Positions 1 through 43,797 of a stretch of 43,797 nucleotides of DNA are shown in pieces; position 1 is the first letter of the stretch; each line of letters begins with the position of its first letter. The notes below the pieces were generated by a model. That model was not told the DNA's origin, searched no databases, and was given only the letters and a program-made list of their open reading frames with translations. Position numbers and translations under genes: made by a program. This DNA comes from Candidatus Bathyarchaeia archaeon (GTDB lineage Archaea; Thermoproteota; Bathyarchaeia; Bathyarchaeales; Bathycorpusculaceae): assembly GCA_049512075.1 (NCBI GenBank), contig JBEKXL010000020.1, forward strand, positions 1 to 43,797, written 5' to 3'.

Positions 1-129
1 TTTAGCCCGTCTGGAAAGCCAAGGCACATAGAAGGGCTAAAAACACGCATGTGCCTCAAAACTGTCCCTGAACCCGAAAACAGGAATTATGACCATTTTA
101 CACCAATTTCGGGACAAGGCAGCGCGCTA

Positions 130-217
130 AGCACTTTCCTTTCTGACTCTCGCATAGCTTCTTCTCCAGTTCTTGTCTTGCGTTCTCATTCAAAGAGCCC
201 AAATACTTTGATGGTAT
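130..217 (-). pseudogene. Possible 5' fragment of an HNH-type/Zn-finger nuclease gene
   Basis: The minus frame reads IPSKYLGSLNENARQELEKKLCESQKGKC after an AGGTGA RBS, with ATA where a start codon is expected. The resemblance ends abruptly near 125. Confidence 0.25.
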
Positions 218-284
218 TAATCTCACCTTGGCCGGATATCGGATTATTCCTCTAACAAGAAAAGATTTTTGGTTCCATTACAAT

Positions 285-1418
285 TCACTGGATTCGCTTG
301 AAGATTTTCATTGGCACGTAGCGACCACCAGGTCCGACATTTGGGTTTTCCAAACCTTGCCTCTTCAATCGAGCCAGCGTAATTGGTCTATGCAGTTTCT
401 TTAGCTCTTCTATAATCACGAGAACGTGGATATTTCTGTGGTCAAGAGCAGAAACTTCAGAAAATCCGGAGTCTATGGGCCAGACATTATTACTTATGCC
501 ATAATAACCCATATGTGCAAGGCTCCGAAGCAAGGTTTCAATCTGGTTGTAAGCAGCGTAAACTATGAACCCTGTAGCAACGACTTCTTGTCTGTCTCTT
601 GAGTATAACCAGACTGGAATTCTACCCATTTCGTCCAACAGAATATCAAGATGGTAATCACAATCAGGAAACTTGTAACGCAAGGATGCTTGTTTTATCA
701 ATGCTGTAAAGCCTTTTCTTCTTTCTCTCAGAGCATTTTCAATTTGTTCTTCGTCAGCGAAAAGCATCAATGCTTCACCCTTTCCTTTGGCTCTATTCCT
801 TTCTCGCTTTAATTTGTTGGAAAGGTCTTTGTCAAGTTCTTGCTGGATAATTTTCATTTTTTCGATTTTTGACTTGTGTTCCTCTAGGACTTCGAGCCAC
901 CTTTTTATTTCGCGTTTCCTTACGAGTTTACTTTGTCTTACGAGCCTCTTTGCATAATCATAGAGAAACGATTGTTGAACACCATTGCTTTCGCGAGAGA
1001 TACCTGTCTCCCATCTATCTGGACTGAACGCCGCCGAAGAAAGGTTGGCACTACCAACAATGGCCGACTTTCCGTCCGAAATGATTATTTTGGAATGAAG
1101 GTTGCAGTTCTTTCTGATTTCAAAACCTCTCTCATTGTAACTCATCAGAATATTGGGGTCTAACTGTTTAGTGTAAATATGACCAGCGCCTTCTTCGCCG
1201 GCATAGCTTGAACAGACGACGATTCTTACAGCAGGAGCATTAGGCTCATCGAGTCTATCAAAATCCTTCAATATATCAACGCTCAGAAAAGGAGATATGA
1301 TAATAATCTCTTTTTTTGTGGATTCGATGAGGTCTTTTATGGCTTGGTTATAGGGGACAGAACTCCCATCTGACTTGAGCACTACAGAATTAGTCTCATT
1401 ATCTGATGTTGACGACAT
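285..1418 (-). CDS. Phospholipase D-family (HKD) nuclease with C-terminal PUA/ASCH/EVE-like domain
   Basis: IISPF, HSKIIISD (HxKxxxxD) and GSANLS motifs, then a coiled-coil linker. The C-terminus VWLYS..EVVATGFI...LKKLHRPITLARLK resembles ASCH/EVE patterns. Confidence 0.75.
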   Translation of the reverse strand: MSSTSDNETNSVVLKSDGSSVPYNQAIKDLIESTKKEIIIISPFLSVDILKDFDRLDEPNAPAVRIVVCSSYAGEEGAGHIYTKQLDPNILMSYNERGFEIRKNCNLHSKIIISDGKSAIVGSANLSSAAFSPDRWETGISRESNGVQQSFLYDYAKRLVRQSKLVRKREIKRWLEVLEEHKSKIEKMKIIQQELDKDLSNKLKRERNRAKGKGEALMLFADEEQIENALRERRKGFTALIKQASLRYKFPDCDYHLDILLDEMGRIPVWLYSRDRQEVVATGFIVYAAYNQIETLLRSLAHMGYYGISNNVWPIDSGFSEVSALDHRNIHVLVIIEELKKLHRPITLARLKRQGLENPNVGPGGRYVPMKIFKRIQ

Positions 1419-1489
1419 CACTTCTAGTCATTTGATATTCATAAAAGCATTTTGCTCTCGCAATCTTGTCCGCGCGGGCACCAATCTCG

Positions 1490-2230
1490 CTAGTAAACTG
1501 GTGTTTCAGCCAGACTCGAGGGTAAGACTTCTTTGTCCAAGGTATATTTGGTAACAATCGCTTTAACTAAATCAATAAACCATGTCTCTGAAGGAGACAC
1601 TATTATCTTTTCGATTAGAATGTCTAGGTCAACAGGCACATAAATCCCTATGTCGCATATGTTTCCCTCCAAGTCTATCTCCTCAGAACCTTGTTTTATG
1701 GGAATCCGCTGAATAACGGCTCTGAGCTCACTTTCATGGGCAAAGTTTCTTCTCTTGTGCAGAAAAGGATAGAAGCTGTTGCCCTCCGGAATCCACTCGG
1801 TTTGGTAGTCCGCATATTTCACCATGCCTATGTGCACATCACCCGAATACCCTCTGAAACTCTCGGCTAGCCGTTTGAAAGTCGATTGAACTGCAATGCC
1901 GTTTTCACTCTTCAAGTACAGTTTCCATAAAGCTTCGGACTCGTAATCACTCACGCTCCAGCAATTAATGAGCGTGAATCGTCTAAATCTCTCATGAATC
2001 TCGGAAATCTTCCTCAATCCTTTCTCAGGTATCTGACCATAGACCCTAGGTCGAAGCTCTATGTTTGCCTTTGAATATGAACCCTCGAATGGGTCTCCGA
2101 GCTTGTCCGCCCTCACAAAGAACAACGCCTTCTTTTCCAGAATGGAAACAAACTTCGCAAAATCTAGGTATCGCCATATTCTTGCGTTTTCGTTAATGGG
2201 TTTCTCGAAAACAGGGTGTTCCTTATACAT
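1490..2230 (-). CDS. DUF2971-like protein
   Basis: IWRY..F..F, DPFEG, NCWS..ESEALWKLY and KRRNFAHESELR motifs. Confidence 0.65.
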   Translation of the reverse strand: MYKEHPVFEKPINENARIWRYLDFAKFVSILEKKALFFVRADKLGDPFEGSYSKANIELRPRVYGQIPEKGLRKISEIHERFRRFTLINCWSVSDYESEALWKLYLKSENGIAVQSTFKRLAESFRGYSGDVHIGMVKYADYQTEWIPEGNSFYPFLHKRRNFAHESELRAVIQRIPIKQGSEEIDLEGNICDIGIYVPVDLDILIEKIIVSPSETWFIDLVKAIVTKYTLDKEVLPSSLAETPVY

Positions 2231-2396
2231 AACAGAACCTCGCGAAACGAACCTGTCAAGAATCTAATACCAAGCCCCAACATAAGTCGTTCTAATAACG
2301 ACGATTTATATTCAGTGCGCGCGCTTTGAAGTTTTGCAATTCGTTTCTACGAAAAGTTTTATTTCAGTCGAATTCAAACAAGATGATGTGCTTGAC

Positions 2397-3008
2397 ATGA
2401 CTTTTTTGACTGGACAAGAAGAAGAATTTTGGATGCTTCATGAATGGGCTACACAGTTAGGTGGTGAAATCAACAATGCATGGAAAAGCGGAGAGAAATT
2501 GAGGAGTATTACATTCAGGTCAGGTTTGATAACTCAAAGGGTCATAAAAGAACACCTTCGGCAACATGACTTGAACGTTTCGCAAAACAAAGTTGTTGTC
2601 AGTTCACCAGATGGAAAAGTTCATCAAGCTGTTCATTTGCTCATATTGAAAAAAGGAGAGAATCCGAACGAGCATGATTACCCTACTAACAAAGAGCACA
2701 TCGTGCTTGAGATTAGGACAACTGCGGTAGCTAATGTAGTTGAGAGAACGGGAAAAAGGCTTACGAGGATTAGAAATCTTGTGAAGGATTTCGCCGTGGT
2801 TGTTCTATCTGAACGTCACGACTATCCATCCAGATATAAACCTAAGAATACAAGTAACTTGTTCACTCTTGTTATTCGAGAAAGGAGATTCCCCAAATTA
2901 AACAGACCCAATATAGACATACCTGCCATAGTCAAAAAGATGCAAGATAATCATGAATTATGGAAAACGGGAGAATGGGATGGGCTTTTAAAGTATTTGG
3001 AAGAGTAG
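2397..3008 (+). CDS. Hypothetical protein, possibly degenerate PD-(D/E)xK fold
   Basis: Long ORF (track 2334-3008), with ATG at 2397 as the likely start. HLLI...VLEIRT is weakly restriction-endonuclease-like. Confidence 0.5.
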   Translation: MTFLTGQEEEFWMLHEWATQLGGEINNAWKSGEKLRSITFRSGLITQRVIKEHLRQHDLNVSQNKVVVSSPDGKVHQAVHLLILKKGENPNEHDYPTNKEHIVLEIRTTAVANVVERTGKRLTRIRNLVKDFAVVVLSERHDYPSRYKPKNTSNLFTLVIRERRFPKLNRPNIDIPAIVKKMQDNHELWKTGEWDGLLKYLEE

Positions 3009-3013
3009 TTTCA

Positions 3014-3029
3014 TTCTGCACTTTCGACA
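3014..3029 (+). repeat. Element-end-like direct repeat, copy 1 (TTCTGCACTTTCGACA)
   Basis: 14/16 identical to 4326-4341. Confidence 0.55.
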
Positions 3030-3061
3030 TATTCTTTTTTCATATTCCACTTTCAGCTTGA

Positions 3062-3409
3062 CTAGAGGCCATCTGTAGTTTTGTGAGTTACCAGTTTTCT
3101 GAATGTAGTGTACCTGATTCCTTCAAGTCTATCGTCCCCATACCGTATCGGTATAAAAACAGGAATTGGCGTACTTGCTGGAACGATTAATCCTTTGTCT
3201 AACTTCGACTTCTTAGAATCAATCTCGATTATCACACGAATTGAGTCCGTGCCTTTAACATTAATAGCGGCGTACTGTGGCTCGCGATGTATGCCAGTAG
3301 GATTGTCCCATTGCTTCATAACCCAGTCTGTAAACCCATTTTCCAAATCTTTACCATTAACGTAAACATTTTTAGGTTCTCCGTTTATTATTACAACTTC
3401 CTGTTTCAT
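3062..3409 (-). CDS. Hypothetical protein (115 aa)
   Basis: ATG at 3409 (MKQEVVIING). The upstream part of the track ORF overlaps the methyltransferase gene. Confidence 0.55.
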   Translation of the reverse strand: MKQEVVIINGEPKNVYVNGKDLENGFTDWVMKQWDNPTGIHREPQYAAINVKGTDSIRVIIEIDSKKSKLDKGLIVPASTPIPVFIPIRYGDDRLEGIRYTTFRKLVTHKTTDGL

Positions 3410-3479
3410 TTCTGAACCCCTAGTTTGTCTTCTGTTGCTGTGCTGATTAAAGATTTCTGTCTTTTTGGATTCCCTGTTT

Positions 3480-4265
3480 TCATTTCTCCACATAGAAACA
3501 GATAGTATCCACTTTTCTGAGTGTTGAATCAACCTTGTTTGGCTTTTCCTTGTCGAGAAGGAATCCTTCTGGTCTAATGAACTTGACGTTGTAGTTTTTC
3601 TTACGAAAATAATCGAATATCCGTTGCCATTCTTCCTTAATGAAGTATCCACCTCTTCCTCTGATTTTGTCATTGTCAGTTTCGTTTCGGTCGAAGAACT
3701 CATAGATTATCACTCTTCTTCCCAATTCAAGCAATTTCTCAAAAATCGTGTGTTCCTCAAATTCGTATATGCAATTCTTTTCGGTTTCAACCTCTGCACA
3801 ATCGTGCTTCTTCCCTTGCTTTCTTATGCATTCTCCTGTTCTGAAGTGATGCAAGGTTTTGCTCACTAAAACAAAATCGAAACTCTTATTCAAAATGCCT
3901 TCTCTCTTGATGATTCTATCAAGCGTTTCCTTGTCAAAGAAACTACAATTGTAAAACCTAATCTTTGTTTCTGCAAAAAGTTTAGACTTCTGTTCAATGT
4001 CTGATGTGTAAGAATAGGAAAGTTCTTCGTTTATTCCCACAATTTTCTTGGGATTGAATTTGAGAGCAACATAGAGAGGTTTGACGCAATCTGTCCCAAC
4101 GTCCAAAATGGTTTTTCCATCTAGTTTATTCTTTTCGTCTGGTTCGAAAGCATCCTCAATTTCCGATAGTTCCTCTAACGAATCTGTCCACGTTTGCAAA
4201 TCATTCTTGTAGTTCTCTAGGTCTTTTTGCAGTCTCTCAATTATACCATAGTCCTCACAATTCAC
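3480..4265 (-). CDS. Class I SAM-dependent methyltransferase-like protein
   Basis: ILDVGT motif I, FDFVLVSKTLHH, and an AAGGTG RBS upstream. Confidence 0.7.
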   Translation of the reverse strand: MNCEDYGIIERLQKDLENYKNDLQTWTDSLEELSEIEDAFEPDEKNKLDGKTILDVGTDCVKPLYVALKFNPKKIVGINEELSYSYTSDIEQKSKLFAETKIRFYNCSFFDKETLDRIIKREGILNKSFDFVLVSKTLHHFRTGECIRKQGKKHDCAEVETEKNCIYEFEEHTIFEKLLELGRRVIIYEFFDRNETDNDKIRGRGGYFIKEEWQRIFDYFRKKNYNVKFIRPEGFLLDKEKPNKVDSTLRKVDTICFYVEK

Positions 4266-4325
4266 ATTCGCACCTTCATGGCTGTTCTATGTCAGAATAA
4301 GAGTTTAACCTTAACCGTTTTTCTG

Positions 4326-4341
4326 TTCTACACTTTCGGCA
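4326..4341 (+). repeat. Element-end-like direct repeat, copy 2 (TTCTACACTTTCGGCA)
   Basis: Matches 3014-3029 and sits exactly at the break point of the integrase remnant. Confidence 0.55.
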
Positions 4342-4620
4342 GGCACAGTTAAAGACAGAACAAGAGTCATGAGAGGACTCAAAAGCTTCGAGTCTACAAA
4401 GTCACTCCTGGAAGGATTTACAATCCACTACAACTATGTGAGACTCCACCAAAGCCTTAACGGAAAAACACCTGCACAAGCAGCTAGGACTCAGGCACCT
4501 TGCACTTGGAAAGGCTTGATTGAAGAAGCAACCAGACATGAAACACAACTTCTAACCAAAACGACAAGTCCTGAGACAGAAACGAAAGAAGAGAGAACAG
4601 TGGAGGCGATTGTGAAATGA
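4342..4620 (+). pseudogene. C-terminal remnant of a DDE-type (rve/IS6/IS481-like) integrase/transposase
   Basis: GTVKDRTRVMRGLKS...IHYNYVRLHQSLNGKTPAQAA is the integrase-core C-terminal YN..R.H..L...TP motif. The catalytic N-terminal part is missing. Confidence 0.8.
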
Positions 4621-4784
4621 GAAAAGTCTTAGTTGCTCTTCCCGAAAATGTCGCTGAACTTCTTAATAAGGAGCTTGTCGGCACGATAGGCGAAACTTGT
4701 TCAGATACGTTGCGAACAATAATAATGAGTTGGTTATCCGAGAAAGGATACTTAACGAAGGGTGGTAAGCATGGCAAAGAATAA
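4617..4784 (+). CDS. Ribbon-helix-helix (CopG-like) protein, 55 aa (not in ORF track)
   Basis: MRKVLVALPENVAELLNKELVGTIGETCSDTLRTIIMSWLSEKGY. ATGA overlap with the integrase stop. Confidence 0.7.
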   Translation: MRKVLVALPENVAELLNKELVGTIGETCSDTLRTIIMSWLSEKGYLTKGGKHGKE

Positions 4785-4923
4785 ACCAAAACGTGAACTT
4801 GCGGAAGAAATTGACTTATTGGACACCATGATTTCAAGCCTCGTGGAATTGCTCGAAGAAAAAGGCGTATTAACACAATCGGAATGGGAAAAATGCATCA
4901 AGAAACGAGTGGTCATAAAGTAG
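4771..4923 (+). CDS. Small hypothetical protein, 50 aa (not in ORF track)
   Basis: MAKNKPKRELAEEIDLLDTMISSLVELLEEKGVLTQSEWEKCIKKRVVIK. GGTGG RBS and overlap with the RHH gene. Confidence 0.65.
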   Translation: MAKNKPKRELAEEIDLLDTMISSLVELLEEKGVLTQSEWEKCIKKRVVIK

Positions 4924-5046
4924 AATCAACTGCAAATAGAGTTGGGTTCCATAAGTGTTAAATACTGGTTTACCACCAGCAATATATTGCTGACATTTCC
5001 TCTCCGGGCATTGCCAGCCTGAGTAAAATGTGTTAATGGAGTAATG

Positions 5047-6216
5047 TTATACCTTTTTTAGCTTCACACGATTTCTGACTTCCTTTGCCGAAAGAACCTC
5101 TACATCGAGCCAGTGTGAGAAGCTTTCAGCCAAACTCTTTGATTGATTTCCAACATATACCATTACGTCACCGTCTTGGACTTTTGTATGGTCCATATAA
5201 TAATTAAAAAGCTGAGCTGCTCCGCCCTTATGATATGCGTAAGCTGTCACTGAGTACCAAGGTTCCATATGTCTTACTAGTTTCTTAAACCGTTTTTCTT
5301 CGGGAACTGAGGTTGATACTACTTCTACTTCCTCTGAGTCTGGGCCTATTTTTTCTTCGCTTACTGAAGGCGGATTTGGTTGGAGTTTCTCAAGGTCATC
5401 GGCTAGAAGGAAAATAATGGGATGCGCCAGATAGGGGGTAGTATCTATAGGGTCATCGGAGTGCCATTTGTAGATTGGTTGGGTTTCAATGTCTAGAAAA
5501 TGTGTGTCCGTTTCAAAGCCATAAGTATTCCAAATTTCTTTTAGGTTTTCAGGTCTTAATCCTTTCTTTTGGTTGTAGAGTTTTGCATCAGTGAGGTATG
5601 CAATAATGTCGGCAATCATAATGTATGGGTTGCATTCATCCCCATGCGGGAATATTTTTGGAGTGGTCTTTGAAATTAGTTCGTTCCAGGCATGAGTTTG
5701 TCTTGAATTAAAACCGTCCAATTGAAGATCACCCGTTATTTCTCGTATTCCGAGATAAGACCATGCTGAAATGTACGAAAACATAGGCCCCAAGCTTCGT
5801 AAGAAATCAGCAGATTTTATGTCATACGCAGGGGAGCGATACCCTCCTACTGTAACCGTTGGGTACAGATTAGGCGGCAATATTACATACGTAAAATGGA
5901 CCAATTTGATATAGCGGTGTAGTTTCTGTATTAGTTGGTCACAGAAAGGAATTGCCCTATAATGTGTAAGTTCTTCTTTAAGAGAATACGAGTCAAATAG
6001 CAGTCGTTTTTGCGTTAGTTTGAATTGGGTAGCTAGCTCTTGCACTCTTTTTACACATACATCTTTGAAAGCTGTTGTATCATTGAACTCAACGCCTACT
6101 CCGAGAGGGGTGTAAAAAGCAGTTTCTTCTGCCAAGAAAAGTTCTTTGGTTTCTGGGTCTTCCTCTTGGTACAGTTTACGCCTCAGAAAGTCTTTAGAAT
6201 CGAAAGCTAGCAACAT
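5047..6216 (-). CDS. Hypothetical protein, possibly DUF3800/RNase H-like fold
   Basis: Long ORF with likely start MLLAFDSK (6216). NPYIMIADIIAY resembles the DUF3800 QxAD motif. Confidence 0.55.
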   Translation of the reverse strand: MLLAFDSKDFLRRKLYQEEDPETKELFLAEETAFYTPLGVGVEFNDTTAFKDVCVKRVQELATQFKLTQKRLLFDSYSLKEELTHYRAIPFCDQLIQKLHRYIKLVHFTYVILPPNLYPTVTVGGYRSPAYDIKSADFLRSLGPMFSYISAWSYLGIREITGDLQLDGFNSRQTHAWNELISKTTPKIFPHGDECNPYIMIADIIAYLTDAKLYNQKKGLRPENLKEIWNTYGFETDTHFLDIETQPIYKWHSDDPIDTTPYLAHPIIFLLADDLEKLQPNPPSVSEEKIGPDSEEVEVVSTSVPEEKRFKKLVRHMEPWYSVTAYAYHKGGAAQLFNYYMDHTKVQDGDVMVYVGNQSKSLAESFSHWLDVEVLSAKEVRNRVKLKKV

Positions 6217-6373
6217 GAACCACCTAAGAAGACAATGCGTGGGTAAACATAAAAGCATTTATGTCAATTACAGTGAACAAACCAGAAAAATAGCCATCAC
6301 AAATAACGCAACAGTATCGAGTCGCGAAAATCTTTAAAAGTTCTTCAACTTACTTAGATCATGGTGATAGCTG

Positions 6374-6757
6374 ATGTCTACTGGAAATGTTGCATTCAAA
6401 CGAATTGGCGCACCTAAAGCAATAGCCAAAGCAGACGATGTCCTGACAGTTCAGATTTCGCTTGATGGCAATCCTGACTGGGATTGGACAGAATGCTTCA
6501 AACATCCATCGACTTTCACCCCCAATGAGGCATATCCAGGCAGAGCCCTAGTGACTGGAAACACTATTACGTTCACGTCTTCAGAATCTAGCATTAAAGC
6601 GAATATTGAGTGGATGGACAAATACATACAACAAGCAAATGATTGTTACAACAGAATAATGGCGGAGCGGTTAGCTGAGGAAAAAAGGCAGCAAGAAATG
6701 GAAAGAAAACGTAAAGAAGAACTCAATCGAATAAACGAAACTCTCAAAGACATTTGA
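6374..6757 (+). CDS. Hypothetical protein with C-terminal coiled coil
   Basis: TTTAAAA TATA box, GGTGA RBS and a 127-aa ORF. Confidence 0.7.
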   Translation: MSTGNVAFKRIGAPKAIAKADDVLTVQISLDGNPDWDWTECFKHPSTFTPNEAYPGRALVTGNTITFTSSESSIKANIEWMDKYIQQANDCYNRIMAERLAEEKRQQEMERKRKEELNRINETLKDI

Positions 6758-7186
6758 TTCTGCCCAACAAAGCGGCAAAATAAAATTCTAATCGGCGGGT
6801 CAAATAACTTAACAGTACCGTCTTCTACTCTTTTTAAGCCAGTTTGACCCGTCTATTCTTGGAGAAAGCGGAAAACAGAAATCAGATTTCCATTTGCGGG
6901 AGATATCTCCGCTGAAGTGTGAGTTCGGCCTAGACGACGACCTCCATTCTGGGTTGCGGCACTCTAGTATTTCCGATATTGAGGCTCGGCTACTCAAAGC
7001 TTTTCTAGCCACAGCGCGCGCGCAAGCTAACAAAACAACAAACATTCTTTCACTTTCTTTTTGGTTTCCAACAAAGATATATCTTTGTCATGTTCGTTTT
7101 ACACGGATAAAACGAAAACGTTATAACTACTGATCGGCGACAAAAATCGTTTTCACAGAAGAAAATCGAGATTTGGAGATTGGACA

Positions 7187-7206
7187 AAATCTCACACCCC
7201 GCGCCA
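7187..7206 (+). repeat. 3' tRNA fragment (T-arm, acceptor strand and CCA), probable attR; possibly tRNA-Ser
   Basis: AAAT-CTCAC-ACCCCGC-G-CCA followed by a T-tract. No 5' tRNA half upstream. Confidence 0.65.
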
Positions 7207-7349
7207 TACTTTTTGTACAGGAAGAGAAAAGAAGATGGAACGCGCATCCTTTGGAAAACCTAATAGACAAGAACAAGCCATTGTGTCTGGGGATATCAAA
7301 TGCCAAAATGCTCACACTCAAAGGTAGAAATCGAAGAGGGGGACAGGTT

Positions 7350-7862
7350 CTGCCAACGCTACTGAACAAGCTAGCCGGAACACCTCAAGACCAGACTAAG
7401 GTCGAGTCCCCCCCAGAGAATGCAGTTAAGAACACCTCCATGGAGGACGAGGTTAAGAACACCATAATCAAGAGGCTTGACGGGATAAAGAACAAAGATG
7501 AAGATACAGTAAGAGCACTCCTCGATGAACACTACAACAAGTTTGATGACTGGCCTCCTTTTGGAAGACAGGATGCTGCAAAAGCTCTGGAAAACGAATT
7601 CGGAGCATTCAAGGTTCTCTCCAACTACAGTTACGAGCTAAAGGATTTTGAAGCAAACGTTTTCGGAGACACAGTTGTTGCTACTTTCACTATTCATTAT
7701 CAGGGGCAAATTAGAAACAGGCCATTCGAGGTAAATTCGCGTGTCACATCGGTCTTGCGGAAAGAGGATTCAGGTTGGAAAGTAGTTCACGAGCACTTCT
7801 CCAGATTCCCAGACGCGACACGGCAACAGTACATGTCGCCTCGTCGTACAATGCAACCCTGA
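7350..7862 (+). CDS. NTF2/SnoaL-like domain protein
   Basis: VFGDTVVATF...RVTSVLRKEDSGWKVVHEHFS signature. The start is uncertain (CTG 7350 after GAGGGG, or ATG 7440). Confidence 0.8.
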   Translation: MPTLLNKLAGTPQDQTKVESPPENAVKNTSMEDEVKNTIIKRLDGIKNKDEDTVRALLDEHYNKFDDWPPFGRQDAAKALENEFGAFKVLSNYSYELKDFEANVFGDTVVATFTIHYQGQIRNRPFEVNSRVTSVLRKEDSGWKVVHEHFSRFPDATRQQYMSPRRTMQP

Positions 7863-7887
7863 CGCAAACGTGGCCTTTCAAGTCCGG

Positions 7888-8748
7888 TTAATCTAACGGA
7901 CTTTTTCTCTCGACAAGTGCGTTCACCGCGTTGATGAGAACTTCGCACGCGGCCTTTCTGGTTTCGAGAGAGCCATCGACATCTTGGTTCTCGACCTCCT
8001 TCTCCTCAACCCGAATCTGGTCGATGACAGGCTGCTTCTTTTTTTCGTATTCGTCTCGAAGCCCCTCTTGTTCAGCGGCGAAATTCCGCACAGCTGAGGC
8101 GAGTTCCTCTTGTGCCAAGTTCAGTCTCTGGCTCGCTTCTGTCTCCTTCCGTGCCTTAGCCTTTTTCGAGACGGCTCTGAAGATGCCCGTCTTCATTCGA
8201 GCTATACGATCAAGTTCTTCCCTGAGACCATCAACGTTGCTGGACAGACGTTTGATTTCAAATTCTTTCTGCCCCTCGGCATCCCTCGTCCTGGCAGTGT
8301 ACTCTCCTTCGATTCGTTCAAGAAGAATTCTATTGTCCGAGAGGCTCTTGACAGCTTCGTCACATGAAGCCTCTTCGCTCCGTCTCTTCTCAAGCTCAAG
8401 CTCAACGTTCGAGAGTATTTGCGAACGCTCCTTCAAGAATTGGTCATCCACGCTTACGGTGGGACTTGACTCAAACTCGGACAGGACGACTCTCAGGTCC
8501 ACCAGCCAACGACTGAAGTGCTCGCTGAATGGGGAAAGGGCAAACACCTGGTTTCCCAAGTTACGTAGCCTTTTGAGGGTTCTGTCCACAACCTCTTCTG
8601 AAGTCGGAACATGATCCTCCTCTGACACGTAGCTGCCACCAGATCGACGTTTCTGTCCCCTTGATTTGGCCTTGGCCTTTTCACGCCTGTGCATTCCATG
8701 TCCTCGGCCAGAGTCTCGGCGTGACCCCACACGCTGCTGGTATCCCAT
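7888..8748 (-). CDS. Coiled-coil hypothetical protein with basic N-terminus
   Basis: 286-aa ORF with GAGG RBS and TTTAAATA box upstream. Confidence 0.75.
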   Translation of the reverse strand: MGYQQRVGSRRDSGRGHGMHRREKAKAKSRGQKRRSGGSYVSEEDHVPTSEEVVDRTLKRLRNLGNQVFALSPFSEHFSRWLVDLRVVLSEFESSPTVSVDDQFLKERSQILSNVELELEKRRSEEASCDEAVKSLSDNRILLERIEGEYTARTRDAEGQKEFEIKRLSSNVDGLREELDRIARMKTGIFRAVSKKAKARKETEASQRLNLAQEELASAVRNFAAEQEGLRDEYEKKKQPVIDQIRVEEKEVENQDVDGSLETRKAACEVLINAVNALVERKSPLD

Positions 8749-8877
8749 AAACGAAACCTCTCACATTTGAGGTATTTAAAGAGTGGCATGGTTGCATACG
8801 CATCAAGCGCTCTCGTACACATCAACTCATTTAAACACTGACTACTTACAGAACTTCAAGAATCGTCAAGGGGAGAG

Positions 8878-9285
8878 ATGAGAATGAAAGTGTTGTTCGT
8901 GTGCTCCGGGAATGCTCACCGTAGCCCACTTGCCGAAGCTTTGTTGAAAGAATTGAGACCTGAATGGAAGGTAGACTCGGCAGGACTGCGAGTTGCCATT
9001 CCTGTCTCAGAGGGAGTAAGGGTATACCTTGGAAGAGAGAGGGCAGTGCGGTACCTCAAGAAAGTTCCAGAAAGCCTAGATGGCAAGAAGCTAAACGAGT
9101 ATGACCTTATCGTAGCAATGGAACAAAGACACAAGGACGCCGTCCTGATAAAATGTCCAGAGTGCAATAGCAGAGTAGTCGTGTGGAACATTGAAGACCC
9201 CTACTTCTTGCAGGGAGAGGCAGCTAAGAACGTTTATGACCATATCAAAGCGAGAGTTGCGGAATTGGCACAAACCAAAGACTAG
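8878..9285 (+). CDS. Low-molecular-weight protein-tyrosine phosphatase/ArsC family protein
   Basis: VLFVCSGNAHRS (CX5R), DSAG, DLIVAM and IEDPY motifs. Confidence 0.9.
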   Translation: MRMKVLFVCSGNAHRSPLAEALLKELRPEWKVDSAGLRVAIPVSEGVRVYLGRERAVRYLKKVPESLDGKKLNEYDLIVAMEQRHKDAVLIKCPECNSRVVVWNIEDPYFLQGEAAKNVYDHIKARVAELAQTKD

Positions 9286-9482
9286 AGCGGACACTCGAGG
9301 CTTGCCTCAAAGGGCGTCATAGCACACCTTTGGGCAGGCTACAAGTCGCAGACCCAGACACTGTGTGTCCCGAAAAAACCGGTGCAGCGGCACTGGTCAA
9401 CAAGTTTCGTCGATTAGAGAGTCTAAAATCGTTTGAAAATGTTTATATCGATTCAACTTGTATCCACTAAGCCAAGATCACA

Positions 9483-11327
9483 ATGAGCATAGCAAAGCCT
9501 CTCCTGGATTATGCTAAGTCGCTTAAACCGCAAAAGGGTTTCACTCAGTCCTTTTCGGCTTTTAAGAGGTTGATGAAGTATCACAGGGGATATCCTTGGT
9601 ACGTCGCGGCAATAACAATTCTCGCAGTGATAAGATCCATCTTGTTCTCGCTCGAACCATTGTACACCACGTTCATCATAATCAACGTCATCGGACCGCC
9701 GACCAACACCAGTCTATTGCCCGGCTACCTACTCGTCATCATACTGGCCGGGATAGGCTATGCCATTTCAAACTTTGTTCTGACTTTCGTGCACGGAGTG
9801 ATGTCCCAGTACATAGTGCGAGACATAAGAACGGAATATTACCGTTCCCTGCAGGGCAAATCCTTCAGTTTCTACGATTCTGTGGGCGTTGGTGACCTCA
9901 CTTCAAGGGCCACCGTTGATCTTCAATTGGTTGACATGTTCCTGAGAACATGGCTCGGCACTGTTCTGAACGCTGTCTTCACGACAATCATCATCATCGT
10001 GATAATTCTCCCCATAAATCCGATCATGACCCTGATTTCATTGGCCTCAATGCCGTTCATCTTCTATTTCACAACACGCCTTTGGACAGAAACGATGCCC
10101 CTCTTCAGGAACATGCAGCTGATCATAGGAAGATTGAGTTCCTACATACAACAAAACATCATTGGAATGAAAACGATCAGGATATTCCGCAGAGAAAAAG
10201 ACATTGTTGACGGATTCAAAGACGTGGAAGACATATACGTGAACACAGCCATCAGCGCGGGCAAGATACAATCAATCTACATGCCACTCGGTCCAGCGAT
10301 ACTCACGCTTGGAATAACCTTGGTCTACGTGTACGCAGGATTGACGCTAGGCATTCCGGGCTCAGCCTTAGCAGTTGCTCAAGTTGGTGACATCATCCTC
10401 TTTGCCAGATACATGATGAGACTAACCTTCCCCATAAGGGACGCAAGCCAGACATTGGGAACATGGATCGCCGCCTACGCTGGACTCGAAAGAGTCCTAG
10501 AAATGACAGACGCACCGAGAAGCGTTGAAGATCTGCCCGACGCCAGAGACGTAAAGATAGAAAAAGGAAAGCTTGAACTGGAAAAAGTGACGTTCGGGTA
10601 CGTAAAAGACAGACCTGTCCTAACCAACGTCACTTTCACGGTGCAGCCAGGGGAAAAAATAGCGATACTCGGCGCAACAGGATCCGGAAAAAGCTCTCTC
10701 ATCTACCTAATCCCAAGGTTTTATGACATCCAATCAGGCAGCATAAGGATAGATGGCACAGACATCCGCGAATTCAAGCTTGCTTCCCTCAGACGGCAGA
10801 TAGGCGTGGTGTTGCAGGATGTATTCCTGTTTTCCGGAACGATAAGGGAGAACATTGCCTTCGGCAAGCCTGACGCTTCGACGGATGAGATAGTGCAAGC
10901 CGCCAAGTCGGCCAGAATACACGATTTCATCGAATCCCTTCCAAGCGGCTACGACACCCCCGTGGGAGAAAGAGGGGTAACGCTCTCGGGAGGTCAAAAG
11001 CAGAGAATAACCATAGCCAGAGCGCTCGTGGGCAATCCGAAGATACTGATAATGGACGACTCGCTCTCTTTCGTGGACGCGAAGACGGAACAAGAAATTC
11101 AATCCGCAATCGAGGAAGCAACGAAGACAAGAACGACCCTCATAATCGCGCAGAGATTCTCAACAATAAAGACCGCTGAGAAGATACTGGTCCTCGAAAA
11201 CGGTTCAGTAGCTGAATTCGGCACGCATGACGAGCTCATAGCAAAAGACGGCGTCTACAAGAGGGTCTATGAAACACAGTTTGTCCAAAAAGCTTCACCT
11301 ATCTTGGAAGAAACAGGTGGTTCCTAG
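9483..11327 (+). CDS. ABC exporter, fused permease/ATPase (MdlA-like)
   Basis: TM domain, Walker A GATGSGKS, LSGGQKQR. Degenerate Walker B (MDDS) and Q in place of the switch His. Confidence 0.92.
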   Translation: MSIAKPLLDYAKSLKPQKGFTQSFSAFKRLMKYHRGYPWYVAAITILAVIRSILFSLEPLYTTFIIINVIGPPTNTSLLPGYLLVIILAGIGYAISNFVLTFVHGVMSQYIVRDIRTEYYRSLQGKSFSFYDSVGVGDLTSRATVDLQLVDMFLRTWLGTVLNAVFTTIIIIVIILPINPIMTLISLASMPFIFYFTTRLWTETMPLFRNMQLIIGRLSSYIQQNIIGMKTIRIFRREKDIVDGFKDVEDIYVNTAISAGKIQSIYMPLGPAILTLGITLVYVYAGLTLGIPGSALAVAQVGDIILFARYMMRLTFPIRDASQTLGTWIAAYAGLERVLEMTDAPRSVEDLPDARDVKIEKGKLELEKVTFGYVKDRPVLTNVTFTVQPGEKIAILGATGSGKSSLIYLIPRFYDIQSGSIRIDGTDIREFKLASLRRQIGVVLQDVFLFSGTIRENIAFGKPDASTDEIVQAAKSARIHDFIESLPSGYDTPVGERGVTLSGGQKQRITIARALVGNPKILIMDDSLSFVDAKTEQEIQSAIEEATKTRTTLIIAQRFSTIKTAEKILVLENGSVAEFGTHDELIAKDGVYKRVYETQFVQKASPILEETGGS

Positions 11328-12388
11328 TGTCGGGTTCGTACGGAACGTTCTCCACAAAACAAGAAGAAAAAAGAAAAAGAACCATCCCCGACCGGGTACT
11401 GATCAGAAGAATCTACGAATACGCTCAAGCTAACAAACGAAACCTGCAAATTGGCGTCACCGCTACGATAATCGGTGCTTTTACCGGCTTGGCTGCACCC
11501 TACATGCACGCGATAGCCATCGACCAGATAATAACGCCTAAAAACCTTTCAGGTTTCATATGGTGGATCCCCATTTTCGCCGCTATCATCCTAGGCAACT
11601 ACGTGTTTCAGTACATCCAAACCTATCAGATGCGAATAGTCGGAGAAAAAGTGGTTGCAAAAATGAGAGATGACATGATGGAAAAACTGCAGGTCATCTC
11701 CCTCAGATATTTTTCAGAAGGTGAAGCTGGAAGAATTATCTCTCGCCCGACGAACGACGCCAACACCGTCAGAATATTCCTCAGATTGGGACTCACAAGC
11801 ATTCTCGTAGATGTCTCCTCAATACTGGGTGCCTTCGCCATAATGTTCTATCTTGACCTTCGACTGTCACTTCTCGCCATCACAGTTCTACCTGTAGCCA
11901 TAGTGCTGGTCTGGTACCTTGGAAAATACTCAAGAGCCGCATACAGAAGAACTCTAATCACCACTTCAGGATTGACGGCAAGGATGCAAGAAGACCTAGC
12001 AGGCATAAAGGTCACCCAAGCCTACGCGCAGGAGAAAGAAACAGAAAAGAAGTTCCTGAAAAGCCAAGACGAAAACGTCAAGGCAACTATCAGAGCCATC
12101 CTAATAGGCTCCTCATATACGCCGTTCGTAATAGCATTAAGACTGATTGGAACAATGATAATTTTGTTCTACGGGGTCAATGCTTTGTTGGCAGGAACAA
12201 TCTCGTTAGGAATTCTGGTAGCTTTCACAGAGTACCAGTTCTCGTATTTCATGCCACTTGTCGACCTTGTAACCATGTACGACCAGTACCAGTCAGCCAT
12301 GTCTGCAATTGAAAGAATGTTCGACGTGATAGACACAAAAATCGAGGTCGTGGACGCACCGCCTGAAAGGAGCATCACATTACAATGA
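11327..12388 (+). CDS. ABC exporter transmembrane domain (N-terminal part of a split MdlB-like gene)
   Basis: Six-TM ABC membrane domain that stops in the linker before the NBD. Confidence 0.8.
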   Translation: MSGSYGTFSTKQEEKRKRTIPDRVLIRRIYEYAQANKRNLQIGVTATIIGAFTGLAAPYMHAIAIDQIITPKNLSGFIWWIPIFAAIILGNYVFQYIQTYQMRIVGEKVVAKMRDDMMEKLQVISLRYFSEGEAGRIISRPTNDANTVRIFLRLGLTSILVDVSSILGAFAIMFYLDLRLSLLAITVLPVAIVLVWYLGKYSRAAYRRTLITTSGLTARMQEDLAGIKVTQAYAQEKETEKKFLKSQDENVKATIRAILIGSSYTPFVIALRLIGTMIILFYGVNALLAGTISLGILVAFTEYQFSYFMPLVDLVTMYDQYQSAMSAIERMFDVIDTKIEVVDAPPERSITLQ

Positions 12389-13134
12389 TAGATGAAGTTA
12401 AATTTGAAAACGTCAACTTCGGCTACGAACCAGATGTCCCAGTTCTGAAGAACATCAACTTCACCCTGAAACGCAACATGAAACTCGCGATTGTCGGCCA
12501 GACAGGCGCTGGAAAAAGCACGATAATCAACCTTCTCGCCAGATTCTACGATCCAAACGAAGGCAGAATACTCATCAACGGAGACGACATAAGAGACATA
12601 CCGCTTGCCTCCTTGAGAAGCCGCATAAGCATAGTTCTACAGGACTCGTTTCTCTTTTCAGTTTCCATAAAGGAAAACATAAGGTTCGGGAAACTTGAAG
12701 CATCAGACCAAGAAGTCATAGATGCAGCCAAATCTATTGGCGCCCACGACTTCATAATGAAACTCCCCAACGACTACGACTACGCGATACAGGAAGGATC
12801 TTCAAACATATCCATAGGCCAAAGACAGCTCATAAGCTTCGCCAGAACGCTGCTTGCGAACCCCGAAATCCTGGTGCTGGACGAGGCAACATCCTCAGTC
12901 GACGCCTACACCGAACTGGTGATACAGAAAGCTTTGAAGAAACTGATGCACAACAGGATGACGATAATAATCGCCCACAGACTTTCAACCATCAGACTTT
13001 GCGATGAAATCTTAACCATCGACCACGGCGCGATAGTGGAGAGGGGCAGCCACGAACAGCTTATGCACGAGAAAGGACTATACAGCTCATTCTACAGACT
13101 GCAGTTCAGAGAGGAAACGGGAGCCGACGCATAG
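12385..13134 (+). CDS. ABC exporter ATPase domain (C-terminal part of a split MdlB-like gene)
   Basis: GQTGAGKST, ISIGQRQ, LDEATSSVD and IAHRLST motifs. Confidence 0.85.
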   Translation: MIDEVKFENVNFGYEPDVPVLKNINFTLKRNMKLAIVGQTGAGKSTIINLLARFYDPNEGRILINGDDIRDIPLASLRSRISIVLQDSFLFSVSIKENIRFGKLEASDQEVIDAAKSIGAHDFIMKLPNDYDYAIQEGSSNISIGQRQLISFARTLLANPEILVLDEATSSVDAYTELVIQKALKKLMHNRMTIIIAHRLSTIRLCDEILTIDHGAIVERGSHEQLMHEKGLYSSFYRLQFREETGADA

Positions 13135-13172
13135 TAATATTCCAACTCGCCAACGAGGAGATGGCCGCGGAT

Positions 13173-13925
13173 CTAGTGCCCACCGCGTGTCTGGGCGGAA
13201 CTTGCGAGGCAAACTAAGCCGCCCAGTTGCATCAACCGTTTACCCGCTGGAGTATCGGCGTCAACTACTACGGTCTTCACGTTCTTGTTGTTTGAAATCT
13301 GCAGCAGTCGGCTAACCCTGTTTCTTTCTCTGCTATTCTGCAGATACTCATCTGTAAGCATCAAGTATTCAGGCTTGACTTTGCCACTCGTCCATTGACC
13401 GTAGATCAAGTCCTCCACTTCTTCAAGAGAATACGATATCCTTGCACCGTCTTCGTCGTTGAGCCACTTCTCCAGCGTGTCCAAGACGCGATCAGCATCT
13501 GCCGCCGTAGTTTTATTGATTAAGTCACGAAAAGTTTTCGTCTTCACCAGGTCAGCTACTTCGTGAGGTTTGCCCGCAGAGCCGGCAAGCACGCCGAAGG
13601 TTGCCGAGTTCGGTCCCTTCGCTTGAACCAGCCACGCATCATGCTTCCGTACGTGATCAAGAAAAACATGAGCAAAATCGGTCTTTGGCGGAGCTGCAAC
13701 CACGATGCTCTTGACTCCCTCCTTGAGCACAGATCTCAAAGCGTCGACGATTGCTTCATGAAAACTGTACAAGGCCTTCCCATCCGATCTCACTGCGCCA
13801 AGTCTCAGCGTGACGTGGGGCTTGACGACGTTGCTGAAGACCCGCCACAGGACCGCACGATCCTCCTCCAGACCTATCAGAACAGCGACAGGGTATCCTC
13901 GTCTGTAACCACGTTTTCGAGTCAA
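13173..13925 (-). CDS. eRF1/pelota-like protein (domains 2-3-like)
   Basis: VLIGLEEDRAVL, IVVAAP, LMLTDEYL and TPAGKRLMQLGGLVCL resemble the pelota/eRF1 middle and C-terminal domains. Confidence 0.6.
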   Translation of the reverse strand: MTRKRGYRRGYPVAVLIGLEEDRAVLWRVFSNVVKPHVTLRLGAVRSDGKALYSFHEAIVDALRSVLKEGVKSIVVAAPPKTDFAHVFLDHVRKHDAWLVQAKGPNSATFGVLAGSAGKPHEVADLVKTKTFRDLINKTTAADADRVLDTLEKWLNDEDGARISYSLEEVEDLIYGQWTSGKVKPEYLMLTDEYLQNSRERNRVSRLLQISNNKNVKTVVVDADTPAGKRLMQLGGLVCLASSAQTRGGH

Positions 13926-14024
13926 TTATGCGACCTCACACATAGCATTCCTTTCAGAATTCAGACTATGTCCTACAGAGTCAAATGCGCGGATACAGAA
14001 GCCTCTTGAGCAATCGAATAGGGT

Positions 14025-14225
14025 TCAGGGGTTTAAGAGTCGGTACTGATGATTCTCACAGTCAATCATTTGGTTCTCAAACAGTTTCCGCAGAGACTTG
14101 AAAACCTTCTTATCCGTCTCGCCGCAGTTCGCAGCAATTTCCTTGAGTGTCAAACCTTTGCCAGCGGTTTTCAACGTCGAGACCACAGCTTCGTCAACCT
14201 TGTTCAGTTTTGCCACAGCAACCAT
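14025..14225 (-). CDS. Small winged-helix protein
   Basis: GLTLKEIAANCGETDKKVFKSLRKLFE...QYRL. Confidence 0.7.
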   Translation of the reverse strand: MVAVAKLNKVDEAVVSTLKTAGKGLTLKEIAANCGETDKKVFKSLRKLFENQMIDCENHQYRLLNP

Positions 14226-14268
14226 CCCGAAACCGTCTGCCCATTTTCAGACTCTATACCATACCTTT

Positions 14269-14286
14269 TTTCTTATAATACTTTCC
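14269..14286 (+). repeat. attL (core TTTCTTATAA plus arm AATACTTTCC)
   Basis: The core is repeated at 23129-23138. The arm is the reverse complement of 23121-23130. Confidence 0.8.
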
Positions 14287-14337
14287 CGCTGGGACTGAAT
14301 TTCTGCTTCATAAAAACCAAAAAGGAGATGTGAGAAA

Positions 14338-15342
14338 ATGGATAATATGACCATTGAAGCAGAATGGTTATCGCAAATTCTAGGTGAAAACACAAGGAAA
14401 GGCTATGAAAGGTCAATTGCCTATTTCAAGGAATTTATGAAGACGGAATCGCTCGAAGACATCATAAAACTCAGAAAGGAAGAGAGAAACTTTGAGACAC
14501 GGATAATTCAATTCTTCAAGTGGGTGCAGGAGAAGAAAGACGTGACTGAAAACTCGGCGAGAGCATACTGTATAGCAATCCAGAGCCTTTTCACCTATGT
14601 TGGAGCACCGTTGAGATTGAAAAACAAATTGCCAAAGTTGCATATGAAAATTGAAACTTGGAAACCGTCCGTTAAAGAACTACAAAGGCTATACAGCCTA
14701 GGGGACATTTCAATTAAGGCTTGGCTCAGTCTATCACGGGATATTCCAGCACGAATAAGCGATATGTTGCGGATAACACCTGAGCAAATCGAAAGCGGCG
14801 AATTCCTATTGCAAAGCAAGAAAGAGGGAGTAGTCGGCAAGTGCTACATTTCAGAAGAAACGAAGGCATTATTTAGACAATTGCGCACGGCAAAGATTTC
14901 ATTGCCAATCACTCAAGCTGGAATAGATAAAATGATGGCTAGTGCGTGTAAGATTGCTGGGCTAGAGAAACGAATCAACCAGCACCTTTTGAGAAAAATA
15001 TGGATTTCCACGGCAATCAACTTAGGCGTTCCAGAGATAGTCTATAAGATTCTCAGTTTCAAAACCGTGCCTCAAGAATTGCTTACGTATTATCTCGATA
15101 GAAACGAACTGAAAGACTATTGGCAAAAAGTGGTTAGTGCATTACCTCTTGAACACAGCAACGGCAATAACGGAAGAGTCAACAACATTGAAGAAGCTCT
15201 TGACCTTGTGATGTCGGCGTTAAGAAAACTCATCGAAGAGAAAACAATGACAATGAGAATCAACGTGATGACCGACAAACAGATAATAGAGGAATACGTG
15301 AGGGAAAGCAATGATAGACTCAGAATTAAAAAAATTGCTTGA
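14338..15342 (+). CDS. Tyrosine recombinase/integrase
   Basis: SAM-like N-terminus (NTRKGY), PARISD (R), SKK (K), HLLRK (HxxR) and LTYY (Y). Confidence 0.9.
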   Translation: MDNMTIEAEWLSQILGENTRKGYERSIAYFKEFMKTESLEDIIKLRKEERNFETRIIQFFKWVQEKKDVTENSARAYCIAIQSLFTYVGAPLRLKNKLPKLHMKIETWKPSVKELQRLYSLGDISIKAWLSLSRDIPARISDMLRITPEQIESGEFLLQSKKEGVVGKCYISEETKALFRQLRTAKISLPITQAGIDKMMASACKIAGLEKRINQHLLRKIWISTAINLGVPEIVYKILSFKTVPQELLTYYLDRNELKDYWQKVVSALPLEHSNGNNGRVNNIEEALDLVMSALRKLIEEKTMTMRINVMTDKQIIEEYVRESNDRLRIKKIA

Positions 15343-15403
15343 GGACATAAAGAAAGAACTTGAACATATCAGCGCAACCTTAGAAGCCATTATGGTCAAA
15401 TAG
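15311..15403 (+). CDS. 30-aa amphipathic peptide overlapping the integrase 3' end (not in ORF track)
   Basis: MIDSELKKLLEDIKKELEHISATLEAIMVK. GAGGGA RBS, followed by a T-rich terminator. Confidence 0.45.
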   Translation: MIDSELKKLLEDIKKELEHISATLEAIMVK

Positions 15404-15419
15404 CCCATTTTTCCTTTTT

Positions 15420-16112
15420 TTAATCTTCTAATGGTTTTCTGTGCTTTCTAAACTCTTTGTCACAGTCACAACAACGCCAATTCGAGCCATAACTTTTAAT
15501 GTTGTGACCACCGCAATGGGGACAAACTGAACCCGTTATCCGTGCGTCTTCTAGGTCGATTCTGTGCTGTTTGGTTTTGAGATAATCGATAAACCCGTCC
15601 TCTTGTGGGTAGTTGGGTATCTGAGAACTGAGCGGTTCTTTCAGATTTAGATAGATGTTTTTGAGTAAAAGACACTTAGGATTAAGTTCTTCTCCGTTGT
15701 CAACATAGGCTTTTAATGCCTCAATCACAACCAACATTAAAGTTTTATTGCAAAGTTTACTTGTAAAGTTTATATGTAAAGGTTCTTGTAAAGGTTGGCT
15801 CAGTTCTTCATAACTCACATCATTCTCGAAGTAGCTAAACCAATTCGTAGAGGCTATAACATCGTCCTCTATTTTGTTTCTCAGTTCAAAGTACATTCTC
15901 TCGTTGTTGTACCTATCGCGCATTTTAGAAGAGATTCGCGCATTAATGGACTGTGTGAGGAATGCTTTTAACCTGAAAAGCCAATTATCTTCCCCGAATT
16001 GTGCGCTAATACGTTTCTGCATTTCCTCAACTGATAGACCTTGCTTAACCAAGTCTCTAAGGAACTGTTCGTGTTGTTCTACTGTATGGGTTTTCCAATA
16101 TTCATCGCTCAT
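15420..16112 (-). CDS. Hypothetical protein with C-terminal Zn ribbon; candidate replication initiator
   Basis: CPHCGG...WRCCDC, plus internal iteron-like DNA repeats. Confidence 0.7.
   Translation of the reverse strand: MSDEYWKTHTVEQHEQFLRDLVKQGLSVEEMQKRISAQFGEDNWLFRLKAFLTQSINARISSKMRDRYNNERMYFELRNKIEDDVIASTNWFSYFENDVSYEELSQPLQEPLHINFTSKLCNKTLMLVVIEALKAYVDNGEELNPKCLLLKNIYLNLKEPLSSQIPNYPQEDGFIDYLKTKQHRIDLEDARITGSVCPHCGGHNIKSYGSNWRCCDCDKEFRKHRKPLED
15737..15798 (+). repeat. Five imperfect 12-13-bp tandem repeats (TGTAAAG(T/G)TT-like)
   Basis: TTAAAGTTTTAT, TGCAAAGTTTACT, TGTAAAGTTTATA, TGTAAAGGTTCT, TGTAAAGGTTGG. Confidence 0.65.
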
Positions 16113-16553
16113 TTAATCAACCGCTCCTAGTTCTTTCATCGCCCTATCGACACAAGCCTCTAGTTCTTCAAAATACATATCGAAAGCCTCAGTCAAAAAC
16201 GGGATTCCTTCCCAGAAAGTGCCGTCCCTCATTGCGTGACCATCATGAACGAGAGAAGCATATTCGCTTGTTGGCTTTCCCGTCTTAGGATTGATGACAT
16301 CTTCGCTTCCCGCGCTAATACTATTTCCGTAGAAGTCACCCGCGCTTACAATTCCCGAGTTGTCAATTGTAATGCTAGAAGCAAGAGCACCTGTATCTTT
16401 CGGACAAAGTTCAATTGCCGCGTCACGGATTTTTTCCATAACAGCATCAAGTTCACTTGCTAATTGCTCTTCAAAGTCGTCTGAAAAACCCAATATCCAT
16501 TTCAGAAAGTTTTCTTTTTGTTCGCCACCTTCCTCAGTTAAAACAAGTGACAT
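16113..16553 (-). CDS. HK97 gp10-like phage morphogenesis protein
   Basis: CPKDTGALASSI...EYASLVHDGH...PFLTEAF follows the PvDTGxLxxSI/YAxxVexG/PFlxpA pattern. Confidence 0.75.
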   Translation of the reverse strand: MSLVLTEEGGEQKENFLKWILGFSDDFEEQLASELDAVMEKIRDAAIELCPKDTGALASSITIDNSGIVSAGDFYGNSISAGSEDVINPKTGKPTSEYASLVHDGHAMRDGTFWEGIPFLTEAFDMYFEELEACVDRAMKELGAVD

Positions 16554-16726
16554 TTTGATTTCTCCTTTATTTTTTCCTCAGCTTTTTTCTCAAAGAATTC
16601 CCGACACGAAGCACACGTTAAAAGGTGTTCGTTTATCTCTTCTCGGGTTTTGCCAACTTTTTCGGGTGTGAAGTGCTCGAACATTGCCTCAATTTTCCAT
16701 CGGGTTATTTTACATTCGAGATTCAT
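16538..16726 (-). CDS. Small protein with HxxxCxxC (zf-HC2-like) motif
   Basis: INEHLLTCASCREF. ATG at 16726 is coupled to the upstream stop. Confidence 0.6.
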   Translation of the reverse strand: MNLECKITRWKIEAMFEHFTPEKVGKTREEINEHLLTCASCREFFEKKAEEKIKEKSKCHLF

Positions 16727-16818
16727 TTTCTCTTTCCCCTTAGTTTCCAATAAACCTCTAAGATGTCACATCCTAGAGAGAACAGCGTAATAGCCCACAA
16801 AAGAATCATAGCGTCCAT
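16723..16818 (-). CDS. 31-aa single-TM peptide
   Basis: MDAMILLWAITLFSLGCDILEVYWKLRGKRK. TAATG and ATGA overlaps, with an AGGTG RBS. Confidence 0.5.
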   Translation of the reverse strand: MDAMILLWAITLFSLGCDILEVYWKLRGKRK

Positions 16819-16889
16819 TAAGAGCACCTTCGCTTTTCCCAGCGTTTCGGATTAGGAAGCTGAGGGTAACTTGGTTTATATTTAGTCAA
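16818..16889 (-). CDS. 23-aa basic peptide
   Basis: TTG start after AGGTGA, reading MTKYKPSYPQLPNPKRWEKRRCS. Confidence 0.35.
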   Translation of the reverse strand: MTKYKPSYPQLPNPKRWEKRRCS

Positions 16890-17040
16890 AGTTTACTTTC
16901 ACCTTCTCCATTAGCTCGGATTTTAATTTCTTGTAATACTCTCTTTTGACGTGGCGCGCATAAGCACGGTTCTTCGTTCTGAGCCTATCGACATTATACG
17001 CTGAAAGGTCTATCCAAATTGCATTTATTTGCTCTGTCAC
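16882..17040 (-). CDS. 52-aa basic hypothetical protein
   Basis: GTG start after AGGAG, reading MTEQINAIWIDLSAYNVDRLRTKNRAYARHVKREYYKK... Confidence 0.55.
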   Translation of the reverse strand: MTEQINAIWIDLSAYNVDRLRTKNRAYARHVKREYYKKLKSELMEKVKVNFD

Positions 17041-17111
17041 TATGATTCTCTCCTTTTTCGGTTTCTACGGTGAAATTTCCGTTTATGTCTGTTATTCGGT
17101 TCGTAACTCAT
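17040..17111 (-). CDS. 23-aa Arg/Lys-rich peptide
   Basis: MSYEPNNRHKRKFHRRNRKRRES. It exactly fills the gap, with ATGA and TAGTG overlaps. Confidence 0.45.
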   Translation of the reverse strand: MSYEPNNRHKRKFHRRNRKRRES

Positions 17112-17290
17112 TGAAACCACCTGTAGATGGGTTTTTGCTCACGCCGTATTCGTTCACGTTCGACTTGTTTTCGCATAAGCCTAATTGCCGTAGGAACACA
17201 ATCAACGTGTACCTTTTTTTGAGCAATTTCGAACGGTTCTTCCTTCCACGGTTTTATGGTTAAACCGCAAATTGGACATTTATCAGTCAA
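17108..17290 (-). CDS. Small Zn-finger protein (CxxC...HxxC)
   Basis: KCPICG...VHVDC, with a GGTGA RBS. Confidence 0.7.
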   Translation of the reverse strand: MTDKCPICGLTIKPWKEEPFEIAQKKVHVDCVPTAIRLMRKQVERERIRREQKPIYRWFQ

Positions 17291-17873
17291 CTTTCACCAC
17301 ATTTCCTGTTTTCGAGTCAAATGTCACGTCTTTGCCGTTTTTGTCAACCGCTTTAAAACCGAAATTAACGGTTGCGTTTTTTCTCTGAATGGTTATCGTA
17401 ACTCGGTCAACATCTGGAAAACGCGGAAAAGCCAAAAGCAAACCTAGAAAGCCTTTAGTCAATTCTTCAATTGAAGGGTCTGATTTTATAAACCTGATTA
17501 AATCGTCTGTGGTTTTCTCCGTGCTTTCTTCCGCGTCCAATTTAGCCTTAATTTTCTCTACCGCTTCGATTTTAGCGTCCAAAAGTTTTTCTTCTTTCCA
17601 TTCCCGTTGCTGTTCTTCCGTCATGTAAAGCGGTTGTTCTTCCTCTTGAGGCTCAGGTTCTCCTGTGCCTTCTTCCTCAGAATCTTGTTCGCTCTCTTCT
17701 GTCTCTTCCTCTTCTACCTCTTCCTCTTGTGGCTCTGGGTGTCGGGTTTGATTAGCCCAATTTTGAATGTTTTGTTCAATCTGTTTCTTTTTATGATAGG
17801 AATCCCACCCATACTTAGAAACGTAGGCTTGGTCAAGTGCGCTAAGTTGTCGATATTCGTCCGTGTCACTCAT
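17283..17873 (-). CDS. Hypothetical protein with long acidic tract
   Basis: 196 aa with a Glu-rich linker containing EPQEEE twice. Confidence 0.75.
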   Translation of the reverse strand: MSDTDEYRQLSALDQAYVSKYGWDSYHKKKQIEQNIQNWANQTRHPEPQEEEVEEEETEESEQDSEEEGTGEPEPQEEEQPLYMTEEQQREWKEEKLLDAKIEAVEKIKAKLDAEESTEKTTDDLIRFIKSDPSIEELTKGFLGLLLAFPRFPDVDRVTITIQRKNATVNFGFKAVDKNGKDVTFDSKTGNVVKVD

Positions 17874-18070
17874 GGCAATTTCACCTTTGTTTCAATAGGC
17901 ACATTCAACGTTTCAACGGGAATTGAAATTTCGCCCTTCTTTCTTTTGCAACCTTTTCCCGTTCGCTTGTAAACACGTTGATACTCACGATTATATTTTC
18001 GATAAGCCTCTGTCTTTCTATACTCGCGCATTCTCCGTGCGTGTTCTGCTTTATGATGTTCCGATGTCAT
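17870..18070 (-). CDS. Basic phage-like hypothetical protein
   Basis: MTSEHHKAEHARRMREYRKTEAYRKYNREYQR. The start at 18070 is preferred because upstream is a hairpin. Confidence 0.55.
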   Translation of the reverse strand: MTSEHHKAEHARRMREYRKTEAYRKYNREYQRVYKRTGKGCKRKKGEISIPVETLNVPIETKVKLP

Positions 18071-18091
18071 ATTTTCATACTTCCTGTTACT

Positions 18092-18194
18092 GTGAGGGAC
18101 ACGGGGAAAACCCAGAGAGGCGATGTGGTGAGACAAATGGCTTTCCAATTAAGGAGTAAAAACCTCTGGGAAAACACCCCCGCGTCCTTGTCAC
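18092..18194 (-). ncRNA. Long intergenic stem-loop (candidate structured RNA or cis element)
   Basis: Nested helices GUGA/UCAC, GGACGCGGGG/CCCCGUGUCC and CCCAGAG/CUCUGGG. Confidence 0.5.
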
Positions 18195-18195
18195 T

Positions 18196-18414
18196 TTACC
18201 GACCCTCATGCATAGGATAGTTATCCTTGCTTTCGTCTTCTGGGTCGTATTTAGCGTCTTGTTCTGCTTCTTTTCCTTGAATCGGCGTTTGACTTGCATT
18301 ATGTCGAGCCTTATCTGCTTCTGCTTCGCTTATGGTGAAGTCAACGTACTCTAGGATTTTCTCCCTAAGTTTTCGAAGACGCTCAAGATTTTCTTCAACT
18401 GTTGGAATACTCAT
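18196..18414 (-). CDS. Hypothetical protein
   Basis: 72 aa with GAGGTGA RBS. Confidence 0.7.
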   Translation of the reverse strand: MSIPTVEENLERLRKLREKILEYVDFTISEAEADKARHNASQTPIQGKEAEQDAKYDPEDESKDNYPMHEGR

Positions 18415-18432
18415 TTTTTCATTTCACCTCAC

Positions 18433-18864
18433 TCAACAATCGATAGTTCTTTTAGTGAAATCTTCATTCAGGAACAGTACGGTTCCCGAGTTAATCCGTT
18501 CAGCCGCTTCTTTTGCCGTGATAACTTTCTCTTCACCCGTGACCTTAATCGTTAGTCCATCGTACTTCGCAGTTAGAAACCCGTCTATCTCAGAAGTACA
18601 GTTTCCAGCTTCGTTAGGAATGCTCAGAAAAACTCTAAGCATAGGTTCAGGTACGAGAGGTTTTCCCTCTTCGATTTTAAGCAGTCGTCCACTATGACCA
18701 CGCAAAAGCGTTAATTCATAGCCTAAGTAGTCGTCCTCTTCCCAGCACTTTATAACAAGTTCTCTTTCCAAATACACTACGGTTTTCCGATTATGCGTGT
18801 CTGTGTTTTCCCTTGTGAAAACCACGGGAATCTTTAACAATCTACCCTTTTGAAGAATTGTCAT
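18433..18864 (-). CDS. Hypothetical beta-rich protein
   Basis: 143 aa, coupled to the upstream gene (TAATG). Confidence 0.7.
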   Translation of the reverse strand: MTILQKGRLLKIPVVFTRENTDTHNRKTVVYLERELVIKCWEEDDYLGYELTLLRGHSGRLLKIEEGKPLVPEPMLRVFLSIPNEAGNCTSEIDGFLTAKYDGLTIKVTGEEKVITAKEAAERINSGTVLFLNEDFTKRTIDC

Positions 18865-19550
18865 TAACTTTCGCCTTCCTTCTTTTTCATTCTTCTATCA
18901 TACTCGTGACGTATTTTTTCACGAGCCTTTTCGTTGGCACGGTCAAGAGCCTCTCTAATCTCGCTTTTGAAAGGTTTCAGTTGTGACCAATCGCGAATAG
19001 TAACTTCGCCCTGTTCGTTTGAAATGTCACCTTTAGGTTGCTCATACGAAATTTGTTCACGACTTTTCATGGCTTGAATCGCACGTTTCCAATATTCATC
19101 ATAGTACCGCTTTGCTTCTGGGTCGTCTTGGTTGTCATGAAGAAATTTCAAAAGTTCATTCATATTCTGGAAAGGACGTTTCCAAAGTTCAGTTGCGGAT
19201 TGACCCATCTGTTGAGCGTTTAAAGGTGCAACACCCCCGCTTTCGCCTTTCTTAGCCATTTCAAAGCCTTTCAGCTTTTCCAAGGTGTCAATTTCTGGGG
19301 GAGCACCAAGAGCTTTACGTTTGCGTTCGATTTCTTTCTGAGCCGCAAAGAAAAGTTTGTTCTGCAAATCCTCTATGATTTCATCTTTAGATTCGGGTGT
19401 TTTCTCTTCTTTATCCTTTAAAAGTTTAACAAGTTCGTCTCCCGTAGGATTGTCCACGGTTATGTTTAAATCTACTTTTTGCCGTTTGGCATCTAGTTCC
19501 TTTGCTTTTTCAAGAATCTTGCGCTGTTCAGGTGTTGCTGGGTCACTCAT
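18864..19550 (-). CDS. Charged helical protein (scaffold-like)
   Basis: Lys/Glu-rich ORF with predicted coiled segments. Confidence 0.7.
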   Translation of the reverse strand: MSDPATPEQRKILEKAKELDAKRQKVDLNITVDNPTGDELVKLLKDKEEKTPESKDEIIEDLQNKLFFAAQKEIERKRKALGAPPEIDTLEKLKGFEMAKKGESGGVAPLNAQQMGQSATELWKRPFQNMNELLKFLHDNQDDPEAKRYYDEYWKRAIQAMKSREQISYEQPKGDISNEQGEVTIRDWSQLKPFKSEIREALDRANEKAREKIRHEYDRRMKKKEGES

Positions 19551-19968
19551 GTTTCTCACTATCCTTTTTTTCTTGAATTGCTTCGTCTAGTTTCTGGGAA
19601 TATTCCTTAATTTTTTGCTGGACAATTTCTTTCGCTCGTTCAGGTGTGAGTGGTTGCTCTTTCCGTGGAATATCCCTGAACCGAGAGTCATACCCAAAAG
19701 AATCTAACACGATTTTTTGTAACCCGCTCGGCATATCGGACAGGTTGAAAAGTGGTTCTGCATTAATCCGTATCGTGCTGTTTGCTAGGTTTATTTCCCA
19801 ATTTGTGAGGCTTACCTTCTGAGTCTCTTGTAACCCTTCGACAATGAGAGAATAGAGCGCGTCTATGAAATCTCCGACTATTTCGGTGTTATCGTGTCCC
19901 GTTTTGGCACGGATAACGTTAAGTTTTCTTAGCCTTTCCTTCGAAAGTGCTACTGTGCTTTGTTCCAT
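19543..19968 (-). CDS. Putative DNA-binding protein (RHH-like N-terminus), first gene of the leftward operon
   Basis: STVALSKERLRKLNVIRAKTGHDNTEIVGDFIDAL, with a GGTGA RBS. Confidence 0.65.
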   Translation of the reverse strand: MEQSTVALSKERLRKLNVIRAKTGHDNTEIVGDFIDALYSLIVEGLQETQKVSLTNWEINLANSTIRINAEPLFNLSDMPSGLQKIVLDSFGYDSRFRDIPRKEQPLTPERAKEIVQQKIKEYSQKLDEAIQEKKDSEKHE

Positions 19969-20005
19969 CAATATCACCTATCGTTAATATATTAGTTATA
20001 TTCTA

Positions 20006-20015
20006 GGGTATTTAA
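20006..20015 (-). promoter_or_regulatory. TATA box of the leftward operon (TTAAATACCC)
   Basis: The same 10-mer occurs at 20391 and 21110 on the + strand. Confidence 0.65.
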
Positions 20016-20173
20016 GTCTTACTCTGGGTGTTATCAATTAGTGTTAATAGAATCCGCCGTCACCCGCGCCTATCTACGTCATAGACGGACGCTCTATTGT
20101 TCTCTTTGTTCTAGGGTGGAAATGGTAGGGGACTTGTTTTTTGAGGTTGTTTTGCAATTTTGCCGTTGGTTCG

Positions 20174-20227
20174 GGGTTTGTCTTGTTGTTTGAGGGTTTG
20201 TCTTGTTGTTTGAGGGTTTGTCTTGTT
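20174..20227 (+). repeat. 20-bp tandem repeat GGGTTTGTCTTGTTGTTTGA, about 2.7 copies
   Basis: Exact copies at 20174 and 20194, partial copy at 20214. Confidence 0.9.
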
Positions 20228-20264
20228 TTAGATACAAAACTGTCCGTTTGGTACTGCTTTTTAA

Positions 20265-20280
20265 TTAATCAGTTGATTAA
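20265..20280. promoter_or_regulatory. 16-bp palindrome TTAATCAGTTGATTAA, copy 1
   Basis: Four copies, all inside the element. Confidence 0.75.
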
Positions 20281-20390
20281 ACGGGTCGCAATTGGCTAGT
20301 GATGTCTTAACTCGTGCGATACCGTACTGTAGCTTAGGCATGGACAAATTCGCCGAATAGTTCAACTCGTGGGCTATAAATCCGTTAATC

Positions 20391-20402
20391 TTAAATACCC
20401 GT
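20391..20402 (+). promoter_or_regulatory. TATA box TTAAATACCCGT (promoter with no obvious long ORF downstream)
   Basis: Identical 12-mer at 21110-21121. Confidence 0.55.
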
Positions 20403-20795
20403 CTTCCCATAGTTTAAGGTAGAATAGCGAACGGAGCAATATAGAACCATGACATCAATGAACGAACCACGATTCACGGCGCATTCGATGATTAAGCTAG
20501 ATTCCAAGCTGATTCCAGCATGGAACAAGCCGTTCGACACAAATACGGGATACTGACAGTTGAACCAAGCCCACCCACGGCAAGCGACATAGGGCAAAAA
20601 TTTTGCAACTTTTTAATTTTGGGTCGGCGAATTATTTTCGGCACTTTTCAAATGGTTTCTGGCACGGTTTTCCGAGCCAATTCCGACCACATAACCAACC
20701 AATTATCAATTATTGTTAAAAACCATCATGAACCAAAACGTCTTTTTTTCCAGCAACATCCAAAAACAGCGGTCTATAGCAAATAGGTAGGGCAC

Positions 20796-20811
20796 TTATT
20801 CAACTGATTAA
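20796..20811. promoter_or_regulatory. 16-bp palindrome, copy 2 (TTATTCAACTGATTAA, inverted, one mismatch)
   Basis: Direct reading of the sequence. Confidence 0.7.
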
Positions 20812-20916
20812 CCACCGCCGCCGCTACATAAACAGAGAAAATAGAGGACTGTAGGTTATTTGCTCCCCCTACTACCCCCTACCTATACTATTGAATGAAT
20901 GTAAGATGAAATGAGC

Positions 20917-20982
20917 CTAGACACTTTTGACCCTAGACGCATCTATCTAGGACAAACTAATCTAGGATAATTTCATCTAGGA
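20917..20982 (+). repeat. CTAG/ATCTAGGA repeats at ~15-bp period
   Basis: CTAG at 20917, 20933, 20947, 20962 and 20977. ATCTAGGA at 20945, 20960 and 20975. Confidence 0.7.
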
Positions 20983-21109
20983 TTGATTGTTTGTGAATGA
21001 AAAGGGGGGATAGGTTAGAGGGAAGGGATTGGCTTCTGGGATAGGAGCGTCCGCACCTAAAATGTCACAGGTTCAACTTAACAGTTTCCGTACAAGGCTA
21101 CCGTAAGAT

Positions 21110-21121
21110 TTAAATACCCGT
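21110..21121 (+). promoter_or_regulatory. TATA box of the rightward genes (TTAAATACCCGT)
   Basis: Lies just upstream of the Zn-ribbon ORF. Confidence 0.65.
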
Positions 21122-21148
21122 TTGCCTATTTACCTAATGGTGATAACT

Positions 21149-21289
21149 GTGAGCGAAACTCCAAATGAAATAAAGAAATGTCCTAGATGCGGCAACACGC
21201 ACATTCAACGATATGGACTCGTGCCAACTGTTAATCATGGTAAACGGCAACGATACCTTTGTTCTGAATGCGGACACAGCTTCTACTAG
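21149..21289 (+). CDS. InsA-like Zn-ribbon micro-protein, 46 aa (not in ORF track)
   Basis: KKCPRCGNTHIQRYG...GKRQRYLCSECGHSF. GGTGA RBS; an in-frame ATG is also present at 21137. Confidence 0.75.
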   Translation: MSETPNEIKKCPRCGNTHIQRYGLVPTVNHGKRQRYLCSECGHSFY

Positions 21290-21300
21290 AGGCGATTTCT

Positions 21301-21879
21301 ATGACTATGACTATCGGCGAAAACTCTGCTTCAATTTCAATGAAGTTGGCAATTGCTAATGTTGTCAAACGCTACTCAGGAACCACAAATCAAAGTAACG
21401 GATTCTGGCTTATGGAACAAACTCTCTTGGGAACTTTAACGCGGGAGTTTTGGATTTCAGAGTTCGAGAAGGATTACCCAAACCACGGAAAAGAAATCTA
21501 TGATGAAATGGTTCAATGGTATTCTAAAACTAACATTCAACAGCATAAGGAAAATGCAATCGAAACAGAAGCCAAAAAAATCCGCAAAGAAGCTAGAGAC
21601 AAGATTAGGGAAATTAGAAACCAATTTCTCCAAGCTGAAACCGTCCGAATGAACGATAAGCACGAAGCTAAAGAAGCTAAAGAAGAAGAAATGAACGCTC
21701 CATCCCCTAAGCAACGTCAAGCATTGGAAAAGGCTGAGAGAGACCTAGCTCAAGTTGAGAACTTTGTGCCGAGCGCGGAACAGTTGGCTAACCCTGAATG
21801 GGTGAAGGGACACGGCAAACTCGTTGCGGATAGAAGAGCCGTAGTTGACCAACTGAAAGCACAACAAACAAAAACATAA
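21301..21879 (+). CDS. Hypothetical coiled-coil protein
   Basis: ATG 21301 after GAGGCGA, with a T-tract terminator downstream. Confidence 0.7.
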   Translation: MTMTIGENSASISMKLAIANVVKRYSGTTNQSNGFWLMEQTLLGTLTREFWISEFEKDYPNHGKEIYDEMVQWYSKTNIQQHKENAIETEAKKIRKEARDKIREIRNQFLQAETVRMNDKHEAKEAKEEEMNAPSPKQRQALEKAERDLAQVENFVPSAEQLANPEWVKGHGKLVADRRAVVDQLKAQQTKT

Positions 21880-21917
21880 ACCCTAACTCCCTCTTTTTTT
21901 GCTAGTTTTCCGACTTT

Positions 21918-21933
21918 TTAATCAGTTGATTAA
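21918..21933. promoter_or_regulatory. 16-bp palindrome, copy 3
   Basis: TTAATCAGTTGATTAA between convergent gene ends. Confidence 0.75.
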
Positions 21934-21952
21934 TCCCACATAGAAAATCATG

Positions 21953-22243
21953 TCAGGAAATGTACGCGTTCTTCTGAGCCTTCTGCAACTTCTCCTCATT
22001 CTCTCTAAGGTTTTTCTTTAGTTTCTCAATAGCTAACTTGATGGCGTTTTCAGTAATGTTTTCAGTAATGTTTTCAGGCAATTTCTCCAATAGAGAAAGC
22101 ACATCTTTCATATCTTTCCTTGTGTTGTCGAATAAACTCATAAAAATCTGAGTTGTTGTGTTGCTTGCCCAAATAATGGATTCAATTTTCTTTTCTAATT
22201 CCTCAACCTTGCTTTTCAGATGCTGTACTTCATCTTCACTCAT
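21953..22243 (-). CDS. Small coiled-coil protein
   Basis: GGTGA RBS and an internal 12-bp duplication (ENITENITEN). Confidence 0.7.
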   Translation of the reverse strand: MSEDEVQHLKSKVEELEKKIESIIWASNTTTQIFMSLFDNTRKDMKDVLSLLEKLPENITENITENAIKLAIEKLKKNLRENEEKLQKAQKNAYIS

Positions 22244-22370
22244 TTGTATATCACCAAGTTGTCTATAGATTTGTTTGGCTTTATATGTTTTACGGTAAAA
22301 GGTACGGTTAGAATCATTGGCTTTATTAACAACCGCTATGTTGTCTTATTTTGATTGAAGGTTGTTCGGT

Positions 22371-22541
22371 GTGCCAAAAGAGGGACATAGAAGCGTGACG
22401 CTTCCAGCTTACAGGGTGGAACAGGTAGAGAGGTATTTTGACGACCATAAGGCAGAGCTTCGGAAGAGAGGCATTAAGTCGGCTAGTTCTTTGATTAGTT
22501 TTTGGCTTTCAGAAAAGCTCATTGAATCTTCTGGACGATAA
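22371..22541 (+). CDS. RHH-type DNA-binding protein, 56 aa (not in ORF track)
   Basis: MPKEGHRSVTLPAYRVEQVERYFDDHKAELRKRGIKSASSLISFWLSE, with a GTG start. Confidence 0.7.
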   Translation: MPKEGHRSVTLPAYRVEQVERYFDDHKAELRKRGIKSASSLISFWLSEKLIESSGR

Positions 22542-22552
22542 CTTTCCCTTTT

Positions 22553-22568
22553 TTAATCAACTGATTAA
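22553..22568. promoter_or_regulatory. 16-bp palindrome, copy 4 (inverted)
   Basis: TTAATCAACTGATTAA. Confidence 0.75.
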
Positions 22569-22624
22569 CTCTGAAAAACAAGTTTTAAGAGCAAGTTGAA
22601 CAGTCGTGTATTTTGAGAAAAGAT

Positions 22625-23044
22625 ATGACTACAATACTAGAACCTCTTTATAATCCAATAACCAACAAATATCTAATTGATTTGGGTATTGCAGGTATCA
22701 CAATATTGCTTAACGCAATTAGTGATGACCTTGAGGGGTGGGAATACATCTACAAAGCAAGCCACATAAAAGTTGGAGCAGTAAATTGGACTTTGTTTGC
22801 TGTCTATTTGACTTTCTTTGTTCCTCACTTTTTCGGAGAACAAGATAAATTAACTATCTTTTCCTATATCCTAGTAGTCTTCTGGTTAATGGTTCTTGGT
22901 TGTTGGTTAGTGGTAGGAACAGGGCAAAGTTGGAAAAGCCACGGAACGACATCAAGAGTCGCCTTGATTGGAAGCCCTTTTCTACTTGCTGTTCTCTCGT
23001 TTGCTATCTTCATTTTCTTTGATTACTTCTTTTGGCTTATTTAG
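22625..23044 (+). CDS. Membrane protein (~4 TM), element cargo
   Basis: Four hydrophobic segments; ATG at 22625. Confidence 0.7.
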   Translation: MTTILEPLYNPITNKYLIDLGIAGITILLNAISDDLEGWEYIYKASHIKVGAVNWTLFAVYLTFFVPHFFGEQDKLTIFSYILVVFWLMVLGCWLVVGTGQSWKSHGTTSRVALIGSPFLLAVLSFAIFIFFDYFFWLI

Positions 23045-23120
23045 GTAATAGAAGATTCTTCTATCAGTCCTTTTAAGTCGGTTTGACTAAGGTATTTTGG
23101 GCAAGAAATCAATCTCGGTT

Positions 23121-23138
23121 GGAAAGTATTTCTTATAA
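23121..23138 (+). repeat. attR (arm GGAAAGTATT plus core TTTCTTATAA)
   Basis: Mirror of attL. Confidence 0.8.
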
Positions 23139-23217
23139 ATTTTTATCTCTATGCCGCCGTTACAGATGTCTAGTTTGAAAAAACAAACACGGTTTCGACC
23201 TGAGGCGCTGATGACAG

Positions 23218-23493
23218 ATGCCCTACTATGTCTACATCATCCAATGTGAAGGAAACAGCCTCTACACTGGCTACACAAAAAACCTGAATTCACGCATCAG
23301 GCTTCACAAGAAAGGAAAAGCCGCTCGCTACACGAAAATGCATCCGCCGAAGAAGCTGGTTCACGTCGAAGAATTCAACTCCAGAGCAGAAGCAATGAGA
23401 AGAGAAAAAAGAATCAAGAAGCTCACGCACCTACAAAAACTCAAACTAGCACACTCTAAGACCAGGCGCCATAAGTCCAAGAAGCCTGTATAG
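23218..23493 (+). CDS. GIY-YIG nuclease family protein (UPF0213-like)
   Basis: YYVYII...LYTGYT..L..RI..H..GKAARYT...AMRREKRIK. Confidence 0.9.
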   Translation: MPYYVYIIQCEGNSLYTGYTKNLNSRIRLHKKGKAARYTKMHPPKKLVHVEEFNSRAEAMRREKRIKKLTHLQKLKLAHSKTRRHKSKKPV

Positions 23494-23730
23494 TCAACCT
23501 CTGACTGTCAGAAGAGTTCTGCAAAGGAAGCTCTCAGTCTCTTATAGAGCCGCACTTAAAGAAAAGGTGACTAGGACTCACTGCAAATGTAATTCTCTTT
23601 CTGCAGTTCCAACGGGCACCCTCCGCGCGCGTCTATCTTTCTCGAAGCCACCGCGAGCCTAGTGAATAGTTTTATATCCAAGAGTAACACGAGATTTTTG
23701 TGTAGTAAACTGGCGAGGAGGTGAAGGTAG

Positions 23731-23874
23731 ATGGCAAAGAAGGGCACGAAGTATAAATGTGAGGAATGCGGGCTCGTAATGGTCATTGATGAGCCGTGTG
23801 GATGTGAACCAGCATGCATCCCAGTGTGCTGTGAAACTCCTATGAAAGAAGTGAAGGCAAAACCAAAGAAGTAG
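23731..23874 (+). CDS. Desulforedoxin-like small metal-binding protein, 47 aa (not in ORF track)
   Basis: YKCEECG...PCGC...VCCETPM, with a strong GGAGGTGA RBS and TTTATAT box. Confidence 0.8.
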   Translation: MAKKGTKYKCEECGLVMVIDEPCGCEPACIPVCCETPMKEVKAKPKK

Positions 23875-24058
23875 GCTACCGAAAACCGTTCTTCCCCCAC
23901 ATTCTTATTTTTCGCCAAAAAACACGACAATAGCGGACATAACGCCCTTTTCCAATGCTTCACCTTCATAGCCGAATAAAGCCCAACTTACTCTCCTGTC
24001 TAATCATTACCAATCTTCGGGGTATATTCTGTTGTGGCTACACGCAGTTCTCCGAATG

Positions 24059-24277
24059 CTAGAAGTGCTTGCTCCATTTTTCCCTTAGCTCCAAAACAAA
24101 TGATTCCTCATCTAGTGCAACCCGCTTCTTCAATTCCTTCCACGTGGACGGACAATCCTTGTATTTGACGCCCACGATCTCGTGGATCACTCTGTCAATT
24201 TCTCGCTTGTTAGCTTCAGTGACTTCTATTCCTGCTTTTTCAAAGATTCTTTGAAGATGTCTGAAGTAGCAGGTCAC
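24059..24277 (-). CDS. Small hypothetical protein
   Basis: GTG start reading TCYFRHL..., after a GAGGTG RBS. Confidence 0.7.
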   Translation of the reverse strand: MTCYFRHLQRIFEKAGIEVTEANKREIDRVIHEIVGVKYKDCPSTWKELKKRVALDEESFVLELREKWSKHF

Positions 24278-24696
24278 ATCAACACACCTCATCAGATAGA
24301 TTATTGAAGAAGTTTAAAGGCTTTCCAGAAATACTAAATGCCTCCAGCAAGCGGACCCCTCAAAGTCATGAAATCGCACTGACTTGGGGACTGCGAATTA
24401 CCTAAAATGCAATATATTCAAAAACAGGCACAGCCCCTGATACAATGGGTTTTATGTCGAGTTTCGACATATTCCGCTTCTGAAACATGCCTTTTGTGTT
24501 CAGCTTCCCCAAGTACTCATCAAGGAGAAAAGGAGTAGAGGCAATGCGGCACTCATTACAAGGCATTGAGAAGTGGCGTAACAGAGCCATTTTCATTGAC
24601 TTGCGAAAGACAAGAATCACTGTTCTTGATGAGGGAAGGGAGTCTTGCAAACACGGAAAGATTCCTGAAAGTTTCTTAGGGAAGCCTTTATCGAAC

Positions 24697-24942
24697 ATGA
24701 AGCATCCCGAAAAAGTAGCACTGCGAAGATTATCGATTACCGAGCTTCTCTCTGGCGCATTCACCATACTCTGCCTCGTGATATTCGTCTACATCAAGAT
24801 GTTCCAGCTTGAGATCCAAAGCCAAGAGTCAATACCGCAACTTGACACATACGCTGCCCTATCTCTCGTGATTGGAATCACTTTTCTAGTAACTTTCACG
24901 ACATCCATGATTCTCAGAAGAGTGTTCCCTGGAGAAATGTAA
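24697..24942 (+). CDS. Small 2-TM membrane protein
   Basis: Two hydrophobic helices. ATG 24697 is preferred over the track start at 24487. Confidence 0.55.
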   Translation: MKHPEKVALRRLSITELLSGAFTILCLVIFVYIKMFQLEIQSQESIPQLDTYAALSLVIGITFLVTFTTSMILRRVFPGEM

Positions 24943-25085
24943 CCCCAAAGGATGACCCTCACACTCGAAGACCCGAGGTTTCTCTCCCAAATGTTCTATC
25001 TAGACCTGCGCAGCCGAGATGATGTCCGCGAACTCACAACTGATAAATAGCGAGAAGTTGCATTCATTTCAAGAGGAGAGGAGAA

Positions 25086-25403
25086 TTGGAATGGAAATCA
25101 AGCTCGTTGGTTCCTTGGTTCTTGTTACTGCTCTCGCTCAACGTACTGGATATTTCGTTTACGAATCCCTCCCGCGAAGCTAATCCCTTAACTCTCCTAT
25201 CGTGGGCACAGATAGGAATCTTGCCTTCAGCCTGTATTAAGATCGGGTTAGTATTGTTGTTCGGAATCTTGTGTGCGATAACAAGGAAAGTGACCAGCCA
25301 AACCGATTGGAATCTTGCAGCCAGGCTGATGCGAGGAATATTAATCGCTCTTGTGGCCTTCTACACATTTGTCGTAACTTGGAACATGATTCTCTGGAGC
25401 TAG
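25086..25403 (+). CDS. DUF5658-like membrane protein
   Basis: LNVLDISFT...REANPL...IKIG. Confidence 0.7.
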   Translation: MEWKSSSLVPWFLLLLSLNVLDISFTNPSREANPLTLLSWAQIGILPSACIKIGLVLLFGILCAITRKVTSQTDWNLAARLMRGILIALVAFYTFVVTWNMILWS

Positions 25404-25536
25404 AGTTGTTCGCGTTTTGTGTCCTCTGCGGCTCTTTGCATGTCACGTGTAGAGCCAAGCTCACACGGAATAGAATGAACACTTTGCAACGAGTTACAAA
25501 TCATTTATAGTAATTGGTGAGAAATATCAGTCTGCG

Positions 25537-26466
25537 GTGACGAAAACGCTTGTCACAAACAAGGATTTGCTCGTGCCAGCTAGGCGAGAAGCGTATGCCG
25601 TCGCCGCTTTCAACATATACAATCTAGAGAGCCTGCTAGCTGTTTCCGAGGCTGCGGTTGAAGAAAAATCTCCTGCAATAGTTGCTGTCACGCCTAGCGC
25701 CATAAAATATGGCGGTTTGCCGTATCTGACAAGCATTGCCAAAACGGCAGCAGAATCCTTGCCGGTTCCGATGTCGTTGCATTTTGACCATGGAAAAAAC
25801 CTTGACACGATTTCCAAATGCGTCACAGCAGGTTTTACGTCCGTCATGATCGATGGATCCCACTTGAAGTTTGAAGAAAACATCTGGTTAACCAAGCAGG
25901 TGGTTGACCTAGCTCGTTCGAAAAGAGTTTCCGTCGAAGCAGAGCTCGGAAGATTAGCGGGCGTTGGGGAAGAGAAGACTATTGAAGATGAAGACGCTGT
26001 CTTCACCGATCCCGACAACGTTGAAGAGTTCGTCAAGCGGACCAACGTGGACGCTCTTGCAGTCGCCGTTGGCACATCTCATGGGGCCTACAAGTTCAAG
26101 GCTGAGCCAAAACTCGACCTTGATAGATTGAAGTTGATCAGCGAGAAAGCTGCAATACCACTTGTTTTGCACGGTGCTTCAGGCGTTCCTAGGTGGATGA
26201 TCGAAAAAGCAGGCAAGTATGGAGCTCAGCTTGAAGGAGCAAAGGGAATTCCTGACAAGCACATTCAGAAAGCCATTTCTCTTGGAATTGCAAAGATAAA
26301 CATTGACACGGACCTGCGCTTAGCCTTCACCGCAACCATGAGGGAGGTTCTGACAGACTCGCCGAAAGAGGTTGACCCTCGAAAAATCTTGGGCCCTGCA
26401 AAAGACGCTATGAAAGAGGTTGTCAAAGGCAAAATGCGCCTGTTCCGAAGTTCAGGAAAAGCATAA
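25537..26466 (+). CDS. fba: Class II fructose-bisphosphate aldolase
   Basis: AFN, HFDHG, SVMIDGS, EAELG, GTSHGAYK, LVLHGASG and KINIDTD motifs. Confidence 0.95.
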   Translation: MTKTLVTNKDLLVPARREAYAVAAFNIYNLESLLAVSEAAVEEKSPAIVAVTPSAIKYGGLPYLTSIAKTAAESLPVPMSLHFDHGKNLDTISKCVTAGFTSVMIDGSHLKFEENIWLTKQVVDLARSKRVSVEAELGRLAGVGEEKTIEDEDAVFTDPDNVEEFVKRTNVDALAVAVGTSHGAYKFKAEPKLDLDRLKLISEKAAIPLVLHGASGVPRWMIEKAGKYGAQLEGAKGIPDKHIQKAISLGIAKINIDTDLRLAFTATMREVLTDSPKEVDPRKILGPAKDAMKEVVKGKMRLFRSSGKA

Positions 26467-26478
26467 GGAGAAAAACAA

Positions 26479-27507
26479 ATGAAGGTTGGAATTTTAAGTG
26501 GCGGCGGAGACGCTCCGGGAATCAACGCTGTCATAAGAGCAATAATGAGGAAGGGCATCCAAAACTATGGATACGAAATCCTCGGCATAAAAGACGGATG
26601 GGCCGGACTGCTAGAAGCCAAGTACCTGCCGCTAGACTTGAACGCCGCTTCGGGTCTTCTTCCACGAGGAGGTTCAATCTTGGGCACGTCTAGAACTAAC
26701 CCGTTCAAAACTAAAACTGGCCCCGAAAGAATGATGAAAAACGCGAAAGAAGCTGCGATCGAGGCAGTCATCGCCATCGGCGGCGATGACACTCTAAGCG
26801 TTGCTGGCAAGATGGGCAAATACGGACTCAAATGCGTGGGAGTGCCAAAGACAATCGACAATGACCTAGCTGGAACGGACTACACGTTTGGCTTCAACAC
26901 GGCAGTCTCAATAGCCACAGAAGCCTTAGACAGACTTCACACGACTGCGGAAACGCATCACAGGGTCATGATCCTGGAGGTCATGGGCAGATACACGGGG
27001 TGGATAGCCCTAGAGGCTGGGATAGCTGGAGGCGCAGACGTCGTGCTGATTCCTGAAAAACCCTTCGATATAGGCGAAGTCTGTGCACTGATAAAGCGGA
27101 GACAAGAGAGAGGCAGAAACTTCAGCATTGTAGTTGTTGCAGAAGGGGCCAAGCCGAAGGGCGGTGTTGAAATAGTCTACAGTGAAAGCCTCGACGAGTT
27201 CGGACACATCAAACTCGGCGGCATCGGCTACTACCTGGGAAAGGAGATTGAAAATCGTTTAAACGTTGAAACCCGCGTTGTTGTTCTAGGGCATCTTCAA
27301 CGAGGCGGCAGCCCAACAGCCTTTGACAGAGTGTTAGCTACAAGATTCGGAATAGCAGCCATAGACACGGTTCACGAAGAAAAATTCGGTCACATGACCG
27401 CCATAAAAGGAAACAGAATCGTTTCAGTGCCGCTCAAAAATGTTGTCGGCAAACGGAAAACGGTGGACCTAGAACTCTATGACATAGCGAGCGTGTTCTT
27501 CGGCTAA
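26479..27507 (+). CDS. pfkA: PfkA-family 6-phosphofructokinase, PPi-type signature
   Basis: GGDAPG, GGDDT, PKTIDND, EVMGR and GHLQRGG motifs. Confidence 0.93.
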   Translation: MKVGILSGGGDAPGINAVIRAIMRKGIQNYGYEILGIKDGWAGLLEAKYLPLDLNAASGLLPRGGSILGTSRTNPFKTKTGPERMMKNAKEAAIEAVIAIGGDDTLSVAGKMGKYGLKCVGVPKTIDNDLAGTDYTFGFNTAVSIATEALDRLHTTAETHHRVMILEVMGRYTGWIALEAGIAGGADVVLIPEKPFDIGEVCALIKRRQERGRNFSIVVVAEGAKPKGGVEIVYSESLDEFGHIKLGGIGYYLGKEIENRLNVETRVVVLGHLQRGGSPTAFDRVLATRFGIAAIDTVHEEKFGHMTAIKGNRIVSVPLKNVVGKRKTVDLELYDIASVFFG

Positions 27508-27527
27508 AACTCCATGCTGTCCTGATA

Positions 27528-28490
27528 TTAGCTTGCGAGCACATTGGCCAGATCCAGCAAGCTCAGATCAATAGGTTTCTCGGTCTCACATGACTTCTTT
27601 ATGTCAAGAGCCGCTATTCTGCCATTCAGCAGTCCCACTACGCTGTTGCCGCCAGCTTGAGAAAGTAGCTCGACTGCCTTGTCAGCAAACAGGCTCGCTA
27701 ACAAACGGCTCCTTGCCGTAGGGCTGCCCCCCCTCTGGGCATAGCCCAAAACGCTGAGCCTAACCTCCGTTCCAGCATCTTTCTCGATTTCCGCTCCCAG
27801 TTTTCGCGTGTCCCCAACACCCTCTGCTGCGACGATAATGCCAGACTTCTTTCCCTTAGCATTGTTCTCCTCCAACCTTCTGACAATCTTGCCTGTTTCA
27901 AACTTGACTTCTGGAACAAGAATTATCTCTGCTCCGACGGTCAGTCCCACTGTTGAAGCGAGAAAGCCTCTTGTCCGACCCATGACTTCAACTATAAAAA
28001 TCCTCTCATGCGAAATCGCAGTGTCCCTTATCTTGTCGATCTCGTCTACGGCAGTATTCACAGCTGTGTCGAAACCTATCGTTTCATCCGTCCCAAAAAC
28101 GTCATTGTCTATCGAAGCCGGAACCCCGACTATCAACGTGTTAGTCTGTTTGCTGAGCTCAAAAGCTCCCTTGAAAGAGCCGTTGCCTCCGATGACCACG
28201 AGCCCGTCAATGCTGTTCGAAGCAAGAGTCTTCGCAGCTTTTCCAACCCCCTCCTCCGATTCGAACTCCACACACCTTGAAGTATGGAGTATGGTTCCAC
28301 CCAACTGTATTATGCCTCCCACCGAACGGGGAGTCAGCTCCCTGAACGCGTTCGTTATCAGACCCTCCCAGCCCCTCTCAAACCCATAAACTCGGTAATT
28401 CTTCGAATGGGCTATACGCGTGACAGCTCGAATAGCAGCGTTCATGCCCGGCGCGTCTCCGCCACTCGTGACCACGCCTATTCTTTTCAA
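27528..28490 (-). CDS. pfkA: PfkA-family 6-phosphofructokinase, ATP-type signature
   Basis: TSGGDAPGMNA, GGNGS, PASIDND, EVMGR and GYAQRGG motifs. Confidence 0.93.
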   Translation of the reverse strand: MKRIGVVTSGGDAPGMNAAIRAVTRIAHSKNYRVYGFERGWEGLITNAFRELTPRSVGGIIQLGGTILHTSRCVEFESEEGVGKAAKTLASNSIDGLVVIGGNGSFKGAFELSKQTNTLIVGVPASIDNDVFGTDETIGFDTAVNTAVDEIDKIRDTAISHERIFIVEVMGRTRGFLASTVGLTVGAEIILVPEVKFETGKIVRRLEENNAKGKKSGIIVAAEGVGDTRKLGAEIEKDAGTEVRLSVLGYAQRGGSPTARSRLLASLFADKAVELLSQAGGNSVVGLLNGRIAALDIKKSCETEKPIDLSLLDLANVLAS

Positions 28491-28701
28491 AGGAACTCCT
28501 CTTCAATCTCTAGACTTCTTGCCGCTTCGACTATTAGCGTTTGCTGTCGTCTGGTGCTAAGCCTCTCGCAGGCCAGAACAGTTCGAACAGCGTGCGTTGG
28601 GAAGGTTGAAGGAGATGAACATTGGGTTAGACGAACCCACTATCCTTATCATTAGCGGTGAGTGCTATTCTACTAAATCTAGAAATTCCAAGTGATTTGA
28701 A

Positions 28702-29187
28702 ATGAACACCAAGAACCGTCAATATGGGGTATGTGGCGTCTACTGTGGCCAATGCCCGAGTGGGAATGGAAGAGTGAAGATGATGGCGGGGGAATTGAAG
28801 AGACTTGTGGATACGGCCCGCTACGATTGGGTCAGTTCTGTCGTCAAATCATTCAAGTTTGAAGAGTTCAGAAAAGGCTTAGAATGGTTTGCCGATGCCC
28901 AGTGTCCCATGTGCCTGAACGGTGGAGGCGCACCCTGCGAGAACAGAGGATGCGCATCTGAAAAGAAGCTGGAAAGCTGCCTCCTGTGCGATGATTTTCT
29001 GACCTGCAAGAACACGGAATATCAAAGAGAATGGTATCCTTTCGTTGTCGAGAACCACAACCGTGTCAAAGAAGTGGGATTCGAAAAGTATCTCGAAGAA
29101 GAAGAGGAAAGGGCGAAGGCAGGCGTGGGCTTGATGAGTCATTTGGAACGAAGATGCTGCAAAGTCGTGAAATTAGACAACACGTAG
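28702..29187 (+). CDS. DUF3795-like Cys-rich protein
   Basis: CGVYCGQC, CPMC, C...GC, and CLLCDDF.C. Confidence 0.8.
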   Translation: MNTKNRQYGVCGVYCGQCPSGNGRVKMMAGELKRLVDTARYDWVSSVVKSFKFEEFRKGLEWFADAQCPMCLNGGGAPCENRGCASEKKLESCLLCDDFLTCKNTEYQREWYPFVVENHNRVKEVGFEKYLEEEEERAKAGVGLMSHLERRCCKVVKLDNT

Positions 29188-29394
29188 AGTCTTCGAGATA
29201 AGTCGCGCCCCGTTTAAGCCCAAGTGTTGCTGGGGAGAAAGACAGGGTTTAAGCCTTGAGAATGGAATGTTTGCCTTGCAGTGTATGGACAGAAACCTTT
29301 AAGTCCGTCACGGGCTTTATATCGGTGATAATTGGAAATTTACATTTTCAATTTCAGTCCAAATCTAACAGAGGTGAACACGTTCCAAAAAAGA

Positions 29395-29625
29395 ATGTTT
29401 GAGATTAAATGCACTGATTGTGGCAAGACTGCCATGGTGCCTTTCAAGCCTACGGAGGGCAAACCAGTTTATTGCAGCGCGTGTTTCTCGAAACGCACGC
29501 TTAAACCAAGAGAGAGCGGAGACTTACGCTTCAGTTTTGACCAGAAACAGGCATGGGCCCGACGAGGAGACAACTATCAAGGAAGAAAGGAAGAAGCGCC
29601 CGCAAACGTTTTCCAACGGTCCTAG
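29395..29625 (+). CDS. CxxC-x17-CxxC Zn-ribbon protein
   Basis: CTDCGK...VPFKP.EGKPVYCSACF. Confidence 0.88.
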   Translation: MFEIKCTDCGKTAMVPFKPTEGKPVYCSACFSKRTLKPRESGDLRFSFDQKQAWARRGDNYQGRKEEAPANVFQRS

Positions 29626-29749
29626 TGTCGTTCATAACGAAGCAAGTTCACGAACGACTACCCATCCCGTTGATACTTCATAGCGTACGCTAAAGCTCCA
29701 TCTACTTTCACAGGCCGATTTGTCACAACCGAAAAAGATTATCGATGAG

Positions 29750-30289
29750 TCAGAACGTTCTAGCCAAGTTTTCTGCGTTTTCCTTTATCTTAGACAGGTC
29801 TTCTTCGTTGGGTTTTCCCATGACGTCACCCATCTTGCCCTTTGTGCTCCCCTCCGTCCACCCATGAAACTCGCTCAGGATATACCATTCATCAATGACT
29901 GTGAAACCAAGATGTTCCAAGAATTGCCCAATGTACTTGCCAACTGGTGTAGCCTCGTTGATCCCGGTGTGAGGGCCAGAATATGTGCAAAAAATCAGTG
30001 CATTCTTGCCTGGAATCTTCGGGGCGCATAGATTGACCTTGCCTTGCTTTCGATAGTTGTTTATTTTCATTTTCAGCAGGTCTTCCATCGGTTTCGGAGG
30101 ATGCCACTCGTAAGAAGGAGAACCGATACAGACGAGGTCGTAGTCGAAGAAGTCTACGTCCGCAGCCTCTTCAGCCGTATTTGCAGAGACCTTGACGCCT
30201 GCTCTTTCAAGTCCCTCTTTGATTGCCAATGCCACCTTCTCTGTATTCCCTGTTTTGGACCAATATATCATCACAGCCGTCTTCATCAA
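29750..30289 (-). CDS. Flavodoxin family protein
   Basis: YWSKTGNTEKVA, IGSPSY and FCTYSG motifs. Confidence 0.9.
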   Translation of the reverse strand: MMKTAVMIYWSKTGNTEKVALAIKEGLERAGVKVSANTAEEAADVDFFDYDLVCIGSPSYEWHPPKPMEDLLKMKINNYRKQGKVNLCAPKIPGKNALIFCTYSGPHTGINEATPVGKYIGQFLEHLGFTVIDEWYILSEFHGWTEGSTKGKMGDVMGKPNEEDLSKIKENAENLARTF

Positions 30290-30492
30290 ACTTCACAATT
30301 CTGGGTTATTGTCCCTACTGTCTTTATAATGTTGTAACGGTAACCTAACAAGAATTCGCTTCCCAGACTTGCGTGAAAACGTTTCTCCTAACTAACTTAT
30401 GGGCCTTATGAATCCAGCTTAAAACCTCGTCGCGGAGCACGATAGCACACACAAGAGTAAAGTTTTATAGCGTTGAGTATTGAGACATTGTT

Positions 30493-30810
30493 GGCGGTGG
30501 GCCTTAGGCGGGGGGGTAGGGGTCCCCTGTACCGTAAACCCTCTATATGACGGGCCGAAAGCTCAGGTTGAGGCGTTTAAGGCTGCTTGGGCCTTCACTT
30601 CCGAAGCGAAGACTATCCGTCCCTTGGGGCTGGCGGTCGTTGAGCGGTTTCCGTAGGGAAGCCGTCTTCAATGTTGACCAGGTGAATCTGGCCAGGCCCG
30701 GGAGGGAGCAACCTAAGTCTGGACGTTCAGCGCTCAAGGGGATGCGGGTACGAGTGTAGGGTTTGAGTGTCCGGTAGATTCTGGACGTCGAACCTCTGTG
30801 GCCCACCGCC
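30493..30810 (+). ncRNA. ffs: Archaeal signal recognition particle (7S) RNA
   Basis: Closing helix GGCGGTGGGCC/GGCCCACCGCC and helix 8 CAGGCCCGGGAGGGAGCA. TTTTATA box ~24 nt upstream and T-tract downstream. Confidence 0.95.
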
Positions 30811-30935
30811 TTTTTTAGACATCAACGCGTGCTTGAAGAAGTCCGCTCAGATGGAATCAATGACAGTCATGTAAAAGAGGCTTTCAGAAAACGATAAATG
30901 CCATTGGAGTCTATTCTGATGTTGGAAGTCTGGGC

Positions 30936-31973
30936 ATGACCTTCAACGAAGTTCGTAAAGATTATCTCCTCGATCGCTGGGTCGTAATTGCCACTGAACG
31001 AGGCCGCAGACCAACAGATTTTGCAAAACAGGAGAGACAGAAGGCCAAGACCGCAGTATGTCCAATGTGCCCAGGCAACGAGCACATGACGCCGCCGGCA
31101 GTTCTGGTCTACCTCAAATCAGGCAATGGAATCAGGAAAACCAAGGATGAAGATGATTCCAGACACAAAAACTGGTTAATCCGCGTCATCCCCAACCTAT
31201 ATCCCGCTTTCTCACCGCCGAAAGAAAGAATCAGCCCAAAACAAATAATGAAAAACGAAAACCTGGCCGCAGCCGTAGGCCATCACGAAGTACTCGTTGA
31301 ATCACCAAACCATGATGAAGGCCCAGCAAACGCGCCCTTGCCGCAAGTTGTTCACGTGGTCAACGGCTACATCGACAGACTTCGAGACATATCCACCAAA
31401 CCCTACGTGCAGTACGTCTCTATTTTTCGCAACCACGGCTTGGAGGCCGGAGCCTCGCTCTCGCACGCCCACAGCCAGATAATTGCCACGCCGTTTGTTC
31501 CAAAAACCGTGAATGAAGAGATGGATGCTAGCAGAAAATTCTGGAGACAAAACAAAAAATGCGCCTTCTGCGGCATCATCGAAAAAGAACGCGGCGGGCC
31601 TAGATTTGTGCTTGAAAATTTGAAGTTCATCGTGTTTGCTCCTTACGCGAGCGTTAACCCGATGGAGTTCTGGATATTTCCTAGAAAACATGAAAGCTCT
31701 CTTCTGGAAATGTCTCAAGGCGAGGTGAAAATCTTCGCTGAAACGTTGAAAACGTGTCTAGGTCGATTGAAGACGTTGGTGAATGATCCGCCCTACAATT
31801 ACGGTTTTCACATGGCTTTGGACAAAGGGGCCCGCGACTATTATCATTGGCATCTGGAAGTCTATCCTAGGCTCGCCATCTGGGCTGGGTTCGAAAAAAG
31901 CACAGGTGTGTACATTAACACGATGACTCCTGAAACCGCGGCGGAAAGCATGGGGAAGAACGTCTCATCCTAG
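30936..31973 (+). CDS. galT: Galactose-1-phosphate uridylyltransferase family protein
   Basis: RGRRP, CPMCPGNE, PNLYPA, HEVLVESP, GASLSHAHSQ and HWHLE motifs. Confidence 0.92.
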   Translation: MTFNEVRKDYLLDRWVVIATERGRRPTDFAKQERQKAKTAVCPMCPGNEHMTPPAVLVYLKSGNGIRKTKDEDDSRHKNWLIRVIPNLYPAFSPPKERISPKQIMKNENLAAAVGHHEVLVESPNHDEGPANAPLPQVVHVVNGYIDRLRDISTKPYVQYVSIFRNHGLEAGASLSHAHSQIIATPFVPKTVNEEMDASRKFWRQNKKCAFCGIIEKERGGPRFVLENLKFIVFAPYASVNPMEFWIFPRKHESSLLEMSQGEVKIFAETLKTCLGRLKTLVNDPPYNYGFHMALDKGARDYYHWHLEVYPRLAIWAGFEKSTGVYINTMTPETAAESMGKNVSS

Positions 31974-34049
31974 CCCTTGCAAAACTTCACTTTCGTATCT
32001 TGGCCTAACCTGCATGACATCTTCCACGTAGGCCCTAAGGGGTTCTGCCACGCTCCAGGCTTGGGATATGCATCCTCTGGAAGTGTGCGGTGGATCCCCG
32101 TCGAAGACTTCACTCAGGGTCCCAAGTCCACCCTCGAGGACTTTTTCAGCCAACAATGGCGTGAGGAAATTCTTCAGCGTATATTCGCGTCCCGACTCCA
32201 CGTAACCCGTGGTTTTTAGAAATGCCGTGATGAACGGCCCTAGCAACCAAGGCCAAACGGTGCCATTATGGTAAGCGTTGTCTCTGCTTCTTCGGTCACC
32301 AGCGTAGACTCCGACGTATCTTGAGTCATCCCTTCCAAGAGTCCTCAGACCGTAGGGCGTCCAGAGCTCACGTTGCACCAAATCCACGACCTTCTGGTTT
32401 CGAGCATCGTCCAGCATGTTGAAATCCAACGCTACTGCAAGAATTTGATTCGGCCTCAACGAATCATCGGGTTCCTGTCCGCCTTCGACATCATACAAGC
32501 AACCTTTTCTTACATTCCAGAACTTTTCGGCGAAGCTCTTTCTCGTTTTTTCAGCCATCTGAGCGCACGTTTCTGCCTCATTTCTTTCATTGAATTTTCC
32601 AGCCAGCAACTGCGCGGTTCTCAAAGTGTTGTACCACAAAGCCTGAACTTCAACTGCCTTTCCCGCCCTCGGAGTCACTGGTTTACCTTCACAGGTCGCG
32701 TCCATCCAAGTCAACTGCGGACCATGAGAAAGCAGACCGTCCTCGTCCACATGTATGTTGAAGGCGGTTCCTCTCACGTGATTTTCAACGATTGACTTCA
32801 GCGTTTCCCAGAGTTGCTCCCTGACGAATTTGAAGTCACCCGTGTACTTCAGATACTGCAAAACCGCGTTCACGAACCACAGGGTAGCATCAACAGTGTT
32901 GTAAGCTGGTTGTTCAGTCCGATCTGGAAGAAAATTCGGCATCAAACCCTGCTTGCAGTACTTCTTAAAGCTTAGGAAGATCCTTCTCGCGTACTCAAAT
33001 CTTCCAGGAACAAGCACCAAGCCTGGAAGAGAAATGAACGTGTCCCTTCCCCAAGCTTCAAACCAGTGGTAACCGGCGATCACAACTTTCTGATCTGCCG
33101 TTCCGCTCTGAACCATGAAAGTGTCCGTCGCCAAGACAAGCCAGTCTAACCAGCTGTTTGAAGGAAGAGTTCTGTGCGTTCCATAGAAACCTATCAAGAG
33201 ATTCTCACAGCGACTCATTTCCGCTTCATACAGTGCCTTCACGTCACCAGTTGTCGAAGGCAACTGAGCCAAAACCTCTCTCGCACTTTCCTCATCTTCA
33301 CCTGCAACCGCGGCTATGGCAAAATCCTTGCTCTCCCCAGCCTTCACACTTGATTCAAAGTATCCAGGTTGATAACAGTCGTCAAAGCAGCTTTCACCAC
33401 GATGAGCTTCCTCTCGCAGGTAAATGCGTTCAACCCATTTTCCCCTTGCAAGGTAATGCCCTTCCGTGGTATTCATTATTAGGACAGGTTGGGGGGGCTT
33501 CAGGCTCATTTCCACTCTGGCGCCATCTTGTTTTTGGACGAAATCCGCTGGCGATTTCGATCTGTCGGTTACAGAATGAAAGTGCCTTCCGTTTACGATT
33601 GGGAAAACTTGAACCTTGACGTCAAAACTGTTGCTGTTCAGGACACGGTAAAGTGTTATGGCAGCGTTTTTTCCATAAGGCGTGAATATTGTTTTTTGAA
33701 CTTCAACGTTAGGCAATGCATAGACGTATTTTGGAAATGGTGAAACCGAGAATTCCTCGAGAAAGCTGTATCCCCGCGGGAAGAATCCGCCTTGAAACTC
33801 GTTCGCCCCAAGTCTGTAAACGTCATTTCCTACGCTCACGTCTTCATCAAGCTTCGTGAGGAAAACTCTGCGATCTTTTGGCGGATGCAAGGCCGCAACG
33901 AGCAGTCCGTGGTATTTTCTCGTGTTTATGCCCAGAACCGTGGAAGAGGCATAGCCTCCTAAACCGTTTGTTACTAGCCACTCTTTCTGAATTGCAACGT
34001 CGAAACGGGAAAGTGTTTCCCGATTAAGGCTGATTGAAGGCAAGTTCAT
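31965..34049 (-). CDS. Amylo-alpha-1,6-glucosidase (glycogen debranching enzyme)
   Basis: EWLVTNGLGGYAS, AGYHWF..WGRDTFI, TWMDA, YHNGTVWPW and QAWSVAE motifs. Confidence 0.93.
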   Translation of the reverse strand: MNLPSISLNRETLSRFDVAIQKEWLVTNGLGGYASSTVLGINTRKYHGLLVAALHPPKDRRVFLTKLDEDVSVGNDVYRLGANEFQGGFFPRGYSFLEEFSVSPFPKYVYALPNVEVQKTIFTPYGKNAAITLYRVLNSNSFDVKVQVFPIVNGRHFHSVTDRSKSPADFVQKQDGARVEMSLKPPQPVLIMNTTEGHYLARGKWVERIYLREEAHRGESCFDDCYQPGYFESSVKAGESKDFAIAAVAGEDEESAREVLAQLPSTTGDVKALYEAEMSRCENLLIGFYGTHRTLPSNSWLDWLVLATDTFMVQSGTADQKVVIAGYHWFEAWGRDTFISLPGLVLVPGRFEYARRIFLSFKKYCKQGLMPNFLPDRTEQPAYNTVDATLWFVNAVLQYLKYTGDFKFVREQLWETLKSIVENHVRGTAFNIHVDEDGLLSHGPQLTWMDATCEGKPVTPRAGKAVEVQALWYNTLRTAQLLAGKFNERNEAETCAQMAEKTRKSFAEKFWNVRKGCLYDVEGGQEPDDSLRPNQILAVALDFNMLDDARNQKVVDLVQRELWTPYGLRTLGRDDSRYVGVYAGDRRSRDNAYHNGTVWPWLLGPFITAFLKTTGYVESGREYTLKNFLTPLLAEKVLEGGLGTLSEVFDGDPPHTSRGCISQAWSVAEPLRAYVEDVMQVRPRYESEVLQGLG

Positions 34050-34946
34050 TCACGGCATCAGCTTCGCAACGTTTTTTTCACGTGGAACACCGAAAAAGTT
34101 TGCGACCGGATTGCACTTGGTTCTGAAAAGCAGAACGTGAGGCTTCTTCAGCTTGTACTCTGTGAGAGTCTCAGCGTAACCCATGCCCTTCGCAAAGACC
34201 AAGTCCATGCAATCGTAGACTTCGCGAAACTCCGAGGAGACCTCGTCTAATGCCAGACCGACAGAATCTGTTCCCGTAGTAATCACTCTGTCCGCGACTT
34301 TGCACATGCCAGACACTTCTGCGTCTTCAAGAGTTGCATCATTTATTATCGGTCTGCCCTTAACGGCGACTGTCACGGTTAATCCCATGTTTTTCAGCTG
34401 ATCGACAAGCAAGGTGTCAAACACGATTTCCCCAGCATTGTCAGTGAGGTAAAGAACTGTATGCGCCTTCCTGGCTAATTCGTAGATGTTGCTCGTATCG
34501 TCTATGACTAGGTCTTTTGCAGCGTCCCTGAAATCTTTCTTCAGACTGCTAAACGTGAACCTGTGGCCTGGAATGTCAAATTCCATTATGTTGCCGACTA
34601 TGGCGCACAAACAGGCTCTTTTGAACCTGTCCTGAAGCGTGTAACCTTCTTCAACGAGTTTTCTCGCATAAGGCAGAAGCTTCAAGGCTTTCTCGTTGCT
34701 GATCCTCTTGCTTCTCTTGTACGGGTCGGCATTGCCCGTTACCCATCGTATCACCACGTCTCTTCTTGTTCCTAAATCCGCCGGAACGGCAGTGGGTTTA
34801 AACTCTTTTGTCAGCAGCCTCAGAAGATCGTTCATAGCCCTGAAACGTAAAGCAGGGTTGGTCGTAGCCTCCTTGACTTCAGCTGCTCCCCTGCTGATTA
34901 TGCAAGCCGCACATTCAGCTTCAACCTTCAAAGCTACCAGACTCAC
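34050..34946 (-). CDS. DUF89/ARMT1-like damage-control phosphatase
   Basis: N-terminal CxxC, DNAGEIVFD, INDAT and KGMGYAETL motifs. Confidence 0.9.
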   Translation of the reverse strand: MSLVALKVEAECAACIISRGAAEVKEATTNPALRFRAMNDLLRLLTKEFKPTAVPADLGTRRDVVIRWVTGNADPYKRSKRISNEKALKLLPYARKLVEEGYTLQDRFKRACLCAIVGNIMEFDIPGHRFTFSSLKKDFRDAAKDLVIDDTSNIYELARKAHTVLYLTDNAGEIVFDTLLVDQLKNMGLTVTVAVKGRPIINDATLEDAEVSGMCKVADRVITTGTDSVGLALDEVSSEFREVYDCMDLVFAKGMGYAETLTEYKLKKPHVLLFRTKCNPVANFFGVPREKNVAKLMP

Positions 34947-34949
34947 CTG

Positions 34950-35708
<759 letters not shown>

Positions 35709-35721
35709 TCAAGTGTCGGCT

Positions 35722-36285
35722 TTAGTGTTTCACCATGTTTTTTCCAGGCACGAACACCGCCGCTGCGATTGCGGTTGTCCACAGACCACTCTTGTCTCCT
35801 GTTGCAGACTGGGTCACGTTTGCCGTCTTGATCATCATTCCGCTGGTTTTGAACAACTGTTCCTTCTCGTGCCAGGCGATTTCAGGATCAAACTGGATTC
35901 CCATGGTTGTGGCAAGCATTGTTGCGGCCAAATCTTCAGAGTAGTCTCCTGCCTTGTCATCGGTCTGTCCAAAAGAGTGATGCTCGGAAAGGTAACCGTA
36001 GTCTTCCTTGCCTGAGGGGATTGCGACTCCTATTGACGCGGCGATGAGTCTGTGCGGTTCGTTCGTTGAATTCCTAGCGAGGACGACGAAGGTGATTTCT
36101 CCAGGCTTTATCAGGTTAAGGCCTTGTTCTTTTGGGATGAGTTTGCAGCCTGGCGGAACTATGCTTGAAACGCTTACTATGTTGCAATGCTGTATGCCTG
36201 CATCTCTTAAGGCCAACTCGAAAGATTGAAGCTGTTCCTTGTGCTTTCCAACGCCGTTTGTCAGAAAGAAATACTTTGGTATCAT
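35722..36285 (-). CDS. pdaD: Pyruvoyl-dependent arginine decarboxylase
   Basis: [18 protein letters not shown] (S-S cleavage site) and YGYLSEH. Start at MIPKYFF. Confidence 0.92.
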
Positions 36286-36403
36286 TTCGCGAATAGGTAA
36301 CATTGATGTGCTTATTAGTCTTTTGTTTTCATGAAGCATTAACCGACAAATAAGGGAAAAGAATAACAAAGCTTGATGCCTTAATCACTGCGAGGACGGG
36401 CAA

Positions 36404-37588
36404 GTGTCAACACATCGAAGCGTGTTCAGGGACGAAACGAAGCTTGACATAAACTACGTTCCCTACAAGCTTCCCCACAGGGAGGCAGAACTGCGCCTGC
36501 TCATGGAATTCTTCAGCTTTGCACTGCAATCCCCTGAAAAAATGGCCCAGCGGGTCATGATAACCGGCGATGTTGGCACTGGCAAAACCGCGCTTTCGCA
36601 ACGTTTCGGAGCGAACATCACAAGCGAAGCGAACAAGCATGGAATTAGTCTCCGCTACGTTCACGTCAATTGCCGCGAATGCCACGGAAGCCTCTTTCTC
36701 ATCCTGCAGCACGTAGTGTCAATTTTCCATCCAAACTTTCCAAAACGCGGCTACTCCGCTGAAGAGATTCTAACCTCGTTCATGCAGATTCTGGACGAAC
36801 AAAACTCACACGTAATACTGGCTTTGGACGAATTCGAAAGTCTCATCGACAGAGAAGGTTCCGAAGCTGTTTACAAGCTCACCCGCCTACAAGAGGCAAG
36901 GCAGAACAAGCCTCAAAGGCTTTCGCTCATATGCGTTGTACGAAACCTAAAGTCCATTGATCAACTGGACACAAGCACAAGGAGCACGTTACAGTCTAAC
37001 ATAATAAACCTCGAAAAATATTCAAAACAACAACTCGCCGACGTCCTCAACGACCGAGTCTCACTAGCCTTCAAGCCTCTAACAGTGCCCGAAGGGACCC
37101 TGAACTTGATCGCCGAAATTGCAATCTCCGAAAGCGGAAACGCCCGCTTCGGAATCGAACTGCTCTGGCGAGCCGGAAAATACGCAGACGCTGAAGACCT
37201 GGACACTGTCCCGCCGGAATGCGTTCGAAAAGCCGTCTCAAGTATAATCCCAGCAATGCGAAAAAGCGACCTAGCCCCCCTTAGTCTTCATGAAAAACTC
37301 TTCCTGCTCGGCATAGCCAGAACACTCAAGAAAAACGAGAAGGCCTACGTCACCTTCACCGAGGCTGAACGATCCTACGCTGTCGTTTGCGAAGAGTTTG
37401 AAACAACTCCAAAAAGCCACACGCAACTGTGGAAATATCTCCGAAGCCTTTCCGCCTTGGGCATAGTAAGATCCGAGTCTGGGACAGGAGCTTCCAGAGG
37501 TAGATCTACGGGCATATGCTTGCCCAGGATTCCCGCTGACGAACTGGAGAAAGAACTCAAGACTCTACTGGAAAAACAAGAAACGTGA
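36404..37588 (+). CDS. cdc6: Orc1/Cdc6 replication initiator
   Basis: YVPYKLPHRE, Walker A GDVGTGKT, VNC, LDEFE, GNAR and a C-terminal wHTH. Confidence 0.93.
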   Translation: MSTHRSVFRDETKLDINYVPYKLPHREAELRLLMEFFSFALQSPEKMAQRVMITGDVGTGKTALSQRFGANITSEANKHGISLRYVHVNCRECHGSLFLILQHVVSIFHPNFPKRGYSAEEILTSFMQILDEQNSHVILALDEFESLIDREGSEAVYKLTRLQEARQNKPQRLSLICVVRNLKSIDQLDTSTRSTLQSNIINLEKYSKQQLADVLNDRVSLAFKPLTVPEGTLNLIAEIAISESGNARFGIELLWRAGKYADAEDLDTVPPECVRKAVSSIIPAMRKSDLAPLSLHEKLFLLGIARTLKKNEKAYVTFTEAERSYAVVCEEFETTPKSHTQLWKYLRSLSALGIVRSESGTGASRGRSTGICLPRIPADELEKELKTLLEKQET

Positions 37589-37593
37589 AAAAC

Positions 37594-37866
37594 ATGAACG
37601 TAGAAGACGTCTTCTCCTCCCGACTCCGCATGAAAATCCTGAGAATTCTAGTCCAAGTCGGCGAGCTCAACGGTTCTGAAATCGCCCGAAGATTGAACGT
37701 AAATTACATAACGACAAGCAAACACCTCAAAGCACTGGAAGATGAAAGCGTCTTGGTGCACAAGGTGTTTGGAAGAATCCGCCTGTACAGGCTCAACGAA
37801 CGTTCACCCAAAGCCAAAGCTGTGCAGGCTCTGATTGAAACATGGGAACACGCAAATAAGCAGTAA
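37594..37866 (+). CDS. ArsR-like winged-helix regulator
   Basis: FSSRLRMKIL...SEIARRL...HLKALE...GRIRLY. Confidence 0.85.
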   Translation: MNVEDVFSSRLRMKILRILVQVGELNGSEIARRLNVNYITTSKHLKALEDESVLVHKVFGRIRLYRLNERSPKAKAVQALIETWEHANKQ

Positions 37867-37903
37867 ATGACGTTATCTACACCTACGTGAGCGTGCCATT
37901 GGC

Positions 37904-38596
37904 TTGATTAAGGAGGAGCTGGACACAAGAATAAGCGAGTTTGAGCAGCTTTTGCAAAAGATTGCAAGCGCCATCGCCAGCGGAGTTCTCTCAGAAAAGC
38001 TTCCGCCTTCAAAACTGCTTGAAAAAACCGAGAAATACGTCACCCGCTTGTCCGAAGTGGCGGCAAGCAATCAGGAATCAATGCTCATTCTGAAACCAGA
38101 GAAGACCCCCACAATCAAGGTCAAATACAGGAACCTCACTCAAACCTTGACGACATTCAAGGACATCCTGCTTCAAAACACATCGGACCCCGTTGCAAAC
38201 TCGCGCCTGGCATTCGAACAACTGAGAAAAGCCTTGACCGACGGTTCAGACTACCTCTTTCTAATGCGGGAAGTCCGAGATAATCCTTCGCCACTCATTA
38301 GCCACATGCTTAATCTCAAAGAGGTCTCAAATACAAGAGGGTCAGTCATGGGCATTCGAGCCTCAGAAGACGTCCAGCCCCTGGTAGAGTACGTTCTGAA
38401 GCACATTGAAGAATTGAACACAGGACTGACTGAACTGGAAAAGAGAATCGCCGAAATCAAACAAGGCGCACAGGAACTGCAGAAAGAAAGCCTCAAAGCT
38501 TTGTACCGCAAGACCGAAGAGCAAACCAACCCAACGGAAAACAAAACAGAAAAAAGACAGCTTTCTCTCTCGAATTTTAAAGCAGAACAGAACTGA
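37904..38596 (+). CDS. Hypothetical coiled-coil protein
   Basis: 230-aa ORF in operon context; start uncertain. Confidence 0.7.
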   Translation: MIKEELDTRISEFEQLLQKIASAIASGVLSEKLPPSKLLEKTEKYVTRLSEVAASNQESMLILKPEKTPTIKVKYRNLTQTLTTFKDILLQNTSDPVANSRLAFEQLRKALTDGSDYLFLMREVRDNPSPLISHMLNLKEVSNTRGSVMGIRASEDVQPLVEYVLKHIEELNTGLTELEKRIAEIKQGAQELQKESLKALYRKTEEQTNPTENKTEKRQLSLSNFKAEQN

Positions 38597-38610
38597 GGAG
38601 ACAAGACAGA

Positions 38611-39072
38611 ATGACCATGATTGATATTTCAGACAAGCCTGAGATCCTCCGAGAAGCTACAGCATCAGGCATAATTAGATTGAAGCCCGAAACAATACAA
38701 CTGATCAAGAAGGGAAAGATTGCCAAAGGAGATCCTCTTTACACTTCCAAGATTGCGGCAATTCTAGCCGCCAAGAGAACGAGCAGCCTGATTCCGCTCT
38801 GCCATCCAATACCGATAACGAAAGTCGAAGTCGAAACAGAAATAGTGGACGAATCTAACGTGCAAGTCACGACCACAGTTAGAACGAAGGCTCAGACCGG
38901 CATTGAAATGGAAGCATTGACCGCCACGGCTACGGGTCTCTTGACGATATGGGACATGGTTAAACAGTACGAAAAAAACGCTGAAGGACAGTATCCGACG
39001 ACGGCAATCGAAAACATCCATGTGGTGAAGAAAATGAAGGCAGCCGCTCGTAAGAAGGCACGTCAAAAATGA
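38611..39072 (+). CDS. moaC: Cyclic pyranopterin monophosphate synthase
   Basis: MIDISDK, LIPLCHP, TGIEMEAL and DMVK motifs. Confidence 0.95.
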   Translation: MTMIDISDKPEILREATASGIIRLKPETIQLIKKGKIAKGDPLYTSKIAAILAAKRTSSLIPLCHPIPITKVEVETEIVDESNVQVTTTVRTKAQTGIEMEALTATATGLLTIWDMVKQYEKNAEGQYPTTAIENIHVVKKMKAAARKKARQK

Positions 39073-39599
39073 GCGAAACAACGAAGAAACACAAGACCGA
39101 AGCGCCAAAGAAACTAAAATTTGGCATTTTCACGTGCAGCACATCTCGTTACACTCAAGTAAAGAAAGGCGAGAAAGTTCACGATCCTTCCGGAGACATA
39201 ATCGAGTCCATGTTGAGAAAAGCCCGACACACCGTGCTGTTGCGAAAAATAGTTTCTGATGATCCGACGATGATTGCCGAAGGCATCAAGGACACGATTG
39301 GCCGTGCGGACTTGGACGCAGTCATTTTTTGCGGTGGAACGGGTATAACCCTCTCCGACGTCACAATCGAAACCGTCACGCCCTTCCTGGACAAGACACT
39401 GCCAGGTTTTGGCGAAATATTCAGACGTCTAAGCTATGATGAGATAGGCTCAGCAGCTATTTTGTCCAGGGCAATCGCGGGTATCGCCAGAGGCAAGGCT
39501 GTTTTCTGCATTCCAGGTTCGCCTAACGCAGTGCAACTCTGTCTTTCAGAACTCATCTTACCTGAAGCTGGACATCTGATTAAGCACGCGCGTGAGTAG
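39069..39599 (+). CDS. moaB: Molybdopterin adenylyltransferase (MoaB/MogA)
   Basis: DPSG, GGTGI..SDVT.E, PGFGEIFR, LSRA and PGSPNA motifs. Confidence 0.92.
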   Translation: MSETTKKHKTEAPKKLKFGIFTCSTSRYTQVKKGEKVHDPSGDIIESMLRKARHTVLLRKIVSDDPTMIAEGIKDTIGRADLDAVIFCGGTGITLSDVTIETVTPFLDKTLPGFGEIFRRLSYDEIGSAAILSRAIAGIARGKAVFCIPGSPNAVQLCLSELILPEAGHLIKHARE

Positions 39600-39776
39600 T
39601 GCAAGCCATGATTCTATGCGACTCCTTCGCCCTTATTGCCTCCAAAACCTTTCCTTTCCGTTCGAATTTCGCTACAGATTGATTGTTGCCGATCCTCATT
39701 TCAAACAGAAGAATCTGCTCGGTAGACTTATATTCTCGTTAGCTGGTCAAGTCGTTAGGCACGCACGGGAATAACG

Positions 39777-40724
39777 ATGGTTCTTAAAGACGATTGTGGG
39801 CGACCACTCCTTAATTTACGCATTGCAATCACGGGAAGATGCAACCTAAGATGTTCTTACTGTCACGGAGAAGGCGAAGAAAGGCCCGACAAGAAGTTTA
39901 TCAAAGAAATGAGAGCCGATGAGATCTCTCATATCGCAAACGTCGCAGTCGGTTTGGGTATTTCAAGAGTAAAACTGACGGGCGGAGAGCCCCTTTTGCG
40001 CAGTGATGTCGTGGACATCGTCACAGGAATTAGCTCCATATCTGGACTTACAGACGTCTCCATGACCACGAATGGAACCCTTCTTGCGCCCTTAGCCAAG
40101 AGACTTCATGAGAGTGGCTTGCAACGAGTAAACATTAGTCTCCCAACATTGGATCGAGAGGCCTACCATAACCTCACGGGCGGCAGAGTGGAAGATGTAC
40201 TGGGGGGCGTCAAGGCCGCCGTTGACGTCGGATTCTCGCCTGTCAAGCTTAACATGCTCATCCTGAAAGGAACAAACGAGTGCGATGTGCAGGAAATGAT
40301 AGAATTTGCCACGCAAACTGGAACCGTCCTGCAGTTGATCGAGCTTGAACCAATAAACATGACAAACGAATACTACTCCGAAAAACACGAAACGTTAGAC
40401 GAATATGAAATAATGTTGAAACAGAAGGCAGTGAAGATTGAAACTAGACAGTACATGCAAAATCGCCACATCTACTATTTACCGCGGGTGCAGGTTGAAG
40501 TCATACGACCGATAGAAAACACCGAGTTTTGCCTCCACTGCACAAGGCTGCGCGTGACAAGTGACGGAAAACTCAAACCCTGCTTAATGAGAAACGACAA
40601 CCTAACAGATATTCTGACTCCCATCAGAAATGGAGCATCAGATGAAGAATTAGCCAGACTTTTCAAGCTGGCTAACCAGGAAAGGCAACCATATCAAACA
40701 AGCCCTTACCTATTGGAAAATTAA
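39777..40724 (+). CDS. moaA: GTP 3',8-cyclase
   Basis: CNLRCSYC, LTGGEPLLR, TTNG and FCLHCTRLRVTSDGKLKPCL motifs. Confidence 0.95.
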   Translation: MVLKDDCGRPLLNLRIAITGRCNLRCSYCHGEGEERPDKKFIKEMRADEISHIANVAVGLGISRVKLTGGEPLLRSDVVDIVTGISSISGLTDVSMTTNGTLLAPLAKRLHESGLQRVNISLPTLDREAYHNLTGGRVEDVLGGVKAAVDVGFSPVKLNMLILKGTNECDVQEMIEFATQTGTVLQLIELEPINMTNEYYSEKHETLDEYEIMLKQKAVKIETRQYMQNRHIYYLPRVQVEVIRPIENTEFCLHCTRLRVTSDGKLKPCLMRNDNLTDILTPIRNGASDEELARLFKLANQERQPYQTSPYLLEN

Positions 40725-40778
40725 GAAGACAGCGCTTGCCTTGGTGTACTCTTCCGCGAATTTTCTGAAGGACCTGCA

Positions 40779-41276
40779 TCACAGCTCAATAATTCTGGCT
40801 TCGCGTTTAACCGTGTCGAGCAGAGCCAACGTCGACTTGCCAGTTAGGTACCCACAGACTTCGCCTGGGTTGACGACCAACGTCTTGCCTTTTCTGCGGA
40901 TTTCATGGATGTGAGTGTGTCCATGAACTACGACATCAAAGCTCTCCTGATTTATCAAAGCCTCCAAGAGCTCCACATCGCCTCCGTGCAGCAACGCAAT
41001 TTTCAACCCGTCCGCAGTTATCTCCGCGAAGTTGCCGCGCAATTCAAGCCTCTTGTTTTCGCTGAACCTTTTCTTCAAGAGCTCATGATCCCCATCATTG
41101 TTGCCGAAAACACCGATCAACTTTGCCTTCAGCTCCTTAAACCTTGGAATTACAAAACCAGCCACATAGTCCCCTGCGTGAAGCACGAGCCCAACGTTCT
41201 CTTCGTTCAACCTCCTCACAGCCCTGTCAACCATGGGCAGATTATCATGCGTGTCTGCAATCAAACCTATTAGCAT
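40779..41276 (-). CDS. YfcE/MJ0936-family metallophosphoesterase
   Basis: ADTHDN, HAGD, GNND, GHTH and NPGE motifs. Start at MLIGLI. Confidence 0.92.
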   Translation of the reverse strand: MLIGLIADTHDNLPMVDRAVRRLNEENVGLVLHAGDYVAGFVIPRFKELKAKLIGVFGNNDGDHELLKKRFSENKRLELRGNFAEITADGLKIALLHGGDVELLEALINQESFDVVVHGHTHIHEIRRKGKTLVVNPGEVCGYLTGKSTLALLDTVKREARIIEL

Positions 41277-41599
41277 CCTTCCACCTTGCCACACTCTTCG
41301 TCTCAGACAATAAAACCTTTGCGAGTTTTCCCAGTGCTTGGAGGTTAAGTCTACGAATTCTTCAGTTTGGGCAGACACGCTCGAGAATGCGATGTAGTCT
41401 GCCTCATTGGCTGTTCTCAATTTCGAGGTTGCCCTTCCTGCGCCTGAAAACTTGAAGAAACGACAATAATCGAGACGAATAGAGGTTTGTTCTAGAGAAT
41501 ATTTCGATTCTGGGAATAGTCAAACGGGCGAAACACTGCTTAAGAAAATCTCTGCTTTCTTGTATTCTAGAAAACAATTCTAAAAGAGGAATATAGAAA

Positions 41600-41953
41600 A
41601 TGAATCCATGGGGTTCGAATCCATCTTCAAAAAGGAGAGACAAGCTCTCCATAATCGCCGAGATTCTGGAAATAGCCAAGGAAGGCACCTTGAAAACGCA
41701 GATCATGTACCGCGCAAACCTCAGTTTCACGCAGTTGAACGATTATCTCAGGTTCATGTTGAGGATTAACCTGTTAGAAAAGGTCACTGAGAATGAAAAA
41801 GAGAGATATGAAACTACGGGCAAAGGCATGGATTTTCTTCAACGTTACCGAGAAATAACAGAACTGCTGAAAAATGATGATGAAATCAACGGGAAGAACG
41901 GAGTTAAAATCCCACCTCAACACTTGCTCAAGAAAAGCCAAAATCTGTGCTGA
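41600..41953 (+). CDS. Archaeal winged-helix regulator (HTH_45-like)
   Basis: RRDKLSIIAEIL...KTQIMYRANLSF...YETTGKG. Confidence 0.88.
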   Translation: MNPWGSNPSSKRRDKLSIIAEILEIAKEGTLKTQIMYRANLSFTQLNDYLRFMLRINLLEKVTENEKERYETTGKGMDFLQRYREITELLKNDDEINGKNGVKIPPQHLLKKSQNLC

Positions 41954-42055
41954 TCAAAAAACATCAACTTTTCCCTGTGCTCTTACCCCTCCGTGGAATT
42001 GGCCCGTCGATATCCTTCTGTAGAACCACAAGTCAGGAGAATAGACATCGAAGCC

Positions 42056-42181
42056 TTATTTATGCCTTCTATTCTTTTCCTTCAGGTATTTCTCGGTTTT
42101 TTCCTTCAGTCTTGGGAATTCATCGAGCATTGCCTTGAGGACTTGCCATCGGATTTCATCTTTTTTCGATTCAATTCCCAT
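42056..42181 (-). CDS. 41-aa hypothetical protein (not in ORF track)
   Basis: MGIESKKDEIRWQVLKAMLDEFPRLKEKTEKYLKEKNRRHK, with a TTTATA box upstream. Confidence 0.45.
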   Translation of the reverse strand: MGIESKKDEIRWQVLKAMLDEFPRLKEKTEKYLKEKNRRHK

Positions 42182-42417
42182 TGCAATTCTTCCACAATAT
42201 TATGTCTCACTATACAATATAAATGTTTATCCTTTCTTCCCCATTGAAAACCCATCAGGCAACTGCTCGAAAGAAAGTCTCGAAAGCAGGCGCAGCATGA
42301 AATGACAGTTCGAACATCAGCACGACATGGAAACTGGCCTAAAAGGCGAAACAATTGCATCATGCAAGAACTGTTTTTATCCTCCCCCCCAAGAAATAGT
42401 TCCTTAATGTGAGACCT

Positions 42418-43137
42418 ATGCGGGTTGACGCTGTATTCTTTGATCTGTTTGACACTCTGCTGCTACTCGAGAATACGGAGGCTTACTATGAAGCCTGTTT
42501 GATAAAGATGCACGAGTTCTTGGCCAAGAAAGGAGTCAACGTTTCCTTTGACAGTTTCCAACATGCCTATTTTGACATCCGTGACAAGTTCTACTCCGAA
42601 TCCCGCGAAAGTCTGGAAGAACCGCATTTCAACGTCCGAGTTGCTCAAACGCTCGAGAAACTAGGCTACAATTTCAGAGCCTCTGACACGGCTGTCATGG
42701 GAGCTACAATGAGCTTTGCCGACGAGTTCACGCGTCACGTGCAGCCAGACAAGGACGCTGCCCACGTTCTGCAAAAACTTCACCAGAAGAATAAGCTCGG
42801 TTTAATCTCGAACTTCGATATTCCAGAATGTGGCAGAAAACTGCTGAAGACGTTTGAATTGGAGGAATACTTTGACCTCATCGTGATAAGTGCTGAAGTC
42901 AACCAGCGCAAGCCCAGTCCCAAGATTTTCAAGAGCGCACTCGCAACATTGGGGGTTGATGCTTCGAGGGCTGTCTTCGTTGGAGACATGGTGGATTTAG
43001 ACATTGCAGGTCCACAGAGCGTCGGGATGAAGACCGTTTTAATCAAGAGAAAACGAAGCGGAGAAGACAACGGTGCAAGGCCCGACGTTGTAATCAGAAG
43101 TTTAACTGAACTGTTGAGGGTCATTGAAGGTTGTTGA
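42418..43137 (+). CDS. HAD-superfamily hydrolase
   Basis: FFDLFDTL, ISN, RKPSP.IF and VGD...DI motifs. Confidence 0.92.
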   Translation: MRVDAVFFDLFDTLLLLENTEAYYEACLIKMHEFLAKKGVNVSFDSFQHAYFDIRDKFYSESRESLEEPHFNVRVAQTLEKLGYNFRASDTAVMGATMSFADEFTRHVQPDKDAAHVLQKLHQKNKLGLISNFDIPECGRKLLKTFELEEYFDLIVISAEVNQRKPSPKIFKSALATLGVDASRAVFVGDMVDLDIAGPQSVGMKTVLIKRKRSGEDNGARPDVVIRSLTELLRVIEGC

Positions 43138-43165
43138 TTGAACATTAGAACTACGTGTTAGTTCT

Positions 43166-43182
43166 GAAAGAAACGTTTATAT
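43166..43182 (+). promoter_or_regulatory. Probable rRNA operon promoter (BRE and TATA)
   Basis: GAAAGAAACG-TTTATAT about 270 nt upstream of the 16S gene. Confidence 0.55.
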
Positions 43183-43452
43183 CGGCTGAGATGCCTTCAG
43201 TTTCGTTTTGGCGATTGATTAGCTCCGCAATTTTACGGCGGCGGCTCAACCCCGACTGCAAAGGCGCAAAGTCGCCTCATAGAATGAGGATGTTGGCCTC
43301 CAATTGCGGGGACAAGTATGTGGACCTGACATCCATATCGCGTTAGGTCTGAATTGGGCTTTGGCGTTTAGTGGTTGATCTTCCCTCCAAATCCAGTCGA
43401 ATTTGCGGTTTGTACAACTTTGTAAACACAGGCTGTGATCAATGTGGAGCTA

Positions 43453-43797
43453 ACTCCGGTTGATCCTGCCGGACCCTACTGCTATCGGGATGGGACTAAG
43501 ACATGCTAGTCGCGCGCCTCCTAGCCACGCTGGAGGCGCGGCGCACAGCTCAGTAACACGTGGCCAACCTGCCCTTGGGACGGAAACACCCCCGGGAAAC
43601 TGGGGCTAATTTCCGATAGGCGAAGACTCCTGGAATGGATTTTCGCTTAAAGGGCGCCTAGGGCATGCTCCTAGGCGTTGCCCAAGGATGGGGCCGCGGC
43701 CGATCAGGTTGTTGGTGAGGTAATGGCCCACCAAGCCTTTAACCGGTACGGGCCGTGGGAGCGGTAGCCCGGAGATGGGCACTGAGACAAGGGCCCA
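43453..43797 (+). rRNA. rrs: 16S rRNA, 5' part (truncated by the window edge)
   Basis: CTCCGGTTGATCCTGCCGGA, CTCAGTAACACGTGG and CCGGAGATGGGCACTGAGACAAGGGCCCA are conserved archaeal 16S blocks. Confidence 0.98.

Follow-up and report, generated by a model that had tools for sequence, protein, structure and literature searches.

A small integrated element of Bathyarchaeia with a tailed-virus neck-like gene belongs to a new element family and may be a satellite of archaeal tailed viruses

Bacterial phage satellites such as PICI, capsid-forming PICI, P4-like elements and PICMI are small, with an integrase at one end, a divergent regulatory region and a helper-assembly gene but no full virion module, and they usually carry a replication protein. 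Few virus satellites have so far been proposed for archaea, all of them plasmid-like circles according to the portions of two reports cited here (10.1101/2025.02.15.638363; 10.64898/2026.08.12.739948). These include pSSVx, pSSVi and SRCE, which are tied to spindle-shaped viruses (10.1101/2025.02.15.638363), and NMV2S of an Asgard siphovirus (10.64898/2026.08.12.739948). They are plasmid-derived and carry Rep or primase-helicase genes, and those portions describe none of them as a chromosomal island that encodes an integrase and a neck protein. Cryptic integrated archaeal elements, as presented in the portions of PMC6563490 used here (Krupovic et al., 2019), are small, integrase-bearing and bounded by att repeats; most of their genes have no assigned function, and they are suspected to be new viruses or plasmids. 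By definition they have no signature genes, and several of those from Thaumarchaeota carry a replication protein. The main text of a survey of Bathyarchaeia viruses mentions neither satellites nor gp10 (PMC10848311).

The window analysed here, a stretch of 43,797 nucleotides from a Candidatus Bathyarchaeia archaeon (contig JBEKXL010000020.1), contains an integrative element that we regard with high confidence as complete, as a member of a new family and as probably still mobile. It resembles the bacterial satellites in size, terminal integrase, divergent regulation, lack of a recognised full virion module and possession of a putative assembly gene (gp10-like). It differs from them in sharing no homologous gene, in having an archaeal host with no helper or induction known, and in having no recognised primase/replicase, small terminase, capsid-size gene or packaging-redirection gene. 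With the archaeal satellites it would share small size and the proposed use of another virus's particles, but no plasmid Rep, primase-helicase or spindle-virus capsid/ATPase family was matched in the element, and membership in that plasmid-derived group was rejected. Unlike the cryptic integrated elements, its family has a backbone (F7, F4, F1, F6* and an operator palindrome), often with a neck gene, and no replication protein was recognised in the element.

The insert measures 8,860 bp and lies exactly where the preliminary description had placed it (14269-23138); its size is given by the fact that both flanks meet on a single copy of TTTCTTATAA in two congeners. In these genomes, G002 (91-97% identity) and G004 (80-85%), the window sequence up to 14278 and that from 23129 onwards abut with an overlap of exactly 10 bp (L002 15629-15638; L003 15409-15418). 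This 10-bp core is the only direct repeat at the two ends and is weak evidence alone, as a shared 10-mer turned up in 712 (3.6%) of 20,000 random draws of two 200-bp windows spaced 8.86 kb apart in the same genome; the core itself occurs ten times genome-wide. It is accepted as the att core because the empty sites validate it, and the earlier view that both att sites are intact is upheld. The G+C content steps down exactly at the borders, from 0.50-0.52 in the flanks to 0.37-0.44 in the element, and no tRNA gene is present at the insertion site. The terminal arms, perfectly complementary next to the cores, pair at 20 of 28 positions over a longer stretch (counted by hand). Circularisation would bring the two arms to either side of the core, giving a predicted attP with the core between perfect 8-bp inverted repeats; an inverted repeat around the core is the usual layout of recombinase core sites. 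Contigs of four public runs from different studies contain the element at 100% identity, in the integrated form only and at the same depth as its flanks (93.1 and 87.9). The circular junction that had been suggested as a check was absent from these contigs, as were excised forms and the empty-site joint, although rare forms are invisible in contigs.

The integrase, previously described as full length, is indeed uninterrupted over its 334 aa, and it lies 60 bp from the element end; a tyrosine integrase near the end is the normal layout for site-specific integration. It matches phrog_1 (E 5.6e-9) and reaches only 18.9 bits against Pfam Phage_integrase, below the cut-off of 27.1. The residues H216, R219 and Y251 (catalytic H-x-x-R and Y) are invariant in 7/7 aligned integrases of related elements, while the first catalytic Arg and the Lys were identified by visual inspection only. 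The element has 17 ORFs, 15 of them without assigned function, which corrects an initial count of about 20 small unassigned genes. Eleven genes form the leftward operon; neighbours overlap by 1-17 nt or are separated by at most 131 nt, and no interrupted frames were seen, in agreement with its characterization as tightly coupled and free of pseudogenes. The divergent layout, initially reported around a control region of ~1.2 kb, is likewise present (Table 1). A putative operator, TTAATCANNTGATTAA, occurs four times in the window, always within the element, versus 0.02 expected. Six of 11 related loci contain it as well, five of them at or beside the F4/F1 control region. The first protein of the leftward operon (144 aa) has no family match, and its N-terminus appears ribbon-helix-helix-like by eye; F1, as far as its sequence can be read, looks helical and coiled-coil-like.

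Table 1. Features of the integrated element, in window coordinates.
Feature	Position	Strand	Basis or remark
attL core TTTCTTATAA, 10-bp direct repeat	14269-14278	.	Single copy at G002 and G004 empty sites
Left terminal arm TACTTTCC, inverted relative to 23121-23128	14279-14286	.	8/8 complementary
Tyrosine integrase, 334 aa, unsplit by integration	14338-15342	+	phrog_1, residue alignment
F3, 230 aa, all-helical, C-terminal C4 zinc ribbon	15420-16112	-	Predicted fold
HK97-gp10-like / Neck1 or tail-completion-like protein, 146 aa	16113-16553	-	PF04883, phrog_5
70-aa protein, weak HC2 zinc-finger-like motif	16538-16750	-	58% identical homologue in L034
52-aa protein	16882-17040	-	47% identical homologue in L034
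60-aa ORF	17108-17290	-	No homologue seen
196-aa acidic protein	17283-17873	-	42% identical homologue in L034
92-aa basic protein	17870-18148	-	38% identical homologue in L034
72-aa ORF	18196-18414	-	Profile scans, no family
F6*, beta-rich core protein of 143 aa, directly downstream of F1 in every case	18433-18864	-	Predicted fold, hhalign
F1, 231-aa charged protein, family signature gene	18864-19559	-	Homologue searches
144-aa protein, first gene of leftward operon	19543-19977	-	Weak match to F4 of relatives (E 0.0056-0.019)
Divergent control region, 1.14 kb	19978-21121	.	Between divergent operons
Predicted promoter boxes TTAAATACCC	20006-20015 (-), 20391-20400 (+), 21110-21119 (+)		Control region
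20-bp iteron-like tandem repeats	20174-20227	.	Control region
Putative operator palindromes	20265-20280, 20796-20811	.	Control region
15-bp tandem repeats	20945-20983	.	Control region
55-aa zinc-ribbon protein, InsA/IS1595-type ribbon	21122-21289	+	All matches below cut-offs
F7, 203 aa, divergent position as homologues in L018 and L016	21268-21879	+	E 3.8e-5 and 0.011
Putative operator palindrome TTAATCAGTTGATTAA	21918-21933	.	Motif match
96-aa protein, coiled-coil by reading	21953-22243	-	53% identical paralogue, contig C21, same genome
59-aa ORF	22362-22541	+	Profile scans, no family
Putative operator palindrome TTAATCAACTGATTAA	22553-22568	.	Motif match
143-aa hydrophobic protein, about four membrane helices by eye	22613-23044	+	Sequence reading
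Right terminal arm GGAAAGTA	23121-23128	.	Pairs with left arm
attR core, second TTTCTTATAA copy	23129-23138	.	Empty sites in G002, G004

Sequence comparison places the element in a hitherto undescribed family whose members are integrase-linked, measure roughly 7-10 kb and have a backbone in common; a literature search found no description of such elements. A search for syntenic relatives, suggested by the preliminary description, was fruitful. Among 401 genomes of the class, eight encode F1; a congener contains two further elements. F1 lies 1.8-3.5 kb from an integrase in six of nine loci, the other three being cut by contig ends. The backbone order is F7, a divergent control region with the conserved palindrome, F4-F1-F6*, variable small genes, often the gp10-like gene and F3, and the integrase. 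F1 and F6* overlap by 1 nt, are translationally coupled and occur as a pair in all members inspected, and homology of F6* between elements is indicated by hhalign (86%, E 4.7e-6). One of the two additional elements of the congener is colinear with that of the window: seven genes of the leftward operon, namely four small ORFs, gp10, F1 and the gene for the 144-aa protein, have homologues in it at 32-58% identity. Members from several taxonomic families are alike in size and gene arrangement. Its core genes were not found in tailed proviruses of the class, and its core proteins had no match in IMG/VR or in the phage records searched. For the satellite reading, the lack of IMG/VR matches is neutral at best.

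The one virion gene named at the outset, an HK97-gp10-like gene, is confirmed as such: its product scores 26.5 bits against PF04883 (gathering cut-off 21.4; 26.2 bits in the genome search) and matches phrog_5, annotated as tail completion or Neck1, with an E value of 2.9e-12. The element's gene differs from the HK97 gp10 family in standing without head, portal and tail genes and in belonging to a separate, diversified clade. In a tree, element-borne and F3-linked gp10 proteins form one clade (100/96), separate from the gp10 of same-class tailed proviruses (100/99), in which these distant relatives lie beside terminase and head-closure genes. Homologues at 37-75% identity fall into 74 clusters, many on metagenome contigs of 6-9.4 kb, and seven clusters are on contigs identical in size to contigs with F3 matches. 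Two of the 74 clusters bear the NCBI label Bathyarchaeia/Bathyarchaeota, and TBP genes in the element's own genome mark its host as archaeal. The gp10-like gene is not core to the family: of 12 members examined in genomes, three (window, L017 and L034) carry it.

Profile searches of the 17 ORFs revealed neither a Rep nor, as first reported, any capsid, portal, terminase, primase or helicase, and no capsid, portal, terminase or replication gene was found in 108 ORFs (at least 60 aa) from nine relatives. The same PHROG scan, applied as a positive control to 59 ORFs around distant gp10 genes, recovered a large terminase (1.5e-34), head closure, connector and tail fibre. As 15 of the 17 genes are unassigned, the failure to recognise a capsid leaves room for a novel capsid or Rep. 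The structure predictions proposed earlier gave confident models for F3 (all-helical) and F6* (beta-rich) but matched no known capsid, Rep or other fold, and a novel capsid or initiator could therefore be among these proteins. Small terminase, cos/pac site and capsid-size gene were not recognised in the element, and neither partition nor conjugation genes were found in the 17 and 108 ORFs. Co-occurrence with a head-tail provirus, another suggested check, was not seen: the 99.76%-complete genome has no helper provirus (no other PF04883, no PF05065 capsid and no phrog_2 terminase), while tailed proviruses with distant gp10 exist elsewhere in the class.

Several origins have to be weighed against one another. 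The preliminary description favoured a helper-dependent satellite over a decayed provirus. The rejection of decay stands on a complete bounded element, an empty site and a conserved family; helper dependence does not, since neither a helper nor a packaging gene nor an excised form was observed. An integrase and one neck gene are what a remnant of a tailed provirus could keep, but such a remnant is scarcely credible given the exact insertion, intact ends and empty site in relatives, the unbroken frames, the similar size and order across taxonomic families, the absence of the core genes from tailed proviruses and virus collections, and the gp10 clade of its own. A Caudoviricetes provirus, whole or decayed, was rejected on finding no HK97-fold capsid, portal or large terminase in the element and none in genome-wide capsid/terminase searches. 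It is also very improbable that the insertion is transposon-like, with the 10-bp repeat as target-site duplication and the 8-bp inverted termini as transposon ends. The termini (8/8) beside a short direct repeat would fit, as would two zinc ribbons like those of IS1 and IS1595 transposases (below cut-offs), but the F3 model has no transposase fold, the integrase has the position normal for site-specific integration, and no DDE or Cas1 domain was found in the element's ORFs. A DDE transposon or casposon was thus rejected despite the inverted ends and repeat.

A cryptic, integrative plasmid-like element, unlikely but to be taken seriously, would excise, replicate from the iteron-bearing region by means of an initiator that escaped recognition (F7, F3 or F1) or of host factors, and reinsert, with the gp10-like protein as exapted or accessory cargo devoid of a virion role. 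This would account for the two sets of iteron-like repeats and the conserved operator in the control region, the restriction of gp10 to 3 of 12 elements and the absence of the family from IMG/VR and phage records, and cryptic elements are the most common kind among integrated archaeal elements of such size in the cited portions of PMC6563490. It is harder to reconcile with the lack of a known Rep, primase, helicase, partition or conjugation gene in the 17 and 108 ORFs, with an F3 model that matches no initiator fold, and with a diversified, element-specific gp10 lineage, which is difficult to explain without a virion-related role. The capsid proteins of archaeal viruses are often unique, and an autonomous small virus of a new kind, building its own particle from capsid proteins of novel fold (e.g., F6*, F1 or the 143-aa membrane protein), would be consistent with this, with the conserved and coupled F1-F6* pair, with the F6* model and with the clustering of homologue-bearing metagenome contigs at 6-9.4 kb. 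However, no packaging ATPase, recognisable structural protein or IMG/VR match was found, and no role is known for a neck protein in the absence of an HK97-type head and tail, making this origin rather unlikely. The gp10 evidence for a satellite would apply equally to an anti-virus island, in which a decoy neck and assembly-interfering proteins block tailed viruses while the element itself stays unpackaged. Interference with the assembly of helpers is frequent among bacterial satellites and islands (PMC9122126), but PADLOC gave no match for 10 element proteins, and we consider such an island distinctly improbable.

The family often carries a tailed-virus neck gene, so the element may be a parasite of tailed archaeal viruses; whether it interacts with tailed-virus assembly at all is evenly balanced. 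Packaging by a helper, as a true satellite, is the most likely single lifestyle, if a tentative one. The element was probably inserted by its own unsplit tyrosine integrase through site-specific recombination. In the satellite reading, it would lie silent under its own repressor-operator circuit, presumably unable to build a particle by itself. Infection by a tailed virus could then mobilise it in that virus's particles, with the gp10/Neck1-like protein acting at the head-tail joint and F1 and F6* acting on particle assembly, which would make it a satellite or assembly parasite of tailed archaeal viruses. It is conceivable, though doubtful, that this is the first family of integrated, integrase-bearing (PICI-like) satellites of head-tailed archaeal viruses, whose own neck protein couples hijacked heads and tails and in which F1 (scaffold-like) and F6* (a new beta fold) are a new assembly-redirecting pair.

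Should the satellite reading prove wrong, the family would still be new, with two core proteins whose confident models match no known fold and with no recognisable replication or transfer machinery. If that reading is true, archaea too would have a version of the PICI/P4 lifestyle, in the form of an integrated island family with a tailed-virus neck gene. Its exact att sites, conserved operator and marker genes would then offer a handle on virus-virus parasitism in an uncultured lineage that dwells in sediment and peat.

The 10-bp core repeat at the two ends of the element is by itself unconvincing as att evidence. When 20,000 pairs of 200-bp windows spaced 8.86 kb apart were drawn at random from the same genome, 712 shared a 10-mer, and the core itself has 10 occurrences across the genome; it is absent from the 20 largest repeat families of the window in a repeat search, and the window contains no tRNA gene. 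An empty site was sought through a left-flank protein search of relatives, and the matching stretches were taken from two congeneric genomes, G002 and G004. In G002 (91-97% identity), window 10898-14278 corresponds to 19001-15629 of the stretch L002 and window 23129-23498 to L002 15638-15269, and in G004 (80-85% identity) both flanks join at 15409-15418 of the stretch L003. At these empty sites the two flanks have precisely the 10-bp core in common, in single copy, and thus the insert measures 8,860 bp and lies at the exact coordinates of the preliminary description, which had also called the att sites intact. A drop in G+C from ~0.50-0.52 to 0.37-0.44 coincides with the same borders. This is a complete, exactly bounded insertion. 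A circular form would read arm-core-arm, with a perfect 8-bp inverted repeat flanking the core and 20 of 28 positions agreeing on a longer stretch (counted by eye), as is typical of core sites for tyrosine recombinases. Insertion would be site-specific and carried out by the element's integrase, with a putative attP made of both arms and the core.

Seventeen ORFs were counted in the element, and the layout agrees with what had been described from the sequence: a full-length integrase, a tightly coupled leftward operon, and a divergent arrangement around a control region, which measures 1.14 kb between the operons. The integrase matches phrog_1 (E 5.6e-9; Pfam Phage_integrase at 18.9 bits, under the cut-off) and keeps H216, R219 and Y251, which are invariant across seven related integrases. 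The single virion gene was correctly recognized as HK97-gp10-like, with PF04883 at 26.5 bits against a cut-off of 21.4 and phrog_5, "tail completion or Neck1," at E 2.9e-12. The other element proteins have no above-cut-off family match, and the 96-aa protein is probably a coiled-coil. Of three TTAAATACCC copies in the control region, two lie immediately upstream of the first genes of both operons, and the copies may be TATA-type promoter boxes. The control region also contains the repeats of 20-bp and 15-bp units and the operator palindrome TTAATCANNTGATTAA, which has four copies in the 43.8-kb window, all within the element, against 0.02 expected. An Rfam search over 13900-23600 returned a single sub-threshold row (E 0.75).

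Features of the integrated element (positions in the window)
Feature	Position	Strand	Details
attL core	14269-14278		direct repeat TTTCTTATAA, 10 bp, AT-rich
Left terminal arm	14279-14286		TACTTTCC
Tyrosine integrase	14338-15342	+	unsplit; start 60 bp from attL
Leftward operon	19977 down to 15420	-	eleven genes, overlaps 1-17 nt or gaps ≤131 nt; order 144, 231 (F1), 143 (F6*), 72, 92, 196, 60, 52, 70, 146 (gp10-like), 230 aa (F3)
TTAAATACCC boxes	20006 (-), 20391 (+), 21110 (+)		3 copies; 0.05 expected in window
20-bp unit repeats	20174-20227		2.7 perfect copies
15-bp unit repeats	20945-20983		2.6 copies
Rightward side			55-aa zinc-ribbon protein, 203-aa F7, 96-aa protein on opposite strand, 59-aa ORF, 143-aa hydrophobic protein
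Right terminal arm	23121-23128		GGAAAGTA
attR core	23129-23138		direct repeat TTTCTTATAA, 10 bp, AT-rich

The absences noted in the preliminary description also held. In Pfam and PHROGs, the 17 ORFs gave no capsid, portal, terminase, Rep, primase, helicase or conjugation protein, and neither did 108 ORFs of at least 60 aa from nine related loci, whose matches were integrases, InsA-type zinc ribbons, one HNH nuclease, winged-helix regulators and one additional gp10. The PHROG scan is able to detect tailed proviruses of this class, since 59 control ORFs around distant gp10 genes in other genomes of the class gave a large terminase (1.5e-34), head closure, head-tail connector, tail fibre and virion proteins. 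IMG/VR gave no match to gp10, F6*, F1 or F3; tblastn of gp10, F1 and F3 against 50,697 phage records gave none; the PDB, queried with the sequences of the integrase and gp10 and with profiles of gp10 and F1, gave nothing below E 0.19; and the ESM Atlas held no usable match for F1 or F3, its models being poor (pLDDT 0.53 and 0.49). Scans of genome contigs found nothing, and the sole match of a metagenome scan was a contig identical to the window (L004).

Structure prediction was applied to two of the operon proteins. The F3 model (25 sequences; pLDDT 84.3, pTM 0.72) has an all-helical body and a C4 zinc ribbon; Foldseek gave nothing at E ≤1e-3 (best 0.38), and the best Z in the wide VIA search, 6.7 over 48 residues, is at noise level for helical models. 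The F6* model (13 sequences; pLDDT 84.4, pTM 0.76) is a long-stranded sheet with one helix, without a match in Foldseek (best E 0.16 in PDB, 0.09 in BFVD) or VIA (best Z 4.2). As modelled, neither protein has a known capsid or initiator fold, and either might be a new kind of one or the other. A complex prediction for F1 and F6* scored 0.00 without controls and counts neither way.

The preliminary description had proposed a search for related elements in genomes of the class, and these were found. The F1 profile matches 8 of 401 sampled genomes in three taxonomic families, and in six of nine loci the distance from F1 to a tyrosine integrase is 1.8-3.5 kb, the remaining three being cut by contig ends. 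The gene directly 3' of F1 in relatives is a divergent F6* homologue (hhalign 86%, E 4.7e-6), F3 comes next in three of the nine loci, and F7 homologues keep their divergent position in two loci, L018 and L016. Six of 11 related loci also contain the operator palindrome, which in five of the six is located at or beside the F4/F1 control region, F4 being the family weakly matched by the 144-aa gene. The family is conserved and has a cis-regulatory signature of its own. A DNA search of four congeners added two further elements in one genome, G003 (~6000-16000 in both L033 and L034), each within a low-G+C island of ~10 kb. L033 carries F1, F6* and an integrase 60% identical to that of the element, and its ends could not be placed; around six related integrases, att repeats were limited to chance-level 9-12-mers. 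L034 is colinear with the element over the 144-aa gene, F1, the 92-, 196-, 52- and 70-aa ORFs and gp10 (32-58% identity), which shows that the four small ORFs are real genes. The L034 integrase is only ~26% identical to that of the element, and one of the two loci has the F1-F6* module flipped relative to the integrase; two such differing elements in one genome suggest modular shuffling.

Beyond sampled genomes, F1 has 46 homologue clusters among 1.84 billion representatives, none matching Pfam or PHROG, while F6* has only three among 5.8 billion; F3 has 21 and the gp10-like protein 74. Seven F3/gp10-like pairs have equal longest contigs (8816, 9199, 4256, 5991, 6950, 1412, and 3574 bases), and the 6950-base value is also found for an F6* homologue. 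Judging by these equal lengths, F3 and gp10-like genes appear to be co-located on common metagenome contigs, many of 6-9.4 kb. The element itself occurs in contigs of four public peat or wetland runs from different studies without a single mismatch; no RNA run is among the runs listed as containing it. The deepest run has contigs spanning attL and attR, with depths of 93.1 and 87.9 that match those of the flanks, and no circle or empty-site joints are listed among the contigs, to which rare forms are invisible.

The window is an entire contig (C20) of a 2.73-Mb genome (86 contigs, 99.76% complete). The genome is that of an archaeon, because it has 17 TBP-domain matches and the TBP family was positive only in archaeal controls; a search of the assembly for archaeal SSU rRNA gave none. 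These matches represent eight two-domain TBP genes and one fragment on several contigs, an unusually large set. A crude CRISPR scan gave no convincing array. A second tyrosine integrase (C11:44615-45760), 41% identical to that of L018, lies in a low-G+C stretch at ~40-46 kb that lacks F1, F3 and gp10. Window 1-7000 is likewise low in G+C (0.38-0.43 vs. 0.45-0.52 elsewhere) and may be another island. The 66-aa winged-helix gene just outside attL (14025-14225) is paralogous, at 56% identity, to a sequence that lies where a 4.9-kb contig ends (C42:4354-4539). Window 25448-26404, spanning most of a class-II fructose-bisphosphate aldolase gene (25537-26466), is present in G004 and missing in G002, where neighbouring alignments meet at L002 13381/13383. 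Right after the last element gene, a ~40-bp stretch with the palindrome AGAAGATTCTTCT (23047-23088) gave loose ends in two sequencing runs. It was rejected as a common element end, being an interspersed repeat of the genus, with copies of 85-90% identity in G002:C2, in G004:C3, C10 and C15 and in G003:C3; it also occurs several times in the locus L037, away from element genes.

The gp10-like gene occurs in just 3 of 12 elements inspected in genomes. In a midpoint-rooted maximum-likelihood tree of 43 sequences, genomic context is known for three element-borne, four F3-linked and three provirus-borne rows and not for the other 33, and long branches meet. The element-borne copies (window, L017, L034) and the F3-linked copies from metagenomes group with most of the other close homologues in one 33-row clade (100/96); a long branch sets this apart from the provirus-borne copies, which make up a clade of their own (100/99). 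A 38% identical gp10-like gene branching basally to the element clade is flanked, on a 6.2-kb contig (L024; G226:C44), by a Cas4/RecE-like nuclease gene and a 364-aa gene, and may belong to a different small element or virus piece. We read gp10 as probably a long-standing, diversified gene of small elements rather than a product of repeated recent capture or decay.

That reading of gp10 speaks against a decayed provirus, which is scarcely credible. The inverted arms around the core would also match the appearance of transposon ends, and a transposon-like insertion is nonetheless very improbable. An island directed against viruses and itself unpackaged is a rather improbable reading; PADLOC gave zero matches for 10 element proteins. 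An autonomous virus with capsid proteins of an unknown kind is unlikely, and a cryptic integrative plasmid-like element is somewhat less so. The nearest category, so far as the available part of its description goes, is the "cryptic integrated elements" of archaea (PMC6563490). Archaeal satellites proposed to date, according to the portions of the reports at hand, take the form of plasmid-like circles that encode Rep or primase-helicase proteins (10.1101/2025.02.15.638363; 10.64898/2026.08.12.739948), and the available main text of a Bathyarchaeia virus survey mentions neither satellites nor gp10 (PMC10848311).

Neck proteins are not known to serve any purpose apart from HK97-type heads and tails. 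Because the element has neither, and because its gp10-like gene, which is conserved and diversified, belongs to a tightly coupled operon, we tentatively prefer, over the other readings, a satellite or assembly parasite of tailed viruses. The preliminary description had argued for a helper-dependent satellite rather than a decayed provirus: a complete, bounded element of a conserved family upholds the second part, whereas the satellite part stays tentative, the element's own genome having no tailed provirus genes (no further PF04883 match, no PF05065 capsid and no phrog_2 terminase). For such a satellite, the nearest functional analogues would be the bacterial PICI and P4-like satellites, with which the element shares its layout but not its genes.
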